A stretch of 64,000 nucleotides of DNA, from positions 1-64,000 of IMG/VR virus record IMGVR_UViG_3300021256_000095; one strand, given 5' to 3'. The notes below the pieces were generated by a model. It ran no database searches. It was not told where the DNA came from and worked only from the letters and a program-made list of their open reading frames with translations. Origin of the DNA: a virus. Its lineage: Duplodnaviria > Caudoviricetes. The position numbers and the translations under genes were made by a program. Positions 1 to 64,000 of this stretch are shown here, piece after piece (position 1 is the first letter of the stretch; the number at the start of each line of letters is the position of its first letter).

Positions 1-35
1 TTATCAAAGTGCTTTTTGTTTCATTTTCTATATAT

Positions 36-64
36 ATTATATAAAAAATTTTTTAAAATGTCAA
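36..64 (-). promoter_or_regulatory. sigmaA-type promoter (TTGACA-N17-TATAAT); first of about 13 near-identical left-arm promoters
   Basis: + strand attata at 36-41 and tgtcaa at 59-64. The same layout recurs at about 2095, 2715, 4724, 5205, 6135, 7928, 9364, 9837, 10184, 11428, 13303 and 15613. Confidence 0.8.
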
Positions 65-164
65 ATCAGTTACTCGGCGCGGGTTGTGTACAGATACCGC
101 AATACTGGTGGGTCTACATATGATAATATATGAACATTTGCCTAAACGCAACTGATTTGATTAG

Positions 165-235
165 CTGGGGTAGTTGGATTCGAACCAACGTTCATGGAGT
201 CAAAGTCCACCGTCTTACCGCTTGGCTATACCCCA
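165..235 (-). tRNA. tRNA-Gln(UUG)
   Basis: Reverse complement folds as a cloverleaf; anticodon arm GGA-CTTTGAC-TCC; GGTTCGAATCC T-arm. Confidence 0.93.
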
Positions 236-243
236 ATATTTAG

Positions 244-327
244 TGCGCTTGGCGGGACTTGAACCCGCATGAACTTTCGCTCGAGGGATTTTAAGTCCCT
301 TGTGTCTGCCGATTCCACCACAGGCGC
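244..327 (-). tRNA. tRNA-Leu(UAA)
   Basis: GGGA-CTTAAAA-TCCC anticodon arm, long variable arm, GGTTCAAGTCC T-arm. Confidence 0.93.
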
Positions 328-772
328 ATATTGCGGGAACCCAGCTTTGAAACTTCACGAAGCGCCATTCCCGCACTCCTTTTATCTCTCTCTATTGAAT
401 AACTCCCGTGCTAATATGCTTACACTACAAGACTTGGAGATTATGAATATGTAGCTTATCATAGAAAGAGAGGAAGCTTTCAGCTACATATTTTATAATA
501 ATGGCATATAAGATTAACTCTTATTCTAGGACATATGCCAGATCCTGTTCTGTTTAGTTGGTCAGACAACCATTATTACATTACTACATTACTATTGTAC
601 AAAGACAATAATTATTGCACGATAGCCTGCCGAAGCGGGACAGCAACCCCCACATTATTCTTGAGTTTAGTCAAGCGAGTTCTCTTTTTGATTTTACTCC
701 ATTCGGTTATCTACCCTCTGTGCTACGCCCAAAGACGATTTCGACTATTAAAAGGAAGTCGCTAACCTTAGT

Positions 773-844
773 GGCGGAGAGGGGAGTTGAACCCCTAGCC
801 CTTGACGTATGAAGCCACGAATCTACCTTTGATACTACTCCGCG
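773..844 (-). tRNA. tRNA-Met(CAU), initiator-like
   Basis: CGCGGAG/CTCCGCC acceptor with a C1:C72 mismatch; loop TTCATAC. The anticodon stem is weak and lacks the three G-C pairs typical of fMet tRNA. Confidence 0.75.
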
Positions 845-1639
845 TTATATTTTTTCCCATTCTTCTTCAGAATAAGATTTTATTTCTTGTTTTTTAAATG
901 GTAAATTATAACTTTTACACCATTTTCTTATACTGTTATCAGTAACATTATATTTTTTACCTATTTGAACAAACGAAGTTGTTCTAATTAATTGTTTCAA
1001 TTCTTCTCTTGTTACAGGTCTAGTTGCTAATCCTTCTTGTTTTTGAATTTCATGTCTACAATCTTGACAATACTCTGCATTTTTACTAACTATTTTATGA
1101 CATTTTTTACAATAAAAGATTTGTTTTTTAGTTCTTGTGCAGTCAAAAGGACTAATTCTTAATGGATAAATTAATTTACTTTCTCTCCAAGTTCTTCCTG
1201 TATTAATATCTCTAATAGTATCTTCATGCACTCCATATATCTTTGCAATTTGAGGATAAGATAAATTCGATTTTGTTTTATCCAATAAAATTTTTTGAAT
1301 GTCTTTTACTTGAGCATAAGTTAATTTCACTCCATGAACTTGATAATCTCCACCTTCTGTTTGATTATAAACTGGATTATAATATTTTATCCAATAATGT
1401 TCTCTTTCATTAAGCTTATTAATATCGCATTCTTCAATAACTTCAAATGAAAAATTATCAATTCCATATTTCCTAAAAGCTCTATATAAAGGATAATCAT
1501 ACCCTTTATCATTTTTATTTTGACTTGCTACTTTATGGTCTGACCATCTTTTATTAATATTTCTACTTTGACCTATATAACAATGACCATTTAAATTATT
1601 AGTTATTTTATAAATTCCTATCATAGTAAAAACCTCCAT
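845..1639 (-). CDS. GIY-YIG homing-type endonuclease with C-terminal zinc finger and HTH
   Basis: GIYKITN...YIGQS...RW..H motif; CKKC...CQDC followed by an HTH-like tail. The stop codon abuts the tRNA-Met 5' end. Confidence 0.9.
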   Translation of the reverse strand: MEVFTMIGIYKITNNLNGHCYIGQSRNINKRWSDHKVASQNKNDKGYDYPLYRAFRKYGIDNFSFEVIEECDINKLNEREHYWIKYYNPVYNQTEGGDYQVHGVKLTYAQVKDIQKILLDKTKSNLSYPQIAKIYGVHEDTIRDINTGRTWRESKLIYPLRISPFDCTRTKKQIFYCKKCHKIVSKNAEYCQDCRHEIQKQEGLATRPVTREELKQLIRTTSFVQIGKKYNVTDNSIRKWCKSYNLPFKKQEIKSYSEEEWEKI

Positions 1640-2212
1640 TTTTTTATTTCATATATATTTGAAAAAATGAAGATATATTTTATATAAAATTGACCTCTTA
1701 AATTTAAGAGTTCAATCTAATCCGCGTTATAAAACCTGTGATTTATCTCGTTAGCACAGGTACTCCGTGTCAGCAGGAAACGCTCTGACAAACTAGCGTT
1801 CTATTCTATGTCAAGGTATAATCATTGTCATAAGACATATAGTTCCGATTATTTAGACGGGAATAGACAAGCCACTTATAACCTTAGGAATAATAATATC
1901 GTAAAAGCTAAAGACTGGGCGGGGTTCATGTTTCATAACCACTCTTACCTATTGTTTCATGTGAAGCTCATTTAATCTTCAAAGGCGGAGGGTTTTACGC
2001 TTTAAGCAACGCACCTCACTTCCCTCGCCTACCCAGTCGAGCGATGCGACCTGACTCGTTTCAGCTTTTATTTCTTTTTTCATCTTACATATATATTATA
2101 TCAAAAATTTTTATAAATTTCAAGTAAATGATATAAATGAGCCACTCGCATCCCACCACCTTGTTTCATGTGCCTAAGCCTTGTCCGCTATTATATCATA
2201 TACTTGAAAAGC

Positions 2213-2283
2213 CACCCCTGAGGAACTCGAATCCTACATTCCCAGAATGAAAATCTGGTGTACTGACCTTTATACGAAGGGGC
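2213..2283 (-). tRNA. tRNA-Glu(UUC)
   Basis: CCAGA-TTTTCAT-TCTGG anticodon arm; GCCCCTT/AGGGGTG acceptor. Confidence 0.88.
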
Positions 2284-2611
2284 GAAATAATACAACTCTT
2301 TACTTTACGAAGCAGTTGCCGCACCGTGTAACTCATTAGTACAATCATCACTGGGTAAATTAGTAAGCTCGACCTGTCCCAGCTTATTGATTGGGTCCCC
2401 TCTTCACCGCATTGTCGATGTGATCTCTCGTAGCCGCTTACTCAATTATTTGTCAACTTATATCTTGTTCTACGACTCCCCGCTATATATAGTCGAAATT
2501 CTCCGCGTCCGTGGTACTGTTGTATCGTCTATCAAGACGTCCTGGGCCTTCAGGAGGATATTCTCTGCGGCGGTCGGATCCTACCTTCCGCAGTTTTTAT
2601 TGTTGACTTAG

Positions 2612-2686
2612 TCGGGGTGACAGGATTCGAACCTGCGACCTCCTGATCCCAAATCAGGCGCTCTAGCCAAGCTGAGCCACACCCCA
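2612..2686 (-). tRNA. tRNA-Pro(UGG)
   Basis: CCTGA-TTTGGGA-TCAGG anticodon arm; canonical D and T arms. Confidence 0.95.
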
Positions 2687-3286
2687 TTAATATTTTCTTA
2701 ACTTTTCTATATATATTATAATAAAATTTTTTATAAAATTCAAATTAATTTTTTGGTTGATTGGGGAGAACCACTCCCCTAAAGAAGATTACCATTCTCC
2801 TATAAGTTTTTTGAGATGAAAGCTTATAAAAAATCTAAGATTTGAACATTCAATCTAAAAGTAGATTTTATCGTTATATCAAACGGATAGTTTTTGGTTT
2901 TGAGTGACTATCAACTCTTCATATAGAAGGCACTTCCTTCTATGATACCCGACTTCTGATTCTCACTGGTATCGGGCGGTAGGACCTCTATGGGTAACTT
3001 AATCCCAGCCCACGCATTGTTTCTAACTCAGAGTGACGACTCTCCTTCAAATCAAACGTCTCTTTTAATATTGATTTTAAGTTAGTACAATTTTAATTAT
3101 CTATTATTTTTGTAAGGGTGTCTCTAAGCAGCACTTCTCCTTGTTTTACCCCTTACTATTTACATCAACTGTCGCTATCAATGTAAAACTAGGACATAAG
3201 TTATTTTCAAGTCAGGCTACGACATTAATACCTTTCTTGATGCTCTGTAAGCCGTCCAAGGGAGTCGAACCCTCAATCCATTGATT

Positions 3287-4058
3287 TGTTTCCTATGCTC
3301 TAAATATTTTCCCATTCTTCGTCAGAAAAATTGTTAATTTCTGTCTTTTTTCTTGGAAGATTATAATAATCACACCATTTTCTTACTGCATTATCTGTAA
3401 CTTTATAATCTTCTCCTATCTGGGTAAAAGGTTTTGTTCTTATTAAATCTTTTAATGTTTGTCTATCAGGTCTATCTACTATTCTATTTTTTATAGAAAG
3501 ACAATCAATACATAATACAGCTTTTGAACTTATTTCTTTTCCACAATTTTTACAATAATATTTTTTAGGTTGAACATGATTTACTTTATGATATTGAAAA
3601 TCATTATAATTTTCTAAAGTGGATAAAATTGTTATAAGTTCATAGTCTTCTGCTTTATTGTAATTATTTTGATTATTTTTAGGAGGAATAAATCTTAATT
3701 TTTTAGCAGAAGAACATTCTTCGACAGGAATAAGATAAGATTTTCCTTCATAATAAGTATAAAAATAATCAATTTCGTCTTTTGTATAAGACCGCTGAAT
3801 AGTTTCAGTTGAATTAACTCTTGTGCTTCTGGTTGAAAAAACTATATAATCATTATTTTCTCCAACAGAAGAAGTTTTACATTGAATTTTAATAAAATGG
3901 TCACCTAAATCAGCAATATAATCATAACGACTATCTTCAACTATTGGTTTAGATAATAAAATTCCAATCTCACTAAAAGCTAATTCACATTGTAATTCTG
4001 TAATTAAACCTTTTTGTTTAGTTTCATTCATTTTATCATCTCCTAATCGAGTTAGGAA
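3287..4058 (-). mobile_element. 772-nt intervening sequence at tRNA position 36/37 carrying an endonuclease ORF
   Basis: 27-nt leader + 732-nt ORF + 13-nt trailer. The ends are complementary across the junctions (TTGTTTCCTA / TAGGAAACAA). Confidence 0.85.
3300..4031 (-). CDS. PD-(D/E)XK endonuclease (resembles the PDDEXK_5 / I-Ssp6803I-like group) with C-terminal zinc finger and HTH
   Basis: KGLITEL...RYDYIAD...IKIQCKT motif; CKNC...CIDC. The real start is MNETK at 4031 after SD AGGAG; the track's extension to 4178 runs through the tRNA exon. Confidence 0.85.
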   Translation of the reverse strand: MNETKQKGLITELQCELAFSEIGILLSKPIVEDSRYDYIADLGDHFIKIQCKTSSVGENNDYIVFSTRSTRVNSTETIQRSYTKDEIDYFYTYYEGKSYLIPVEECSSAKKLRFIPPKNNQNNYNKAEDYELITILSTLENYNDFQYHKVNHVQPKKYYCKNCGKEISSKAVLCIDCLSIKNRIVDRPDRQTLKDLIRTKPFTQIGEDYKVTDNAVRKWCDYYNLPRKKTEINNFSDEEWENI

Positions 4059-4288
4059 ACAAGTCAATTGCGTTACCATTGCGCCAAGACGGCATATCAT
4101 CAAGTGAGTAGTTTCAACCTCACGCATCTCTAGCGGGTTCAACGAATCGTAACTGGGGTAGCTTACTCGGATTTTCACCGACGCCCTCTGTGGTGTCTCC
4201 CCACTGCTTCCCGCCTACTGAGCTTTATTCTCTTCACGGCTTTTACAGTTTATTTTTAATAAACCTCTGTGCTTGCCTATTGATGAAA

Positions 4289-4358
4289 TTCACTGAATAG
4301 GATTCGAACCTACAACACCCGAGCCAATCAGTAGAGTTACCTATTACTCCATCAGTGA
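4289..4358 (-). pseudogene. tRNA-like element (Gln-type D arm) with a 5-nt anticodon loop
   Basis: TCACTGA/TCAGTGA acceptor and GTAGG-TTCGAAT-CCTAT T-arm; anticodon arm CTGA-TTGGC-TCGG. Confidence 0.7.
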
Positions 4359-4444
4359 AACTGGACCGTCGTCCATTGCGCGAACTTTCTTTGTTTGATT
4401 TATATTCCGCGAAAAAGAAAGAAAGAAAAAAGCTGCGGAGCGCA

Positions 4445-4515
4445 CTCCCCTGTCTGGATTCGGACCAGAGAGAATTGATTAACAATCAATCATGTTACCA
4501 CTACATCACAAGGGA
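4445..4515 (-). tRNA. tRNA-Asn(GUU)
   Basis: ATTGA-TTGTTAA-TCAAT anticodon arm; TCCCTTG/CAGGGGA acceptor. Confidence 0.88.
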
Positions 4516-4520
4516 TTAGA

Positions 4521-4591
4521 ATGACTAGACAGGAATCGAACCTGTTCCGTTACTCTTGCGAGTTCCATCCTACCATTAGAACGACTAGTCA
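4521..4591 (-). ncRNA. tRNA-like RNA whose anticodon arm ends in a GCAA tetraloop
   Basis: TGACTAG/CTAGTCA acceptor, ACAGG-TTCGATT-CCTGT T-arm, and ACTC-GCAA-GAGT in place of the anticodon arm. Confidence 0.7.
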
Positions 4592-4764
4592 TCAAGAGGG
4601 GAAGGAAGAGTTGCGGGCAGCTACCCGCCTCTTATTACTTGGTCTTACATCTTCAGCGTTTCCGCCTTGTAGCCTAACTTCCACTGGAGTATTTTCAACT
4701 CACTCTCTTTATTTTCTATATATATTATAATAAAAATTTTTTAAAATTTCAAATTATATTTCTT

Positions 4765-5181
4765 TTAATAATATTTATAAGGATAATATTTTAAGTTCCA
4801 TAAATTATCATCAATTTCTATTTTAGTATAGTCTATCTTTTCATCCTTATATGGATTATTACCATTCTGCCAAGTATCAGTATCATTAGCGATAAAACGA
4901 TTACCTATCTTCCATACAGTAAAACCAGTAAAAGAAAGATTTGGAACATAATCTATACCATAGTCTTTATAATATTTAGTCTTTTTATCATATCCTCGTA
5001 TAGTCGCATATAACAAACCACCGCTACCATCTTCAAATCTTTCAAAATTACTGTTTATTATATGAAATACAAACCTACCATTCCATAAAAAATCATTTTC
5101 TATTGATTTATTCAATTCTCTTACAAGTTTATTTAACTTATGCTGATACTTTTTTCTTAATTTATCTCTCATAATTATCAC
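4765..5181 (-). CDS. hypothetical protein
   Basis: 138-aa ORF with its own promoter at about 5205-5233. Confidence 0.7.
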   Translation of the reverse strand: MIIMRDKLRKKYQHKLNKLVRELNKSIENDFLWNGRFVFHIINSNFERFEDGSGGLLYATIRGYDKKTKYYKDYGIDYVPNLSFTGFTVWKIGNRFIANDTDTWQNGNNPYKDEKIDYTKIEIDDNLWNLKYYPYKYY

Positions 5182-5243
5182 ATCCTTTTTTATTTTCTAT
5201 AATAATTATAGCAAAAATTTTAAAAAAATGCAAAAATTTAAAA

Positions 5244-5313
5244 AGTGCTGAGTTGGAGTTGAACCAACTTTATTGCTTTTGCAGAGCAATCGCCTTCCGC
5301 AGACATTCAGCAC
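5244..5313 (-). tRNA. tRNA-Cys(GCA)
   Basis: TTGCT-CTGCAAA-AGCAA anticodon arm; U73 discriminator. Confidence 0.88.
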
Positions 5314-5404
5314 ATACTCCTACTTATTATTTTGGATTCGTCTAGACTCACCCCTTATATACAAGGTTACCATATAACTTTCGGAGTGTCCTTGTCGGAC
5401 AAAA

Positions 5405-5488
5405 TGGAGGTAGAGGGAATCGAACCCACTCGAAGCCAAAGCTGTGTGATCTACAGTCACACCCGCCTCCTTAACGGTTTATACCTCC
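5405..5488 (-). tRNA. tRNA-Tyr(GUA)
   Basis: TGTGA-CTGTAGA-TCACA anticodon arm; long variable arm. Confidence 0.92.
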
Positions 5489-5627
5489 GTAAAAACCTAA
5501 ATCACATCGGCTCATTACCCGTGTACCTCGGGGACATAACCGAACCATTACCGAACAATACAGGTATTGTCTTTTCTGGTGCTCTTGATTTAGTTGTTTT
5601 GTGCATGATTTAATATGTCTGCCTAAG

Positions 5628-5713
5628 CGCCGCAGATAGGACTTGCACCTATACACCATTTCTGGCTACTTGTTTTCAAGACAAGGGCTCCCACTATACT
5701 GAGCGACTGCGGC
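5628..5713 (-). tRNA. tRNA-Ser(UGA)
   Basis: CTTGT-CTTGAAA-ACAAG anticodon arm; long variable arm; G73. Confidence 0.92.
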
Positions 5714-5851
5714 TAAATTATAATCATATTTCATCTACCCCATCTATTCTGTCCTCCGATGGGTTGAGAGGTTGCTGAGCAACATTTATACTAATTACGA
5801 CCTCGCTTTCGGTCACAGGTCACCAGATCTCTGGCGAAATATGATTATGAA

Positions 5852-5941
5852 CGCGGAGAGCAAGATTTGAACTTGCGGGGCAAGAACTTCCCGCCCTATG
5901 GATTAGCAATCCACCACCTTAAACCACTCAGTCATCTCCGC
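5852..5941 (-). tRNA. tRNA-Ser(GCU)
   Basis: TGGA-TTGCTAA-TCCA anticodon arm; long variable arm; G73. Confidence 0.92.
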
Positions 5942-6173
5942 AAAAAGACACTTATTTATTAGAAGAAAATGTCTCAACACTGACGAACCCAAATCTATTT
6001 CTAATAAAATTAACTTCTGCCATACTGGTAACAAAAGTAATATGAGGTTTGTGAAAATCATCTACATATTTAACAATAAATACCATTTTCTTCATAAGCA
6101 TCTCTCCTTTATTTATTTTTCATTTTCTATATATATTATAATAAAAATTTTTTAAAAATTCAAATAAATAAAA

Positions 6174-6845
6174 TTACCAATCACAATAACAATCTAATGT
6201 TCCTGACGCGCAACCGCAATCATAGACTTTTCCATATTTACCAAAAGGTGTTAATATAACTGAACCTTTTTCATGATCGCTTGAAGCTAAACATATATAT
6301 CCATCTTGGTCACAAACAAAACCATCTTCATCTACATACCGCCCAGGGATGTTAAGGCCGCCGCCAGGTAATACTCGCTGACTATAATAAGTCCATTTGT
6401 ATCCACCCCAATAAATGACCCCCATCCAAATAAAGTCTGCGGGATCATAATCTCCTGATACATATTCTTCTGTTTCTTCTTCAATAGCATCTGAATCAGT
6501 TGCAATTACTTCTTCTACTTCTTCTTCAATGATAGCGGGAGGGACATAAGGCATTTCTTCTTCTGTATATACCTGTTCTTCTATCTTTTCTTCTGTTGAA
6601 AATGTAGGTTCTTCTGTGATTTCTTCTTCGGTTGTTGTTATAGTAGTTATTTCAGTTGTAGTAACTGTGAAGGTAATTACCTCTGTTGTTAATTCTATTT
6701 GAGTACCTTCTACAGTTGAGGCTTCCTCCACCTTAACTATTTTTTCTTTAGTTGATTTTTGTAATGATGCAAAAATTACTAATCCAACTATACTTAATAT
6801 TATAACTGCTAAACTTGCTATAATTTTTACTTTCTGATGTTTCAT
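6174..6845 (-). CDS. membrane-anchored protein with Thr/Glu-rich stalk and C-terminal 3D/DPBB-like domain
   Basis: N-terminal hydrophobic helix, low-complexity T/E linker, C-terminal GYICLAS...GKVYDCG segment. Confidence 0.6.
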   Translation of the reverse strand: MKHQKVKIIASLAVIILSIVGLVIFASLQKSTKEKIVKVEEASTVEGTQIELTTEVITFTVTTTEITTITTTEEEITEEPTFSTEEKIEEQVYTEEEMPYVPPAIIEEEVEEVIATDSDAIEEETEEYVSGDYDPADFIWMGVIYWGGYKWTYYSQRVLPGGGLNIPGRYVDEDGFVCDQDGYICLASSDHEKGSVILTPFGKYGKVYDCGCASGTLDCYCDW

Positions 6846-7010
6846 TAATTTTCTCCTTTTTCTTTCTTAATGTTTAATAACAAACCTATACAAAGAAAAT
6901 ATCGAAAAACGCTTGAAACTGTCACTTTCTTTTAACGCATTTTTCCCAGTATTTAAGATATTCTTCTCTTGTGGTTATTTATATTTAAAAAACTATATTT
7001 ATAGTTTTAT

Positions 7011-7313
7011 TTAAAATGTCCAATGATGATCACGCGCTTGTTTATTTAGCCACAATAAAAATTTATGCGCATCCGCATAATTACCCCATTCATACAAAAG
7101 TAAAGAAACTCCACAAGGAGTAGTTGGATAAAATGCAGTTATGGTAGCATGAAACTCGTTCTTTAACTTTAATACCCAATCTTCAAGAGAAATGCCTAAG
7201 AAGCGGGCAGGAACCCACCATCCATTACTATAATGAGCAAGATCTGAGTATTCTCCTACATGCCACTTTCCAATAGCATCTTGATATTCAGTTGCTTTAT
7301 AAGGACGAGCCAT
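7011..7313 (-). CDS. hypothetical protein
   Basis: ORF with SD in a tight run of minus-strand genes. Confidence 0.7.
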   Translation of the reverse strand: MARPYKATEYQDAIGKWHVGEYSDLAHYSNGWWVPARFLGISLEDWVLKLKNEFHATITAFYPTTPCGVSLLLYEWGNYADAHKFLLWLNKQARDHHWTF

Positions 7314-7325
7314 ATTTACCCCTTT

Positions 7326-7601
7326 CTAAAGACCTAATCTTTCCATTAAATTTTTTACATTAGCTATTTCTTCTTCTGTTGGCATATCTGAAACAGGAGA
7401 AGTTGATGGCGGCGCCTGCTCGCTCTCTGTGGCATTACCTACATTCACCTTTGCGCAAGTCAATGCAACCTTAATTTCAACTATTTCACCATTCTCTTCT
7501 ATTGGTATACGAAGTTCTTTTCCTCCATATATAAAAGCATTAGGGAACATTTCAAGTATTTTATTAGTTATCTGTTCTTTTGCAATACTTCCTTTAGCCA
7601 T
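7326..7601 (-). CDS. hypothetical protein
   Basis: ORF with SD in the same run. Confidence 0.75.
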   Translation of the reverse strand: MAKGSIAKEQITNKILEMFPNAFIYGGKELRIPIEENGEIVEIKVALTCAKVNVGNATESEQAPPSTSPVSDMPTEEEIANVKNLMERLGL

Positions 7602-7619
7602 TTTATTTACAGTTCCTTT

Positions 7620-7895
7620 CTAATTTTTTAAATTCTCGTCTGTTATAATTGTTATTACAAATAAGTCAGTTTTACTTGGCAAAGTAATTTTTATATCAGC
7701 GATATAAAATTCGTAATCCTTGCAGTAATCATCTCCAATTTCTTCACTAAAATCATTAAAAGAGCAAGGAACTTTAAGAAGCTGAATTTTCTTTATAGCT
7801 GCAATAAAATTTTCTACTCCTGATTTCATCATAAAACAGTAATATGGTTCCTTTTCATCCCAAAATTGATATTTAACTAAAGCTTCCATTTCCAT
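7620..7895 (-). CDS. hypothetical protein
   Basis: ORF downstream of the promoter at about 7928-7956. Confidence 0.65.
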   Translation of the reverse strand: MEMEALVKYQFWDEKEPYYCFMMKSGVENFIAAIKKIQLLKVPCSFNDFSEEIGDDYCKDYEFYIADIKITLPSKTDLFVITIITDENLKN

Positions 7896-7957
7896 ACTTA
7901 ATATCTCCTTTCTTATTTTCTATAATAATTATAATAAAAAATAATAAAAAAATCAAA

Positions 7958-8782
7958 TTAAGCATTTTTATTTGGTTTAATAAAAGTATTAGTTTCTTCC
8001 ATTCTTTTAGTGAAATCTTTCATTGCGCGACATACTGAGCAACTTCCGCCAGTAATACACCTTTTATTACATTTGCTTCTTAATAATCCAAAATGACTTG
8101 GAAGGCGGCGGGAGTCTAAATCTTCTGATAATCCTATGATTATTTCTGATAAATTACCAAACCAATAGCCTCTCTTATAGACTTCGTATAGAGTTTCTTG
8201 AATATCTTTATCTCCTATAAATTCAATAGAAGCATACTCTTCATAGATATTCACATCTTCAGGTCTTATAAAGAACGCGCGAATACTTGGTTTATCTTCA
8301 TATGCGGTTTGCGCTATATTCGCCACTAATCTTAACTTTGTGTCGCCGCAGACCGCCTTCGCGCTTGGTAAACAAAATCCTAACATATTAGTAAGATATA
8401 CTTCACTTGGAGAGAGAGTTAAAATAGCTTGTAAATCCTCCCAATTAGATATATAATTTGTAAACATATAAGTATTAGTAATGTCTTTTAAAGCATTAAT
8501 TCTTATTTGTTTCATTTCTTCTGGAATCGTGATCATACTAACTGGCATCTGCAAAGTCCAATTAGAATATTTTTCTTTTAACTCTTTAAATCTATTTAAT
8601 ATTTCTTTGTCACTAAAGAAATCTGTCTTTTCTGTTATGTCTATATAAATATGTTGACTTGAGTGACGTTCTAAAAATTCTTCAAGAGTTTCATCATTTG
8701 GATTAAAGCTTATTCGTATTTGCGGGACCTCGTCTAATATTTCCTTAGACATGTCCGGCGCACAATAATTAATACATAACAT
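7958..8782 (-). CDS. hypothetical protein with C-terminal Cys cluster (possibly U32-peptidase-like, Fe-S binding)
   Basis: CNKRCITGGSCSVC; SD AGGAG. The family assignment is from recollection only. Confidence 0.5.
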   Translation of the reverse strand: MLCINYCAPDMSKEILDEVPQIRISFNPNDETLEEFLERHSSQHIYIDITEKTDFFSDKEILNRFKELKEKYSNWTLQMPVSMITIPEEMKQIRINALKDITNTYMFTNYISNWEDLQAILTLSPSEVYLTNMLGFCLPSAKAVCGDTKLRLVANIAQTAYEDKPSIRAFFIRPEDVNIYEEYASIEFIGDKDIQETLYEVYKRGYWFGNLSEIIIGLSEDLDSRRLPSHFGLLRSKCNKRCITGGSCSVCRAMKDFTKRMEETNTFIKPNKNA

Positions 8783-8925
8783 ATTTATTCTCCTTTATAT
8801 AAAAAGTGGGGCAGTATCTGAATATACTGCCCCGAGGTCACATCAGCCGAGGAGGGAGATTCGGCGATGATATATGTCAACATAAAAAGGTAGGAGGGCT
8901 ACCTATTTATGTTTTAAACTAAATA

Positions 8926-9324
8926 TTACTCAGCATCGACAGTGTATGCTACAACCTTTCGATTGTCCTCTGTCTTAACTTCTACCTTAGCTACTACTCC
9001 GTCCTTAACAAACTTTGATGCCCTATAACGAACCTTTGCTACTGTTGCTTCAGGGAACTCGTCAATAACCTTCTCAACGATACCCTCTGCTGTAATTGGC
9101 TCCTCTGCATCCTCGATAGCTACCTTAACTGCATCACCGAGTGCATCGCCCTCAGCCTTCTTAGCTGCCCTGCGCGCCTTTTCCTTCTCTGCTCTTGCGT
9201 CGATAGCTGCTACTTCCTTATCAATAAACTCTACATAATCAGCTACATCTGCTGCATCAAAATTCTTCTCAAGAACTTCCTTAATTCCTGCATACATATC
9301 TTTCTTTGTCATCTTATCAGCCAT
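8926..9324 (-). CDS. coiled-coil + winged-helix protein, paralog 1
   Basis: MTKK..Y...K...A..D...A, C-terminal wHTH-like segment ending in AE; codon usage suggests high expression. Confidence 0.7.
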   Translation of the reverse strand: MADKMTKKDMYAGIKEVLEKNFDAADVADYVEFIDKEVAAIDARAEKEKARRAAKKAEGDALGDAVKVAIEDAEEPITAEGIVEKVIDEFPEATVAKVRYRASKFVKDGVVAKVEVKTEDNRKVVAYTVDAE

Positions 9325-9428
9325 AATTATATCTCCTTTTTTCTCTCTTTTCATTTTCTATAATTATTATACGAAAAATTTTTTAAATTTTCAAGCGGTG
9401 GTGTTTTGAGCCACCGCTCATTTTTCTA

Positions 9429-9785
9429 TCACTCAGCGATTGCGTAAGTCATAATCTTGCGCTCGCCAACCTTAGCCTTCTCTTTAACAATAGTTCCATC
9501 CTCAATAAGAGGTTTAATGTGGTAAACAACCTTTGCGCTAGTGTAAGCGCCGCCCATTCCGCCAACAAGCTCTACAAGAGTAATAGGTCTTGCCGCGTCT
9601 CTAAGGATATCAACTGCATGAAGTCTTATAGCCTCTCCCTCCGCAGCAGTCTTCTCATTTCTCTTTGCTTTAGCCTTTCCCGCCTTAACATCAAGATTAG
9701 CAATCTCCTTATCAAGAAAAGCTACATAAGCATCATTATCATTTACAAGTTCCTTAATCTTCTCAAAATACTCTCTCTTAGTCAT
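9429..9785 (-). CDS. coiled-coil + winged-helix protein, paralog 2
   Basis: MTKREYF...LD.K..K...PIT..EL...IAE; aligns by eye with the ORFs at 8926, 20602 and 23785. Confidence 0.7.
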   Translation of the reverse strand: MTKREYFEKIKELVNDNDAYVAFLDKEIANLDVKAGKAKAKRNEKTAAEGEAIRLHAVDILRDAARPITLVELVGGMGGAYTSAKVVYHIKPLIEDGTIVKEKAKVGERKIMTYAIAE

Positions 9786-9881
9786 AATTAGCACCTCTTT
9801 CATTTTTTAATTATTTCTTGTTTCATTTTCTATATTTATTATACTAAAAAATTTTTTAAATTTCAAATGCGGTTTTTATTT

Positions 9882-10172
9882 TTACTTATGTCTTGTTCTA
9901 TACTTCTTTATCTTTCTACCATATCTCTTTGCTGCGCGATTTGCAATAAGGCTATTTCCATCAAAATTACTGAAATAATGAGTTGCCCACTGCTCAGGAG
10001 TTCTATATATAAACTCACCACCGCCAAGATAAGATGAAAATTCATCTTTTTCGTATCCATTTTCAATAGCATCTATAATCTGTGAGTAGATTCTCTCTGC
10101 ATATTCTCTTGCTATATTTGACCAACTTGGTGCGTGATATGAATATTTCATAATTTCTTCCCTCTCTTTCAT
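9882..10172 (-). CDS. hypothetical protein
   Basis: ORF behind its own promoter; real start probably MKYSY. Confidence 0.6.
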   Translation of the reverse strand: MKEREEIMKYSYHAPSWSNIAREYAERIYSQIIDAIENGYEKDEFSSYLGGGEFIYRTPEQWATHYFSNFDGNSLIANRAAKRYGRKIKKYRTRHK

Positions 10173-10208
10173 TTTCTATATATATTATAATAAAAATTTT
10201 ATTAAAAA

Positions 10209-10898
10209 TCAAAAATCACTACCTTCATATCCGCTAAAATCAAATACAACGGGGCGGTCGCCTATATAACCTACATTACCATTATGGAGATCATTGATAT
10301 TATGTTTATCTATGAAGTTCCCAAAATGTTCAAACTCCATCTCGCCATAATAATCAATAAAGCTTTTTATCCAAATGATACTAAGTCTTGCTGTACCATA
10401 ATAATCATTTGATTTTCCAGTAAGCTTTTTTCTTTCATCAGGAGTTATGTCTTTTAATTCTTTTATTTTTGTTTGATCAGCGGACTCAAGAATATCTTCT
10501 AATACCTCTACCTTTTTCTGATAGTAAACTGGAACTCTTTTACCATTATTACATTTAATATAATCAAAGAATTTAGTTTCTGCAAAAAAATCTTCTACAC
10601 CTTCAATTATAGCATCTTCATAATAGTAAACTTCAAGAGAACATAAATCATCAAGTTCTACTTCTTTATTATCTTCTTCTTCAAAAGGTATCTTAAAAAC
10701 AAAATCTGCATCTTTGCAAACCATTGCCGCCTTTGAAACTCCTTCACCAAAATAAATATTAATATTAATTGATTTGAGATAATCAATGGCGGGTTTTAAA
10801 AATTTATAACAGCTTTCATAATTAAGTGCTTCTTCATCAAAAATAGTATCATCAATGTGGTTTTTTATTATATCAAATAATTCTTGAGGCGTAATCAT
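10209..10898 (-). CDS. atypical protein-kinase-like protein
   Basis: GEGVSK (Gly-rich loop), VFKIP (Lys), DLHNGN (catalytic loop), FDFSG (Mg-binding). Confidence 0.75.
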   Translation of the reverse strand: MITPQELFDIIKNHIDDTIFDEEALNYESCYKFLKPAIDYLKSININIYFGEGVSKAAMVCKDADFVFKIPFEEEDNKEVELDDLCSLEVYYYEDAIIEGVEDFFAETKFFDYIKCNNGKRVPVYYQKKVEVLEDILESADQTKIKELKDITPDERKKLTGKSNDYYGTARLSIIWIKSFIDYYGEMEFEHFGNFIDKHNINDLHNGNVGYIGDRPVVFDFSGYEGSDF

Positions 10899-10907
10899 CT
10901 TATTCTC

Positions 10908-11390
10908 CTATATTAGATCATTTCTTCTATAAAAATCTATTAATGCAATTTGAAGTTCATTCCAAAATTTTGCAATTCTTTTTGGATATTTGCGCATATA
11001 GTCTCCCGCCCATTTAGTAGCAAAAAATTCATCTGGACAAGCGTGATACCAATCATTTCTATTGTCATCATCTGCGCAAGATGTCATATGCTCTTTCTGC
11101 TCTTCAAAATAGTCTAATTCTTCTTCAGTCCACATATCATCCGTCATGATATGGCCTACTTCGTGGAGGAGACACCAAAGCATAATATCTGCGTGAACGT
11201 CAGGGTATCTTTTCTCTGCATCTTCTTTAAAGTATCTAATATCCTCTTCATCTATGACAAGAGTATAGTTAATAAGACGATCAGGACAATAAGCAAGAAA
11301 TTCATTCCCTAAATCAGCTTTAATATTAAAATTTTTAGTAAAGTTATTAATGATTCTATCTATTCTTCTAATTCCTTTTAATTTAGCCAT
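10908..11390 (-). CDS. HExxH zincin-like metalloprotein
   Basis: LLHEVGH plus a downstream E (PDEFFA). Confidence 0.65.
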   Translation of the reverse strand: MAKLKGIRRIDRIINNFTKNFNIKADLGNEFLAYCPDRLINYTLVIDEEDIRYFKEDAEKRYPDVHADIMLWCLLHEVGHIMTDDMWTEEELDYFEEQKEHMTSCADDDNRNDWYHACPDEFFATKWAGDYMRKYPKRIAKFWNELQIALIDFYRRNDLI

Positions 11391-11486
11391 ACTCTTTCAC
11401 CACTTTCTTTTTTCATTTTCTATATATATTATAATAAAAAATTTTTAAAAAATCAAATAAAGCCCCGTGAATCACGGGGCTAATTC

Positions 11487-11693
11487 TTAAGAGTTCTTTA
11501 TCTCCTGAATAAAATCATCTATTGCTTCAAGAATCTTTGTATCTTCAAGATAAAACACGTCTGTTCTATGTTTCGCGCCATACCAGCTCAAAAAATTCAT
11601 CCAAAACTGACCAACCCGCCAGTCAGGAAACTCTGCCTTATGGATACCATTAATAAAATGATAAATTGTATCTAATCTCTTTGGGTCTCTCAT
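11487..11693 (-). CDS. hypothetical protein
   Basis: MRDPKRLD...PDWRVGQF; overlaps the upstream stop (ATGA coupling). Confidence 0.7.
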   Translation of the reverse strand: MRDPKRLDTIYHFINGIHKAEFPDWRVGQFWMNFLSWYGAKHRTDVFYLEDTKILEAIDDFIQEIKNS

Positions 11694-12115
11694 TTTGCTA
11701 CCTCCTCAAAATCAATATATTCTAATTCATCTACAATTTTTTGATTTATAAACCAATTTGTCCACGGACTTTTTGCCAAATATTTTTTATTATAGACTTT
11801 TTTATTCCATTCATTTATATCTTTAATAAGGTCTGATCTTGATGCATCTTCATATTCACTATTAACTACTTCAATTCTTCGTTGAAGAGATTCGTATGTC
11901 ATTCTATTTTGTTCTATAGTACGATTTTCTCCAATTCCTTTAAAAAGAATTTTTCCTATACATATTGTAGAAAATACAAGTCCAAAAACAATAAATAAAC
12001 CACCTAATAATTCAATTTCATCGTAAAAACGACCAAAAATATTAATTTTTTCATTTAAAATAACAAGAGTAATTCCTATTATTAATATCCCTAAAGCAAT
12101 AAGTGTAAGAATCAT
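11690..12115 (-). CDS. two-TM membrane protein
   Basis: Two N-terminal hydrophobic helices; ATGA coupling. Confidence 0.7.
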   Translation of the reverse strand: MILTLIALGILIIGITLVILNEKINIFGRFYDEIELLGGLFIVFGLVFSTICIGKILFKGIGENRTIEQNRMTYESLQRRIEVVNSEYEDASRSDLIKDINEWNKKVYNKKYLAKSPWTNWFINQKIVDELEYIDFEEVAK

Positions 12116-12363
12116 ATTTCTATACCTCCAAAATAATCATTTTTAATTATCTCTGCAATTTTATAATTTACTGACTTGTAACCGCCAAAATGAAGCGCGA
12201 GCGCGGCAAGCATATATGGATCTGTAATGTCAGTATGATCATACCAATCTTTTATAAATAATTCTGCTCTATTCCATGAATTACTTGTATGATAGGCTGC
12301 TTCTTGCCAATTTATATATAACTGAGTTGCTTCTCTAATTGACTTATAATCTATATGTGGCAT
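12112..12363 (-). CDS. hypothetical protein
   Basis: ORF in a coupled run with SD. Confidence 0.65.
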   Translation of the reverse strand: MPHIDYKSIREATQLYINWQEAAYHTSNSWNRAELFIKDWYDHTDITDPYMLAALALHFGGYKSVNYKIAEIIKNDYFGGIEI

Positions 12364-12367
12364 ATAA

Positions 12368-13261
12368 TCACTCTCCTTTCTTAACTATACACCTACTAAG
12401 CTGAGTCTGTAAAATACCTCGAAATTCAGTATGTGCTTTGATAGTTCCACTTAATATAATCTTATCTCCTATTTCTATTGTATTATCAATAGAAGACTGC
12501 GTGAACCAAGTGAATATGTTATCACCTATTTTAAAAGTGTAAAGGATAGAACCACCCCATTCACCTTCAATATATTTAATTGATTCAAGGATAGCTTCAA
12601 CTTTTCTTATTCTATCACCGATTGTACCATAATGCTGAGATTTTGATGTTGATGCGTTAGTCTTTGATATTGTTTCAGCTATATCATTTTTTATTTTTAT
12701 AAGTGCATTATCTTTAAAGTAAGGCTTCTTATTTCTATAATCCCAGTTGTATATTCCATCAAAAGTACAGTGATAGAAAAATGCGGTTGGTGGTAATGGA
12801 AGATCTTCAGGCTTGGTATTTGTATTAAAGAACCAGCCAAGTGACGCATCATAGCGGGCTCCCGCATTTTTAAGTATATCTTTATACTCATAAGTGTTAA
12901 ATCCCGCAGGAATAAAGATATTACCATCTCCGTATCCGTACTTTTCCATATATTCTTTCTTATTCTTCTCAGAGTTAGCTTTAAGCTCTTCCTCTTTCTT
13001 TATTCTCTTGCGCTCTGCCGCAGCATCAAGTTTAGCTCTTTCATCTTCAGTATAAGCGCGAACAGTTTCATAGAACTTTCCAGCGCCCCTGCAATAGAAA
13101 CAAACTCCATTATCAACATGACCATAATAAGGAATTTCTCCCTTTCCGCCACAACGAGGACAGTCTATTTTGCAGTCCGCCATCATTTTTCCATTCTGAT
13201 TATAAACTTTTATTACTTTATATCCTTTTTCCTCATAAGTTTTAGCTAATCTATATTCCAT
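12368..13261 (-). CDS. zinc-finger + C-terminal OB-fold-like protein
   Basis: CPRCGG...CFYCRG; beta-rich C-terminus (GTIKAHTEFRG..QTQLSRC). Confidence 0.6.
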   Translation of the reverse strand: MEYRLAKTYEEKGYKVIKVYNQNGKMMADCKIDCPRCGGKGEIPYYGHVDNGVCFYCRGAGKFYETVRAYTEDERAKLDAAAERKRIKKEEELKANSEKNKKEYMEKYGYGDGNIFIPAGFNTYEYKDILKNAGARYDASLGWFFNTNTKPEDLPLPPTAFFYHCTFDGIYNWDYRNKKPYFKDNALIKIKNDIAETISKTNASTSKSQHYGTIGDRIRKVEAILESIKYIEGEWGGSILYTFKIGDNIFTWFTQSSIDNTIEIGDKIILSGTIKAHTEFRGILQTQLSRCIVKKGE

Positions 13262-13374
13262 AATCAACACCTCTTTCATTTCCTTTTTTAACTTTTCTAT
13301 AATTATTATAACAAAAAATTTTAAAAAAATAAAATGGAGAATATATTATTAATATACTCTCCATTAAAACATGA

Positions 13375-13983
13375 TTATTTCCATATATACATATGGTTTT
13401 TTTCTTCTTCAACCATAGCATCCATATTCCAAAAATCAACAAACTCTGACTGAAGGCATGGCCCTATTAAATTACCATTAAGTATTTCAATAGCCTTATT
13501 AGCTAATTCTTCTGTAAGTCCGCTATACTCACTTTTATCTTGAAAGTTATATAGTGTTTTTATCCAATGCTTTTTTATTTTATCTTGATCATAACCATGA
13601 AACCACTCGTCATCAAGAATTACCCAATTTTTAACTTGCGGGTTGTGGTCAAGCCAAGATAGAATTTCATCTGCTCGATCAATCCATCTTTTTTCAATAG
13701 TCTTGCTATATACTTTTAAGCCCTGAGCGCGCAGCTTATTACTTAAATATTTTGCCATTTGATGATTCTGTTTGTACGCTCCTACTTCAAAATATTTTCT
13801 CCAAGTAGAAATTAATACTATTTTTGCATTTGTTTCTTTTACTATCTTAGCAAGTAGTTTAACTTTTGAATTATCAACTCCTAAGTAAGAAATTTCATCA
13901 TATATACAACAAGATTTTGAATGTTCCCAATTAAGAACGCCATCTATATCGAGAAAAATAATACTATTAACCTCAATATTCAT
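13375..13983 (-). CDS. HAD phosphatase (resembles the HAD domain of 'Swiss army knife' RNA-repair proteins)
   Basis: IFLDIDGVLN, IVLISTWR and WVILDD motifs. Confidence 0.75.
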   Translation of the reverse strand: MNIEVNSIIFLDIDGVLNWEHSKSCCIYDEISYLGVDNSKVKLLAKIVKETNAKIVLISTWRKYFEVGAYKQNHQMAKYLSNKLRAQGLKVYSKTIEKRWIDRADEILSWLDHNPQVKNWVILDDEWFHGYDQDKIKKHWIKTLYNFQDKSEYSGLTEELANKAIEILNGNLIGPCLQSEFVDFWNMDAMVEEEKNHMYIWK

Positions 13984-14070
13984 TAAATCGTCTCCTTAAT
14001 AATGATACAAAATTAAATATACGCGGTATCAAATAGACATCATGGGCGGCCGCCCCGCACAAACCTATTA

Positions 14071-14337
14071 TTATATCTGTGAAGTATCCCATTTATTTAT
14101 TTCCTCCGTTTCTCTACAAGAAGCTAAGAATCCTTTTGTTTCTACTACATTTATAGACTCCTCACACCACTCAATCATTAATGAAAGTAATTCTTTTTCA
14201 CCATAAACACTTACAATTTTTGTAGTAGCTTCTGTAAAAGTTTCTGCATTGACGAAACCTTCAACATATTCAACTTTATTTTCAACTTCATCAGATATTT
14301 TAGCTTTATAAGCAAACAGATCCATCATGATAACCAT
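14071..14337 (-). CDS. hypothetical protein
   Basis: ORF in an overlapping run. Confidence 0.6.
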   Translation of the reverse strand: MVIMMDLFAYKAKISDEVENKVEYVEGFVNAETFTEATTKIVSVYGEKELLSLMIEWCEESINVVETKGFLASCRETEEINKWDTSQI

Positions 14338-14546
14338 TTCCTTTCTATCTTTTGTATTTCTTTATCTGTAATATCATATATTTTATATTTTTCACATAAG
14401 GTCGTAAAAACTCCAAGCGGGACTACATTATGCGCATAGCCTGCTTCCCGCAGCTCTCTACCTATTGCATTAATCTTACCTTCACGAGTATTTACAAGTC
14501 CTGTGCCTTCCGCTTCATTCATATATAACCAATATCCAAGATCCAT
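14325..14546 (-). CDS. hypothetical protein
   Basis: ORF with SD GGAGAGG. Confidence 0.65.
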   Translation of the reverse strand: MDLGYWLYMNEAEGTGLVNTREGKINAIGRELREAGYAHNVVPLGVFTTLCEKYKIYDITDKEIQKIERKWLS

Positions 14547-14563
14547 AAACCTCTCCTTCCCGC

Positions 14564-15025
14564 TTAATAGTTTGCAAGCATTACAATTTTAACATTATCA
14601 GGGTGAATGTAATCCTCATCCGCAAGATTAAGCATTACATTAACGCTATTGACAATCTCAGTATAAAATCTGTTCATATCAATTTCATCTTCGTCATCTT
14701 CCTCGTCTGAAGGAGAAGGAGTCTTAGCAGACTTGTTCTTTGCTTTTTCAACAAGATACATAAAATAAGTAAGACTCATTTCATAAGCTTCAATACCTAT
14801 GTAATCATTATCTTCATCTTCTTCATTCTCATCTCTGTAATAATGATTAACATATTCTTTCATTTCTTCAAATGAAGTTTTACGAAAAACCATTCTAAAT
14901 TCATCAAAGAGCGCCCAACCGCAATAAGTAATGCTAACAGGTTCACCTTCTCTATTGTAAAGTGGAAGGTCTATATATTTATTATCTTTCTTAATTTTTA
15001 CGAAAAAGTTCATATCAACACCCAT
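14564..15025 (-). CDS. acidic hypothetical protein
   Basis: MGVDMNF start; D/E-rich tracts. Confidence 0.7.
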   Translation of the reverse strand: MGVDMNFFVKIKKDNKYIDLPLYNREGEPVSITYCGWALFDEFRMVFRKTSFEEMKEYVNHYYRDENEEDEDNDYIGIEAYEMSLTYFMYLVEKAKNKSAKTPSPSDEEDDEDEIDMNRFYTEIVNSVNVMLNLADEDYIHPDNVKIVMLANY

Positions 15026-15043
15026 AAATCACACCTCTTTCTA

Positions 15044-15568
15044 TTACCAATTCTGTACTACTCTCAAATTATTTCCATGACATCTTCCGCAACTGCAATA
15101 CTTTATGTTATCTATTGTCTTACATCTGCGGGAGTATGTTCCAATCATTTTATTACAATCATTACACCATACTTCATATTTACTCTGCGCGTTCTGGTCA
15201 CGAAAACCATTAACGTGCTGCGCTGCTTTATCATGTGTGCAGCCTATTTCCGCACATTTACGCTTGAATACCGCATCATGACCGTGGTCAACGCCAGTCA
15301 TCAAGAGAATGTAGTAATGTGCATATTCATGTTTAATTACCTGTATAATATCTTCATCACTTGCGTTCTCTATGAGGTTGCGCGCAAACTCTATTTTTGT
15401 AGGGGCATATGTATATCCATCTTCTGCATAGCCATCAGCGCCGAACTTTACTCTACCCATTGCGCGAGTCAGACGACCATTTATTTCAATAGGAACGATA
15501 ATCTTACCAAGACCGTCCGCCATGCTTAACTTATTAAGTTCTGCTCTTACTCTTTCTATTGTAAACAT
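15044..15568 (-). CDS. SprT-like zinc metalloprotease
   Basis: RLTRAMG, HEYAH, HGHDAVFK, and C-terminal CNDC/CGRC. Confidence 0.85.
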   Translation of the reverse strand: MFTIERVRAELNKLSMADGLGKIIVPIEINGRLTRAMGRVKFGADGYAEDGYTYAPTKIEFARNLIENASDEDIIQVIKHEYAHYYILLMTGVDHGHDAVFKRKCAEIGCTHDKAAQHVNGFRDQNAQSKYEVWCNDCNKMIGTYSRRCKTIDNIKYCSCGRCHGNNLRVVQNW

Positions 15569-15703
15569 CTCGCGCCACCTCTCATTTCATCTCATTTTTT
15601 ATTTTCTATAATTATTATAATAAAATTTTTATTAAAAATCAAATAAGGTTGCGCGCAACGTTGACAAAGAAGAAAAAATTTAGTATAATAAAATTAAAGA
15701 AAA

Positions 15704-15994
15704 ATGATTAAAAGGATGGTAAGTATTATGAATAAAGAAACGAATGATGAATGGATTTATCCAATAGAAATGGCAAAAGAGTTGACTAAGTGGTCTAGCC
15801 AATATTGTAAACAAAAACTTAAATTTTATAACAGAATGATACAACAGATGGCAAAGAAAGGTAAAGATTTTATTGAAGTAAAGTATGATCCTGATGATGA
15901 TTTTATTTACGACAAAATGAAAACTGTAGGTTATAAAGTATTAAAAACCGAGGATAATCTTATTCGAATCTCATGGCAAGATAGTGATTCTTAA
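15704..15994 (+). CDS. hypothetical protein (tandem paralog of the ORF at 16041)
   Basis: Aligns with the next ORF (IE.A.ELTK...K.YN..I...AK.GK..I.V.Y..DD.F.Y). Confidence 0.7.
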   Translation: MIKRMVSIMNKETNDEWIYPIEMAKELTKWSSQYCKQKLKFYNRMIQQMAKKGKDFIEVKYDPDDDFIYDKMKTVGYKVLKTEDNLIRISWQDSDS

Positions 15995-16040
15995 ATTAAA
16001 GAAAAATGATTAAGAAAGACGGGGAGGTATTATAAATAAT

Positions 16041-16316
16041 ATGTCAATAGAAGATTTAAATACGGTAATTTCAATAGAGAAGGCAAGAGAGTTGACTAAA
16101 AAGGCTAATGACTTTACTCCTAATCAAAGAATTAAATATTATAATACTTTAATAGAGAGAGCAGCAAAATTAGGCAAAAATTATATACAGGTAAGGTATT
16201 GGGATGAAGATGAATTTGTTTATGAGAAGTTGCGGGAGGCGGGCTTTGAGGTACTTCAAGGTGAAAATACTTTAATGACGATTGTAAAAATTTCATGGCG
16301 GGAAATAGAGCTTTGA
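16041..16316 (+). CDS. hypothetical protein (tandem paralog of the ORF at 15704)
   Basis: Same alignment as the previous entry; SD GGAGG. Confidence 0.75.
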   Translation: MSIEDLNTVISIEKARELTKKANDFTPNQRIKYYNTLIERAAKLGKNYIQVRYWDEDEFVYEKLREAGFEVLQGENTLMTIVKISWREIEL

Positions 16317-16328
16317 GGCGTCATGAGG
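16308..16328 (+). repeat. 21-bp repeat, left copy (GAGCTTTGAGGCGTCATGAGG)
   Basis: Exact reverse complement at 34345-34365. Confidence 0.95.
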
Positions 16329-16421
16329 AGACAAATCCCGCGATAGTTGCAAAAACAGTTAAAAAAGAAAGAGAGATAGAATCCGAAAGAACACGAAAAA
16401 TCGGTAGTATAGGAGTGAAAT

Positions 16422-16604
16422 ATGTTAGTTTTAATATTAATTTTATTAGGGGTAATTGTTATTGGGGTTGGTATAATTATATGGGGGATTGTGCAAATTA
16501 GAGAGGATATAGAGTATTTAGCGCTGAGTGTAGTTATAAATAAGAGGGTAGATGAATATTTGAGGGGTAATGTTGAAAAAATTAAAAGACCCCCTGATTT
16601 TTAA
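16422..16604 (+). CDS. small single-TM membrane protein
   Basis: Hydrophobic N-terminus; SD GGAG. Confidence 0.55.
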   Translation: MLVLILILLGVIVIGVGIIIWGIVQIREDIEYLALSVVINKRVDEYLRGNVEKIKRPPDF

Positions 16605-16620
16605 TAGGGGGTCTTGTTTT
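16587..16620. terminator. bidirectional intrinsic terminator
   Basis: AAGACCCC...GGGGTCTT hairpin between convergent genes. Confidence 0.75.
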
Positions 16621-16623
16621 TAG

Positions 16624-17331
16624 TTATTTTTTTTCGGGGGTACTTTCCCAATTATAAGGTTGATACTTTTTTGTCTTTTGAGGGCGGAAACCATATTTGT
16701 CTTTAAATATATTCATTATTGTATTATAATCATTTAATACATTATCTCCTAATAATTCGAGGAATTCTTGTTTAGAGAGGTTTCCCGCTTGGTATTCCGC
16801 GCAATATTTAAAGTTTAATTCATTGTTGCCTTTTGTTTTAAAAAGCATTTTAAGATAATCAAGTTCTTCTGCGGTTAGAGGGATATAATGCAGATGATCT
16901 TCTGAAGGTCTACTCCATCTATCATCTACTGATGTATAGAATGTACGAAGAACTTGTCTGACATAGCGCGCAACTGTTTCTTCTTGAACTTTATACTTAT
17001 TATTAACTTGTATGTTTCGCGCAACATTTGAACCTGAATTATAAGGTTCTTCCGCAATGATAGTATCAGTTTTTTGTTTGTAGTATTCCATACGTTTCTC
17101 CTTTGAATTTTTCTCTTTTGGGGTTTCAAATGGTTTTAACTCTTTTGTGAGAACATAGTTACCTTTTGTTGTTAAGTACCAATTAAAATATTGAGATAAA
17201 TGTTCGAGATATTTTTCTCTATTATTAGAGAAAGTTTTTGGAGTTACTTTAAAAAATGTTTCTGCTATAAATCGTGCAGGATAGGGTTTGTTTAATTCAT
17301 ACATAAATATTTTCTCCTTTCTGTTATACAA
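16624..17331 (-). CDS. basic hypothetical protein, possible DNA-binding/initiator
   Basis: K/R-rich; adjacent to iteron-like repeats. The function is an inference. Confidence 0.55.
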   Translation of the reverse strand: MYNRKEKIFMYELNKPYPARFIAETFFKVTPKTFSNNREKYLEHLSQYFNWYLTTKGNYVLTKELKPFETPKEKNSKEKRMEYYKQKTDTIIAEEPYNSGSNVARNIQVNNKYKVQEETVARYVRQVLRTFYTSVDDRWSRPSEDHLHYIPLTAEELDYLKMLFKTKGNNELNFKYCAEYQAGNLSKQEFLELLGDNVLNDYNTIMNIFKDKYGFRPQKTKKYQPYNWESTPEKK

Positions 17332-17413
17332 TATATAAAAAATATATTATATAAATTTAATATAGTTGTCCTAAAAAATGGAATAAAAGTGCTTACATTT
17401 TCCTTTTCAAGTA

Positions 17414-17828
17414 TTTTGTTCCATTTTTGAATCCAGTTTTATTATATATAGAAGCGTATTTTTAGTTAGTAAAATACAAGGTTTTACTTGTATACAAGTT
17501 TTTATTTATTTTTGTTCCATTTTTGAATCCGTCTCTATATATATAATAAATCCGGATTTAGAAATGGAACAAAAATAATAGTTTTTATTAGAGTAGAAGT
17601 AAAAGTATTAGAGCAGATAGATTTTAAAAGATTTTTTAAGATTCTCGGAGTTTAAGAAAATCCTTTAAAATCCTCGGAGTTTTAAAAAATCCTCGGAGTG
17701 TGGTGCCCAAACTTCCTCCCCCTATACCACCTTACTCTTCTTCATGACGTCCGTTAACAAAAGTCAGTCTCCGTAAGATTAGTTTTAAATCGAGGACCGA
17801 AGGTCCGAAGATTTAAAACTAATCTTAC
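17414..17828. repeat. iteron-like direct/inverted repeats and a 19-bp perfect inverted repeat (origin candidate)
   Basis: TTTTGTTCCATTTTTGAATCC at 17414 and 17510 with an inverted copy at 17554; CTCGGAG x3; inverted repeat 17773-17791 / 17810-17828. Confidence 0.8.
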
Positions 17829-18476
17829 TTTTCTTTCCTTTACTTTTTTAAAAATATATATTATAATTAAAGTGAATAAATATAATAAATATAATATTAA
17901 ATATTTTATAAAAAATCAAATCATCTATTTTTGGGAAGCATATGATGCGGGCGCGCGTGCGAGAAGCAAAAAACAACTATCAAACTCCCCTGGACTCCCT
18001 TAAGGCGGCCGCTGCCGCCCTGAGCATTCAAACATTCAAATAACCAGTGCATAAAGCCATATGCGGGCGCTCGTCTAATGCAGCGGTGGACGAGGGTAAA
18101 GCAGGTTTATACAAGGTTAAGGAGGCGGAAACCGCAGGTTTACATAAGATTATTATGGTAAACTTAATAAAAATTAAAATTTTCTGTCAAATTATTAAAA
18201 AAATTAAGCGAAAAGTAGCATTTTTGGGAAAAAATAAGTAAAAAATTGAAAAAAATTTTCAAAATTAATTGACATTTGATGAATTTTATGGTAGAATTGG
18301 CGCTGGACCGGTGGTCCGCGCCCCGATTATACACTTTTTGGGTGTATTTGTCAAGTATTTTATTAAAAAAAGTGCATTTTTTTGCACTTTTTCTTTATCC
18401 GGGCGCAAAAACCGCGCCTTGTCAAGCAAAAAATGCGTCTTTCAGCGCATTTTTTGCTTTTTAGGGGGCAACCGCC

Positions 18477-18860
18477 CTACTTTTTAGGCGGGCGGTGTTT
18501 GGTCAGCTTAAAGGTGTACTCTGCACCCTCATAGCTAAAAGCTATTTCAGTTTCAGTTTTTACCGCCTTTATGTCTGCCCCGATTTCCTCTAAAAGGGTC
18601 TTTACATCAGCGAGCAACCGCCCCTTTACCTCGTCAACCTTGCGCACCTTTTCAGCCTTTTTTCTTGGCTTTGCGCTCTGTTCATAACGTCTTTCCCCTT
18701 TGACGTTCTGCGCCTTTTTGGTTTCCTCAGTTGGTTCAATCTTGCCCTCTTCTTCAAGGATAAGGTCGCAAGCTTCTGTGATACTGATTTCAAGGCTCTC
18801 AACGTACTTATCAATAAGTTCATCAGATACTTCAAAACCTTTGTATTTCATTTTTATCAC
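18477..18860 (-). CDS. hypothetical protein
   Basis: ORF with SD GAGGTG and its own promoter. Confidence 0.7.
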   Translation of the reverse strand: MIKMKYKGFEVSDELIDKYVESLEISITEACDLILEEEGKIEPTEETKKAQNVKGERRYEQSAKPRKKAEKVRKVDEVKGRLLADVKTLLEEIGADIKAVKTETEIAFSYEGAEYTFKLTKHRPPKK

Positions 18861-18925
18861 CTCTCTTGTTTTTCTTTATTATATCATAGGGGCTGGCGGT
18901 TTGTCAACCCCTATTTTATATTTTT

Positions 18926-19618
18926 TTAAGAAAAACATTCTTTCCTCATTGTTTTGTGTTTTGCAAAACAATATTTTAGAATTTCCTTCTCAATTAGTAC
19001 ATCTTCAAGTCCAGTGTGACTTTCAATAAAGTCAAGATTATTTGTGATATATTTATAAATAACCTCGGCTTTTACTTGCGGTCTTGGCGTCTTATGCTTT
19101 GTTAAAAATCCATTTTCAAAACAAAAATTAATATAACTTGGTGTTTTAGCAATTACGTCTTGCGCCATTTTCATAGTATCCCAAATCTCACAACCGCTTG
19201 GTAAAAAGTATCTAAATTTTGACTTTGTAAGCCACCTTTGCGTGTTATTTGTTGCACCATAGTCAAAACGCATATTGTGTGCGCAAACTGTTTTTGTATT
19301 ATACCTTTTCAGCGTTTCCGCAAGGTCTTTTTTAATTGAATACCATGTTGCAACTTTACGCTTACCGCTCTTTATATCCGCATAATATTGCGGTAATTTC
19401 TCCGCATAATAACTTGATTTCATTAATTCTTTTTCATCAAAGAATATATCTCTGTTTATATATGACTTTGTTTCATATACATTACCTTTTTTATCAACAA
19501 CCGCCCAACCTATGTCATATACAAACATATTATAAGGTGTAACTCCATTAAAATCTTTGTCAAGTGGGCAAGTTTCAGTGTCCATAACTACTATATAATG
19601 TTTTCTCTTGTCTATCAA
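18926..19618 (-). CDS. DEDDh 3'-5' exonuclease
   Basis: VMDTET (Exo I), AHNMRFD (Exo II), HTGLEDV (Exo III). Confidence 0.88.
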   Translation of the reverse strand: MIDKRKHYIVVMDTETCPLDKDFNGVTPYNMFVYDIGWAVVDKKGNVYETKSYINRDIFFDEKELMKSSYYAEKLPQYYADIKSGKRKVATWYSIKKDLAETLKRYNTKTVCAHNMRFDYGATNNTQRWLTKSKFRYFLPSGCEIWDTMKMAQDVIAKTPSYINFCFENGFLTKHKTPRPQVKAEVIYKYITNNLDFIESHTGLEDVLIEKEILKYCFAKHKTMRKECFS

Positions 19619-19664
19619 TTTTGTTTACCTCTTTTCTCTTGATGATGTAATCATTATAACATAT

Positions 19665-20126
19665 TTATGCTACGTTGTCAAGTATTTTTTCAAGCTCTGT
19701 TAAAATGTTTTCATTTGCGTTTACGGTTGCGCCCAAATTCCAACCTTTACGCACTTTTTCATTATCATCAAACAATATCTGAAAACCGCCCCTTTTTCTT
19801 GTGCAATTTGCTTTTGTAGTTCCATACTTCACGAGATGTATCTCGTCATATGGAAAACCATATTTTGCAAGCCATTTAAGTTTAGCCTGACGAACCATGT
19901 CATCATATGCTTTTGTACCACCTTTTGCGAGCCACGTTGTAACAACTACACGATAGCCATATGCCTTTAAACTATTGAGTATTTCAGCCATATAATTCAT
20001 ATCATAAAACGGCTTTGCTTCATCATATGGTCTTGTGTTTTCATTCCTTAAATCATTCAGCCAACCCTCTACACCATAAAGATCAGCGATTGTTCCGTCC
20101 ATATCAAATACAAGTGTTCTGTTCAT
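19665..20126 (-). CDS. HAD-family nucleotidase-like phosphatase
   Basis: VFDMDGTIAD, VVTTW and LFDDN motifs. Confidence 0.8.
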   Translation of the reverse strand: MNRTLVFDMDGTIADLYGVEGWLNDLRNENTRPYDEAKPFYDMNYMAEILNSLKAYGYRVVVTTWLAKGGTKAYDDMVRQAKLKWLAKYGFPYDEIHLVKYGTTKANCTRKRGGFQILFDDNEKVRKGWNLGATVNANENILTELEKILDNVA

Positions 20127-20471
20127 ATCTCTTACCTCTTTTCCTTTGTTTTCTTTATTATATCACTTGCGGTTGCTATTGTCAAGCACTTTTTTAATTA
20201 TTTTTTTATGCTTGCTTAGTGCGCTTACCGCTCCTTACATTATCTATTATAACAGATTGATTATAAAATGCAATATACAAAATGCACAAAGTTTCAGGAG
20301 AAAATTTGTGCAAAATTTTTTAAAATTTTACTTGACAAAAAAGCTCGACGGGTGTATAATGGAAATTTGGCGCGAACTCGACTTCCTCCGGGCGAGTTCG
20401 CGCCAAGGAAAATAGCCATAGTTTTCACTATGACTATAAGGAAAGGAGGTTTCAATTTTCATCTCGTTGAG

Positions 20472-20550
20472 TGGAGCGAACGGGACTCGAACCCGTAGCA
20501 TAGGTAATAATTTGTCACCCACATGGTCTGTTCCAGTTAGTCATCGCCCC
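20472..20550 (-). ncRNA. tRNA-like RNA with an Ala-type acceptor (G3-U70, A73) and an atypical anticodon arm
   Basis: GGGGCGA/TCGCTCC-A acceptor; ACGGG-TTCGAGT-CCCGT T-arm; extended arm TGGGTGA-CAAATTA-TTACCTA. Confidence 0.75.
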
Positions 20551-20601
20551 TTATTTATTTATGACCCCCTACCCCATTGGATAGGGGGAGTAACCTTTGT
20601 A

Positions 20602-20928
20602 CTACTCGGCAATCACGAACCTTGTAGGGTTCTTGCCCTTAGCTTCTATCTTTGTAACTGTCTTATCAGCTACAAGTGGACGCATAAGCGCAGAAGCTTT
20701 CTGGCAAGAGATACCAATCTCTGTACCAATTTCAGTAGCCGTTCTTGCGTGACCATCTGCAAGTATTGCAAGAATATCAGCCTTGATACCCTCATTAGCT
20801 ACCTGAACCTTAGTTGGCTTTGAGGACTTTCTATCAAGAGAAGCAATCATCTTCTCAGCGACCTCTCTCATTTCATCTGTGCAACCCTCAAGTTCCATTG
20901 TCTTTGTAAGAAATTCTCTCTTTGTCAT
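20602..20928 (-). CDS. coiled-coil + winged-helix protein, paralog 3
   Basis: MTKREF...LDRKSSKPTK.Q..NEGIKA...TA.EI...KGKNP....IAE. Confidence 0.8.
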   Translation of the reverse strand: MTKREFLTKTMELEGCTDEMREVAEKMIASLDRKSSKPTKVQVANEGIKADILAILADGHARTATEIGTEIGISCQKASALMRPLVADKTVTKIEAKGKNPTRFVIAE

Positions 20929-21870
20929 AATACATCTACCTCTTTCTTTTTTAATATTTTTTATTTGTTATCTTATGTACTTATTATAACTCTTTTTTAT
21001 TTAGTTGTCAAGTATTTTTTTTATTTTTTTGAGATTGTTTGTAATGGGTTTTCTCTATTAACCGCCTTGCAAGGTTTAAATTTCAGTCAGAGGAGTTTTC
21101 CGCACTCACTATTTAAACGCTCTCTTTATCTTTTGTAAGTTCATTATATCATAATGGAAAAGGATTGTCAAGACCTTTTTTCAAATTTTTTTCAACCTTG
21201 TGTGTACCTTGACTTCCTTACGCACTTGACAGGGTTTTGTTGCAAGTTTTACCAGCCTTTTCCTATTTGATAATTAAATTATAACAAAATTTTTTAGTAT
21301 TTGCAAGTACAAGATTTTTAGGAAATTTTGTGCATTTTGCACAATAAAAAAAGCTTGACAAAAATGGCGCGGCGGGTGTATAATATTAATTTGGCGCTCA
21401 CTCGGGGTTCGCGCCCGGTCGCCAAAAAAGAGGACTTTAATAGTCCTCTTCTACAAAATCTTTTACTTCTATTTTATCTATAATCCCTTCAACAGCAAGC
21501 CACCTTGCAAATTCTAACACTTCGGGTTCATCTGTAATCCAGTTTATTTCTTTATCAGCATACTGTTTTAAACGTAAATCTTTAATAGTTACAATTTTAG
21601 TATCCATTTGTTATACCTCTCTTTCGTTTTCCTTTATTGTATCATAGGGTTGATTATTTGTCAACTATTTTTATGAATAAAATTCATTAATTTTTCTTTT
21701 GATTTAACCATTTCATTTATTATACATTGAGGGGTTTGTTCTTGTATGCATTGTGCAATATAGTCATTTAGCATAGTAATAATTATTAGTTCATCTATTG
21801 TATTAAAATCATCTTCCATTTTATTATATTTTTCTCCTTTTCTTTATTATACTACATTTGCGGTTGTTTG

Positions 21871-22128
21871 TCAACCGCAATATAGTAAAATTATAAAATA
21901 AATATTCAGTGCTACACTTGATAAGTGCATTACAAGCCCATTTATGTGGCGGTCAACCGCAAGGTCTTTTATAACACCGATAAACGCAATCGCAAGTCCG
22001 AACCATGCAATAGACAATCCATAAATCATAATGAGAATTACATTGATTACAGTTATTAAGCACCGCAAGTCATTGTATTCAAATCTGTATCTTCCTTCGA
22101 TTTTAAAAAACTCTTTTACTTTTGTCAT
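21871..22128 (-). CDS. small membrane protein
   Basis: Multiple hydrophobic segments. Confidence 0.65.
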   Translation of the reverse strand: MTKVKEFFKIEGRYRFEYNDLRCLITVINVILIMIYGLSIAWFGLAIAFIGVIKDLAVDRHINGLVMHLSSVALNIYFIILLYCG

Positions 22129-23669
22129 AGGCTTTTCCTCTCTTTCTATTTGATACTTATTAAACGTAAATAGTTGTCTTTTGCTCTTTGTTTGCTTAAC
22201 TGTCTTGTGTTTTTAGGTAAATGCTTTCTTTTTCTTTCGTTATTATTAAAACTGTTATAATACTTTATTAAAAACATTTTCCTTAATTTATGTATTTTCA
22301 TTTTTGAACTCATTTTTATTTCCTCTCTTTCGTTTTTCTTTATTATATCACAGGGTTGACTAATTGTCAACCCTAAACATTTTTTACTACAAGGACAGTT
22401 TCCTGAAGTCCGTCATTACTTGCAATATACATTTCAAATTGAGTATCCCATACTCTACCGAGTTTGATGAATGTAACCTGTGGGCTATTATCCATCATAT
22501 CAAAGAAGAGTTTTGCGCTCATGAATGTGTTGTTATTTGCTTTAAGCCAATTCTTAATTTCCCATGTGTACATACGCTTTACCTCTCTTTCTTCTTTTCT
22601 TGAATTAAGTATATCAAAAAAAGAAGTAAAAATCAAGCCGGAATTTTGCACAAATTTTTAGGATAAAATTTGTGCAAAATTTTTTAAAATTTTGCTTGAC
22701 AAAAATCTTGAGCCGTGGTATAATTGAATTTTGGCACAACAGCGCGCGCTGTTGTGCCATGAAAAAAGTCGGTTAAGGAAACTTAACCGACCAACCGCAT
22801 CAACTATTATTTTATTCTTCCCAATGTTTTATAAGTTCTAAAGAGCCGTCCTTTTGTATTTCATAATGTTCATATCCAAATTTTTTATACTTGACTGGAA
22901 TTTTATTACACACAAGAATAGGTTCTCTATCTACTTCACATTCCCACGGGTCACTAAGTGGTGTACATTTTACAATTAAATATTTCATTTTATTTACCTC
23001 TCTTCCTTTTGATAAATCTATTATACTATAATTTCACTTTTGTGTCAAGTGCTTTTCTATAAAAATTATCTAATTCTACAAAAGTCATAGCGCCATTCAA
23101 ATAACCTTTTACCATAATTCTAAAATACATAGATATTTTATGATCTTTACCAAATCTATTTTCTATCTCTTGCGTCATCCATTTAGTTAAACGTACTCTT
23201 GAATTTTCCATTTTTACTACCCCTTTCTTTTGATAAACAATCTCTCATAGTTTGTTTCATTTCTTTATATTTTTTTAAGTAGTAATGTTTATTCATACGT
23301 TCTTTACTTAATTTATAATATACTTTTGCACTCTTATAATAAACGTAAAACATTAGATATTTATTTGTCATTTTTATTACCCCTTTCCTTTTTCTTTATT
23401 ATAACAAATTTTTATTTTCTTGTCAACTATTTTTGCAATAACTACAGTCAATATTTTATTAACTTTTAAAGCAAAGTTAGAGGAAACGAACAAATTTCCG
23501 CCGGCTTAAAAAATTGTTGACAAAAACTTGTAAGTGTAGTATAATTAAGAAAGCGGCTCTGTTGCGGAAGGGACGCCCGCAACAGAGCCGACAAAAAGTT
23601 GAGCCAAAGGCGGTAAACCTTTGGCTCATTTAGGAAAGGAGGATTTTATATCAAACCTTATCTGTATTA

Positions 23670-23742
23670 GTAGGGTAAAGCGGAATCGAACCGCTTATCA
23701 GCTCGCAACTTCTTGGAGATTTTACCTTTAAACTATACCCTA
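23670..23742 (-). ncRNA. tRNA-like RNA (Trp-like D arm) without a canonical anticodon arm
   Basis: TAGGGTA/TACCCTA acceptor; AAGCGG-TTCGATT-CCGCTT T-arm; middle segment CTCCAAGAAGTTGCGAG. Confidence 0.7.
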
Positions 23743-23784
23743 ACCCCCACCCCAACCTTGCGGAGTGGGGGAGTAACTCACAGA

Positions 23785-24099
23785 TTACTCTGCGATGTGG
23801 TAGGTTGCAGGGTTCTTGCCCTTACCCTCTACCTTTACGACACTCTCAATCTGCTTGAGGAGTGCGGCTACCTTTGCGGTTGAGTAACCAACCTCGTCAG
23901 CGATTTCCCTTGCGGTCATCGGCTCTGCGCCCATAACCTCAACAATTTTCGCCTTGATACCCTCGTTCTCAATCTGCGCCTTTGTCGGCTTTGAGGACTT
24001 TCTATCAAGACTTGCAATAGCCTTTGCCATTACCTCTCTCTCTTCTGAATCCTCTGCAAACATTTCCATAGCCTTTGTGAAAACTTCTCTCTTTGTCAT
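23785..24099 (-). CDS. coiled-coil + winged-helix protein, paralog 4
   Basis: Close protein and nucleotide similarity to the ORF at 20602. Confidence 0.8.
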   Translation of the reverse strand: MTKREVFTKAMEMFAEDSEEREVMAKAIASLDRKSSKPTKAQIENEGIKAKIVEVMGAEPMTAREIADEVGYSTAKVAALLKQIESVVKVEGKGKNPATYHIAE

Positions 24100-24896
24100 A
24101 GTACATCTACCTCTTTCTTTTTATTTTTTATTTTGTAAGTTAATTATAACAAATCTTTTTTATTTTGTCAATAGTTTTTTTATTTTTTTTCGGTTGCGCA
24201 ACCTTTCGTTTCGGTTTTGTTTTCGTATAACCTGTGGAAGAATATCCTACCCTGAAGTGCGCCAGTCTGCCATTTTTTTAGTTTCGTATTGAACTCAGAG
24301 TGAACACTGGACTGCTCTAAAGTCAACCAATCTCACGAGTTTGGTAGCCGATGTATGACACAAAACCATACATTGAAGAGTTTTTATGACTTTGCTTTGT
24401 CATTTTCTATATTTATTATATCATAGATTTTCTAATCTGTCAAGCATTTTTTTAAAATCTTTTTTGATTTTATTTCTTGAGGGGTGTTTAGCATCTTTAT
24501 GCACCCTCGTACCTGTATTCATATTGTACCATACTCTTTGACTTTTGTCAAGTAGTTTTTTCTTATTTTTTTCAACCATTTTTTTATCCTCTTTCCATTT
24601 GGTATTTATATTATAACAAATTTTTATTTATTTGTCAACTATTTTTTTATTTATTCTGTGCTTTTTCGGTTTAGCACAGAGAACCGTGGGAGGTTCTTGC
24701 CTCACTTTCTGATATAATTATAGCAAAATTTTATTTGTATGTCAAGCACAAATTTTGGGAAAAATTTTGGTTATTTTGCACAAAAATTTTTACTTGACAA
24801 AAACTTGGCGGTATGGTATAATGGTAAATTTGGCGCTCGCACGGGGAAGGGCACCCGCGCTCGCGCCATCAAAAAATGAGGGCGGATATCCGCCCT

Positions 24897-25097
24897 CTAC
24901 TCTCCAAAAATCTTATCCTGACAAGTAGGACACATACCTGAGACAATGCACTCTCTGTCTGTTGCGGACAGATAAGGGAAAGCATTCTGCACAAGTGCGC
25001 CACTCTCATATTTTTCAAGGTCAGTCAGATTAACTTCAACTGCCCAACTTTCATTACAAAATACACAATTTCCGATAAGATTAACTCTCACTCTCAT
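24897..25097 (-). CDS. small zinc-binding protein
   Basis: CVFC...CPTC. Confidence 0.65.
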   Translation of the reverse strand: MRVRVNLIGNCVFCNESWAVEVNLTDLEKYESGALVQNAFPYLSATDRECIVSGMCPTCQDKIFGE

Positions 25098-25167
25098 TCA
25101 CCTTTTCCTTTCTTTCTTTTGATACTCTTATTATATCAGAGGGGTTGAGGTTTGTCAACCCCTTTTT

Positions 25168-25494
25168 TCAAATTTTTTCAAGTATCTCGTCTGCGGTCAA
25201 CCAACCTACTACTTCACAAGAGGTTTCCCATTTTGATACTATAGTTCCTGCAATTTCAAGGAGACCACTTTTACAACCATAGCTTCCACCGTGGATTATA
25301 GCATCCCACCTATTATTTTTTTCATCACGGACTAATACCTGACGACCGTCATAAAGGTCACGTATAGTAATATTAAATCCACCCTTATTTATAAGACCAA
25401 CCACAAGCTTATTAAGTTCTTCATAATTATACATAATCATTACCTCTCTTTCATTTGTTGTATTAAGTATATCACATAAGAATAATATTGTCAA
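25168..25494 (-). CDS. hypothetical protein
   Basis: Real start probably MYNYE after SD GAGG. Confidence 0.6.
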   Translation of the reverse strand: MTILFLCDILNTTNEREVMIMYNYEELNKLVVGLINKGGFNITIRDLYDGRQVLVRDEKNNRWDAIIHGGSYGCKSGLLEIAGTIVSKWETSCEVVGWLTADEILEKI

Positions 25495-25793
25495 GCACTT
25501 TTTTGCGGGCGCCCGGTTAAGGTGGCGGAGGGGTCGAGTAAAGACCCCTTAACCGCCCAACCGCTACTTAACCTTAGCGAGTTCCCTTATTTTTGCCACC
25601 CTCTTTGGATTATACTTGTAATCATCTTTTACAATAGGGATAAGCTCTATCTTGTAAATTTTACCCTCAATATCTTTAAGAACATCAGTTCTCATATTTC
25701 CTGCTACATACGTTACTTTTCTCATACTCGTTTCCTCTCTTTCTTTATCTTTTGTAAGTTTATTATAACATATTTTATTCGGGGTGTCAAGTA

Positions 25794-26042
25794 TTAAATA
25801 TCATATTTTTTCCCAAATTCCATAGCAAATTTTGCAATTTCGTAACTATGAAAAGGAAGATTTATTCTACTTGCACATTCAAGAAGCCACGGAAAAACTT
25901 GGTCTATTTCATCACACCAGTTAGATTTTTTAAAGTCTGAAAAGAAGAATCTGCAATCAGGATGTTTGGTACTGCCGCCCCATACCTCAAAAATAGTTTC
26001 TCTCGTTTTAAGATTTGAATATAAAACACAATGTCCTATCAT
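25794..26042 (-). CDS. hypothetical protein
   Basis: SD GAGG and its own promoter. Confidence 0.6.
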   Translation of the reverse strand: MIGHCVLYSNLKTRETIFEVWGGSTKHPDCRFFFSDFKKSNWCDEIDQVFPWLLECASRINLPFHSYEIAKFAMEFGKKYDI

Positions 26043-26208
26043 ATTGTTTACCTCTCTTTCACTTTCTATTGTTATTATATCAGATTATAATAGGGGTGTC
26101 AAGTATTTTTTTTGAAAAAATGCCCGGTCAAAAAATGCGGACTTGCTTTTTAAACTATGCAAGTCCGCCAAAGGAAAGAAAGGCATATCAAATTATATCT
26201 ACTACGAA

Positions 26209-26281
<73 letters not shown>

Positions 26282-26479
26282 CTATTTATCACCATTTTGT
26301 GCGGTTTGGTGATTTTCTCTTGCGTTCCTCTCTGAGTTCGTCATACCAATCAATGAACCCAGCAATTCCGCAACCTATAACTACTATACAATTAACCATT
26401 CCAAGAATTATTATACTATTCATACCTTTTACCTCTCTTTCATTTTCTATATATATTATAGCAAAAAATTTTTATTTTG

Positions 26480-26665
26480 TCAACAATTATTTTTTGCACC
26501 ACAATTTTCACAATAATTTGGATATATACCTTGTGTTGACATCATTGACCTGCGGTAATTACAAAATGGACATTCAATTTGCCATGTATATGATTGACAA
26601 TCAATATCAATCCATTTCCCCTCTAATCTTGAGTTTTCAGTTTTATTAATTGTTATTCTTTCCAT
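26480..26665 (-). CDS. small zinc-ribbon protein
   Basis: CPFC...CENCGA. Confidence 0.65.
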   Translation of the reverse strand: MERITINKTENSRLEGKWIDIDCQSYTWQIECPFCNYRRSMMSTQGIYPNYCENCGAKNNC

Positions 26666-26818
26666 TCTTTTGTCCTCTCTTTCACTTTCTATATATATTA
26701 TAACATATAGGATTTAATTTGTCAACTATTTTTTTCAAATTTTTCAAACAAACAATCAAATAACCGATTGATTTCACACACGCGGATGTATCCGTCCCGC
26801 CCTCTATCAACTAACTTG

Positions 26819-27280
26819 CTAAGCCATAAGCTTAGCAAGTGTCTTTTCATTTGTAAAGGTTGCACCCTCAAACTTTATTTGATATGCAATTCCATTATCC
26901 TCTACGTCACCGCCCTTGGTGAATGGTACATTATCCTTTTCCCAAACCTGACCGAACATCTGTTCAGTTACAAGTTTTTCAAAAATCTCACCTTTATTAT
27001 ATTTTGAATTTGCAACCATGCTATCAAACAGCTCTTTTGAACATATAGCGGTTGCTTCATATGTCATCAGCATAGTTTTCTGTGACTTGTTAGGTTTAAA
27101 TCTGAGACTGAATCCTTGACCTCTTGAAGCTCTATCGAGTGAGCATACATAAGGCATAACTGAAGAATCAGTTATAACAGCCATAATGACACCATTAAAA
27201 GCAAATCCGAAGATATACTCATGGGTATAGCTGATTTCATTGTAGCGGTTGATTAAGTTGTTGAAAATTGTTGTATTCAT
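26819..27280 (-). CDS. restriction-endonuclease-fold (PD-(D/E)XK-like) protein
   Basis: NKGEIFEK...GDV....YQIK. Confidence 0.5.
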   Translation of the reverse strand: MNTTIFNNLINRYNEISYTHEYIFGFAFNGVIMAVITDSSVMPYVCSLDRASRGQGFSLRFKPNKSQKTMLMTYEATAICSKELFDSMVANSKYNKGEIFEKLVTEQMFGQVWEKDNVPFTKGGDVEDNGIAYQIKFEGATFTNEKTLAKLMA

Positions 27281-27533
27281 ATTGGTTTACCTCTCTTCCC
27301 TTACCTCTTGTATATATGATACTACTTTTGAAGCTGGATTGCAATAGTTTTTTAAAAAAATTTTGTACAAAGATTTAAGACTGTTTTTGTGCATTTTGCT
27401 ACAAATTGCACACAATTTATTTTGTGCAAAACAGAGAAATTTTGGGATCATTTTTGTGCATTTTTTTCAAAAAAAATGCTTGACAAAACATCTGGCGGCG
27501 TGGTATAATTAAATTTGGCGTTTTTACAAACGT

Positions 27534-27678
27534 GAACGTATGTTCATATGTACATATGAATATATACACATATGTGTATATACACATATGAATGACCGCT
27601 CATATGACAACGGTTCCGGGTGTGTCCTCGAACATCTGTTTGGCGCGCAACCGGTTGCGCAAAGTCGAACACCTGTTC
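27534..27678. promoter_or_regulatory. three Gram-positive LexA/SOS-box matches downstream of a consensus promoter
   Basis: GAAC-N4-GTTY at 27534, 27630 and 27667; a fourth at 33679. Confidence 0.65.
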
Positions 27679-28280
27679 AAACAAGTATAGCGGCTGGCTG
27701 GCGATTCGCACAGCCGCCAGCCAGCCGCCCAACGCAAAAAAGCCAGTTGTTCGGCTTTCGCTTACTGACTCTGGCTTTTTTGCTGTCGGTGGGAGGGAAC
27801 TTGCCGCCCGACCTGCTCGCACTCTCTGGCGCCCCTTGGTTCCCGAGCTTTGGCGCCCCTTTCGGTACTCTATTCAGCTATTTAATTCGGTGGTGCTCTC
27901 ATACTCCTTACCTCACTTTCTGAATTAAGTATAACATACTCGGTTCAGTTTGTCAACTATTTTTTTAAAATTTTTTTGAGTGACCGCCAAGTCCGAACCT
28001 CTTTCAGCTTCATCAGCTTACTCATCACTCTGAGGGCTTTGTCCCTACTTATTTCACTGCTGTTAGCAAGTGCCCCATGTGGGTTACACGGCTGAAGGCT
28101 CTGTCGTTAATTAAAGGTCTTACACCTCGACTTGTGAGGATTTCTCGCCTACCTTACTGCTTGGAGCGGGTTGTACGCCGTGGGTTTAGGTTTTTCCTTA
28201 CCTTATGTATTAAGTATAGCACTTAATTTTTAATTTGTCAACTACTTTTTTAATTTTTTTTGATTAGGTAAATGCTTCCT

Positions 28281-28565
28281 TTAGATTTCAAAGGAAGCAT
28301 AGCCGAGCTGAACATCAAAGCCTTCGAAGTGGTAGATCACATAGAAGTCACCTTCGTAAGAAAGACATTCTGCTTCGAGCATTTCACGGAAAGCACCAAC
28401 CGCTTCTTCATCGTCATACTCACGCTCTACTTCAGACCAATCATCATCGAAACCTTCAAAGTCCTGTAAATCTACGTGAAGCACTTCATCAGAGAGCCAC
28501 ATTTCAGCATCAGCACCGAGACCTTCAACAACCGCTATCATCATTTCTAAAGACATCATTTTCAT
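28281..28565 (-). CDS. highly acidic small protein
   Basis: About 27 D/E versus about 3 K/R by manual count. Confidence 0.7.
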   Translation of the reverse strand: MKMMSLEMMIAVVEGLGADAEMWLSDEVLHVDLQDFEGFDDDWSEVEREYDDEEAVGAFREMLEAECLSYEGDFYVIYHFEGFDVQLGYASFEI

Positions 28566-28658
28566 TTCCTCTCTTTCGTTTGTTTCTATAACTATTATAG
28601 CGTATCCGGCTTGACTTGTCAAGCACTTTTTTAAATTTTTTTGATTTTTTCAGAGGGT

Positions 28659-28766
28659 CTACTCTGAGTAGACCCAGCCCCCGATTTCAGAGGCGATGGC
28701 TTCCGCCTCAACCTCGTCGGTCGTTCTGTAGAAGAACTGATTGTTCATGTCGATTACGTAGTACAT
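28659..28766 (-). CDS. 35-aa acidic peptide (paralog of the ORF at 33228)
   Basis: MYYVIDMNNQFFYRTTDEVEAEAIASEIGGWVYSE; SD AGGAGG and its own promoter. Confidence 0.7.
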   Translation of the reverse strand: MYYVIDMNNQFFYRTTDEVEAEAIASEIGGWVYSE

Positions 28767-28983
28767 ACTGTGTACCTCCTTCCTTTATCTTGACTTAATT
28801 ATAGCACTTTAAACCGGTGTTGTCAACCCTTTTGTGAAAAATTTTTCAAAAAAATTTTTTTAATTTTCCTCTTGACAAAACTCATGGCGGTGTGGTATAA
28901 TATTTTCGCCCGCCAGGCGGTCGCTGAGGTCAGAGGTCGGTTGCTGAAAAACTGCGGTCTCTGATTTCAGAGACCGCATACTT

Positions 28984-29235
28984 TTATCTGTAATAGCTAC
29001 TTAATTCAATTATCTTATGACATTTATCACATCTATAAATGTAGCTCTTTGTACTGGCAGTGCCATTACGAACTAACTGACTATATTCATAATGACCGCC
29101 ACACTCTGTACAGACACCGTTATTATAAATTTTTTCATCGTGCTTCTTTTCAAGATAGCAAACACCTACTAAAATAATTATTAATACCGCCATTCCGATA
29201 ATAACCTTTACCATATTAAAAAACATTTCCTTCAT
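28984..29235 (-). CDS. TM + zinc-ribbon protein
   Basis: N-terminal TM helix; CTECGG...CDKC. Confidence 0.65.
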   Translation of the reverse strand: MKEMFFNMVKVIIGMAVLIIILVGVCYLEKKHDEKIYNNGVCTECGGHYEYSQLVRNGTASTKSYIYRCDKCHKIIELSSYYR

Positions 29236-30147
29236 AAGAATATACCTCTCTTTCCTTTACTATGATTTAAGTATAGCACACTGGTGGGCGCTTGTCAAGC
29301 AAAATATTGCACAAAATTACAGGAAAATTTTTGTGCAGTTTGCACATAAAAAAGTGCTTGACAAACAGCCTGAGATCTGCTCTAACAAGTACAGCGGTCT
29401 GCTGGCGATTCGCACAGCCGCCAGCAGACCGCCCAAAGACGAGGAAGTTATTCTTCCTCATCCATCACTGGCTTAGCTATCATCACCGCAAAAGCTAACC
29501 GCAGAATGTCTATATTGGTTATTGTCTTTGCCATCCTTGAGAACTCTACCGTATATTCATCTTCAAAACCTCTTCTTCTTATCATCTCGTCAAGCATTTC
29601 TTCTCTATTCAGCATTTTTGTTTTCCTCTCTTTCCTTTTTGTAAGTTTATTATATCATAAAGAAGTTTACTTGTCAACCCTTTATTTTTATTTTTCTAAA
29701 TCTTTTATTTGCCTGTTTCTTGGTTGCAACTTTTTCTACCCACCAAAGACCGCCAAAAGTACACTGTCCTACAAATTTTGTTCTTGCCATTTTTTTATAA
29801 TCCGCTCTTCCCATATCTTTACCTCTCTTGTTTTTCTTTATTATATCATAAGGGGTTGAGGTTGTCAACCCCTATTTTCTTTTAATTTCAAATTTTTCAG
29901 TAGGAAAATCAAAACTTAATGTTATACAATTTGCATTTGTTTCAGAAATTATAGGCTCTGAATTTACCCAGATATTATAGTTAAGCTCTTTATTTATAAT
30001 TATATCTGCATCCATTGGATAATCTAAAAGTTTTGTAATTAAATCTTTTACTGTCATTTTTTTATCCTCTCTTTAATCTTTTGTAAGTTTATTGTATCAT
30101 ATATTTTTTTATTTGTCAACAACTATTTTTATTTTTCATATATGACC

Positions 30148-30456
30148 TTAGCAATATGCTAAGGTCATATTTGCCCACTTCAGAATTGAAATCTGATTGC
30201 AAGCCCGCCCGATTGTAAGGGCTTCACGCTTGGTATTTACTCGCTTACTCTTATCTATATACCAAACACCATTTGAGAACCATATGCCACAGTTGCCGTC
30301 ATATGCTTTGATTGCCTTCATAGCAACAACCATATCTTCGGTCTCTATGCCTTCGGTGGCAACCTGCCACCCTGACTTGTAGGTTATAACCTTACCATTC
30401 TTAAGGGTAAGCCCGCCGTTGTCCTTTATCTTTTTGAGTGTTCTTATGTTTATCAT
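30148..30456 (-). CDS. hypothetical protein
   Basis: SD GAGG and its own promoter. Confidence 0.7.
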   Translation of the reverse strand: MINIRTLKKIKDNGGLTLKNGKVITYKSGWQVATEGIETEDMVVAMKAIKAYDGNCGIWFSNGVWYIDKSKRVNTKREALTIGRACNQISILKWANMTLAYC

Positions 30457-30671
30457 TTTGTTTTCCTCTCTTTCCTTTACTGTAATTAAAGTATATCATA
30501 CTCAACCGGATTTGTCAACAAAAAAATTGCACAAAAATAGGATTTTTTATTGTATAAAATTTTTGAAAAAAGTGCTTGACAAAATGCGTATAGCTGTGAT
30601 ATAATATTTTTGGCGTGGCGGCAGCCGCTGCCGAGTATTAAAAAAAGAAAAGGCGTTTCCGCCTTTTCTTT

Positions 30672-30800
30672 TTATGGTGTAGGAATGAACTTTACAACCT
30701 TTCCGTGCTGACGCTCTTCCCATTTTTTCTCTGAAGCGCTCAGACCACGATACCAACACTGATAACCATCTTCAAAAATATACCAACCTGTAGACTTCAT
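30672..30800 (-). CDS. 42-aa peptide
   Basis: MKSTGWYIFEDGYQCWYRGLSASEKKWEERQHGKVVKFIPTP; between its own promoter and a terminator. Confidence 0.6.
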   Translation of the reverse strand: MKSTGWYIFEDGYQCWYRGLSASEKKWEERQHGKVVKFIPTP

Positions 30801-32731
30801 AATTTTTTACCCTTTACCTTTCGGTTTCCTTTCCTTTTGTTATATTTATAATATCATACTTTTTTTAGTTTGTCAACAACTATTTTTTATTTTTTTATGG
30901 GAGTGAGAAGCTCTAATCAAAGAGTTTCTCACTTGTCTGATAAAGCTTATCAGTGAAAATGTGGTCATATACATAACGTGGATACCAAACACTGATAACG
31001 TCCTTCTTGCGTCCTCTTGCAAGTTCCTTTCCGTCCTTATCTCTTAAAACCCAAACTCTCCAATTCTTATTCATACCTTTGTACCTTTCAACCTTTCCGG
31101 TCGTCCTTTCCTTTATTGTGATTTTATTATATCATGGGCTTGACCATCTGTCAAGCCCTTTTTATTAAATTTTTAAGATTTTTTGTAAGCTCTCTGTCTT
31201 TCAAATGAGCAACCGGCGCTTGGCTCGTCCGCCCACCCTATTCGATTGTGTTGCTTATCTCTTATCTTGATTAAATTATATCAAACAAGACCGGTTTTGT
31301 CAATACTTTTTTATAAAAAATTTTGCACAAATTAAGGATAAAAATTTATATAAAATTTGTGCAAATTTCCACTTGACAAAACCCGTTGCCATGTGATATA
31401 ATTTTTGGCGCTGAAACGTATGTAACGAAAAAAGAGCCTTTCGGCTCTTTTTTACACTGCTGTGAGTAAACCTGAATAAACTCTTAACCACATATCCTGC
31501 ATATCTGTATCATGTCCTATTGCTTCCCAAACTTTTGTGTCAAGTTCTTCAATTTCAAATTCCATTTCATCTTCGTCTACCTCTGAAAGAGACTCTGCAA
31601 AAAATGCTAATGCTTCGATATAATCCTTTTTTAAGTTCTTCTTGATTTCTTTCTTTGTCATATTTTTGTACCTTTTCCGTTTCCGGTTTTCCTTTCCTTT
31701 ACTGTAATTAAAGTATATCATCTTTAATACATTTTGTCAATAGTTTTTTTAAAATTTTTTTATTTATTTTTCTTGTCATTTTGCACAAATTTTGTGATCA
31801 AAATTTGTGCAATTTTTTATTATTTTTTACTTGACAAATTACACTGCCATGTGATATAATTTTTTGGCGGTCAGGCGGTCGGTAACAAAAGAAAAGGCTG
31901 ATTTACTCAGCCTTTACTTTGTAGGTAAAAAGTGTTATTTCTTTGTAGTTACCTTTTATTTTGTTGTACTCAGTGACTGCCTCGGCTCTATCTGTAAAAG
32001 TTGCGATTTCTTCACCCTCTGCCCAAATTTCGTAAATATTCATCATGTTTTTGTCCTCCTTTTGTTTTTCTGATTTAATTATATCATTGTTTTTCTTACT
32101 TGTCAACTACTTTTTTATTTTTTTATTATTATTTTGAAGCCCGCATTTTCAAGTCTTTTTATATCAATCTCGCTTGCTTTTGTTTTATCAATTACATAAC
32201 CATCTATCATTATTATTGCCATTTTTTTTGTCCTCTTTTCCTTTTTCCTTTATTATACTATTTTCATTTTGTTTTGTCAACTATTTTTTAACTTTTTATC
32301 TTGAAGCTTTAAGCTTCAAGATAAAAGTTTTCTTCTTTATTCATTATTATTACAAAGTCAAGATTGAAAAGCTTCTTTTCTTTTGCGTAAAAATTAAATG
32401 TGTTCATTGCTTCTTTGTAGTTTCTTGTTTCAATGACTTCCTTATCTGCTAATAAAACTTCGTACATAATTTTCACCTTTTCAGCTTTCGCTGTCCTTTC
32501 CTTTATCTTGATTTAAGTATATCACCAACAACCGGTTTTGTCAATACTTTTTTTAAAAATTTTTTATTTATTTTTGCACAAATTAAGTGATAAAAATTTG
32601 TACAAATTTTTTGCAAATTCTACTTGACAAAATGTGCTTTCATGTGTTATAATATTTTTGGCTTTTTTACGTTGTTTTCGATTAAATTAAAAAACTTGAA
32701 GCCTTTTGCTTCAAGTTTTTTATTTATTTTA

Positions 32732-32935
32732 TTATCTTTTATTTATCCATTCTGTGATAATCACTTTATTTCTTTTGTTTCTATCATCAGCTTCTTTTGT
32801 TTCCCATGTCCATGTATCTATCATTTTAAGCATGAAATCAACTTTTTCAATTTCTTCAAGTGCTTTATTAAGTTTTTCAATTGTATCATTGTTTGTATAC
32901 TCTTTTCCTCTAATCGTGATTGTACTTTCGTTCAT
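32732..32935 (-). CDS. hypothetical protein
   Basis: SD AGGT and its own promoter. Confidence 0.6.
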   Translation of the reverse strand: MNESTITIRGKEYTNNDTIEKLNKALEEIEKVDFMLKMIDTWTWETKEADDRNKRNKVIITEWINKR

Positions 32936-33227
32936 AGTTTTTACCTTTCCTTTCCTTTTGTTTGTTTTCCTTTTTCTTGAGTTAAGTATAACAAATTAAA
33001 CCAGTTTTGTCAATACTTTTTTAAAATATTTTTTATTGTTATTTTTCACAAAAATAGGAAAAAAATTTGTTTATTTTTTTGCAAAAAAACACTTGACAAA
33101 CTATGCTGTGCTGTGGTATAATTAAATTTGGAGTTTTTTCGAGTGGTGCGGCTGGTCGCTCTTCGTGGCGTTTCAAGGCGCGGTTCGCGCACATCAAAAA
33201 AAGAAGAGCTTTTCAGCTCTTCTTTTT

Positions 33228-33356
33228 GTCTACCAAACGAAGTCCTCGTCTGTCATGTAGAACCCGCCGATTTCCTCAGCTATGAGTCTTGCGCCTTCCT
33301 CGTCATTCTTTACTGTTGTGAATATTCTGTTGTTTGTGTCGATGATGTAGTATGTC
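33228..33356 (-). CDS. 42-aa acidic peptide (paralog of the ORF at 28659)
   Basis: MTYYIIDTNNRIFTTVKNDEEGARLIAEEIGGFYMTDEDFVW. Confidence 0.65.
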
Positions 33357-33708
33357 ATATTTTTTTACCTTAGCCTCTTGGCTTCCTTTCCTTTACTGTG
33401 ATTAAAGTATATCACAAATCAATTTATTTGTCAATAAAAATTTTGCACAAAAATAGAAAAATTTTTTGTGTAAAATTTTTTAAAATTTTTACTTGACAAA
33501 ATATCTTCTTTATGATACAATTAATCTAAATTTGAATAGAGATCATTTTTGATTAATTATAATTAAATGGTAGCGGCTACAAGTTCAGCTTACCTAACAA
33601 AAGTTAGGCACAGTAAACTCAAGTTAGTTAAAACTAATTTGGGTTAGACCCGGCTAACCATATGGGCTGTGAAAAATCGAACAGGTGTTCAAAAAAATGC
33701 GCACCCCA

Positions 33709-33802
33709 ATTCTCACAGAAAATAATTTTTTAAATCGAATAACGAGTAAATAATATCCAACGTCTATTCTCAGAGAAAATATTTTTTTTAATCGAATAAC
33801 GA
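33709..33802. repeat. 37-bp direct repeat x2 (period 57)
   Basis: ATTCTCA(C/G)AGAAAATA.TTTTTT.AATCGAATAACGA at 33709 and 33766. Confidence 0.85.
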
Positions 33803-33846
33803 ATCCTCTAAAAAATTACACACCTACCCTCTATTCCAATTACGAA

Positions 33847-34350
33847 TTAAACGTATTTCTTACTTAGTTCTTTGTCCTTCTTTTTTTCATAATTAATCTT
33901 CTCCATATCTGGATCTTCAATACTCCCTTCCAATCCCTCATCTTCAATAACTAAAATATCAAATTGAGTTTCTCCAAAAACATAAAATAATAATTCATAA
34001 ATTTCATTCCATTCAAACTCTTCAAAATCTTTCTCTGCAAAAAGTAATTTACAAGGTCGAAATGTATTTCTTATATTTATTAATCCTTCAAGTAATCTAT
34101 TTTTAGTAACAGTTTTCTGATAACCACACACAATCAAAAGAATTAAATTTCTCAAAAGAAAATGCGCAAACCCATGTCCGTTCCATCCATCGAGCGCTTG
34201 CGGATTCACCTTATATTTTTCTTTTATGCGCGGACCGACCCCTCTTTCCATGCTACACTTATTATCACTTAAATAAACTAAAATCCTATCATCATAATCA
34301 AATATATTTCCTTCTCTTTTATTATAAACCATGCGCGAACGCGGCCTCAT
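33847..34350 (-). CDS. diverged macro-domain (Poa1p/TARG1-like) protein
   Basis: EGNIF...MERGVGPRIKEKY...EWNEIYELLFYVFGETQFDILV resembles the small-macrodomain layout; the active-site motif is degenerate. Confidence 0.45.
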   Translation of the reverse strand: MRPRSRMVYNKREGNIFDYDDRILVYLSDNKCSMERGVGPRIKEKYKVNPQALDGWNGHGFAHFLLRNLILLIVCGYQKTVTKNRLLEGLINIRNTFRPCKLLFAEKDFEEFEWNEIYELLFYVFGETQFDILVIEDEGLEGSIEDPDMEKINYEKKKDKELSKKYV

Positions 34351-34365
34351 GACGCCTCAAAGCTC
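34345..34365 (-). repeat. 21-bp repeat, right (inverted) copy
   Basis: CCTCATGACGCCTCAAAGCTC is the reverse complement of 16308-16328. Confidence 0.95.
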
Positions 34366-34507
34366 GCCTGCCGCATCTCCTTTCTAAATATTTTCTAATA
34401 TAATTATATATTATTTTTTCTTTTTTGTCAAATTTGCCCAAAAAGACCTTGACAAAAGAAAAATTTTTTAGTATAATGAATATATAAAATAAGAAAGGAG
34501 ATTTCCA

Positions 34508-35635
34508 ATGCAAAGTACAAAAGAAAAGCAAGAAGATTCTGAAAGAATTAAACTTGATTATACAATTACAGACCCTTCAGAAAGAATTGCATTAGTTAAT
34601 CAAATTATTGAGAATACTCCTTCAGAAAAAATGACTAATAAATATTTAGATGTTTTAGCTGATTATATCATTTTTACTATGAATAAAAAAGAAAATGATA
34701 AAAAGATTATTACTAAAAATAGAAAAAATGCTACCATAGACAAACGGGAAACAAGCTTAGAAGGTTTAGCTATGATTTTTAGTAATGATGAAGGAAATAG
34801 TAATTCTTTAAGAGAAGATAGTCTTTATAATTTAATTATAGATAATGATAAAAATATTATTCTCACACCAAAAATTTCTATTACAGAAGAAGATATTGAA
34901 GAAGTTCCAGGGTTGCGCGAACTGGTAGATGAAATTCATAGATTAGAAAGCTGTCTTCAAACAGCAACAGGGCGCGCCCGCTATTCAATTAAAAAGAATA
35001 TAATAGAATTAAGAAAAGATCAATATGTTCTTAAAATGTCTTATAAAAAACCTATCGCGTGTATTAACGCAACTAAATCCGCATCAAAACTAAATCTTTA
35101 TGAAAATATATCTATAAATGAAGATGATCTTACTATTGATGCAAATGTTTCGTTACTCATTCCCGCGCACGTTTCCGCAATTTTATGTAATTATTCAAAA
35201 ATAAAACAAGAATGTTATGGAAAGTTTGAATCAGATATGTATTATCTTATTCTTTCTCTTGAAGAATTAATATTGCGCGCGCTTGAAGATTATCCTCTTT
35301 ATTATGACTTATTAGTTTATAAAATTGATGGATTACAAAATACTGATATTCAAAGAGAATTAGAGATGACTTTTGGAATTAGATATTCTGTTGAATATAT
35401 ATCATCTTTATGGAGAAATAAAATACCTAAATTAATAGCTGAACAAGCTCAAAAAGAATGGCTTGAATGGCATTATACAGAAAAAGAAAAAGGACATTGG
35501 AAAAAATGTAGTAGATGTGGACAAATTAAATTAGGACATACAAAGTTTTTTTCAAAAAATAAGACTTCAAAAGACGGATGGTATAGTATCTGTAAAGATT
35601 GTCGAAATAAAAAAGTAGGGGCGGTGAAAGATTAA
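34508..35635 (+). CDS. HTH + C-terminal zinc-finger protein (possible sigma-like regulator)
   Basis: Region-4-like HTH (LQNTDIQRELE...SVEYISSLW); CSRC...CKDC; first gene of the structural arm. Confidence 0.6.
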   Translation: MQSTKEKQEDSERIKLDYTITDPSERIALVNQIIENTPSEKMTNKYLDVLADYIIFTMNKKENDKKIITKNRKNATIDKRETSLEGLAMIFSNDEGNSNSLREDSLYNLIIDNDKNIILTPKISITEEDIEEVPGLRELVDEIHRLESCLQTATGRARYSIKKNIIELRKDQYVLKMSYKKPIACINATKSASKLNLYENISINEDDLTIDANVSLLIPAHVSAILCNYSKIKQECYGKFESDMYYLILSLEELILRALEDYPLYYDLLVYKIDGLQNTDIQRELEMTFGIRYSVEYISSLWRNKIPKLIAEQAQKEWLEWHYTEKEKGHWKKCSRCGQIKLGHTKFFSKNKTSKDGWYSICKDCRNKKVGAVKD

Positions 35636-36924
35636 TGGCAACATTAAAAGATGGCGCGACTCCAAAACAAAAATACACTTGTTCAAGATGTAAAAAAACT
35701 ATGTCTGAAATTAAATTTTATAAGCATAGAGATGGAACGCATGATGAAATGTGTAAAGATTGCCTTTGCGCGCACATAAATAATTTTGAACCAGATACTT
35801 TTACTTGGATTCTTCAAAGAATGGATGTTCCTTATATTCCTCCTGAATGGAATATATTAAGAGATAAAAAATTTCAAGAAGATCCTAAAGGCGGGACTGG
35901 GGGATCCGCGGTTATGGGCAAGTATTTGGCGAAAATGAAGCTCAAACAGTGGTATGATAAAGAAACGGGAAAACCTTATACTTGGGCGGATTCTGAAAGA
36001 ATTATGAAAGAAAAGTATTCAGATGTTGAAGCAGAAATGACAGAAGAAGATAAAGCTGAAGAAGAAGCCCGTAACGAAGAACTAAAAAAAGCTTTTGCAG
36101 AAGGCGTTATTTCAGAAGCAGAATATAAAACTTTAGCTTCAACAGAAAGTCAAAAAGAAAATCTTCAAAGTCCATCTAATCCTAGTGGAGTAGATGTTTT
36201 TAATCTACCTGGCGGCGGGCAGGTGGTTGGAGATACATTTGACGCAGGATATATGTCTGAAGACGAGCTTCCAGACCCAGCAGCTGAATTAACTGACGAA
36301 GATAAAATTTATTTAGCTATGAAATGGGGCAGATTATATAAACCTAATGAGTGGATTGAACTTGAAAAGAAGTACACTGAAATGATGGATTCATTTGATA
36401 TTCAAGATGCGGACTCCCGCAATACATTAATTCTAATGTGTAAAACTGACTTAAAAATGAATCAGGCTATTGATTGTGGAGACGTAGATGGCTATCAAAA
36501 GCTTGCGCGAGTTAGTGATGGATTAAGAAAATCTGGTAAGTTTACTGCCGCACAGAATAAAGATAAAGATAATGATCAAATTTCATGTGTAGGACAAATT
36601 GTTGCTTTCTGTGAAAGAGAAGAAGGTTTTATCCCAAGATTTGTAACAGACGTTCCTCAAGATATAATTGATGTAATAATTCAAGATAATCAAAAATATC
36701 TATATAATTTAGTAACAAAAGATTTAGGTTTTGGTCAACAGATAGAAAATTATTTAAAGAAAATACAATTAGAACATGAAGCTCTTGAAGGAGAAGTTGG
36801 AGTAGAAGATGATGAAATCCAAGATGAAGATATTGCAAAATATTATGAAAGAATTGAAGAAGAACGAAAAGAAGATAGTTTAGTAACTCAAGAGTCAAAT
36901 GCATATGAAAAGGAAGGTGATTAA
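35635..36924 (+). CDS. zinc-finger protein upstream of terL (small-terminase position)
   Basis: CSRC...CKDC; coupled to both neighbours. The role is inferred from position. Confidence 0.55.
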   Translation: MATLKDGATPKQKYTCSRCKKTMSEIKFYKHRDGTHDEMCKDCLCAHINNFEPDTFTWILQRMDVPYIPPEWNILRDKKFQEDPKGGTGGSAVMGKYLAKMKLKQWYDKETGKPYTWADSERIMKEKYSDVEAEMTEEDKAEEEARNEELKKAFAEGVISEAEYKTLASTESQKENLQSPSNPSGVDVFNLPGGGQVVGDTFDAGYMSEDELPDPAAELTDEDKIYLAMKWGRLYKPNEWIELEKKYTEMMDSFDIQDADSRNTLILMCKTDLKMNQAIDCGDVDGYQKLARVSDGLRKSGKFTAAQNKDKDNDQISCVGQIVAFCEREEGFIPRFVTDVPQDIIDVIIQDNQKYLYNLVTKDLGFGQQIENYLKKIQLEHEALEGEVGVEDDEIQDEDIAKYYERIEEERKEDSLVTQESNAYEKEGD

Positions 36925-39038
36925 ATGGGGTTAGCAGATTTAATCGCTTTATCAACAAATAAAGCTAATCAAAAGATAGGTGTTTCTGAAGAGCGGTTGC
37001 GGGCTTGTTTGCCTGAATTAAGAAAAGCAATAAGTTTTTATAGAGAATATCCTGACATGTATATAGATTTTTGTGTCGAATGCAGTGGCGGAAAAGGTAA
37101 AGTTTTACATTTATATACTTATCAAAGAGTTTTTTTAAGACAAGCTATGCGTTATCGACACGTATATGCAGTTTACCCGCGTGCTTATTCTAAATCATTT
37201 TTATCAGTATTAGTTTTAATGCTTAGATGTATCTTTTATCCAGGATGTCATTTGTTTGTTACTACTGGCGGTAAGGAACAAGCTACAGGAATTGTTCGAG
37301 AGAAAGCTGAGGAATTATGTAAACTTGTTCCAGGATTAGCAAATGAAGTAAATTTTGACAGAGGTAAATCTAAATCTTCAAAAGAAGAATTTAGTTATTT
37401 ATTTAAAAATGGAAGTATTCTTGATGTTATGGCCGCAAGACAAAGTTCGAGAGGTCGAAGAGCTACTGGAGGACTTATAGAAGAATGCGTACTTGTGGAT
37501 GGTACACTTCTTAATGAAGTAATAATCCCAACTATGAACGTAGATAGACTTCTTTCAGATGGCACTAGACGAGAGGAAGAAATCATTAATAAGAGTCAAA
37601 TTTATGTTAATTTTTTTGGTCAAAACGTTACAAAGTTGATTGTATTAAAAATGAATTAACTTATCAAGATTATGCGCTTGAATATAAAAAATTAACGGAG
37701 GAACAAAAAAAATAAATTAGCATCGCTATTAAGAGATTAATAGTTGTAAGCCATTGAATTGCTGGAAAGCCCTAACGTAAAGACGAGGGTAATCAGCAGC
37801 CAAACTCGAAAGAGAAGGTTCAACGACTATCCCGAAAGGGAGTACACTCAAGTGAGTGGAAGTGGTGGCCCCCTACTTGAAAGAGAGGGTGAAGATATAG
37901 TCTACTCTGTATAGAAATATACAGCAGTTCATTAGAGAACGCATACGGATTAACGACCCGTATGGAATAAAAAGGAACTACAGCAGGCTGGAAAAATACA
38001 TTCGCTTATGAAAAATTAATGATGATTTTACTTGAACAAGTAACAAATAGTGAAAGTTCAGTGGTAATGGGGGGAACATGGCGGATTCCAGTTGCAGAAG
38101 GCTTGTTAGCTAAAAATTTTATTCAACAGTTGAAGCTTGATGGAACATATAATGATAGTTCATTTGGAAGAGAATATGAATCTGAATGGAGCGGAGACGC
38201 GGAAAATGCTTATTTCTCGTCAGAGATTTTTGATAAATATCGTATTCTTTTACAGCCAGAATATGAATTTAGCGGAAGAAGTAGTAAAACCGCATATTAT
38301 GTGCTTGGTATAGACGTTGGTAGAAAAGGTTGTACTACAGAATGTGTAGTAATTAAAGTAACGCCGCAACCGCAAGGAACCTCACTGAAGTCTGTTGTAA
38401 ATATATATTCCTGGGAAGAAGAACATTTTGAACAGCAAGCTATAAATATTAAAAAATTATTTTATAAATATAAAGCAAGAGTTTGTGCTATTGATGCAAA
38501 TGGTCTTGGTATTGGACTCATAGACTATATGATTAAAACTCAAATAGATCCCGAAACTGGAGATGTGTTACCGCCTTTTGGGATTGATAATATTGCAGAT
38601 TATCCAGAGTATAAAAAATATAAAACTCCTGAAACTGAGAAAGATGCTATGTATCTTATTAAGGCGAATGCTCCTATTAACACAGAAGCACATAGTTATG
38701 TACAAACTCAATTATCAAGTGGAAAAGTTAAGTTTTTAATAGATGAAACTACTGCAAAATTAAAATTAATGGATACTAAATTAGGACAAGGAATGACTCC
38801 TGAAAAGAGAGCAGAATATTTAATGCCTTTTACTCTTACTACTTCATTAAGAGAACAAATGCTAAATTTAGTAGAAGATAATGAAGGTGTTAATATTATA
38901 TTAAAACAATCTTCAAGAGGTACTCCTAAAGATAAGTTTTCTGCTTTTGAATATGGGATGTTGTTTATAAAGAAAGAAGAAGAAAAGAAACATAGAAGAA
39001 AAGGTCTTGGTATAGCTGATTTAATGTTATTTAATTAA
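36925..39038 (+). CDS. terL: terminase large subunit; exons 36925-37607 and 37976-39038 (581 aa spliced)
   Basis: YPRAYSKSF (Walker A-like), GGLIEEC (Walker B), restored IYVTTAGW (motif III), VLGIDVGR and KDKFSA nuclease motifs. Confidence 0.93.
37608..37975 (+). mobile_element. group I intron, 368 nt, no intact endonuclease
   Basis: Exon ends in U and intron ends in G; AATTGCTGGAAA (P), AATCAGCAGCC (Q), GTTCAACGACTA (R), AAGATATAGTCT (S); removal restores the reading frame. Confidence 0.93.
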
Positions 39039-39113
39039 AAAATTTTTGGTCAAAGTTTGTTAAAGTTAATTTATTAATTTTTATATATATTATAGAGAAA
39101 GGAGAGCTTTGAT

Positions 39114-39470
39114 ATGAGAGCAAGTAGAGGTGAAATAACAATAGAAGAAATATTAACTGAAGCTGGATTAGAATTTCAAGAAGAATATAGTTTTAAAGAT
39201 CTCCTGTCTAATACCGGGCGCCCGCTTCGATTTGACTTTGCAGTTTTTGATGATGATGGAGCTTTAGATTTTCTTATTGAATATCAAGGTATTCAGCATT
39301 ATCAACCAAAAGAAAAATTTGGTGGTTGGAGCGGTTTACGGAAACAGCAATTTAATGATTTGAAAAAAAGAGAATATTGTAAAAAACATAATCTTAAATT
39401 AGTTATAATTCCTTATACTGATGAACCTATTTTAAGTTATGATTATATAATGAATTTAGCAGGATATTAA
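39114..39470 (+). CDS. small Vsr/DUF559-like endonuclease
   Basis: GE..I...L...F.QEYSF...LRFDFAV...IEYQGIQHY...D..K. Confidence 0.8.
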   Translation: MRASRGEITIEEILTEAGLEFQEEYSFKDLLSNTGRPLRFDFAVFDDDGALDFLIEYQGIQHYQPKEKFGGWSGLRKQQFNDLKKREYCKKHNLKLVIIPYTDEPILSYDYIMNLAGY

Positions 39471-39487
39471 AAAGGAGGATTAAGATT

Positions 39488-41146
39488 ATGCGAGCAAAAA
39501 GATTTGATCGAGAATCATCTCGTAATCTTAATATGCGAATTTCCTCTAATAATCAAGATGATTTTCCTATTAGTCCATCATCTGGACAGATCGACTTTTC
39601 AAAGATAAAAGTTGGTGCTAAAATTCTTGAAGATGCAACAATTACTACTCCATTAAAAAAGATAAATGGTAATTATTGCGATAAAGAGTATGTATTAAGA
39701 GCTATTTATAATAATAATGTAAATCAACTAAGAGAAATATCAGATTTTTATTATAAAGCAAGTGGTATATATGGTCGCCTTTGTAGATATTTAGCTTATT
39801 TATATAGATATGATTGGTATATAGTTCCTTATATTTATGGTGGTGATACTTACCCCGTAGATGATAAAGACAAAAAAGGCGATTTAGGAGCTAAGAATGT
39901 AAATAAAATATTAGATAGTTTCTTTAAGGCTATGACCTATCTTGATAATTTTAATGCCAAACAAATTTTAGGCGATATTGCATTAAGAGTAGTAAGATAT
40001 GGATGTTATTATGGATATATTATACATTCTGCTACTGGACCGAGTATTCAAGAGTTACCACCATTATATTGTCGTTCAAGATATAAAAAATTTGGCAAGC
40101 CTGTTGTCGAATTAAACATGAAATATTTTGATGATTTTTATCCTGATAAAGAGTATCGTAAAAGAGTTTTAAAATCTTTTCCTGAAGATATTCAAAAGGG
40201 ATATAAATTATTTTCAAATGGAAAATTAAAAGGTGATTATCAGGGTGATTCTGCAGGTTGGTATATGTTAGATCCAGACTATGGATTTAAAATTAATATT
40301 AATGATAGTGATATTCCTATCATGGCATCAGTTATACCAGCAATTATAGATTTAAATGAAGCTCAAGAGTTAGATAGGAAAAAGATGGCTCAGAAGCTTC
40401 TTAAAATATTGATTCAAAAATTACCTTTAGATAAAAATGGTGATTTAATTTTTGATATGGATGAAGCGCAACAGCTTCATAATAATGCAGTTAAAATGCT
40501 ATCAAGAGCTATTGGTATTGATGTATTGACAACTTTTGCAGATGTAGAAGTTGCGGACATGGCAGATAGAAATACTACTACTACAGTTGATGATTTGGAA
40601 AAAGTAGAAAGAACAGTATTCAACGAAGCTGGTGTTTCTCAAATGCAGTTTAATACAGATGGTAATATTGCTTTAGAAAAATCTATTGCTAATGATAGTG
40701 CAATGATGAGTAATTTAGTTCAACAACTTGAATGGTTAATGAATAAATTATTATTAAACTTTAATAAAACTCCTAAAAAAGTTTTTTATAAAGTTCAAAT
40801 TTTACCAACTACAATTTATGATTATAAAGAATTATCAAAGATGTATAAAGAGCAGACTCAAATGGGTTATAGCAAAATGCTTCCGCAAATTGCGATGGGT
40901 CTTGCGCAAAGCACAATATTAGCAAATGCGTTCTTTGAAAATGATCTATTAAATCTTGTTACTGTATTTGTTCCTCCACTTACTTCTAATACTATGAATG
41001 CAGACGCGCTTGCGCAACAGCAAACTGGACGAAGAAGAACTGGAATTACAATGGTAACAGGAGAAGAGAATCAGGGCGGCCGCCCTGAAAAGCCAGATGA
41101 AGAAAAATCTGCCAAAACTCTTCAAAATATAGAAAGTAAAAATTAA
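39488..41146 (+). CDS. portal protein
   Basis: 552 aa between terL and the protease; portal-like content. Confidence 0.78.
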   Translation: MRAKRFDRESSRNLNMRISSNNQDDFPISPSSGQIDFSKIKVGAKILEDATITTPLKKINGNYCDKEYVLRAIYNNNVNQLREISDFYYKASGIYGRLCRYLAYLYRYDWYIVPYIYGGDTYPVDDKDKKGDLGAKNVNKILDSFFKAMTYLDNFNAKQILGDIALRVVRYGCYYGYIIHSATGPSIQELPPLYCRSRYKKFGKPVVELNMKYFDDFYPDKEYRKRVLKSFPEDIQKGYKLFSNGKLKGDYQGDSAGWYMLDPDYGFKININDSDIPIMASVIPAIIDLNEAQELDRKKMAQKLLKILIQKLPLDKNGDLIFDMDEAQQLHNNAVKMLSRAIGIDVLTTFADVEVADMADRNTTTTVDDLEKVERTVFNEAGVSQMQFNTDGNIALEKSIANDSAMMSNLVQQLEWLMNKLLLNFNKTPKKVFYKVQILPTTIYDYKELSKMYKEQTQMGYSKMLPQIAMGLAQSTILANAFFENDLLNLVTVFVPPLTSNTMNADALAQQQTGRRRTGITMVTGEENQGGRPEKPDEEKSAKTLQNIESKN

Positions 41147-41169
41147 ATATATAAAGGGAGGATTTATAA

Positions 41170-42597
41170 ATGAATAATTATCAGTCTATTGCAACAATAA
41201 ATGGACCGGAATTTATTAATTTACAGCCTCTTGACTTAAATCCTATGATGTCTAAATGTGAAATAAAAGTTTTATATTTAGGTAAAAATAGAAATGGAAC
41301 GAGTATTAGCAAAGAAGCTGCTACGGAGATGTCAAAAACTCTTCGTGGCGCTCCTATTGTTGGGTATTATAGAAAAGATAAAGAAGATTTCTTTGATCAT
41401 GGTGACCAAGTTATTGTAGATGGAGAGGGTATTCATTTTAATGTTTTAACTAGGCCTTATGGTTTTGTATCTCCAGATGCTGAAGTATGGTTTCAAGAGT
41501 TTGAAGAGTTCGATGAAAATGGCGAAAGTACAACAAGAACTTATCTTATGACTACTGGATATTTATGGACTGGTCAATATGAAGAAGCTCAACAATTATT
41601 CATGGAAGGCGGGAAACCGCAATCTATGGAACTTGATGAAAATTCTATGAGTGGATTTTGGTCAAAAGAAGCAAATTCAGATTGTGAATTTTTTATAATA
41701 AATGACGCAATATTTTCAAAATTATGTATTTTAGGTGATGATGTTGAACCTTGTTTTGAAGGGGCTTCAATAACTGCACCTAATGTAAGTAAAAATTTTA
41801 CTTTAGATGAAAGTTTTAAGAAAACTTTATTTAGTATGATGAAAGAATTGCAATATACTTTACAAGGAGGTAATCATACAGTGGAAAACGAAATTAAGAA
41901 GCCAGTTGGTGATGATGCTGTTGTAGAAGAGACTGTAACAGTTGAAGAACCAGCAGAGAATACCTCTTCTGAAAACAATAATTCTTCAAATACTGAAGAT
42001 AACAACAACTCTACTGAAAATACTTCAGGTGAGTCTACTGATTCAACGAATGAATCTGAGAGTGGTTCTGATTCAACTGATGGAGCTGATAATGGAGAAA
42101 GCGGTTCTGCAGATTATGTAAAAGATGATGAAGAAGAGAAAAAAGATGAAGAAGATTCTAAAGATGATTCAGACGGAGATGAAGATAAAAAGACTGAGGA
42201 AGATGATGAAAAAGAAAAGAAATATGCCTTAGTTGTTCAGCAACTTGAAGAGATTCAGACATCTTATAAAGCTTTACAGGAAGAAAATGAGAAGCTTGTA
42301 AATGAATTAACTCAGTTTAAGAAGAAGGCAGAAGAAGCAGAAATGAAAGAAAAAGATGCTTTAATTGCTGAATTTTCAATGCTTTCAGAAGAAGATAAGA
42401 AAAATGTTATTGAGCATAAAGCTGAATATAGTTTACAGCAAATTAAAGCTGAATTAGCAGTTTTATGTTATGATAAGAAAGTAAGTTATACCGTACAAGA
42501 AGATTCTGAAAAGGGTATAACAGTGGATATTGAACCAGGTGCTAATAGCAAGCCTGAATGGTTACAAGCTGTTGATAATAGAATAAAAGAACAATAA
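41170..42597 (+). CDS. prohead protease-scaffold fusion
   Basis: GKNRNG...GAPIVG...QSMEL...LCILG..VEPCF domain, then an acidic low-complexity linker and a coiled coil. Confidence 0.78.
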   Translation: MNNYQSIATINGPEFINLQPLDLNPMMSKCEIKVLYLGKNRNGTSISKEAATEMSKTLRGAPIVGYYRKDKEDFFDHGDQVIVDGEGIHFNVLTRPYGFVSPDAEVWFQEFEEFDENGESTTRTYLMTTGYLWTGQYEEAQQLFMEGGKPQSMELDENSMSGFWSKEANSDCEFFIINDAIFSKLCILGDDVEPCFEGASITAPNVSKNFTLDESFKKTLFSMMKELQYTLQGGNHTVENEIKKPVGDDAVVEETVTVEEPAENTSSENNNSSNTEDNNNSTENTSGESTDSTNESESGSDSTDGADNGESGSADYVKDDEEEKKDEEDSKDDSDGDEDKKTEEDDEKEKKYALVVQQLEEIQTSYKALQEENEKLVNELTQFKKKAEEAEMKEKDALIAEFSMLSEEDKKNVIEHKAEYSLQQIKAELAVLCYDKKVSYTVQEDSEKGITVDIEPGANSKPEWLQAVDNRIKEQ

Positions 42598-42617
42598 TAT
42601 AAAGGAGGAAATCCAAA

Positions 42618-43160
42618 ATGGCTACAATAAAGAGAAAAGGTTTTGGACAGGTAGAGCCTAATCACCTTTCTGCTCAAAGAACAGGTCAGATTTATGCTCA
42701 GCTTATTGCTGATTCAAGCCTTAATATAATTGAGAATGGAATGTTCTTAAAATATGATTATGAGAATAGAAAAGCAGTTGCTAGCTCAAGTGTTGCTGGT
42801 GAATGGCTTTTAGTTTACAATGAAGAAAAGCTTTATGATGTAAGAAAACAGAATCATAAAGATTTTGCAATGATTAAGACAGATTATGTTGATGGTGAAA
42901 TGGTTCCAAGGCTTTTTAAGACTAATGTTGGTGATATTTTCACAACAAACACACTTGGACCTAATACATCTGAAACTGCTGAAACTACAGCTGTAACTGT
43001 CAACGAAGGAGATACACTTGTTGTTGGAAGTACAGGTTATCTTGAAGTACTTGGAGCTAGTGCAACTGCAACTGCACCTGCATTTAAGGTAGTTGCTATA
43101 ACAACAATGCCTGATGCTGATGCTAATTATCCGGCTGTTAAGTTACAACGTGTATTATAA
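42618..43160 (+). CDS. head decoration / minor capsid protein
   Basis: Position before the MCP; highly expressed codon bias. Confidence 0.65.
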   Translation: MATIKRKGFGQVEPNHLSAQRTGQIYAQLIADSSLNIIENGMFLKYDYENRKAVASSSVAGEWLLVYNEEKLYDVRKQNHKDFAMIKTDYVDGEMVPRLFKTNVGDIFTTNTLGPNTSETAETTAVTVNEGDTLVVGSTGYLEVLGASATATAPAFKVVAITTMPDADANYPAVKLQRVL

Positions 43161-43180
43161 TATAAAGGAGGATTAAGGTC

Positions 43181-44266
43181 ATGGCATTACAAAAGAAAGA
43201 ACTTTTTACACTTGCTAAGACAGTAGCAAAGGCTAATCCTTCTGCGGCTGTTGCTTATAGCTTTGGTGATAGTAAATATTCTTATAAAGAGCTTGATGAT
43301 ACTCTTCGTGCAGAACTTAGAGAAATTGCTGGAACATATGCTCTTTATAGAGAGAATAAAAATATTCTTTTTGAATTAATTGAACAAGTTATAGATGAGG
43401 TTCTTCCTCAGAGAGTTATTGAGCAGTATGGTCAGTTCGCTGATATTCGTACTTTTGCTCAGGGCGACAAGCCTGTCTTCTCAGTAAAAGCTTCTCAAGC
43501 TTCTAAGGCTAGAGCAAAGAAGTTTGTTACTAAAGTAGGTCTCGCTGGTGTTTATGAAGTATTCAAGCTTGATGGATATACATTAGAGGTTCCTACAGAG
43601 GCATGGGGCGGAGCTGCTCAGATTGGCTTTGAGGAATATCTTGATGGCAGAATAGATATGGCTGACGTTGTTGAGATTATCAATGATGGTCTTAATGAGT
43701 GCGTATTTAGAGAGATTGCTAAGGCTCTTAAGAGCGCAGTTGGTCAGATTGCAAATACAAATAAGAAGAGTGATAATACATTCGTTCAGACAAAGATGGA
43801 TCAGCTTCTTCAGATAGCAGATGCTTATGGAAAGGCTACTATTTATTGTACTTTTGAATTTGCAGCAACAATGGTTCCTGATAATAACTGGATTTCTAAT
43901 GAACAGAAGAATACAATGTGGAATGTTGGCTATCTTGCTAACTATAAAGGACATAATGTAGTAATTCTTCCTAACTCATTTGAAGATACTGGAAATACTG
44001 TAAAAGTTATGGATCCTTCATATGCTTACATTATACCAACAGGTGCAGATAAGCCTATTAAGGTTGCATTTGAAGGTGATGCCGCAGTTAGAGAGTGGGA
44101 AAACAAAGACTGGTCAAGAGAAATCCAAACATATAAGAAGTTTGGTATCGGTATGGTAGGTCTTAATGCTGGTATCTGTGTATATCAGAATACATCTCTT
44201 ACTCAAGGTACACCTTCAGGAACAATAACTAAGAAGGCAGCTCCTGGACTTTCAGTTGAGTATTAA
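43181..44266 (+). CDS. major capsid protein
   Basis: 361 aa, strong SD, strong codon bias, followed by a terminator. Confidence 0.82.
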   Translation: MALQKKELFTLAKTVAKANPSAAVAYSFGDSKYSYKELDDTLRAELREIAGTYALYRENKNILFELIEQVIDEVLPQRVIEQYGQFADIRTFAQGDKPVFSVKASQASKARAKKFVTKVGLAGVYEVFKLDGYTLEVPTEAWGGAAQIGFEEYLDGRIDMADVVEIINDGLNECVFREIAKALKSAVGQIANTNKKSDNTFVQTKMDQLLQIADAYGKATIYCTFEFAATMVPDNNWISNEQKNTMWNVGYLANYKGHNVVILPNSFEDTGNTVKVMDPSYAYIIPTGADKPIKVAFEGDAAVREWENKDWSREIQTYKKFGIGMVGLNAGICVYQNTSLTQGTPSGTITKKAAPGLSVEY

Positions 44267-44280
44267 TAAACAATTAAATA

Positions 44281-44308
44281 AAGGGAGATTTTTTTAAATC
44301 TCCCTTTA
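44281..44308 (+). terminator. intrinsic terminator after the MCP
   Basis: AAGGGAGATT...AATCTCCCTT hairpin. Confidence 0.7.
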
Positions 44309-44317
44309 TATTTTTAT

Positions 44318-44917
44318 ATGGAGATAAAAGGAGATAATAATATGATAGATAATAACACTTTAATAAAGGTTCAAAATAGAGATTTTGGTTCTGTTGGATA
44401 TACAATTCCTGATTTAAACAATTTACATAGGGAGTTTCAGCCAGGTGAAGTAAAAGAGATTCCTTTTGATGAACTCTTTAAACTTTATCAAGTTCCTGGT
44501 GGAGAGTATATAATTAATAATTATTTAATAATTTATAATGAAGATGCGGTTAATGAGCTTATGGGTGGAGTTGAGCCAGAGTATTTTTATTCAGAAACTC
44601 AAATTGTTGATTTAATGAAAAATGGTACTTTAGATCAGTTTGAAGACTGCTTAAATTTTGCTCCTAAAGGAGTTTTAGATTTAATTAAGGAAATAAGTGT
44701 TAAGCTTCCTCTCAATGATGTTGCTAAAAGAGATTTAATTTTAAGAAAACTTAATTTTAATGTAGCAAGCGCTATTGAATTAGCTAAGAATGATGAAGTT
44801 GTTGAAGACACAAAGCCAGTTAGAAAAGCAGGCACTCCAACGATAAAGAAGACAACTACAACTGTAACAAGGAAAGCATCAATCCCGCAGAAGAAAACTG
44901 AACCTGATGCTGAATAA
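44318..44917 (+). CDS. head-associated hypothetical protein
   Basis: Position after the MCP. Confidence 0.6.
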   Translation: MEIKGDNNMIDNNTLIKVQNRDFGSVGYTIPDLNNLHREFQPGEVKEIPFDELFKLYQVPGGEYIINNYLIIYNEDAVNELMGGVEPEYFYSETQIVDLMKNGTLDQFEDCLNFAPKGVLDLIKEISVKLPLNDVAKRDLILRKLNFNVASAIELAKNDEVVEDTKPVRKAGTPTIKKTTTTVTRKASIPQKKTEPDAE

Positions 44918-44934
44918 GAAAAGGAGGGTTAAAA

Positions 44935-45489
44935 GTGACACCTCTTTCAACAGTTTATAATTACTTTTTAAGAAAAATTACTGATGATATGTACATGGAA
45001 TTTACAAAAGAAGATACTATGTCTATGTTAAATGAATTATTGATGTCAGCTATTCATTCTTTTGAATTTCCACGAAAATCACTTGAAATAACGCCTCCTG
45101 ATTCAGATGAAGATAGCGAGGACGGTTATTTCATAAATGATTTAACTGATGAAGAATGTAATATTTTAGCTACTTATATGGTTGAAGAGTGGATTGGACA
45201 ACAGCTTGCAAGTGTTGAAAATACACGAATGAAGTATAGCGGTTCTGATTTTAAATTTACTTCTCAGGCGAATCATATGTCTAAACTTCAATCTATGAAG
45301 AAAGAATATGAAAGAAAAGGCTTCCATCTTCAAAGATTATATAAACGTAGAAAAGTAGATTCTAATGGAATATATCGTTCTACAATGCATATATTATCAG
45401 AAACTCCAGTATATCCTTTTTCTTTAGGAAATGAGGATCCTGCTGAAGATAGCGGAGAGGAGGGTTTCTGGTATGATGACAAAGTATAA
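44935..45489 (+). CDS. head-tail connector candidate
   Basis: Position and helical content. Confidence 0.55.
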   Translation: MTPLSTVYNYFLRKITDDMYMEFTKEDTMSMLNELLMSAIHSFEFPRKSLEITPPDSDEDSEDGYFINDLTDEECNILATYMVEEWIGQQLASVENTRMKYSGSDFKFTSQANHMSKLQSMKKEYERKGFHLQRLYKRRKVDSNGIYRSTMHILSETPVYPFSLGNEDPAEDSGEEGFWYDDKV

Positions 45490-45799
45490 TTTAGATATAA
45501 ATTCAGAAACTATTAATAATAATTTTAAAAGAATTATTAATTTAACATATGCTTTATTACCTACCCGAGAAGAGGGTAATGATTGGCAAAAGCCGCTTGA
45601 AACTATTTTAGAAGAATTATGTGGATTGTATAGATTGGTTATCGACTTACCTTTCAATCATACTACATTATTTTGTTTGATATGTAAATTAGAAGGACTA
45701 TTTACTTTAGTTGAAGAAAAAGATTTTGGTCTTTATAGAAGAACTATATTTGAATGTTTAGCCCTTCTAAATAATATAAAAGATGAATGCATTGGATAA
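45431..45799 (+). CDS. hypothetical neck-region protein
   Basis: ORF in a coupled run; real start probably MMTKY. Confidence 0.6.
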   Translation: MRILLKIAERRVSGMMTKYNLDINSETINNNFKRIINLTYALLPTREEGNDWQKPLETILEELCGLYRLVIDLPFNHTTLFCLICKLEGLFTLVEEKDFGLYRRTIFECLALLNNIKDECIG

Positions 45800-46769
45800 T
45801 ATGTCTAAAAGACTTAACTATGGGGGCGGCGCCCGCCAGCAAAGTCGAATGATAGAAGATAAATTGAGAAGTTTAAAAAAAGCTTTATTATATTCTTATC
45901 AGGCTGGTACTATGATTATTGAGCAAGATGATTCTACTCTTGAATTTAGATGTTTAATTAATCCAGATAAATTAACTTATGATTCTGATAAAAAAATGTT
46001 GTCAGTACCTTTTCGAGACATTTGTCTAAGCATGCCTCGAATTGGAAAAACGACAGAAGGGGTCGTAGATGTCCCAATCAAGTGTGGAGATACTTTTATT
46101 TGGAAAGAAACTAATACTCGCTGGTTAGTCACTCTACAATATTTAGAAGAATTAGCTTATTTTAGAGCGGATATTAGAAAATGTTTTTCATATCCTCTTG
46201 AAATAGATGGAGTAAAATATTGGTTTTCTAACATTGGAGAAAATCAACAAACCATTGAATGGAGAATGAAGAATTTAGAAGAGTGGAATAAAATTAATTA
46301 TACAAGAACTTTATATATAAAACGTAATCAAGATACTATAAATTATTTTAAAAGATTTAAAATAGTTAAACTTCCAAATATCAATGGTGAATTAGAGCCT
46401 TGGGAAGTTCAAGCAGTTACTCCTAATTCAGTAGAAGATATATTAATAGTTCATCTTAAAGAATATTTTAATAATGAATTTGAAGATTTAAGTAATAAAA
46501 TTCAAGAAGAGATTCAAGAAGATCATGAACTAAATGAAGAGCAGGTAGTCTATCCTTATGATAAAATTATTTTAACTTGTCCATATGTTGAGAATGCATT
46601 ATGGGAAATTAAAAATAAAGATTTTGGATTAGATATGGCTATGGATGCTATTGTTATAGAAAAAGAAGATACTACTGTTACTATTCAACTTTTAAATGGT
46701 AAGACTGGTAAATTTGATGTGTTTTATAATAATAAATTAGTAAAACATATTGTGATAAAAGCAATATAA
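45783..46769 (+). CDS. head closure/neck protein candidate
   Basis: Position. Confidence 0.55.
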   Translation: MNALDNMSKRLNYGGGARQQSRMIEDKLRSLKKALLYSYQAGTMIIEQDDSTLEFRCLINPDKLTYDSDKKMLSVPFRDICLSMPRIGKTTEGVVDVPIKCGDTFIWKETNTRWLVTLQYLEELAYFRADIRKCFSYPLEIDGVKYWFSNIGENQQTIEWRMKNLEEWNKINYTRTLYIKRNQDTINYFKRFKIVKLPNINGELEPWEVQAVTPNSVEDILIVHLKEYFNNEFEDLSNKIQEEIQEDHELNEEQVVYPYDKIILTCPYVENALWEIKNKDFGLDMAMDAIVIEKEDTTVTIQLLNGKTGKFDVFYNNKLVKHIVIKAI

Positions 46770-46791
46770 AGAGATAAAAGGAGAGATAAAA

Positions 46792-47382
46792 ATGCAACGA
46801 AATGCATTACCACCAACTTTGCAATCATCATTTTTATCTTGTGAAAAAGATACAGAAATTATTTTAAATAAATTATTTATGGAAAGTAATCCATATAGTA
46901 ATCGTCTAAAAAAATTATTAGTAATAAATACTCCTGATTGTTTAGATAATAATATTACTAAATATAATGATATTGTTTCACATTATAGTGTTAAAGATTT
47001 AATAGATAAAAAATATATTAGATTAACCCCTCGATTAGAATTTGAGGAACATGAAGATGTAAAATCTTATATACATATTTCTTTTGATGATTTTAAAACT
47101 AATAGAATTAATGAAAGATTTAGAGATTGCATTGTTCATTTTGATATAATGTGTCATACTAAACAATGGGATTTACAAGGGTTTGAATTAAGACCTTTAA
47201 TGATTGCGGGTTATATAGATGGAATTTTAAATTTTAATAAATTATCTGGAGTTGGCGAGTTTGTGTTTTTAGGTTGTCAAGAAGTTGTATTTGATGCTAA
47301 TTTAGCTGGATATGTTTTAACATATGAAGCTGTTCATTTTACAGAAGATGATGCTAAATTAGAGGCGCTATCAAGTAAATGA
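46792..47382 (+). CDS. tail terminator candidate
   Basis: ISFDDF...VHFDIMCH...W...RP..IAGYID beta pattern. Confidence 0.6.
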   Translation: MQRNALPPTLQSSFLSCEKDTEIILNKLFMESNPYSNRLKKLLVINTPDCLDNNITKYNDIVSHYSVKDLIDKKYIRLTPRLEFEEHEDVKSYIHISFDDFKTNRINERFRDCIVHFDIMCHTKQWDLQGFELRPLMIAGYIDGILNFNKLSGVGEFVFLGCQEVVFDANLAGYVLTYEAVHFTEDDAKLEALSSK

Positions 47383-48158
47383 AAAGAGAACAGTCTGTAA
47401 ATGCACTTCTATTAGACACTAAAGTTAATATACCTTTTCCGCCAGCACAGGTTACTATATATCAACCTTCGATAAAAGAAATAGCTATGATTGGAGAAGA
47501 TACTCAAATGATTGCGGTTAGAGCAATTACTAAAAATTATGAGACTCTTCAGGACAAAAATAATTCAATTCAATTATCGAATTTTGAAATATTTATGAAA
47601 GTAATTCACGATAAGAGTGAGCAGAGTAAAAAAATTATTCAAGCAATAGAAGATTTTTTTGTTTTAATATTTCCAAATTATAAAGTTACTTTTACTCCTC
47701 ATTCTATTATTCTTCAAGATGAATTTAGTCAAATTCATATGATTGATGAAAGTAGTTTTAATGATTTTACAAATATTATTTACGATGCTTTTTGTTTGGA
47801 TTTATTAGATTCTGAACAAGGTACAGAATATAATCCACAAGGGGCTCGCGCGCAAGCGCTCGTAGATAAGTTTATGGCTAAAAGAAAACTTTTAGCTGAA
47901 TTAAAGCGGGAACGAGGTCATGATCCATCAAAAGATAGCTTATATGGTCGATATATTGATATATTGGCTGTTGGAGAACAAAAAGATAAGAATAGTTTAA
48001 AAGAATATTCTGTTTATCAACTTATTGAAGAATTTAAAAGATTTCAATTAAAAACTACCTTTGATTATACGCTTCGCGCAAAACTTGCAGGAGCAACAAA
48101 AATAAAGGACGCAAAAGATTGGATGGGCGACATCCAATTTAATTCTGAAAACGAATAA
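47379..48158 (+). CDS. tail-region hypothetical protein
   Basis: ATGA coupling; position before the tail tube. Confidence 0.6.
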   Translation: MKREQSVNALLLDTKVNIPFPPAQVTIYQPSIKEIAMIGEDTQMIAVRAITKNYETLQDKNNSIQLSNFEIFMKVIHDKSEQSKKIIQAIEDFFVLIFPNYKVTFTPHSIILQDEFSQIHMIDESSFNDFTNIIYDAFCLDLLDSEQGTEYNPQGARAQALVDKFMAKRKLLAELKRERGHDPSKDSLYGRYIDILAVGEQKDKNSLKEYSVYQLIEEFKRFQLKTTFDYTLRAKLAGATKIKDAKDWMGDIQFNSENE

Positions 48159-48179
48159 TTTTTTAAGGAGGAAAACACA

Positions 48180-49295
48180 ATGAAATTTGGTATTCGTGAA
48201 TGTGCGAACATGGTGTTCAGAGCTAAGACTCCTACTAATATAGGTAAATATAAGTTTAAAGCTGGACAGCCTGTTCTTTATATTGATACTGCTACAACTT
48301 CTACTCTTGAGCAAGCTACAACCGCTGTATATGCACAAGGTGGTAGAGGTAACGTTCGTCTTATTTCTTGGGAAGGTGAAAAAACTCTTACTTTCACTGT
48401 AGAAGACGCACTCCTTTCACCAATCTCTCTTGCAATGCTCTCTGGTGCAGATCTTTTCCAGGGATCTAAGTCTGTATCTGAAGTACATTTCCATACTACA
48501 AGTACAGCTAGTATTGATTTAGTAGCTGGTACAGGAGAAGGAGCCGTTGATGGTTATATTAATTTAGAGAGCGTTCTTGGTGCAGGAGAAAAAATTTGTG
48601 CATCAAATGATGCTCCTATTTATGTTATCATAACAGAAGGTGATGGTAGCTTAACTGGAGAAATGCTTGTTGGTACTAAAGTTGAAGTTGGTGATGCTAC
48701 AAAGTCTGGAAATACATGGACTTGGACAGCGGCTAGTACTACAACAAAAAATCAAAGTATTAAGATTACAGGAGTTTCAAGTTCAGGTATTGCAGATTTT
48801 GCAGAAGATGATAGAACCACTATTGAAGCAGGTAAGAGTTATACTGTATTCGTAGATTACTATCTTGATAAGCCGGCTGCAAAGGTTGATGAACTTCAGA
48901 TTGCTGCTGACAACTTTGCTGGTAACTATTATGTAGAAGCTGATACATTATTTAGACGTAAGAGTGATGGTGTAGATATGCCTGCTAACTTAACATTCCC
49001 TAATGTTAAGATTCAGTCTAACTTTACATTCTCTCTTTCAGGAACTGGAGATCCTTCAACATTTACTTTCACAATGGATGCTCTTCCAGGATATACTTAT
49101 TTTGATAAGTCAAGAGAAGTTCTTTGTGTAATTCAGGTAATTGAGGATCAGACAAATGCTGATAAGATTATTAATCCAGTAATGCCTCATAACACAACTC
49201 TTGAGCATAATAAAGTAGAGATTGATGACTCTAAGTATATTGGTTATGGTACAACAGAAGGAACTACACAGGGTAATGCAACTGAAGAAGGTTAA
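48180..49295 (+). CDS. major tail tube protein
   Basis: Thr/Gly/beta-rich, strong codon bias, GDPSTFTFTMD segment, followed by a terminator at 49318-49355. Confidence 0.78.
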   Translation: MKFGIRECANMVFRAKTPTNIGKYKFKAGQPVLYIDTATTSTLEQATTAVYAQGGRGNVRLISWEGEKTLTFTVEDALLSPISLAMLSGADLFQGSKSVSEVHFHTTSTASIDLVAGTGEGAVDGYINLESVLGAGEKICASNDAPIYVIITEGDGSLTGEMLVGTKVEVGDATKSGNTWTWTAASTTTKNQSIKITGVSSSGIADFAEDDRTTIEAGKSYTVFVDYYLDKPAAKVDELQIAADNFAGNYYVEADTLFRRKSDGVDMPANLTFPNVKIQSNFTFSLSGTGDPSTFTFTMDALPGYTYFDKSREVLCVIQVIEDQTNADKIINPVMPHNTTLEHNKVEIDDSKYIGYGTTEGTTQGNATEEG

Positions 49296-49374
49296 TTAAA
49301 TTAATATAAAAATAGATTTGGGAAGCACTAAAGAAAGTGCTTCCCGCTATTTTTTTATCTTCTATTGAAAGAAG

Positions 49375-50805
49375 GTGAAATACAATATGTATTTAAATCA
49401 AGCAACTCCTCGTTATGATGTAGTTGAATTTTTAGGAGATATACATAATAAGTTAAATAAAAAATATAATTTTAATATTTCTAATAAAGAACAAAATAAA
49501 GAATGGGAAAGAGCGCAAAAAATACAAGAGTTTTTAAGAGTTCTTCCAACAATATTAAAAAAGAATGATAGTTTAATAGCGAAAGTTTTGTATTCAAATT
49601 TAAAATCCATTATGGGTAAAGACCAAGAAAGTTTTTCTTTATTTGAAAGAATGAAAGAAAGATCTACGGATCCTAAAGATGATGTAGGTGACGTTTTTGA
49701 AAAAGAGCTTCAAGCTATTATTCAAACTTTTTTTGAAGTAGAAGGACGTCCTATTCGATTAGGAGAGGAAACAGTTGAATTAAAAAATGTTCAACAATTC
49801 TTAGAAGCAAATCAACAAGGTTTTGATGAAAATTTAATGGCTACTTTTAGAAATATTCAAGCTGAAAGGATTCAACCAATTATAGACGATTTAATAGAAC
49901 AAGGATTGAAAAAAGGAACAAAAGATTTTAGAGATGCTCTAAAAAAAGATAGTCGTTATGTCACAGTGCCAGAATTAGGTATTGAATATTATAAAAATCA
50001 AACAAGAAATAATAAAAGTAGCAATCGATCTTTTAATATTTATAACCTTTTTCCAAAAACTTTAGAGTATTATAAAGAAGAAAATTCGGATGGATCAAAA
50101 ATAAAATTAAAAACTCAACATTTTGTAGTTAAAGATAAATCAGGAAAAACGGATGTTGCAGCCTCAGATATTACTATTGATTATGAATTAGAAGGAGAGT
50201 TTTCAAATACTGTTGAAGCTGGTATAAAAGCCTTAAAGGGAGCTAGATTAAGTGCAAAATCTTATTCAGATTTTAAAATTGGATTAGGAAATACTAATTT
50301 TTTAAAAGTATTTTATGCTGTTGCAGATGCTACTGGTCAAAGTAGCGAAACAAGAGTTCGACATTCAGCTTTATATCATCTTCTTAATTTACAAAAATGT
50401 GCAAAAAATAAAAAAGAGAAAAAATATAAATACAAAAGAATTAAAGAAGAGGATAGGAAGCCTTCTATTTATGACCCAAGACGTTATGGTAAACTTAAAA
50501 GTAGATGGACTCAAGCAAGAGAGTACATTTATTATTTACGTTTTATTTATGAACTAACGGGGGCTGGAACTAAATATACAAAAAAAGAACTACGAGGATT
50601 AGAAGAAGTAGATTTTCTTGTTACTAATATAGGAAAAGGAAAAGAAAGTTTAATTCAAGTTTTTCCAGTGTCATATTTAATTCAAAAGGCTATCATATCA
50701 ATGCAGAAACCTGGAGCGTTGAAAAAGTATACTAGTAAAAGACCAGATCCATTTGATTCAGATTTACATATAGATTTTAGTGTATTAGATATACCAATGT
50801 TATAG
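49375..50805 (+). CDS. hypothetical protein with PD-(D/E)XK-like motifs
   Basis: VGDVFEKE...GKTDV...LSAKSY. Confidence 0.45.
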   Translation: MKYNMYLNQATPRYDVVEFLGDIHNKLNKKYNFNISNKEQNKEWERAQKIQEFLRVLPTILKKNDSLIAKVLYSNLKSIMGKDQESFSLFERMKERSTDPKDDVGDVFEKELQAIIQTFFEVEGRPIRLGEETVELKNVQQFLEANQQGFDENLMATFRNIQAERIQPIIDDLIEQGLKKGTKDFRDALKKDSRYVTVPELGIEYYKNQTRNNKSSNRSFNIYNLFPKTLEYYKEENSDGSKIKLKTQHFVVKDKSGKTDVAASDITIDYELEGEFSNTVEAGIKALKGARLSAKSYSDFKIGLGNTNFLKVFYAVADATGQSSETRVRHSALYHLLNLQKCAKNKKEKKYKYKRIKEEDRKPSIYDPRRYGKLKSRWTQAREYIYYLRFIYELTGAGTKYTKKELRGLEEVDFLVTNIGKGKESLIQVFPVSYLIQKAIISMQKPGALKKYTSKRPDPFDSDLHIDFSVLDIPML

Positions 50806-50865
50806 CTTGACAAAATTAAAAAATTTTGTTATAATATAAAAAAGAGAAAAAAGGAGAATAAAACA

Positions 50866-51447
50866 ATGAAATTTGAAGATTTACAATTAAAAGATTTTCA
50901 AAAGGAAGAACCAATGTTTAAAACAATTTCTTTTAAGGTTGGAGAAGAAGAAAAAGAAGTTGAAGTTAAACAGTATCTTTCAGTTAATGACAAGATTGAT
51001 TTAGTTCAAATTGCTCTTCAGCAGTCTCAAGAAGATGGAATATATAACGAGATTCTTTTAGATATGTATTTCAATCTTTATCTTGCAGTTTTTTATACCG
51101 ATATAGAATTTGATAAAGAAAAACTTCAAGAAAATACAATGGAGATTTATGATGATTTAAAATCATGTGGTTTGTTAGATATGATTATATCTGCTATACC
51201 TGAAGAAGAGTACCATGATTTATTTGATTTTTTAACTACTCAGCGCGAAGCAAATTTAAATTATAAAAAGACTGCTGCATATTTAATAACAGAACTTTTT
51301 AATAATTTACCTGAACAAATGGAACAGACTGCACAAATTTTAAACACATTTGATCCAGAGAAGTTCCAGGCGGTTAAGAGTTTTGCAGAGGCCGCAAATG
51401 GAAACAGGGATATTCAAACTAATCAGCCTATTGAAGCAGTAAAATAG
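50866..51447 (+). CDS. tail assembly chaperone candidate
   Basis: Directly upstream of the tape measure gene; has its own consensus promoter at about 50808. Confidence 0.6.
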   Translation: MKFEDLQLKDFQKEEPMFKTISFKVGEEEKEVEVKQYLSVNDKIDLVQIALQQSQEDGIYNEILLDMYFNLYLAVFYTDIEFDKEKLQENTMEIYDDLKSCGLLDMIISAIPEEEYHDLFDFLTTQREANLNYKKTAAYLITELFNNLPEQMEQTAQILNTFDPEKFQAVKSFAEAANGNRDIQTNQPIEAVK

Positions 51448-51558
51448 GTCAAATTTAATTAATATTAATGCTCTTATTATTATAGATAATAAGAGCATTT
51501 TTTTATTTTGCGCAAAATAAAAAATCGAAAAAAATTGGAACTAAGGAGGAACAAGGAT

Positions 51559-54500
51559 ATGGCAAGAACAATAGATGCCGGCAAAATCCAATATAGTGTT
51601 GGATTTCAGGTTGATAAGACTGGGTTAAATGAATTAAAAAATCAATTAAACAATTTAATTAATTCTATTCCATCTTCGTCAAAATTATTAAAGATGGATC
51701 CTAGCTTAAAGAATCTTTCTGAAGCTGGCAAGAAAGTACATGATATTCAAAAGAGTATTGTTGAAGTAGAACAAGCTTTTAACAATGCTTTTAATGTTGA
51801 TACAGGTTTAATGAATTTAAAGAAATTAAACACTTCTTTAAAAGATATTGGAATAAATAGATTAGCTCAAAATTTTTCTTATTTTGGTCAACAAGGACAA
51901 CAAGCTTTTTATCAAATAACAAAATCTGCATTAACAACAGAAATGCAATTTAAAAAGACGCATGGTATTCTTGATAAGATGGGACAAACTTTAATGAATA
52001 CATTAAAGTGGCAAATTTCATCAAGTGCAATTAATCGTTTTACAGGCGCTGTTCAACAAGCATATGGATATGTTCAACATTTAGATACATCTTTAAATGA
52101 TATTCGTATAGTTACAGGTAAATCTGCTGATGAGATGGAGCGTTTTGCTCGTACCGCAAATAAAGCTGCAAAAAGTTTAGGAGCTTCTACGACCGAGTAC
52201 ACAGAAGCTGCTTTAATTTACTATCAGCAAGGTTTAAGCGATGAAGAAGCTAATGCTCGTGCTGCAACAACTCTTAAAGCCGCAAACGTTACAGGGCAAT
52301 CTGGTGCAGCTGTATCAGAAGAGTTAACAGCCGTTTGGAATGGTTATAAAGTAAGTGCTGAAGAGACAGAGCTTGCAGTTGATAAATTAGCTGCGGTTGC
52401 CGCAACAACAGCTGCAGACCTTGAAGAATTATCAGTTGGTATGAGTAAAGTTGCATCTGCCGCAAATAACATGGGAGTTGACATGGATCAACTTAATGCT
52501 ATGATTGCGACTATTGTATCTATTACTCGTCAAGCGCCTGAGTCAGTTGGTACTGCATTAAAAACTATTTTTGCACGTATGTCCGACCTTAAGCTTGGAG
52601 ATACTGATGAAGATGGTTTAAAACTTGGTGATGTATCTGGTTCTCTTGAAAAGGTTGGTGTTTCAATACTTGACACTAATGGCGATTTACGTAAGATGGG
52701 TGATGTTATTGAAGAGGTTGCTGGTAAATGGGATACTTGGACCAAGGCTCAACAAGCAGCAGTCGCGCAATCTCTTGCTGGTAAACGTCAATATAATAAC
52801 TTAGTTGCTTTATTTGATAACTGGGATATGTATTCAAATGCATTAAATACTTCTAAAAATGCAATGGGTACATTACAGCATCAACAAGATATATATATGG
52901 AATCTACCGAAGCTCATCTTCAAGTTTTAAAGACTCAATGGGAAGATTTATATGATTCTTTATTAGATACTGATACTATTAATAATCTTATTGATAGTTT
53001 AACAAAAGTTATAAAATTATTTACAGAGTTAATAGACTCTATTGGTGGCGGAAATAATTTATTTTTAATGCTTGGTGCTACTGCGACAAGAGTTTTTAGT
53101 AAACAATTAGGTCAAGGAATTGCTAACTTTGTTACAAATTTAAAGAAAAGTAAAGATAATACAGAACAATTAAAGGCTCAACTTGATACTATTGAGATGT
53201 TTAAAAATAGTTCTGCATATAAAAATAATCCTGCTGTAAAAGCTTTAGTAGATGCTCAAGAAACTGCTTCTCAATATTATAAATTTATGGATAATGAGCA
53301 AATCAATCAAGCGAATATGATGGCTCAACAAATTGGAGATGCTCAGGCTCTTGAAGAACAATGGAAGGAAAGCACAAAAGCTCTTAAAGAATATGGCGAT
53401 GCAGTTCAAAGTGTAAAGGGATCTGCTCAAACTGGTAAGGGGCCTGTTCGTACCAATGATTATGATATAGTTGGAAACTCTCCTTCTGAGAGAAGTAAAG
53501 AGGCAATGGGTCAAAGATTAAGAGACTCAATGTCAGATATAGATAATTTTGAAAAAAGAATAAAAGGTTTACGTTCTAGTTATCAAAATCTTTATAATGA
53601 TGCTGAAAAACTTGATGATGCAATAAATAATAAAGCAAAAATAAAAGAAATAGAGCAAAAAGAACAAAAATGGCTTAAAAGCTTAGATAGTTTAAGAAGA
53701 GGTGGAAAAGGGCTACAAAGTCAATTTGAATTATTAAATAAAACAAAACTTTTTCCAGATTTATCTTCTAGTCAAATAACAAGTATAGAAACTGCTTTTA
53801 GAAAATTTAATAGCGTATTAATGGATGATAATTCTACTTTAGAAGATTTAGATAATGCTATTATTGAATTACAGTCTCAAATTGAAACACTTCCAAAATC
53901 TGCACAAAAAGCAGCAGAATCTTTAATTAAAATATATGAAGCTGGAGATCAGACAGGTAATTTTGGTGTTGAAGAAAGAAAGAAAGAACAAAAAGCATTT
54001 TTAGACAGCGCTGAGATGCAAGCGATGGCGACTTCTATTGTTTCTGTAGTAGGTGGATTAGGTCAATTAGCATCTGGTATAAGCGCAGTAAAAAATCTTG
54101 GCGGTATTTGGAATAATGATGATTTATCTACTGGAGAAAAAATTCTTCAAACTCTTACTAATGTAGGTATGAGTTTACCAATGTTGGTAAGTGGATTCAC
54201 CGCGATTCAAAGTAGTTTTAAAACTTTACAACCATTAGCTACGAAATTATTTGCATCTATTGCAGCTGGTTTGACAGCTGATATTTCTTTAACAACAGTT
54301 TTTAAAGGATTATTAGACACTTTAAAAAATCATCCTATTATTCTTGGAATGGCAGCAATAGCTGGAACTTTTGGAGCAATAACTTATTTTTCTAATAAAT
54401 ATCAAAAAGAACAAGAGCAAGAAGCTAAAGCTGACGAAGAAGCTGCTCAAAAAGCAAGAGAACATACTCAAGCAATAGAAGAGCAAGGTAAACAAATTGA

Positions 54501-57500
54501 TGAAATTATTTCTAAGTATGATGAATTAAATGAAAAAATTAAAAATCAAGAAATTACAACTGAAGGTGCAAGAAATGAAATTTATAATTTATGTAAGCAA
54601 TATGGTTTACAAGATTTAGCATTAAAAGCATTAATAGTTGATTACGAGGATTTGGCGGGAGTTCTTAAAGAAGCAAATGCAGAACAAGCAAAAAGAAAAG
54701 CAGAATCTGCTTCAAATGAGAGAGAATTATCTAGAGTTTCTGCAAAATCTAGTATTTGGAAAAATTTAGGATCAACAGCAAGAGATGATATTTCTTGGGG
54801 TTCTGGAAGAGGAATCGATTTATCAGGAATGCAAACAGGAGGGTTTCTGGGACTTGAAGGAGCTTATAATGAAAATAGAGCACTTTTAAAATCTAATCTT
54901 AAAGATTTAGGAATTAAAATTGATAAAAGTGGACATATTGATGAAGAAGCTCTTATAGATGCTTATGCAAAAAATAGAGAATCTTTATTAAAGCTTCTTG
55001 ACGAATCCAATGCCACTGCAGCAGAAGAATTATTAGACATAATTACTGAAAACAAAAATGTTTTAGAGAATTATAGAGAAGCTTATCAAAATGATTTACA
55101 AGCTCAAGCAGAAAATAGAATTATAAATGGACCTTTAAATGATATTGTTGAGAATATTACTTCAGGACAAGATTTTAACCAAGCTAGAGAAACTTTAATT
55201 ACTGCATTAACTGGATCAGGAGGAATTTTTGATTCTGAAGAAGATGCTCAAGAATTTGTTAATAATTATTTAAATGGGATTGACGAGATTAAAGAGTATG
55301 CTCAGCAAGCAGATTTAATTACTGCATTAAGTGAAAATAGTAGTTTTTCTGAATCTCAAATCAATGATATATTAAAAAATTATTCTGATGCAGAAGTTAA
55401 ATTCTTTTCTCAATATATTGGATTAGCTGAAAAATATAAAGATGATATATCTCAATTTTTCATAAATAATAAAGAAGCTATTGAAAAAATTAGTAAAGAA
55501 GATAGTTTTGTTAAAATAAAAACATTATTTGTAAATTCAGAAGGAAAAGAGTTTAAACCTGAAGATATACAAGAACTATTTTCTGATAAATATTTTTCAA
55601 CTACTTTTAATATTAATCAAAATGATTTTCTTAATCAAACTTTTGAACAACAAGAAGGTCAATTATTAGCTTATTATCTTAAACAAGGTCAACTTGAAAA
55701 TGAATTTCAACAACAGAAAAAACAAGCTAGAATAGATGAATATAATGATCAAGTTGCAGATTTAAATAGGATTGAAGAACAATATAAAGGTATAGTAAAT
55801 AGCATAAAAGAAGATAAAGGTCTTTCAAATGAGTTTTTTACGGATTCATCATATTTTAATACTACTATTCAATCGAGGTCAATATCTGAAGATGATTTAG
55901 ATTTATTATATGAATATATAACTGCAGGGGAAAATGCAAGTAAACAAAGTCAAGATTTTGTTGACTCTTTAACTCAGCAAGAAAAAGCTATAATAAATAA
56001 TAATAAAGATTTTAGAAATAGTATAGAGGCTAATAAAGAATATAGAGAAAGTATAAAAGCATTAGGTCTTGAGAATAAAAAATATCAAGATGTTCTAGAA
56101 GATTTCTCAAAACAAAGAGTAAATTTAACTTCTCTTGGTGAAAGTCTTGAAAAACTTAATATGTCTTGGGCGGAATGGGGAGAAGCAGTTCAAAATGCTT
56201 TAAAAGCAACCAATTCAGGTATAGATAATTTACAATCAGCTTATAGTTCATTAACTTCTATAATGGAAGAGTATAATGAAACTGGTAAATTATCAATAGA
56301 TAATCTTCAAACTTTCTTAAATATGGATACTGCATATTTATCTGCTCTTCAGATTGAAAATGGTCAGATGTCTTTAAATGAAGAAGGTCTTAAACAGATT
56401 GCGCTCGCTCGTTTAGATGAAGCGGAGGCTGAAGCTTATGAACAAGCCATGGCTGAACTTAATGATGAAGCAAGACGAAGAGAAATCGAAGGAACTGGAA
56501 TAGCTGCTCAAAGTCTTGAAATGCTTGGTCAAACCGCTGTAGATGCAGCGAATGCAGCACGAAGTGGAATTAGTGCTTGGCAAGCTTATTGGGCTGCCGC
56601 ACTTAATAATGAAGGTATTGCTAATGATGCTTATGCTCAACAAGTTGGTCAAGCTTTATATACAAAACTTCAAGCTATAGATTCTGTTAGGCAACAAATT
56701 TTATCTGGCGATTTAAGTGGAGCTTTAGGAGGAAGTAGTTCTTCTTCAAGTTCATCATCTCAAGAACCTGAACAAGTTGAATATCTTGAAAGAGAAGTTG
56801 ATTTATATAGAGAAGTTAATGAAGAGCTTGATAATATTGAAAGTAAACTTGGTAGAGTAGAAGAGGTTGAAAGTCATAGTTGGGGTGTAAGTTATCTTGA
56901 TACTCTTCAAAAACAAAATGAACTTCTCGATGAACAACTTGAAAAACTTCAAAAGAAAAAATCTATTCAAGAAGGAGATCTTTCAGCTCGTAGAAAACAG
57001 CTTGAAGATGTAGGTGTTAATTTCTCTGCTGATGGTGCAGTTATGACTAATGCAGAAGCGGTTATAGATAACTACTATGCAAATTATAATGCTATGGTAG
57101 ATAGATATAATGCGATGTCTGTTGATGAACAAGAAGGTTATAAATCTACTCTTGAAGCTGAAGAAGATAAAGTTAAGAAAATTGAAGATGCTGTTAATGA
57201 CTATGAAAGTCTTTATTCAGATTATCAATCTATTCTTGATGAAATTCAAGAAAATTATTTTAAGCAAATTGAAAAAGAAGTTGATGAATTTAATTTTGAA
57301 GTTGATTTACATCTTGAGTTAAGTGATGCTCGAAAAGAATGGAAAGATTTTTGGCATGATGTAATACAAGATATTGAAAGTGATGACTTTGGAGGGCAAA
57401 TTGCAAAAAGTTTATCAAAACTGGGAACATTGATCGGAACCGCTGGTAATAATGCTACTAGCGATGTTTCAGTTTTGACGAATCATTTAAATGACACTAT

Positions 57501-60012
57501 CAATGAAGTTACCACTCAAATTGGTTCTCATGGTCTTGAAGGTTTATTTGGTACTGATACAGCTCTGTCAAAAGAAAATCTTGAAAATTATAGAGATCAA
57601 CTTATGGAAGCATTAAAGTCTGCAAAAGAAGAAATTGAAAATATTTCTGATAATTACCTCAAGATGCTTGATAGTGCAAAAGACCTTATAAAAGAACAAG
57701 TTGATGATTGGAATACTATTGGAGATCAAATCGCGCATAATATTGAGTTAATTAAGTTACTTGATGGCGATACTGCTTATAATCCACTTAATACTCAATA
57801 TGAACAACAATATCAAAATAATTTGAATTTACTTCAAGTTCAAAAAGTTGCTCAAGATAATTTTGCTAATGATATTAAACATTATAAAGAGTTAATGGAT
57901 TCTGTTGAACAAGGTAGTCAACAATGGAAGACTTATGAAGAAGCTTATAATAAATCAGTTACTAATTATAAAGAAGCTGTTAAAGATTTAGATAACACAG
58001 TTGAAAAATCTATTAAAGATATTCAAACTTGGAGAAAAAATAATGTTGATTCTATTATTGATACTCTTGATAAGGCTATGAGCGGCGGACTTGGTACAGA
58101 TTTACTTGAGAAAGAATGGAAACTCATTAATGATTATGCAGATAAGTATTATGACAATGTTGAACGTGCTTACAATATGGAAGATTATACTAATCTGTTA
58201 AATGATGCGGCAAACGCAACAGGCTTAACAGCTGCAAATCAAGCTAAATTAAATGCTTTTAGAGACAAAGAGCTTAAGCAACTTAATGAGAAAGAAAAAC
58301 TTACTCAATATGATATAGATGAATCAAAAGCAAGATTAGAGATTCTTAAACAAGAAATTGCTCTTCAAGATGCTCAGCGTAATAAGAATAATATGCGTTT
58401 AAGAAGAGATAATCAAGGTAATTATGTATATCAATATACGGGTGATGAAGAAGCTATTGATCAAGCTGAAAATGGAGTTTTAACAGCAAAGAAAGCATGG
58501 TATGATTTAGTTAAGAAAAGATATAAAGAAACTTCTGAATATATTATGCAACTTGAAAAAGAAAATGTTGATTTTCATAAGCAACTTGCGGACGCTATGG
58601 CTGCGGGAGATGAGGTCCGCGCAAATAAAATCCGTGAAATGCTTGCAAGAAATCAAGAACAAATTAATTTTGCATATGAGCAAGCTGAAAAGAATAAACG
58701 AGATTTATTTGATGGAACTGCTCAATATTTTGCAAATGTTGAAAATGCCAACATTCTTCCTCAATCAGAAGCTACTGTTAGAACTTTAGTAGATCAATGG
58801 GCGGGAAGCGGTAAAGATAGTTTTATTACTGCTATAAAGACAGCATTTAGTGATTTAGAATCTACTCAAGAAGAATATAATATTAAGACTCAACAAGTAC
58901 TTCAAACCGCAGGAGTTTACTATGAAAGATTAAGAGATAATGGCATTGATCCTGTAAAAGACTCTTTAGAAGATTTAATGGATACTAATGAAGATTTTGG
59001 AAATCAATTAGATGATATTAATGATAAATTAAGAGAAGAGGAAGATGTTCTTAGAGATGTTGAAAATGCTTATAATAGCTTAAAAGATAGTGCGGTTTCC
59101 GCAATTCAAGAAGCTAATAATGCATTAGAGACGTTAGCTCGTACTCATATGCAGATGCAAAATTATGCTAATAATATCCCTGCCGTAGGTAATCGGCCAG
59201 CAATCACTGGTACTAGTACAAGTGAAAAGAGTAATAATGGTGGAGGAAATGATACTACAACAAAAAACCCACTTGATTTATTCCCTGCATATAATCCTAA
59301 TAAACCTTCTGGTATAATAGGGCCTGGAGATAGTGTTCAAATTAATCTTTCTACCGGTCAAATAGTAGCATCTTCTAGTAATGCAAACCCTCAAGATGTT
59401 CAAAGAAGAGTAGATAATGCTTTAAAACAAGCTCTTGAGAATAATAAAGTTAGTAAGCAATTTGGCATAAAAACTGAAAATGGTCATTGGTATATTATGG
59501 GACCATTTGGTATTACTAATTTGAAGCAAATTCTTAAGCAAGACGGACGATTTACTTATGTAGGAGAAGGGGTAAAAGGTTTTTTTGGAAAAACTCCTGT
59601 AACTCTTAAATCCGGAGGATACACCGGCGATTGGTCAGGTCCAGGTGTAGATGGTGTTGGCGGCCGCGCTGCAATCCTTCACCAAAAAGAACTTGTTTTA
59701 AATGAGCAAGATACTTCTAATATGTTAAAAGCTGTTTCTGCATTAAGAGGTTTAAGTTTAAGTAATATTGCTAATTCAATACTTGCCGCAACTCAAATCT
59801 CAGCTGGACTTATTTCTCAGATTAGTGGTTTAGGATTATCTTCTATTGCGGGAAGTACTTCTACAACTGAAAATTATAGAAATATGACTGTTAATGCAGA
59901 CTTTAGTGGAGTAAGAAGTGCAGATCAAATTTATCAAGCTATTATGGAACTTGAAAATTATGGTTTACAAAATTCTTATTCTTCTTCTCCTCTTGCAAAT
60001 AGAAGTTATTAA
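51559..60012 (+). CDS. tape measure protein (about 2817 aa)
   Basis: TP901-type tape measure domain (LNDIRIVTG...VDKLAAVAATTAAD...GTALKTIFAR), long coiled coils, C-terminal SGGYTG...AILHQKELVLN; start after SD AGGAGG. Confidence 0.93.
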   Translation: MARTIDAGKIQYSVGFQVDKTGLNELKNQLNNLINSIPSSSKLLKMDPSLKNLSEAGKKVHDIQKSIVEVEQAFNNAFNVDTGLMNLKKLNTSLKDIGINRLAQNFSYFGQQGQQAFYQITKSALTTEMQFKKTHGILDKMGQTLMNTLKWQISSSAINRFTGAVQQAYGYVQHLDTSLNDIRIVTGKSADEMERFARTANKAAKSLGASTTEYTEAALIYYQQGLSDEEANARAATTLKAANVTGQSGAAVSEELTAVWNGYKVSAEETELAVDKLAAVAATTAADLEELSVGMSKVASAANNMGVDMDQLNAMIATIVSITRQAPESVGTALKTIFARMSDLKLGDTDEDGLKLGDVSGSLEKVGVSILDTNGDLRKMGDVIEEVAGKWDTWTKAQQAAVAQSLAGKRQYNNLVALFDNWDMYSNALNTSKNAMGTLQHQQDIYMESTEAHLQVLKTQWEDLYDSLLDTDTINNLIDSLTKVIKLFTELIDSIGGGNNLFLMLGATATRVFSKQLGQGIANFVTNLKKSKDNTEQLKAQLDTIEMFKNSSAYKNNPAVKALVDAQETASQYYKFMDNEQINQANMMAQQIGDAQALEEQWKESTKALKEYGDAVQSVKGSAQTGKGPVRTNDYDIVGNSPSERSKEAMGQRLRDSMSDIDNFEKRIKGLRSSYQNLYNDAEKLDDAINNKAKIKEIEQKEQKWLKSLDSLRRGGKGLQSQFELLNKTKLFPDLSSSQITSIETAFRKFNSVLMDDNSTLEDLDNAIIELQSQIETLPKSAQKAAESLIKIYEAGDQTGNFGVEERKKEQKAFLDSAEMQAMATSIVSVVGGLGQLASGISAVKNLGGIWNNDDLSTGEKILQTLTNVGMSLPMLVSGFTAIQSSFKTLQPLATKLFASIAAGLTADISLTTVFKGLLDTLKNHPIILGMAAIAGTFGAITYFSNKYQKEQEQEAKADEEAAQKAREHTQAIEEQGKQIDEIISKYDELNEKIKNQEITTEGARNEIYNLCKQYGLQDLALKALIVDYEDLAGVLKEANAEQAKRKAESASNERELSRVSAKSSIWKNLGSTARDDISWGSGRGIDLSGMQTGGFLGLEGAYNENRALLKSNLKDLGIKIDKSGHIDEEALIDAYAKNRESLLKLLDESNATAAEELLDIITENKNVLENYREAYQNDLQAQAENRIINGPLNDIVENITSGQDFNQARETLITALTGSGGIFDSEEDAQEFVNNYLNGIDEIKEYAQQADLITALSENSSFSESQINDILKNYSDAEVKFFSQYIGLAEKYKDDISQFFINNKEAIEKISKEDSFVKIKTLFVNSEGKEFKPEDIQELFSDKYFSTTFNINQNDFLNQTFEQQEGQLLAYYLKQGQLENEFQQQKKQARIDEYNDQVADLNRIEEQYKGIVNSIKEDKGLSNEFFTDSSYFNTTIQSRSISEDDLDLLYEYITAGENASKQSQDFVDSLTQQEKAIINNNKDFRNSIEANKEYRESIKALGLENKKYQDVLEDFSKQRVNLTSLGESLEKLNMSWAEWGEAVQNALKATNSGIDNLQSAYSSLTSIMEEYNETGKLSIDNLQTFLNMDTAYLSALQIENGQMSLNEEGLKQIALARLDEAEAEAYEQAMAELNDEARRREIEGTGIAAQSLEMLGQTAVDAANAARSGISAWQAYWAAALNNEGIANDAYAQQVGQALYTKLQAIDSVRQQILSGDLSGALGGSSSSSSSSSQEPEQVEYLEREVDLYREVNEELDNIESKLGRVEEVESHSWGVSYLDTLQKQNELLDEQLEKLQKKKSIQEGDLSARRKQLEDVGVNFSADGAVMTNAEAVIDNYYANYNAMVDRYNAMSVDEQEGYKSTLEAEEDKVKKIEDAVNDYESLYSDYQSILDEIQENYFKQIEKEVDEFNFEVDLHLELSDARKEWKDFWHDVIQDIESDDFGGQIAKSLSKLGTLIGTAGNNATSDVSVLTNHLNDTINEVTTQIGSHGLEGLFGTDTALSKENLENYRDQLMEALKSAKEEIENISDNYLKMLDSAKDLIKEQVDDWNTIGDQIAHNIELIKLLDGDTAYNPLNTQYEQQYQNNLNLLQVQKVAQDNFANDIKHYKELMDSVEQGSQQWKTYEEAYNKSVTNYKEAVKDLDNTVEKSIKDIQTWRKNNVDSIIDTLDKAMSGGLGTDLLEKEWKLINDYADKYYDNVERAYNMEDYTNLLNDAANATGLTAANQAKLNAFRDKELKQLNEKEKLTQYDIDESKARLEILKQEIALQDAQRNKNNMRLRRDNQGNYVYQYTGDEEAIDQAENGVLTAKKAWYDLVKKRYKETSEYIMQLEKENVDFHKQLADAMAAGDEVRANKIREMLARNQEQINFAYEQAEKNKRDLFDGTAQYFANVENANILPQSEATVRTLVDQWAGSGKDSFITAIKTAFSDLESTQEEYNIKTQQVLQTAGVYYERLRDNGIDPVKDSLEDLMDTNEDFGNQLDDINDKLREEEDVLRDVENAYNSLKDSAVSAIQEANNALETLARTHMQMQNYANNIPAVGNRPAITGTSTSEKSNNGGGNDTTTKNPLDLFPAYNPNKPSGIIGPGDSVQINLSTGQIVASSSNANPQDVQRRVDNALKQALENNKVSKQFGIKTENGHWYIMGPFGITNLKQILKQDGRFTYVGEGVKGFFGKTPVTLKSGGYTGDWSGPGVDGVGGRAAILHQKELVLNEQDTSNMLKAVSALRGLSLSNIANSILAATQISAGLISQISGLGLSSIAGSTSTTENYRNMTVNADFSGVRSADQIYQAIMELENYGLQNSYSSSPLANRSY

Positions 60013-60017
60013 AAATA

Positions 60018-60050
60018 TGGGAGCTACTTTTAGTAGCTCCCTATAATTTT
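60018..60050 (+). terminator. intrinsic terminator after the TMP
   Basis: GGGAGCTAC-TTTTA-GTAGCTCCC followed by a T-run. Confidence 0.75.
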
Positions 60051-60125
60051 TTTGGTCAATTTTAATTAAATATAAATGCAAGTTTTTTATATATTTTATA
60101 AAGAGAAACAAGGAGGTTTGCTAAA

Positions 60126-63100
60126 ATGGCAACACATATTGATAATTCGCAAACTATGTCTGCAACTGACATAAAAAATGCTTTAATCAATACTTTTAAA
60201 CGAAGTGCTGAAAAGTCTGTAAATGAAGCAGCTTATGATAAGACTATTTTAGCAACAATACAGACTTGTACTGATGCTACTATTGGTCAGTATAAAATCA
60301 AATATCAAAATGGTTATTTTACTGCTTATGCACAAGATACTTCAGTAATTTATAATAACCAAGCTTCTGTTTATGTACAAGTTCCAAAAAATGACATGAA
60401 TAATAAGATGTTTATTATTGGACTTGCGACGGATGATACTTCACAGAAAAGTTATATTAATAATCTTGAAGGCGATCAAATTTTTATGAAAGTTAGTCCT
60501 AACTTATTAACAGTTAATGATAATATAGATATGGCTAGCTATTGGAATGCGCCAAATACATATATAAGAGTTCTTTATGATTCAAAGAAAAATTCTGGCA
60601 ATCTAATATCTGTTAATACAAACGTATTAGAATATATGAAAAATAAAGGCGCTACTGCGATTCGTTTTGGAGCAGAGTTTAAAACTAATTTAATAGAAGA
60701 AAGAAAGACTGGAAATTATGGTATTAGATTAAGATTAAAATTTGCAAAACGTAATAGCAATAATGAAATAACAGAAGAATATACAAAAGATTATGAACTT
60801 GATACTTTTAGAATGTCAGGTTCTCCTTTTAATTTTAATGTATATATACCTCAATATCAATATTGGGACGTCCCTTTAGAAGATTTTGAAGGTGTTGAAA
60901 CAATATATGAATTTATGACAGGGTTCCCACAAGGAACTATTCCAAGTGAAAGTTTTAGAGATATTTTTATTAAAAATTTAACTTTGCATTCAGCAATTAA
61001 ACTTTATAACACTAATAATGATAAATATAAAGTTGAAATAATCGCAGAGAGAGGTACAATTTTTGAAACTGATGATAGTGCTAATACAAGTTTAAGTTTA
61101 CTTGGTAATTTAAGAGTTGATGGTAACATTATACCAAATCCCGCATCTCAAGGACTTAAATGCTATTGGGGTAAAGAAGATGTATCTATTAATACTATAA
61201 AGAACCCTCGATATAATGAGCATTTAGGTAAAGGATGGTATTGTTTAAATACTGCTAATAAAAAGAAAAATGATGGTGAAACAGTAGAGCAATTAAAAAA
61301 TCCTGATGTATATACATATCAGGCTGATGAAGTTATTCAGAATGCATCTGATATAAGTGGATGGAATAGTCAGTTCTTAATTAATTTATTAAAGAAAATG
61401 TGTCCAGGTAAAACTACTCGAATTAAATGTGTAATTGTCTATCAAAATGTCCCTTATGAACAGATTATTGAAATAACTAATAAAGGTGGATACTATATAG
61501 TATTAAATACTACTGATAAAGCTACTAATTTTTATAATGGTGCTGGTTTTACTAATATTTTAGCTGGTCTATTTAGAGATAATAATGGTAGTTTGGATGT
61601 TTCAAAAACTCTTCAAGCACATTTTGTATGGAGTGAAATTGACGAAGTTGGATTAGAGAAAAGTCTACCTTTAACTTCTGCGGAAGATATATTATTATCT
61701 TATCCTGAATGGGATGTCTCAAAGGATAATGAAACAAAAACTGATACTGAAGTTGAAAATTACTTAAATACGCACCCTGAGGCAAGTTTATGTAGAGAAA
61801 GATATAATTATTATTTAGATAAATATAGTACATATTTAGCTGATGGCGAAGATATTGATACTTCTATTGAAATGCAAAGAAGTTTAAATAGAGAAGAAAA
61901 TATTATTAATACTAAAATTAATAATATTGAACAAATGTATGTATCTAATAATAAAAATGATGCTGGATATTATATATTTGGACCAAGCGCTGTTACAGGT
62001 AGTTATATTAGCAGTAATGTTGCGGCTGGCGCACAAATAGATTCTTCAACTCAATATTTTTATGGTACTACCCAATATAATACTTATAAAAATGTAAATA
62101 ATACGTTGTATCATTTAAGAATTAAAAATATTGGTAATAGAGCAACTTATAAAGTAACTGCTTTTATTACTGAGAATGGAATTACTCAAGCAATAGAAAC
62201 AAGAGAGATAACGTTAGTAAATACCGTAGCTTCCATGAAATATAATCTTGAAATTGTCAATGGAGACCAAGTATTCATGTATAATGTGGCGGGGCTCGCG
62301 CCAACTATATCTTCAGGCTCTACTACTCCTATTGCTTTAAGACCTTTATATTTTAAACTTTATGGATCTGATGGAGGTTTATTATATGATAGTCAAGATC
62401 CAAATAATGAGTTATTTAAAACTAATATTACTGAATTATCTCCAAAATGGTCTTATAATACTAAATCTTTAATAAAAACAAGTTTTAGTGCAGATAACCC
62501 TATTTGTGAGATTGATTCTAATAATGGAAATATTTTAATTGTTAATGGACAAGCCTTATTCAAATATGACATACAAGAGCAGTTTGATAATACAAAACGA
62601 GATAATAGTAATATACAACTTCAAGTTACATATAATAAAGAACAGATAATTGCTTCAACTCATTTTACTTTTGCTAAACAAGGTGAGTTGGGAACTAATG
62701 GTACTGATATGTATCTTGATATAGACGATAATACATACGAACAGTATAGAAGTGACGTATTATCAAGGTCAGATTATTCAGAATTTAATAACACAAATGG
62801 AAATAATAATACAATAGATTATTTCTATCCTGATCAAAGACATTTGAAAAATACTTATTTATATGCAACAAAAGGATATTCTGCTTCTCAAACTGAGGTT
62901 AATGATATTAACGAGGCTAGATATGTAAATTTAAAATTTGCAAACTCTGGAACAGTAGATGCATCTACAGGAAAAATAAGTCTTCAAGGAAGTGATTCAG
63001 CTACTATTGTTGGATATTGGTATGAAGATGGAAATAGAGAAATTGTTAATGCCGATTCTGAATGGAGTACTGAATTAGACTCTGGATGGATTAAAACGGA

Positions 63101-64000
63101 TAATGATAATCAACAAGACGGTGTTGACACTAAGAAGAAAGTGTATATGACACCTTCTTTTACTTTAACTCAAAGCAAAGGACAACAAACTACTTTAAAA
63201 ATTACTTATTTAAACGATGATCCTCAATATGGATATAAACCAAGTTTAATATCTAATTATGTGGTTGATAATGTAGAATACGAACATATTGCTAATAATG
63301 TAGTTAGAGTTAAATCTGAGAGAGAAGTAGCTTCTCAAATAGATCCGATAACTGGAAATCCAATTAAAAGAGTGAATTATGGATATTATACAATTCCTTT
63401 TTATTATTTTAATTATGGTTCAAATACTTCAGAGTTAATAGACCCAGCCCGTCATATTGTTATTACAGGAGGATATGATGAAGTTGTCTATGATAGTTCA
63501 GGTCTTAATCCTGAATATAATAAGCAAACTCCTTTTAAATTTTACTTATTTGATGAAAATGGTAAAGATATAACTCAAGATGTTATTACAGCTGCAAAGA
63601 ATGGTACTAGTGGAACAGTAATTGAATGGAAATGTTCTGGCGGTTTCCGCAAGCAGCAATATTCTCCATCAGTTACAGCTTATAGTTCTTTTGGAGCTAA
63701 TGAACAATTATATGGAAAATATTGTTCATATAATGGTTCTTATTATAAATGTAATACAAAGCATACTAAAGCAAAAAGTATTACCCTTAATGGAAAGACA
63801 TATGCGGCTGGCGCATTTGTAACACCATATTGGGATAAAGTTGATTATCCAAGTATGATATATCAACAATGTAATTTTATTCCAAATTCAACTTATAATT
63901 CATTAGTTACAAGTAATTTATTTAATTCATGGATTGAATTAGATATTCATTATAAAGATAAAACTAATAAAACATATATTGCTCAAGCTTTAATTCCAAT
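60126..64000 (+). CDS. large tail/baseplate protein, truncated by the window end
   Basis: ATG at 60126 after SD AGGAGG (MATHIDNSQ...). The last codons are in the same frame; internal openness was spot-checked, not exhaustively verified. Confidence 0.75.
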   Translation, partial: MATHIDNSQTMSATDIKNALINTFKRSAEKSVNEAAYDKTILATIQTCTDATIGQYKIKYQNGYFTAYAQDTSVIYNNQASVYVQVPKNDMNNKMFIIGLATDDTSQKSYINNLEGDQIFMKVSPNLLTVNDNIDMASYWNAPNTYIRVLYDSKKNSGNLISVNTNVLEYMKNKGATAIRFGAEFKTNLIEERKTGNYGIRLRLKFAKRNSNNEITEEYTKDYELDTFRMSGSPFNFNVYIPQYQYWDVPLEDFEGVETIYEFMTGFPQGTIPSESFRDIFIKNLTLHSAIKLYNTNNDKYKVEIIAERGTIFETDDSANTSLSLLGNLRVDGNIIPNPASQGLKCYWGKEDVSINTIKNPRYNEHLGKGWYCLNTANKKKNDGETVEQLKNPDVYTYQADEVIQNASDISGWNSQFLINLLKKMCPGKTTRIKCVIVYQNVPYEQIIEITNKGGYYIVLNTTDKATNFYNGAGFTNILAGLFRDNNGSLDVSKTLQAHFVWSEIDEVGLEKSLPLTSAEDILLSYPEWDVSKDNETKTDTEVENYLNTHPEASLCRERYNYYLDKYSTYLADGEDIDTSIEMQRSLNREENIINTKINNIEQMYVSNNKNDAGYYIFGPSAVTGSYISSNVAAGAQIDSSTQYFYGTTQYNTYKNVNNTLYHLRIKNIGNRATYKVTAFITENGITQAIETREITLVNTVASMKYNLEIVNGDQVFMYNVAGLAPTISSGSTTPIALRPLYFKLYGSDGGLLYDSQDPNNELFKTNITELSPKWSYNTKSLIKTSFSADNPICEIDSNNGNILIVNGQALFKYDIQEQFDNTKRDNSNIQLQVTYNKEQIIASTHFTFAKQGELGTNGTDMYLDIDDNTYEQYRSDVLSRSDYSEFNNTNGNNNTIDYFYPDQRHLKNTYLYATKGYSASQTEVNDINEARYVNLKFANSGTVDASTGKISLQGSDSATIVGYWYEDGNREIVNADSEWSTELDSGWIKTDNDNQQDGVDTKKKVYMTPSFTLTQSKGQQTTLKITYLNDDPQYGYKPSLISNYVVDNVEYEHIANNVVRVKSEREVASQIDPITGNPIKRVNYGYYTIPFYYFNYGSNTSELIDPARHIVITGGYDEVVYDSSGLNPEYNKQTPFKFYLFDENGKDITQDVITAAKNGTSGTVIEWKCSGGFRKQQYSPSVTAYSSFGANEQLYGKYCSYNGSYYKCNTKHTKAKSITLNGKTYAAGAFVTPYWDKVDYPSMIYQQCNFIPNSTYNSLVTSNLFNSWIELDIHYKDKTNKTYIAQALIP

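Follow-up and report, generated by a model that had tools for sequence, protein, structure and literature searches.

To our knowledge, all tRNA introns so far described from bacteria and their viruses are self-splicing, and the splicing of tRNAs by proteins is regarded as characteristic of archaea and eukaryotes; we know of no protein-only tRNA splicing pathway in bacteria or phages. The group I intron in the tRNA-fMet gene of Synechocystis PCC 6803, which encodes the homing endonuclease I-Ssp6803I (PDB 2OST), shares several properties with the insert described here, found in a phage tRNA-Thr(UGU) gene within the 64,000-nt stretch of DNA that we analysed (the window): both lie in the anticodon loop, encode a PF11645 protein with the D...D...QxK residues, move by homing and target the anticodon stem-loop of a tRNA, a pseudo-palindromic sequence. 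The Synechocystis intron, however, is 655 nt long, with a 150-aa ORF (PMC1995217), and self-splices by means of a ribozyme of about 200 nt, whereas the phage insert has 40 non-coding nucleotides. Furthermore, the former relies on a 5' internal guide, whereas the latter pairs its 3' end with the anticodon and has neither a group I core nor a terminal G. Archaeal bulge-helix-bulge (BHB) introns, including the rRNA introns with the LAGLIDADG endonucleases I-DmoI and I-PorI, are also ribozyme-less elements of stable RNA genes that encode homing endonucleases and pair their ends with the exons beside the anticodon stem, and the phage insert may resemble them in being removed by proteins. A BHB consists of two 3-nt bulges on opposite strands, each containing a splice site, with a 4-bp helix between them; in contrast, the phage insert displays a continuous helix in place of 3-nt bulges 4 bp apart, the splicing endonuclease EndA was not detected in 31 phage records (see below) and the hosts belong to the bacteria (Bacillota MAG bins).

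Gut phages also contain non-group-I inserts in anticodon loops: Lak megaphages have tRNA introns described as 'enigmatic' (Devoto et al., bioRxiv 10.1101/356790; PMC6784885), and tRNA-shaped inserts occur beside the family studied here in the same tRNA clusters. Both are about 40-80 nt or more in length, are tRNA-like in having a T-arm and, in many cases, a CCA-like end, occupy other loop positions and lack a PD-(D/E)XK gene, whereas our insert forms a simple rod whose loop holds an ORF. The short introns called in the related loci belonged to the tRNA-shaped class, and no ORF-less mini-rods were found among them. Pairing of insert ends into a long helix that marks excision is also known from the 23S rRNA intervening sequences removed by RNase III, but these are not religated, whereas a tRNA cut after nucleotide 36 would need ligation. 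In addition, RNase III cuts with a 2-nt stagger, and 3 nt would be required here. In SOS splicing of DNA transposons in animal mRNAs, the paired inverted repeats prompt excision, after which the transcript is resealed by RtcB (PMC12779559), yet RtcB is missing from all 30 carrier phages.

The split gene lies on the minus strand (Table 1), and its 35-nt and 37-nt halves, when joined, are recognized by ARAGORN as a tRNA-Thr(UGU) with a full cloverleaf. The intron mode of the same program placed the junction one base earlier and called Ser(UGA). We assign the junction to 36/37 and the identity to Thr(UGU) based on two observations, namely, that the tRNA body is closest to intact phage tRNA-Thr(tgt) genes and that a related locus (L093) carries an empty site, reading straight through 36/37. 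The insert begins with UUCCUA, ends in A and has only 27 + 13 = 40 nt outside its ORF. Thus, the original prediction of a Thr(UGU) cloverleaf interrupted at 36/37 by a PD-(D/E)XK ORF with 40 non-coding nucleotides holds in every element. The Shine-Dalgarno sequence of the ORF can also pair locally with insert positions +3 to +7, in competition with the helix described below.

Table 1. Features of the split tRNA-Thr(UGU) gene and its insert (window coordinates)
Feature	Position	Strand	Evidence or remark
5' exon of tRNA-Thr(UGU), nt 1-36	4059..4093	-	ARAGORN on joined halves
Anticodon stem, 5' strand	4068-4064	-	within 5' exon
Anticodon U34-G35-U36	4061-4059	-	within 5' exon
Intervening sequence, 772 nt, between nt 36 and 37	3287..4058	-	empty-site allele L093 reads straight across
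3' exon, nt 37-73; CCA not encoded	3250..3286	-	joined halves
Anticodon stem, 3' strand	3284-3280	-	within 3' exon
Rod helix H1, 5' strand: U33, anticodon, insert +1 to +6	4053..4062	-	repeat search, fold, family alignment
Rod helix H1, 3' strand: insert -9 to -1 and A37; last three nt (ACA) pair with anticodon	3286..3295	-	
1x2 internal loop: CA on 3' side, A on 5' side	3296..3297 (CA); 4052 (A)	-	family-conserved
Rod helix H2, 5' strand CUC	4049..4051	-	pairs with GAG 3298-3300, overlapping stop codon
Shine-Dalgarno AGGAG, 8 nt before ATG	4040..4044	-	sequence read directly
Homing endonuclease ORF, 243 aa + stop (732 nt)	3300..4031	-	PF11645 and 2OST matches

By profile and by catalytic residues, the ORF product is a homing endonuclease of the I-Ssp6803I family. 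The PF11645 (PDDEXK_5) profile matched with an E-value of 1.3e-23 and a score of 84 bits (cut-off, 26.1), or 85.5 bits when the genome was searched, the best PDB match was 2OST (E 6e-6), and the catalytic Y-D...D...Q-x-K residues align with those of 2OST and are invariant in 26 homologues. The N-terminal PD-(D/E)XK nuclease is followed by a CxxC...CxxC zinc ribbon and a C-terminal helix-turn-helix-like module. All related endonuclease ORFs are intact and in a single frame; a search of cultured bacterial genomes did not recover the nuclease domain. The insert evidently moves between DNAs by homing, always at 36/37, through this endonuclease. It is 92-97% identical between the window and three related loci (L086, L087 and L089), although the exons differ and represent four different anticodon-stem sequences; this discordance between insert and flanks, together with presence or absence at a fixed site, marks a mobile homing element. 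In the 16 pairs of intron-bearing alleles compared in a search for vertical descent, the flanks are unrelated (about 55-58% identity). The point of insertion coincides with what we take to be the top-strand cut of I-Ssp6803I, and the target core around the anticodon, common to the compared alleles, is palindromic.

A repeat search identified inverted-repeat arms at 3280-3295 and 4053-4068 that are complementary at 15 of 16 positions and comprise the anticodon stem, a C32·A38 mismatch and a 10-bp helix extending from U33:A37 to the pair between insert positions +6 and -9. Both the cloverleaf and this helix (H1) were retained in the minimum free energy and centroid folds of the 844-nt precursor RNA, in agreement with the original prediction that pairing between the two junctions extends the anticodon stem by 10 bp. 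Beyond H1, the A / CA internal loop is present in 16 of 31 relatives, 10-11 bp from U33:A37, and is followed by a second helix (H2), which is weak here (3 bp) compared to the 4-17 bp in relatives. Thus, the transcript is predicted to continue the anticodon stem into a 10-11 bp rod, the A / CA loop and the second helix, with the ORF forming a giant loop.

Across the family, the rod alignment contains 544 Watson-Crick, 65 G·U and 56 mismatched cells, with 3-7 pair types per column of H1. The excess of G·U over A·C (65 to 7) is strand-specific, which argues for pairing at the RNA level, not for a repeat in DNA. The 31 distinct split tRNAs that we analysed cover 11 anticodons, all with the insert at 36/37, and for most of them the isotype deduced from this junction agrees with that deduced independently from the tRNA body; outside this set, split Ala(UGC), CAU and amber-suppressor tRNA(CUA) genes were also found. 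Pairing between the anticodon and the 3'-terminal triplet of the insert holds in 90 of the 93 cells that the 31 relatives provide. When the data are collapsed to the 14 distinct combinations of anticodon and triplet, pairing is seen in 41 of 42 cells, compared to a mean of 19.0 among shuffles, none of 20,000 of which reached the observed value. The conservation of end pairing in relatives, which the original prediction had singled out as informative, is thus borne out across 11 anticodons, and points to a covarying RNA rod coaxial with the anticodon stem. The insert belongs to a family that is widespread among the tRNA arrays of phages from gut and rumen and apparently undescribed: our literature search did not uncover a description of it. 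Of roughly 64 endonuclease copies, ~50 reside within split tRNAs that are otherwise intact; no copy was observed inside a decayed tRNA.

None of the known types of intron accounts for the insert, as originally argued from its terminal A and from the apparent lack of a group I or II core and of a BHB. Rfam models (E <= 10) matched only tRNAs at window positions 3200-4150; no ribozyme was found at positions 1-8000 (E <= 1) or in 19 related loci (E <= 0.01), where, taken together with the window, the only matches were tRNAs, a tmRNA and a ROOL RNA. Group I introns end in omega-G, follow a U at the 5' splice site and include about 200 nt or more of structured RNA. The insert lacks the RF00028 core (P3-P9) and the terminal G, and its 40 non-coding nucleotides contrast with the about 200 needed; in relatives, its last base is whichever pairs with nucleotide 34, and nucleotide 36 is U, G, A or C depending on the isotype. 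Group II introns are marked by 5' GUGYG, 3' AY and domain V, whereas the insert starts with UUCCUA and has no corresponding Rfam match. Finally, an archaeal BHB does not fit, given that the helix is continuous over both junctions and, judging from the sequence, no register bulges 36|+1 and -1|37 without breaking the anticodon stem.

The leading reading, to which we assign a probability of about one half, is that the insert is a protein-spliced tRNA intron of an undescribed type. This reading leads because the pairing of the ends is maintained and covaries with 11 anticodons, because G·U but not A·C is tolerated in the helix, and because complete phage genomes contain no further gene for the anticodon of a split tRNA. 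In one such genome (G013), 28 intact tRNAs serve 19 amino acids, and only Thr, for which the gene is split, is missing among them; in another (G022), the only Ile(GAU) gene is the split one, and a third (G023) has four split genes, none with an intact twin. The split genes thus look as if they are needed by their phages. Protein splicing is also favoured by the concentration of endonuclease copies in intact split tRNAs, the intact ORFs, the split amber suppressor and the frequent presence of an RNA ligase among carriers (see below). In the 74.8-kb record containing the window, which is about 57% complete, no intact Thr tRNA was found elsewhere. The original prediction had offered either a protein-spliced intron or a homing element; homing is now well supported by the near-identical inserts in divergent tRNA-Thr genes and by the empty site, whereas splicing is favoured by the family-wide covariation and the sole-gene status. 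In the proposed mechanism, the rod would present both junctions to proteins, and two hydrolytic cuts flanking the anticodon:anti-anticodon triplet would remove the insert, producing a 3-nt 3' stagger with 5'-phosphate and 3'-OH ends. An ATP-dependent RNA ligase, either a phage enzyme similar to Rnl2, Rnl5 or Rnl1 or one from the host, would then reseal the anticodon loop to yield tRNA-Thr(UGU).

The search for the enzymes involved gave mixed results. The original prediction had directed attention to an RNA ligase or splicing endonuclease elsewhere in the genome, but genes for an RNA ligase, RtcB or EndA were not detected in the 74.8-kb record (57% complete). EndA (PF01974) was found in none of the 31 phage records, including this one, although control genomes did match, and RtcB was found in none of the 30 carriers, so that neither qualifies as a general partner. 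RNA-ligase-family genes were found in 24 of the 30 carrier records; of the 15 near-complete records, 13 have one (carriers alone were counted). Rnl2-like or OB-Rnl5-like ligases occur, for example, in G013, G023 and a further carrier, G001. A SAK-type HAD phosphatase was likewise rejected as a general partner, being present in just 3 of 30 records, and a 303-aa gene adjoining an RNA-repair phosphatase yielded no family or fold lead. Among the observations that speak against splicing, ligases are not universal among the carriers, and both junctions lie in an unbroken helix, which fits neither EndA-type nor RtcB-type chemistry.

A more specific version of protein splicing, which we consider rather unlikely, is that the homing endonuclease doubles as the RNA splicing endonuclease. 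The rod would mimic half of its DNA homing site, both strands would be cut beside the anticodon triplet, and an Rnl-type ligase of the phage or the host would reseal the tRNA. This idea stems from the match between the required cuts and the geometry of DNA cleavage by I-Ssp6803I, which presumably leaves 3-nt 3' extensions by cutting both strands beside the anticodon triplet. The tRNA splicing endonucleases, too, have the PD-(D/E)XK fold (PMC3424549).

The main rival to protein splicing, which we regard as quite possible, is an unspliced selfish insert: an endonuclease gene that homed into a dispensable phage tRNA gene and inactivated the tRNA. Phage tRNAs are often non-essential, and with the recent horizontal spread of near-identical inserts, the intact exons could reflect young insertions into dispensable genes; the uniformly intact ORFs are likewise as expected of a young, actively driving element. 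The rod would then serve the endonuclease mRNA, perhaps as a translational switch or as a site of RNase III processing or of stabilization through which this mRNA is released from a polycistronic transcript of the tRNAs, and indeed, the Shine-Dalgarno sequence and the stop codon overlap rod elements. Free-standing relatives of the endonuclease in the same tRNA arrays and the lack of a dedicated splicing enzyme encoded by all carriers also fit an unspliced insert. However, this explanation does not account for a helix that runs unbroken into the exons, with the last three nucleotides of the insert covarying with 11 anticodons, nor for the loss of the only Thr or Ile(GAU) gene, or of several genes, in phages that keep other tRNAs. 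It also leaves unexplained why copies within tRNAs are about 7 times more common than harmless free-standing ones, and, within a small sample, at least three free-standing copies lack the flanking rod, with one or two ambiguous.

Self-splicing by an unrecognized RNA catalyst, overlapping the ORF or contained in the rod, appears very improbable. All bacterial and phage tRNA introns known to us are ribozymes, and the founding endonuclease of the family itself resides in a group I intron. Against this precedent, Rfam produced no ribozyme match in the window or the 19 loci, short members of the family have ~40 nt outside an ORF of 130-150 aa, the terminal G is missing, the nucleotide preceding the 5' junction changes with the anticodon, and the only conserved unpaired bases (A / CA) are 6-10 bp away from the junctions. 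The transposon-like reading of the original prediction, under which the 16-nt terminal inverted repeats would be protein-binding ends and precise DNA excision would restore the tRNA gene, can draw on the 15/16 complementarity of the repeats and on the Holliday-junction resolvases among the nearest structural relatives of I-Ssp6803I (PMC3384342), but is hardly credible because there is neither a target-site duplication (no direct repeat at the junctions) nor a transposase (the sole ORF is the endonuclease), the repeat behaves as an RNA helix in its strand-specific tolerance of G·T over A·C and in retaining pairing while its sequences diverge freely, and excision would remake the endonuclease's own target.

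If the insert is spliced, as in the leading reading, enzymatic tRNA splicing would have originated a second time, independently, and perhaps with a nuclease active on both DNA and RNA. Should the endonuclease itself be the cutter, protein-only tRNA splicing in bacterial viruses would have arisen from the same PD-(D/E)XK fold as, but independently of, that of archaea and eukaryotes. If, conversely, the insert is not spliced, homing endonucleases would routinely knock out phage tRNA genes, including the suppressor tRNAs of recoded phages, which bears on the dependence of phages on their own tRNAs.

When joined, the two tRNA halves in the window form a tRNA-Thr(UGU) with a regular cloverleaf, including the G1-C72 and C2-G71 pairs, as originally predicted. 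In its intron mode, ARAGORN moved the junction by one base and called Ser(UGA); the Thr(UGU) identity holds because the junction is settled by the similarity of the tRNA body, which is of class I and nearest to intact phage tRNA-Thr(UGU) genes, and by an empty site. The latter, an intact allele of the kind sought in related DNA, was found in a metagenome contig (L093), where a tRNA-Thr(UGU) gene identical to the joined exons at 65 of 72 positions runs uninterrupted across the insertion point and adjoins tRNA-Pro, as in the window. The insert, located between tRNA nucleotides 36 and 37, ends in A and, outside its ORF, consists of 27 + 13 non-coding nucleotides, in line with the original prediction. 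The ORF, with AGGAG 8 nt upstream, matches PF11645 (PDDEXK_5; E = 1.3e-23) and encodes a nuclease domain followed by a zinc ribbon and a helix-turn-helix-like tail; the closest solved structure is 2OST, that of I-Ssp6803I, with the Y-D...D...Q-x-K residues aligned. The predicted pairing of the junctions with each other was recovered by a repeat search of the window as inverted arms (3280-3295 and 4053-4068; 15 of 16 positions complementary) that take in the anticodon stem and, beyond the C32.A38 mismatch, a run of 10 bp starting at U33:A37, and both the minimum free energy and the centroid folds of the 844-nt precursor keep the cloverleaf and the junction helix (z-score -4.2).

Coordinates of the split tRNA genes, their inserts and an RNA-repair gene (L-numbers are fetched related loci)
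Feature	Location	Strand	Basis or remark
tRNA-Thr(UGU) 5' half	window 4093-4059	minus	ARAGORN on joined halves
tRNA-Thr(UGU) 3' half	window 3286-3250	minus	ARAGORN on joined halves
Insert between the tRNA-Thr halves	window 4058-3287	minus	772 nt
Endonuclease ORF	window 4031-3300	minus	243 codons + stop
HAD phosphatase, 'Swiss army knife' RNA-repair type	window 13375-13983	minus	PF18143, E 7e-25
Split tRNA(CUA)	L096:1424-2262; L145:9946-10784		same insert family
Short ORF-less inserts	L067:1025-1144; L073:447-566; L012:487-625; L026:831-966; L044:1857-1998

The same tRNA cluster contains a second homing-type nuclease, a free-standing 264-aa GIY-YIG endonuclease with a helix-turn-helix domain (845-1639, minus strand), between tRNA-Met and tRNA-Glu. 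Immediately downstream of the split tRNA, a stretch of ~560 nt (2687-3249) contains no ORF of at least 60 aa and matches nothing in Rfam (E ≤ 1). At 20471-20745 (minus strand), the intron mode of ARAGORN reports a 'tRNA-Val(aac)' interrupted by a 178-nt insert.

The window endonuclease has more than 900 full-length homologues, and 506 relatives were found in IMG/VR. Of the ~64 retrieved loci that encode the nuclease domain, ~50 had it inside a split, otherwise intact tRNA and ~7 free-standing between intact tRNA genes, with none beside a decayed tRNA half. Inserts with 92-97% nucleotide identity sit in tRNA-Thr(UGU) genes with strongly different exons, including four different anticodon-stem sequences (the window, L087/L088, L086 and L089), and the similarity ends a few bases from the junction, a signature of recent homing. 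These comparisons, with the empty site, show that the insert is mobile. The bases that the sites have in common near the junction make up a short palindrome with the anticodon at its centre, which fits the published target type of I-Ssp6803I, a pseudo-palindrome bound by a tetramer (PMC3384342). Inserts of another class, ~850 nt long and located earlier in the anticodon loop (L061:896-1837, L076:914-1838 and L084:1060-1980), match only the zinc-ribbon/helix-turn-helix tail of the endonuclease (residues 156-243 in L061 and L076, 94-243 in L084), so that the DNA-binding module looks common to both classes.

The isotypes of 31 distinct split genes were assigned from the tRNA body alone, with masking of the loop, by the best match in a set of 359 intact phage tRNAs. 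For most of them, spanning Thr, Pro, Gln, Trp, Lys, Asn, Ile, Glu and Ser, the isotype agreed with the anticodon at the 36/37 junction, the call being weak or ambiguous for Arg(ACG), Cys(GCA) and a few individual loci; further split cases outside this set are Ala(UGC), CAU and the amber suppressor CUA. The covarying ends to be sought in related inserts are present: across the 31 loci, 90 of the 93 cells formed by the anticodon and the final three insert nucleotides are paired (76 Watson-Crick and 14 G.U; the other 3 are U.U), and the 14 distinct anticodon/triplet combinations pair in 41 of 42 cells versus a shuffle mean of 19.0, a level matched by 0 of 20000 shuffles. The resulting rod, formed by both insert ends together with U33, the anticodon and A37, comprises a proximal helix H1 of 10-11 bp counted from U33:A37, a 1x2 internal loop (A / CA) closing H1 in 16 of the 31 loci, window included, and beyond it a distal helix H2 of 3-17 bp that closes on the ORF. 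Each H1 column contains 3-7 different pair types, and the whole rod holds 544 Watson-Crick, 65 G.U and 56 mismatched cells. Such an excess of G.U over A.C among the non-Watson-Crick cells (65 versus 7) is expected of a sense-strand RNA helix, whereas a protein-binding DNA repeat would not give this asymmetry. Some short-ORF Asn and Lys members have a second rod type (L038, L054, L074, L065, L042, L057 and L058, around position 1430-1970 of each), with H1 broken by a larger, purine-rich internal loop that has CUGA / UGAUG-like strands and may be a motif bound by protein.

Known splicing systems do not account for the insert. Consistent with the predicted lack of a group I or II core, Rfam returned only tRNAs for window 1-8000 (E ≤ 1) and 3200-4150 (E ≤ 10), and no group I, group II or small ribozyme in 19 related loci (E ≤ 0.01), where the matches were tRNAs, tRNA-like matches, a tmRNA (L003:2214-2561, 81 bits) and a ROOL RNA (L047:3114-3435, 154 bits, truncated where the locus ends), the last two lying in tRNA arrays of carriers, that is, phages with an insert of this family. 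Nor could a bulge-helix-bulge be built, in agreement with the first attempt: two junctions in 3-nt bulges 4 bp apart would break the anticodon stem in any register, and the helix is continuous across both junctions. The splicing endonuclease or RNA ligase to be looked for elsewhere in the genome did not emerge from the window's record (57% complete), in which neither EndA, RtcB nor an Rnl-type or other RNA ligase was found; EndA was likewise not found in 31 phage records, this one among them, nor RtcB in 30 carrier records. Our literature search found no account of endonuclease-carrying, ribozyme-less inserts with an anticodon-pairing rod, the related themes being group I tRNA introns, archaeal bulge-helix-bulge introns, 'enigmatic' Lak-phage tRNA introns and SOS splicing.

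A homing endonuclease gene is inserted at position 36/37, with a conserved sense-strand RNA rod that incorporates the anticodon and with no known ribozyme, and we assign a probability of about 50% to removal of the insert by some form of protein-dependent splicing. The rod would fix the geometry of both junctions: cuts at 36|+1 and -1|37, on opposite strands, would flank the 3-bp anticodon:complement duplex with a 3-nt 3' stagger. RNase III produces a stagger one base shorter than this. Bonocora and Shub reportedly described in 2001 that I-Ssp6803I cuts both strands beside the anticodon triplet, yielding 3-nt 3' extensions, and the stagger at the rod is presumably the geometry with which that enzyme cuts DNA. 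Moreover, the proximal rod (nucleotides 27-36 with 43-37 and -1 to -3) matches one DNA target half-site almost base for base. Given this likeness and the cutting geometry, the endonuclease could itself be the enzyme that cuts the RNA, a rather unlikely variant on our estimate; tRNA splicing endonucleases also have a PD-(D/E)XK fold (PMC3424549).

Cutting would still have to be followed by ligation. Of the carrier records, 24 out of 30 contain RNA-ligase-family genes, as do 13 of the 15 near-complete ones, counts that come from insert carriers only and hence show compatibility with splicing, not association. The ligases are Rnl2-like (~400-425 aa), Rnl1-like, or 456-477-aa proteins with a PHA02142 OB domain and an RNA_ligase domain. 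Hydrolytic cleavage by a PD-(D/E)XK nuclease or RNase III would leave 5'-phosphate and 3'-hydroxyl ends. These ligase types need 5'-phosphate and 3'-hydroxyl ends (PMC7824862). Few other carrier phages (3 of 30) share the HAD RNA-repair phosphatase of the window, and the adjacent 303-aa gene (12368-13279) has no family match.

The strongest competing explanation, plausible although we do not favour it, is an unspliced selfish insert whose rod serves the mRNA of its own endonuclease, and it has to be weighed against the state of the split genes. Where a complete genome with terminal repeats carries a split gene, no further gene with that anticodon is present. Carrier genome G013 has 28 intact tRNAs for 19 amino acids, the sole missing one, Thr, being that of the split gene; the only Ile(GAU) gene of G022 is split, as are both the Thr and Ala genes of G001. 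G023, a complete 190-kb phage genome, has four inserts within G023:C1:121438-131887 (L152), in Thr(UGU), two Lys(UUU) and a CAU gene, with no intact twin for any. Neighbouring tRNA genes of carrier arrays also contain ORF-less, tRNA-shaped inserts of ~40-77 nt with a T-arm-like hairpin and often a CCA-like tail at the end, a class reported as 'enigmatic' introns in Lak phages (bioRxiv 10.1101/356790). These are not explicable as selfish genes and suggest that the phage-host systems of the carriers are able to cut and rejoin tRNAs. Splicing by an unknown ribozyme seems very improbable, and excision of the insert at the DNA level slightly more so.

All endonuclease ORFs are single-frame, without frameshifts. 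Their internal in-frame stops, 1-5 in each of ten loci (L001, L009, L020, L022, L024, L026, L028, L033, L040 and L069), are all TAG and occur in phages with suppressor tRNAs, which indicates recoded genes rather than pseudogenes; the few TAA lie only at the ends of aligned stretches and may be true stops. In the ten TAG-containing carriers, each with a tRNA(CUA), TAG seems to be translated as a sense codon. One amber-suppressor tRNA(CUA) also carries an insert of the family, 764 nt long and located at 36/37, whose final triplet is complementary to the anticodon, and no second tRNA(CUA) was found within 10 kb either side of the copy in L145. Such a split suppressor can serve as a naturally occurring genetic reporter of splicing.

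What the first reader, a model, noticed from the sequence alone, without database searches (positions are those of the whole stretch)
18269..33530. About 15 counter-oriented promoter - GC hairpin - terminator cassettes punctuate the early region
Seen: + strand TTGACA at 18269, 20332, 21355, 22696, 23517, 24794, 27480, 28872, 29358, 30576, 31373, 31831, 32624, 33093 and 33493. Nearly all have TATAAT 17-18 bp on (often extended TG), opposite to every local gene and with no ORF behind them. At the expected +1 most read TTTGGCG. Several form sequence-divergent, structure-conserved 25-40 nt hairpins (GGCGCGAACTCG...CGAGTTCGCGCC; GGCACAACAGCG..CGCTGTTGTGCC; GGCTCTGTTGCG...CGCAACAGAGCC), then an A-run and the terminator of the oncoming gene. 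Inference: a dispersed array of tiny-RNA genes or RNA-polymerase sinks/antisense switches. I know no named feature class that matches this repeated architecture.
Basis: partly seen in the sequence, partly recalled or inferred. Interest (0 to 1): 0.82.

Follow-up and report, generated by a model that had tools for sequence, protein, structure and literature searches.

The report
Backward promoter-hairpin units, phage early region
In the early-gene region of an uncultured rumen phage, about fifteen perfect host-type promoters point backwards against all the genes, have no gene behind them and often start their RNA with a tight GC hairpin; dozens of related phages share this undescribed unit, which probably fences off early transcription units, though no RNA has yet been observed.

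Summary
All 15 + strand TTGACA sites exist. Twelve have a perfect TATAAT at 17-18 bp, two are one base off, and one (29358) has no -10. All local genes (about 37 small ORFs, nearly each with its own consensus promoter) lie on the - strand, and no ORF follows any + promoter.

About half of the window's units start with a significant GC palindrome; the right-hand ones run straight into a bidirectional terminator.

Each unit is one half of a conserved two-way module: sense promoter, operator-like inverted repeat (TTGCACAAATTTnGGGA ... TTTGTGCAA), then the backward promoter and its palindrome.

Across 36 related viral loci, 76% of minority-orientation promoters have a strong hairpin in their first 62 nt, against 8% of gene-direction promoters.

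The palindrome is not a terminator in either direction. It starts at the predicted +1, keeps pairing through compensatory changes, and is equally stable on both strands.

Related phages have gained and lost gene units by recombining at these units.

Best reading (about 0.5): cis-acting counter-transcripts, hairpin-capped at the 5' end, that bound or attenuate early transcription units, and also act as PeSL-like shuffling junctions. No RNA data could be obtained.

The scan has reported this family before on other genomes.

The parts
18269..18297 (+). Backward promoter 1 (TTGACA-17-TAGAAT), face-to-face with sense promoter 18354-18326
18299..18322 (.). GC palindrome between the two converging promoters (z -2.0). 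The bidirectional terminator 18367-18392 lies beyond it.
20279..20316 (.). Operator-like inverted repeat (TGCACAAAG..AGGAG..TTTGTGCA) upstream of promoter 2
20332..20360 (+). Backward promoter 2 (12/12 consensus)
20367..20406 (+). 5' GC palindrome of unit 2 (15 bp, -28 kcal/mol, z -5.3). The sense-only terminator 20412-20437 follows.
21355..21384 (+). Backward promoter 3 (18-nt spacer); operator 21324-21348
21390..21426 (+). Imperfect 5' hairpin of unit 3 (z -2.2); terminator hairpin 21428-21450 follows
22642..22680 (.). Operator-like inverted repeat, 14-nt arms, upstream of promoter 4
22696..22724 (+). Backward promoter 4 (12/12, extended TG)
22732..22759 (+). 5' GC palindrome of unit 4 (12 bp, z -5.0); sense terminator 22767-22792 follows
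23517..23545 (+). Backward promoter 5; divergent sense promoter 23426-23398
23554..23590 (+). 5' GC palindrome of unit 5 (14 bp, loop AAGGGACGC, z -6.4); sense terminator 23600-23628 follows
24794..24822 (+). Backward promoter 6; operator 24743-24787; divergent sense promoter 24745-24717
24831..24868 (+). 5' hairpin of unit 6 (z -3.0), identical in L009 and in two rumen metagenome contigs. Sense terminator 24878-24897 follows. Homology with relatives breaks between hairpin and terminator.
27480..27509 (+). Backward promoter 7, preceded by three TTGTGCA half-sites (27383-27464). It leads into a gene-free, repeat-rich stretch that runs to the bidirectional terminator 27737-27785.
27690..27728 (+). 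GC palindrome with no promoter of its own. It is a paralogue of 29394-29432: same 11-nt loop, three compensatory double changes.
28872..28901 (+). Backward promoter 8, with no stable 5' hairpin; bidirectional terminator 28953-28978; divergent sense promoter 28826-28798
29358..29386 (+). Unit 9: -35 and operator (29304-29341) are intact, but the -10 is degenerate (TCTAAC)
29394..29432 (+). GC palindrome of unit 9 (14 bp, -30.5 kcal/mol, z -7.3)
30576..30605 (+). Backward promoter 10; weak hairpin 30611-30633; bidirectional terminator 30642-30673; divergent sense promoter 30518-30490
31373..31402 (+). Backward promoter 11; operator 31320-31367; no hairpin; bidirectional terminator 31428-31453; divergent sense promoter 31303-31275
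31403..31860 (.). 458-bp gene unit (terminator, gene 31661..31452, sense promoter 31740, operator, backward promoter 12). It is flanked by two backward promoters and absent from relative L009, whose single unit is a chimera of units 11 and 12.
31831..31860 (+). Backward promoter 12; operator 31778-31815; terminator hairpin 31893-31915
32624..32653 (+). Backward promoter 13; operator 32571-32608; bidirectional terminator 32688-32722; divergent sense promoter 32544-32516
33093..33122 (+). Backward promoter 14; bidirectional terminator 33196-33228; divergent sense promoter 33013-32985
33493..33521 (+). Backward promoter 15 (TACAAT); operator 33440-33477; divergent sense promoter 33434-33406; no GC hairpin
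20602..20928 (-). Winged-helix protein (108 aa), paralogue of 23785-24099. Its family is found in 19 unit-bearing loci, often in 2-3 copies. It is a candidate binder of the operator-like repeat; this is inferred only.
23785..24099 (-). Winged-helix protein (104 aa), second paralogue

Best explanation
These are counter-oriented, non-coding transcription units that mark the ends of early transcription units. I read each one as follows.

1. Host sigma-A RNA polymerase binds a perfect promoter with an extended -10 that points against the early genes (inferred).
2. The RNA begins, within 0-2 nt, with a fully paired GC hairpin. This is the geometry of a 5'-terminal stabiliser against 5'-end-dependent RNases (inferred).
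3. The polymerase then meets the oncoming unit's terminator or, in some relatives, the oncoming promoter.
4. The unit therefore works in cis as a boundary (inferred). Head-on transcription reinforces the stop of the very strong sense units. The long-lived antisense RNA also pairs with the 3' end (or 5' end) and with read-through tails of the sense mRNAs, which exposes them to double-strand RNase.
5. An operator-like inverted repeat, shared with the divergent sense promoter, suggests that a DNA-binding protein sets the timing. The conserved winged-helix early protein is a candidate (inferred).
6. Because the promoter/operator part is repeated about 15 times, it also serves as a site of homologous recombination that adds, removes and reorders gene units.

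Shown here: the sequence anatomy, its conservation, the contrast with gene-direction promoters, the compensatory change in one hairpin pair, and the recombination chimera. Not shown: any + strand RNA, any effect on the sense genes, any protein binding.
For: Promoters and coding:
- The promoters are 12/12 consensus, and no ORF follows them.

Family-wide contrast, in 36 related viral loci:
- Minority-orientation promoters (n=90): 76% have dG <= -14 kcal/mol in the first 62 nt and 16% are followed by an ORF start.
- Gene-direction promoters (n=464): 8% and 70%.
- The backward promoters are a distinct class, with a GC-richer spacer (0.48 against 0.35) and an 18-nt spacer in a third against under 1%. 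They also carry a conserved upstream motif.

The hairpin:
- It starts 3-8 nt after the -10 (median 6-7), that is, at the predicted +1.
- An A-run follows the palindrome on both strands, so it is not an intrinsic terminator in either direction.
- Structure is selected, not sequence. The stems are perfect Watson-Crick yet unrelated between units. Paralogues 27690 and 29394 differ by three double changes. The orthologous position in L009 carries a different perfect palindrome.
- The transcribed part is the least conserved part of the module, as expected for a cis-acting or sequence-independent role.

Position:
- The units sit at sense terminators or face sense promoters.
- + strand terminator-like hairpins are three-fold enriched in a region with no + strand genes. 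The scan found 15 of its 24 hits there, against about 10 expected for both strands together.

Recombination:
- L009's unit is a chimera of window units 11 and 12, with the crossover inside the shared -10 region.
- Homology with L009 and L258 breaks at the +1, or between hairpin and terminator.

Established knowledge (my own): 5'-terminal stem-loops with at most about 4 unpaired nt stabilise RNA in E. coli and B. subtilis (Emory 1992; Sharp and Bechhofer 2005). Lambda OOP RNA destabilises cII mRNA through 3'-end pairing and RNase III.
Against:
- Hairpin stability shows no strand preference: -21.6 against -21.4 kcal/mol, 36 against 34.
- Among mismatches in the perfect stems there are 0 G:T against 5 A:C. 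Nothing therefore proves that the + RNA, rather than the DNA palindrome or the sense-strand RNA, is the selected form.
- About half of the window's units lack the hairpin.
- One hairpin has no promoter (27690) and one unit has lost its -10 (29358), so the hairpin can persist alone.
- It is unclear why units that each carry their own consensus promoter would need insulation from one another.
- Hairpin loops are purine-rich on the + strand family-wide (27 against 5). A purely sequence-independent boundary role does not explain this.
Confidence: 0.5

Rival explanations
1. Trans-acting decoy or sponge RNAs. The roughly 15 strong promoters flood the cell with very stable 5'-paired hairpin RNAs. Their large purine-rich loops (GGA or SD-like) soak up a host RNA-binding factor, such as a CsrA-like protein, the 30S subunit, an RNase or an RNA-sensing defence protein, as part of host takeover.
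For: - Consensus promoters and a 5'-terminal hairpin predict abundant, stable RNA.
- Loops are 9-17 nt and purine-rich on the + strand in 27 of 32 informative hairpins. GGA/AGG/GAA/AAG occur 47 times against 6 for their complements, and this runs against the pyrimidine-rich background of that strand.
- The early region also holds other non-coding RNA genes: tRNA-Lys and two tRNA-like elements.
Against: - No loop or stem sequence is conserved between units or between phages.
- Within this window the loops are not consistently purine-rich; one reads CUUCCUCC.
- Only 10 of 69 hairpin units have a + strand terminator that would release a discrete small RNA.
- No Rfam family matches.
Confidence: 0.17
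2. A nut/put-like antitermination switch. The promoter-proximal hairpin, alone or with an early phage protein, makes the polymerase resistant to terminators. Later in infection the + strand transcripts run through the early region, silencing it by head-on and antisense transcription, and on towards the + strand late genes.
For: - All backward promoters point towards the late cluster that starts at 34.5 kb.
- The order strong promoter, immediate hairpin, terminator resembles lambda pL-nutL-tL1 and the HK022 put sites (my own knowledge).
- The G-rich promoter spacer is conserved.
Against: - There is no conserved boxA/boxB-like sequence, and the loops differ within one phage.
- No N, Q or other known antiterminator family was found among the early proteins scanned against Pfam or PHROGs.
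- The phage has its own sigma-like factor at the head of the late cluster.
- Half of the window's units lack the hairpin.
Confidence: 0.1
3. A role at the DNA or polymerase-occupancy level. The units act as tight RNA-polymerase binding sites (sinks or roadblocks with poor escape into a GC-rich initial region), or as topological or structural marks. The palindrome would matter as DNA, and the RNA would be a by-product.
For: - The palindromes are perfect Watson-Crick and equally stable on both strands, with no G:U bias towards the + RNA.
- Consensus -35, extended -10, 18-nt spacers and a GC-rich initial transcribed region are the features associated with tight binding and slow promoter escape (my own knowledge of the T5 N25/N25anti work).
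- A hairpin persists without a promoter at 27690.
- Runs of alternating purine and pyrimidine are mildly enriched in the stems: 5.6 against 4.8 +/- 0.24.
Against: - The loops carry strand-specific composition.
- A GC-rich initial region would not need to be a palindrome.
- The exact placement of the stem at +1 fits an RNA 5' end better.
Confidence: 0.13
4. The + promoters are not used in vivo. The GC hairpins are only back-up terminators for the minus-strand genes, and the repeated sequence is kept merely because it spreads by recombination.
For: - The units are recombination junctions.
- One GC hairpin (23590..23554) was scored as terminator-like on the - strand.
Against: - Both hexamers and the TG are kept perfect in nearly every unit across phages whose anchor protein is only 48-74% identical.
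- On the - strand the palindromes are followed by AAA(T)TT, not by a U-tract.
- Only 1 of about 8 was scored as a terminator.
Confidence: 0.05

Closest known systems
PeSL (promoter-early stem-loop) cassettes of T4-type phages (Arbiol et al. 2010, PMC2839356; Comeau et al. 2014, PMC4122927)
   Same: - Short composite promoter plus stem-loop units, repeated between small, variable early genes.
- Related phages differ by indels and swaps whose junctions lie in the units. Here, L009's unit is a chimera of window units 11 and 12.
   Different: - A PeSL is a terminator followed by an early promoter, both in the direction of the genes. Here the promoter points against the genes and comes before the stem-loop.
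- Here the stem-loop is not a terminator.
- The unit is paired with a divergent sense promoter and an operator-like repeat.
- The hosts are Firmicutes-type, not hosts of T4-like phages.
Lambda OOP RNA and P22 sar RNA (single cis-antisense RNAs of phage early regions; my own knowledge)
   Same: - A short non-coding transcript from a host-type promoter that converges on an early gene.
- It overlaps that gene's 3' end (OOP/cII) or faces its promoter (sar/Pant).
- The face-to-face pairs, such as 18269/18354 here, recall Psar/Pant.
   Different: - Those are single, sequence-specific regulators of one gene. Here there are 15 units per genome with unrelated transcribed sequences.
- Most units lack a terminator of their own.
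- Here the RNAs are unobserved.
5'-terminal stem-loop RNA stabilisers (E. coli ompA leader; B. subtilis ermC, aprE and SP82 leaders; my own knowledge)
   Same: A stable stem that starts within a few nucleotides of the 5' end.
   Different: Known examples protect coding mRNAs. Here nothing is encoded downstream.
3'-overlapping type I toxin-antitoxin pairs of Firmicutes (bsrG/SR4, txpA/RatA, yonT/SR6)
   Same: A convergent small RNA from a strong promoter that overlaps the terminator region of a small gene.
   Different: - The facing genes are mostly hydrophilic, not membrane peptides.
- The only Rfam hint (SR6_antitoxin) scores 27 bits against a threshold of 55.

Membership tests
PeSL cassettes (T4-type phages) | Composite unit of a terminator stem-loop followed by an early promoter, in the direction of the genes | tested here: not met
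   The promoter points against the genes and precedes the stem-loop. The stem-loop has no U-tract in either direction.
PeSL cassettes (T4-type phages) | Repeated between small variable genes, with junctions of indels and replacements between related phages lying in the units | tested here: met
   A 458-bp gene unit (31403-31860) is flanked by two backward promoters. L009 has one chimeric unit. Homology breaks at the +1, or between hairpin and terminator.
Intrinsic (Rho-independent) terminators | GC-rich hairpin immediately followed by a U-tract on the transcribed strand | tested here: not met
   The palindromes are flanked T-run 5' and A-run 3' on both strands. Only 23590..23554 was scored as terminator-like.
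Cis-antisense small RNAs (OOP/sar type) | Promoter convergent with a gene, and a transcript that overlaps that gene's mRNA | tested here: met
   By geometry only: each unit faces a sense terminator or a sense promoter.
Cis-antisense small RNAs (OOP/sar type) | A discrete short RNA with its own terminator, observed in vivo | tested here: inconclusive
   A + strand terminator is present in 5-6 of 15 window units and in 10 of 69 family-wide. No RNA data are available.
Type I toxin-antitoxin (3'-overlap type) | The target gene encodes a small hydrophobic toxic peptide | tested here: not met
   Only 1 of the 13 facing genes has a hydrophobic 19-residue window.
RNA anti-CRISPR (Racr, solitary repeat units) | The RNA mimics the host's CRISPR repeat, so copies share one repeat-like sequence | tested here: not met
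   The hairpins share no sequence. Stems are 8-16 bp with 4-17 nt loops. The host and its repeats are unknown, so no direct comparison was possible.
nut/put antitermination sites | A conserved boxA/boxB or put sequence, and a cognate antiterminator (N) or a defined two-stem fold | tested here: not met
   No conserved loop or box exists among the units. No N or Q family hit appeared among the early proteins scanned. Function is not testable here.
Any Rfam family | Covariance-model score at or above the family's gathering threshold | tested here: not met
   At gathering thresholds only tRNAs and a group I intron are found. At E <= 1 nothing meaningful lies on the units.

The most novel reading that the evidence does not exclude
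The backward units are an RNA arm of host takeover. About 15 consensus promoters would flood the cell with ultra-stable, 5'-paired hairpin RNAs. Their large purine-rich (GGA or SD-like) loops would act in trans as decoys for a host RNA-binding regulator, an RNase or an RNA-sensing defence protein. This would be a multi-copy, sequence-diverse, structure-defined class of phage decoy RNA.
Probability: 0.15. Interest if true: 0.85.

Novelty: new variant of a known kind. Interest (0 to 1): 0.64.

Why it matters
A whole lineage of large rumen and gut phages of Firmicutes devotes one of every three or four of its strongest promoters to transcribing nothing but a hairpin, against its own genes.

If these units are boundary or attenuator elements, they are a compact natural design for insulating very strong transcription units. 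They would also be a Gram-positive counterpart of the T4 PeSL gene-shuffling junctions, with an added antisense layer.

If the RNAs act in trans, they would be a new class of phage decoy RNA.

The question is cheap to settle. The promoters are canonical sigma-A sites, so in vitro transcription and B. subtilis reporters can test it without the unknown host.

Tried and rejected
Searches that gave nothing:
No transcript data.
- Cultured relatives: megablast and blastn of the early region and of one unit against 50,697 phage records gave nothing. The distant relatives Phass-1 and Enterococcus phage EF1 lack the units.
- A genome contigs pattern scan returned mostly chance hits. Only three MAG-binned phage contigs (L165, L169, L224) carry promoter-dense regions, so the host is not identified.
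- A metagenome scan with one exact hairpin found two metagenome contigs but carries no transcript information.

Ideas rejected:
- DnaA-box reading of the upstream repeat. The conserved core is TGCACAAA(T)TT plus GGGA at a fixed distance from the -35, and many copies do not fit TTWTNCACA.
- Type I toxin-antitoxin reading.
- Terminator reading of the GC palindrome.

Tests that were inconclusive or weak:
- Strand test by folding energy and by G:T against A:C mismatches.
- The fold search of the winged-helix protein gave only generic winged-helix matches (ArsR/SmtB, MarR, Z-alpha) at E about 0.004-0.03. This supports DNA binding in general, not any specific family.
- Z-DNA-prone alternation in the stems is only mildly enriched, and the test does not control for dinucleotide content.
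- PHROG and Pfam scans of the early proteins returned almost nothing.

Full report
**What the window is.** The window is the first 64 kb of a 74.8-kb IMG/VR viral contig, estimated 57% complete.
- It has 12 tRNA genes and a group I intron.
- A + strand late cluster starts at 34.5 kb. It holds a sigma-like factor, a portal and a 2,834-aa protein.
- The portal is 30-40% identical to those of Phass-1 and the Enterococcus EF1/VRE9 phages, which are large siphovirus-type phages of Firmicutes (PMC10607447).
- One hairpin occurs verbatim in two metagenome contigs. I take them to be rumen samples from their accession prefixes; this was not checked.
- No cultured phage matches the early region.

**The early region.** Between 18.4 and 34.4 kb, all about 37 RBS-preceded ORFs (35-230 aa) are on the - strand.
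- Nearly every ORF has its own perfect or near-perfect TTGACA-17-TATAAT promoter. There are about 45 of these on the - strand.
- Almost all the proteins are ORFans.
- The exceptions are a HAD-type nucleotidase, a protein of phrog_20187 and two winged-helix paralogues. These are the early proteins most conserved among related loci.

**Observation check.** All 15 + strand TTGACA sites exist.
- Twelve carry a perfect TATAAT at 17 or 18 nt, two are one base off, and 29358 has lost its -10.
- In the whole record the exact pattern occurs 15 times forward and 29 times reverse, against 0 and 0 for the reversed control.
- No coding frame follows any of them.
- Measured against shuffles, a 5' hairpin is strong at 20332, 22696, 23517 and 29358 (z -5 to -7).
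- It is moderate at 18269, 21355 and 24794.
- It is absent or insignificant at the other eight (33493 was judged from the fold and the scan).
- The right-hand units (30576-33093) run directly into bidirectional terminators instead.

Each backward promoter is one half of a conserved module of about 200 bp.
- A sense promoter fires leftwards. It is often the variant with a TATACT -10 and a CCGGTT spacer.
- About 20 nt from its -35 lies TTGCACAAATTTnGGGA. Then, 5-15 nt further, comes its inverted partner TTTGTGCAA, followed 12-16 nt later by the backward TTGACAAA.
- The motif is essentially confined to these modules.
- The GGGA sits at a fixed 37 nt or so from the backward -35, whereas the right half-site shifts. 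I read this as a protein-binding site rather than a DnaA box. The binder is not identified.
- A winged-helix early protein is a candidate. Its family is present in 19 unit-bearing loci, often in two or three copies, and it models as a confident winged helix with pLDDT 89.5.

**Conservation.** I anchored on the sigma-like gene and on the operator-plus-promoter pattern. The same layout turned up in dozens of IMG/VR contigs and in three MAG-binned phage contigs.

In 36 loci with at least six consensus promoters:

| Promoter orientation | n | dG <= -14 kcal/mol in first 62 nt | Followed by RBS plus ORF |
|---|---|---|---|
| Minority (backward) | 90 | 76% | 16% |
| Majority (gene direction) | 464 | 8% | 70% |

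- The backward class also has a GC-richer, G-rich spacer, an 18-nt spacer in a third of cases (against under 1%) and an invariant TATAAT.
- Clean hairpins have 8-16 perfect Watson-Crick pairs and 4-17 nt loops. They begin 5-10 nt after the -10, which is at or within two bases of the expected start.
- Ascertainment caveat: the loci were picked by promoter and operator sequence, not by hairpins.

**What the palindrome is and is not.**
- It is flanked by a T-run 5' and an A-run 3' on both strands. These extend the stem and leave no U-tract, so it is not an intrinsic terminator in either direction.
- Its sequence is free but its pairing is kept. The paralogues 27690-27728 and 29394-29432 share an 11-nt loop and differ by three double, pair-preserving changes.
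- At the orthologous position, L009 carries a different perfect palindrome inside 72%-identical flanks.
- Folding energy is the same on both strands, and G:T mismatches are not favoured over A:C. The stems therefore do not say which strand, or whether RNA or DNA, is selected.
- The loops do carry strand information family-wide: they are purine-rich on the backward-promoter strand in 27 cases against 5. The window's own loops, however, are mixed.
- The hairpin can outlive its promoter, as at 27690 and 29358.

**Downstream context.** Of 69 distinct hairpin units:
- 23 abut a sense-only terminator;
- 10 abut a terminator that also works on the + strand;
- 9 face an oncoming sense promoter, so that both RNAs start in the palindrome (in the window, 18269/18354);
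- 27 have nothing that my strict scan detects.

A discrete tiny RNA is therefore the exception. In most units the transcript would continue, antisense, into the neighbour.

**Recombination.** The early regions of the window, L009, L010, L011 and L258 are mosaics whose blocks are reordered.
- L009's unit at 7031 equals window unit 31373 upstream of the -10 and window unit 31831 downstream of it, with the crossover in the shared CCATGTGATATAATTTTT.
- The 458-bp gene unit 31403-31860 is therefore an indel between two backward promoters.
- Other homology blocks end at the +1, or between the hairpin and the terminator.
- This is the behaviour described for T4-type PeSL cassettes (PMC2839356, PMC4122927).

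**Mechanism.** I commit, at about 0.5, to cis-acting counter-transcription units.
- Host polymerase fires backwards.
- The RNA is capped by a fully paired 5' hairpin, which is the geometry of a 5' stabiliser.
- The act of transcription, together with the stable antisense RNA, enforces and sharpens the end of the convergent early unit.
- An operator-binding protein times the process.
- Everything beyond the anatomy is inference.

**Rivals.** These are trans-acting decoy RNAs (0.17), a DNA-level or polymerase-sink role (0.13), a nut/put-like antitermination switch (0.10), and unused promoters with back-up terminators (0.05).

**Novelty.**
- Rfam holds nothing for these units.
- Three literature searches found no description.
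- The closest named kinds are PeSL cassettes and single cis-antisense RNAs such as lambda OOP and P22 sar. The units fail the defining orientation and terminator features of a PeSL but share its shuffling behaviour.
- Earlier follow-ups of this scan, on other genomes of the same phage lineage, reached the same description.
- What I add: the divergent-promoter and operator module, the family-wide statistics, the strand tests, the compensatory pair, the explicit chimera and a candidate regulator.

Noticed in passing
window 20472-20550 (-) and 23671-23741 (-): Two tRNA-like elements score 27 bits against the Rfam tRNA model (threshold 29). Each lies just downstream of one of the two winged-helix paralogues and upstream of that unit's terminator. 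ARAGORN does not call them.
   Followed up: partly
window 26209-26281 (-): A bona fide tRNA-Lys(UUU) gene (72 bits) sits alone inside the early region, apart from the 11-gene tRNA cluster at 164-5942. Early tRNA-Lys recalls phage counter-measures against anticodon nucleases.
   Followed up: no
window 27515-27790 (+): The backward promoter at 27480 leads into a gene-free stretch of about 270 nt. It holds CATATG/ACATATGT-type repeats, several hairpins and a bidirectional terminator (27737-27785). The stretch is conserved at 82-84% in L009 and L258. It may be a longer non-coding RNA, convergent with the sense promoters at 27956 and 28241, which also have no ORF behind them.
   Followed up: partly
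window 22352-22374, 28609-28624, 29851-29873, 31134-31160: Several sense promoters have their -35 embedded in a GGGG...CCCC-type hairpin. The hairpin is flanked by an A-tract and a T-rich spacer, which makes it a terminator-in-promoter that reads as a terminator on both strands. These are closer to classical PeSL units than the backward units are.
   Followed up: partly
window 16308-16328 and 34345-34365: A perfect 21-bp inverted repeat brackets the early region. The right copy is the RBS and start of the - strand 167-aa gene (34350..33847). The left copy therefore probably starts an inverted paralogue on the + strand, in the 16-18 kb stretch where GC skew flips.
   Followed up: partly
window 37704-37924 (+): A group I intron (94 bits) lies between the ORFs 36925-37659 and 38019-39038, which are probably two exons of one late gene.
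   Followed up: no
window 36-64 (-), 15661-15689 (+), 34449-34477 (+), 50807-50835 (+); Phass-1 record: A second promoter class has an AAAAATTTTT-type spacer and stands in front of non-early genes. More than 15 near-identical copies occur on one strand of Phass-1 (OQ749652).
   Followed up: no
window 18926-19618 (-) and 19665-20126 (-): The most widely conserved early proteins of this phage lineage are a HAD-type 5'-nucleotidase-like protein (23 loci) and a 230-aa protein of phrog_20187 (19 loci). The latter carries a DTET motif that suggests a DnaQ-like exonuclease. The pair recalls the T5 pre-early dmp and host-DNA-degradation functions.
   Followed up: no
relatives (Phass-1, OQ749652): The nearest named relative belongs to the 'code 15' clade, which reads TAG as glutamine. 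The window's late ORFs, including the 2,834-aa one, are open under the standard code, so this phage does not seem to be recoded.
   Followed up: no
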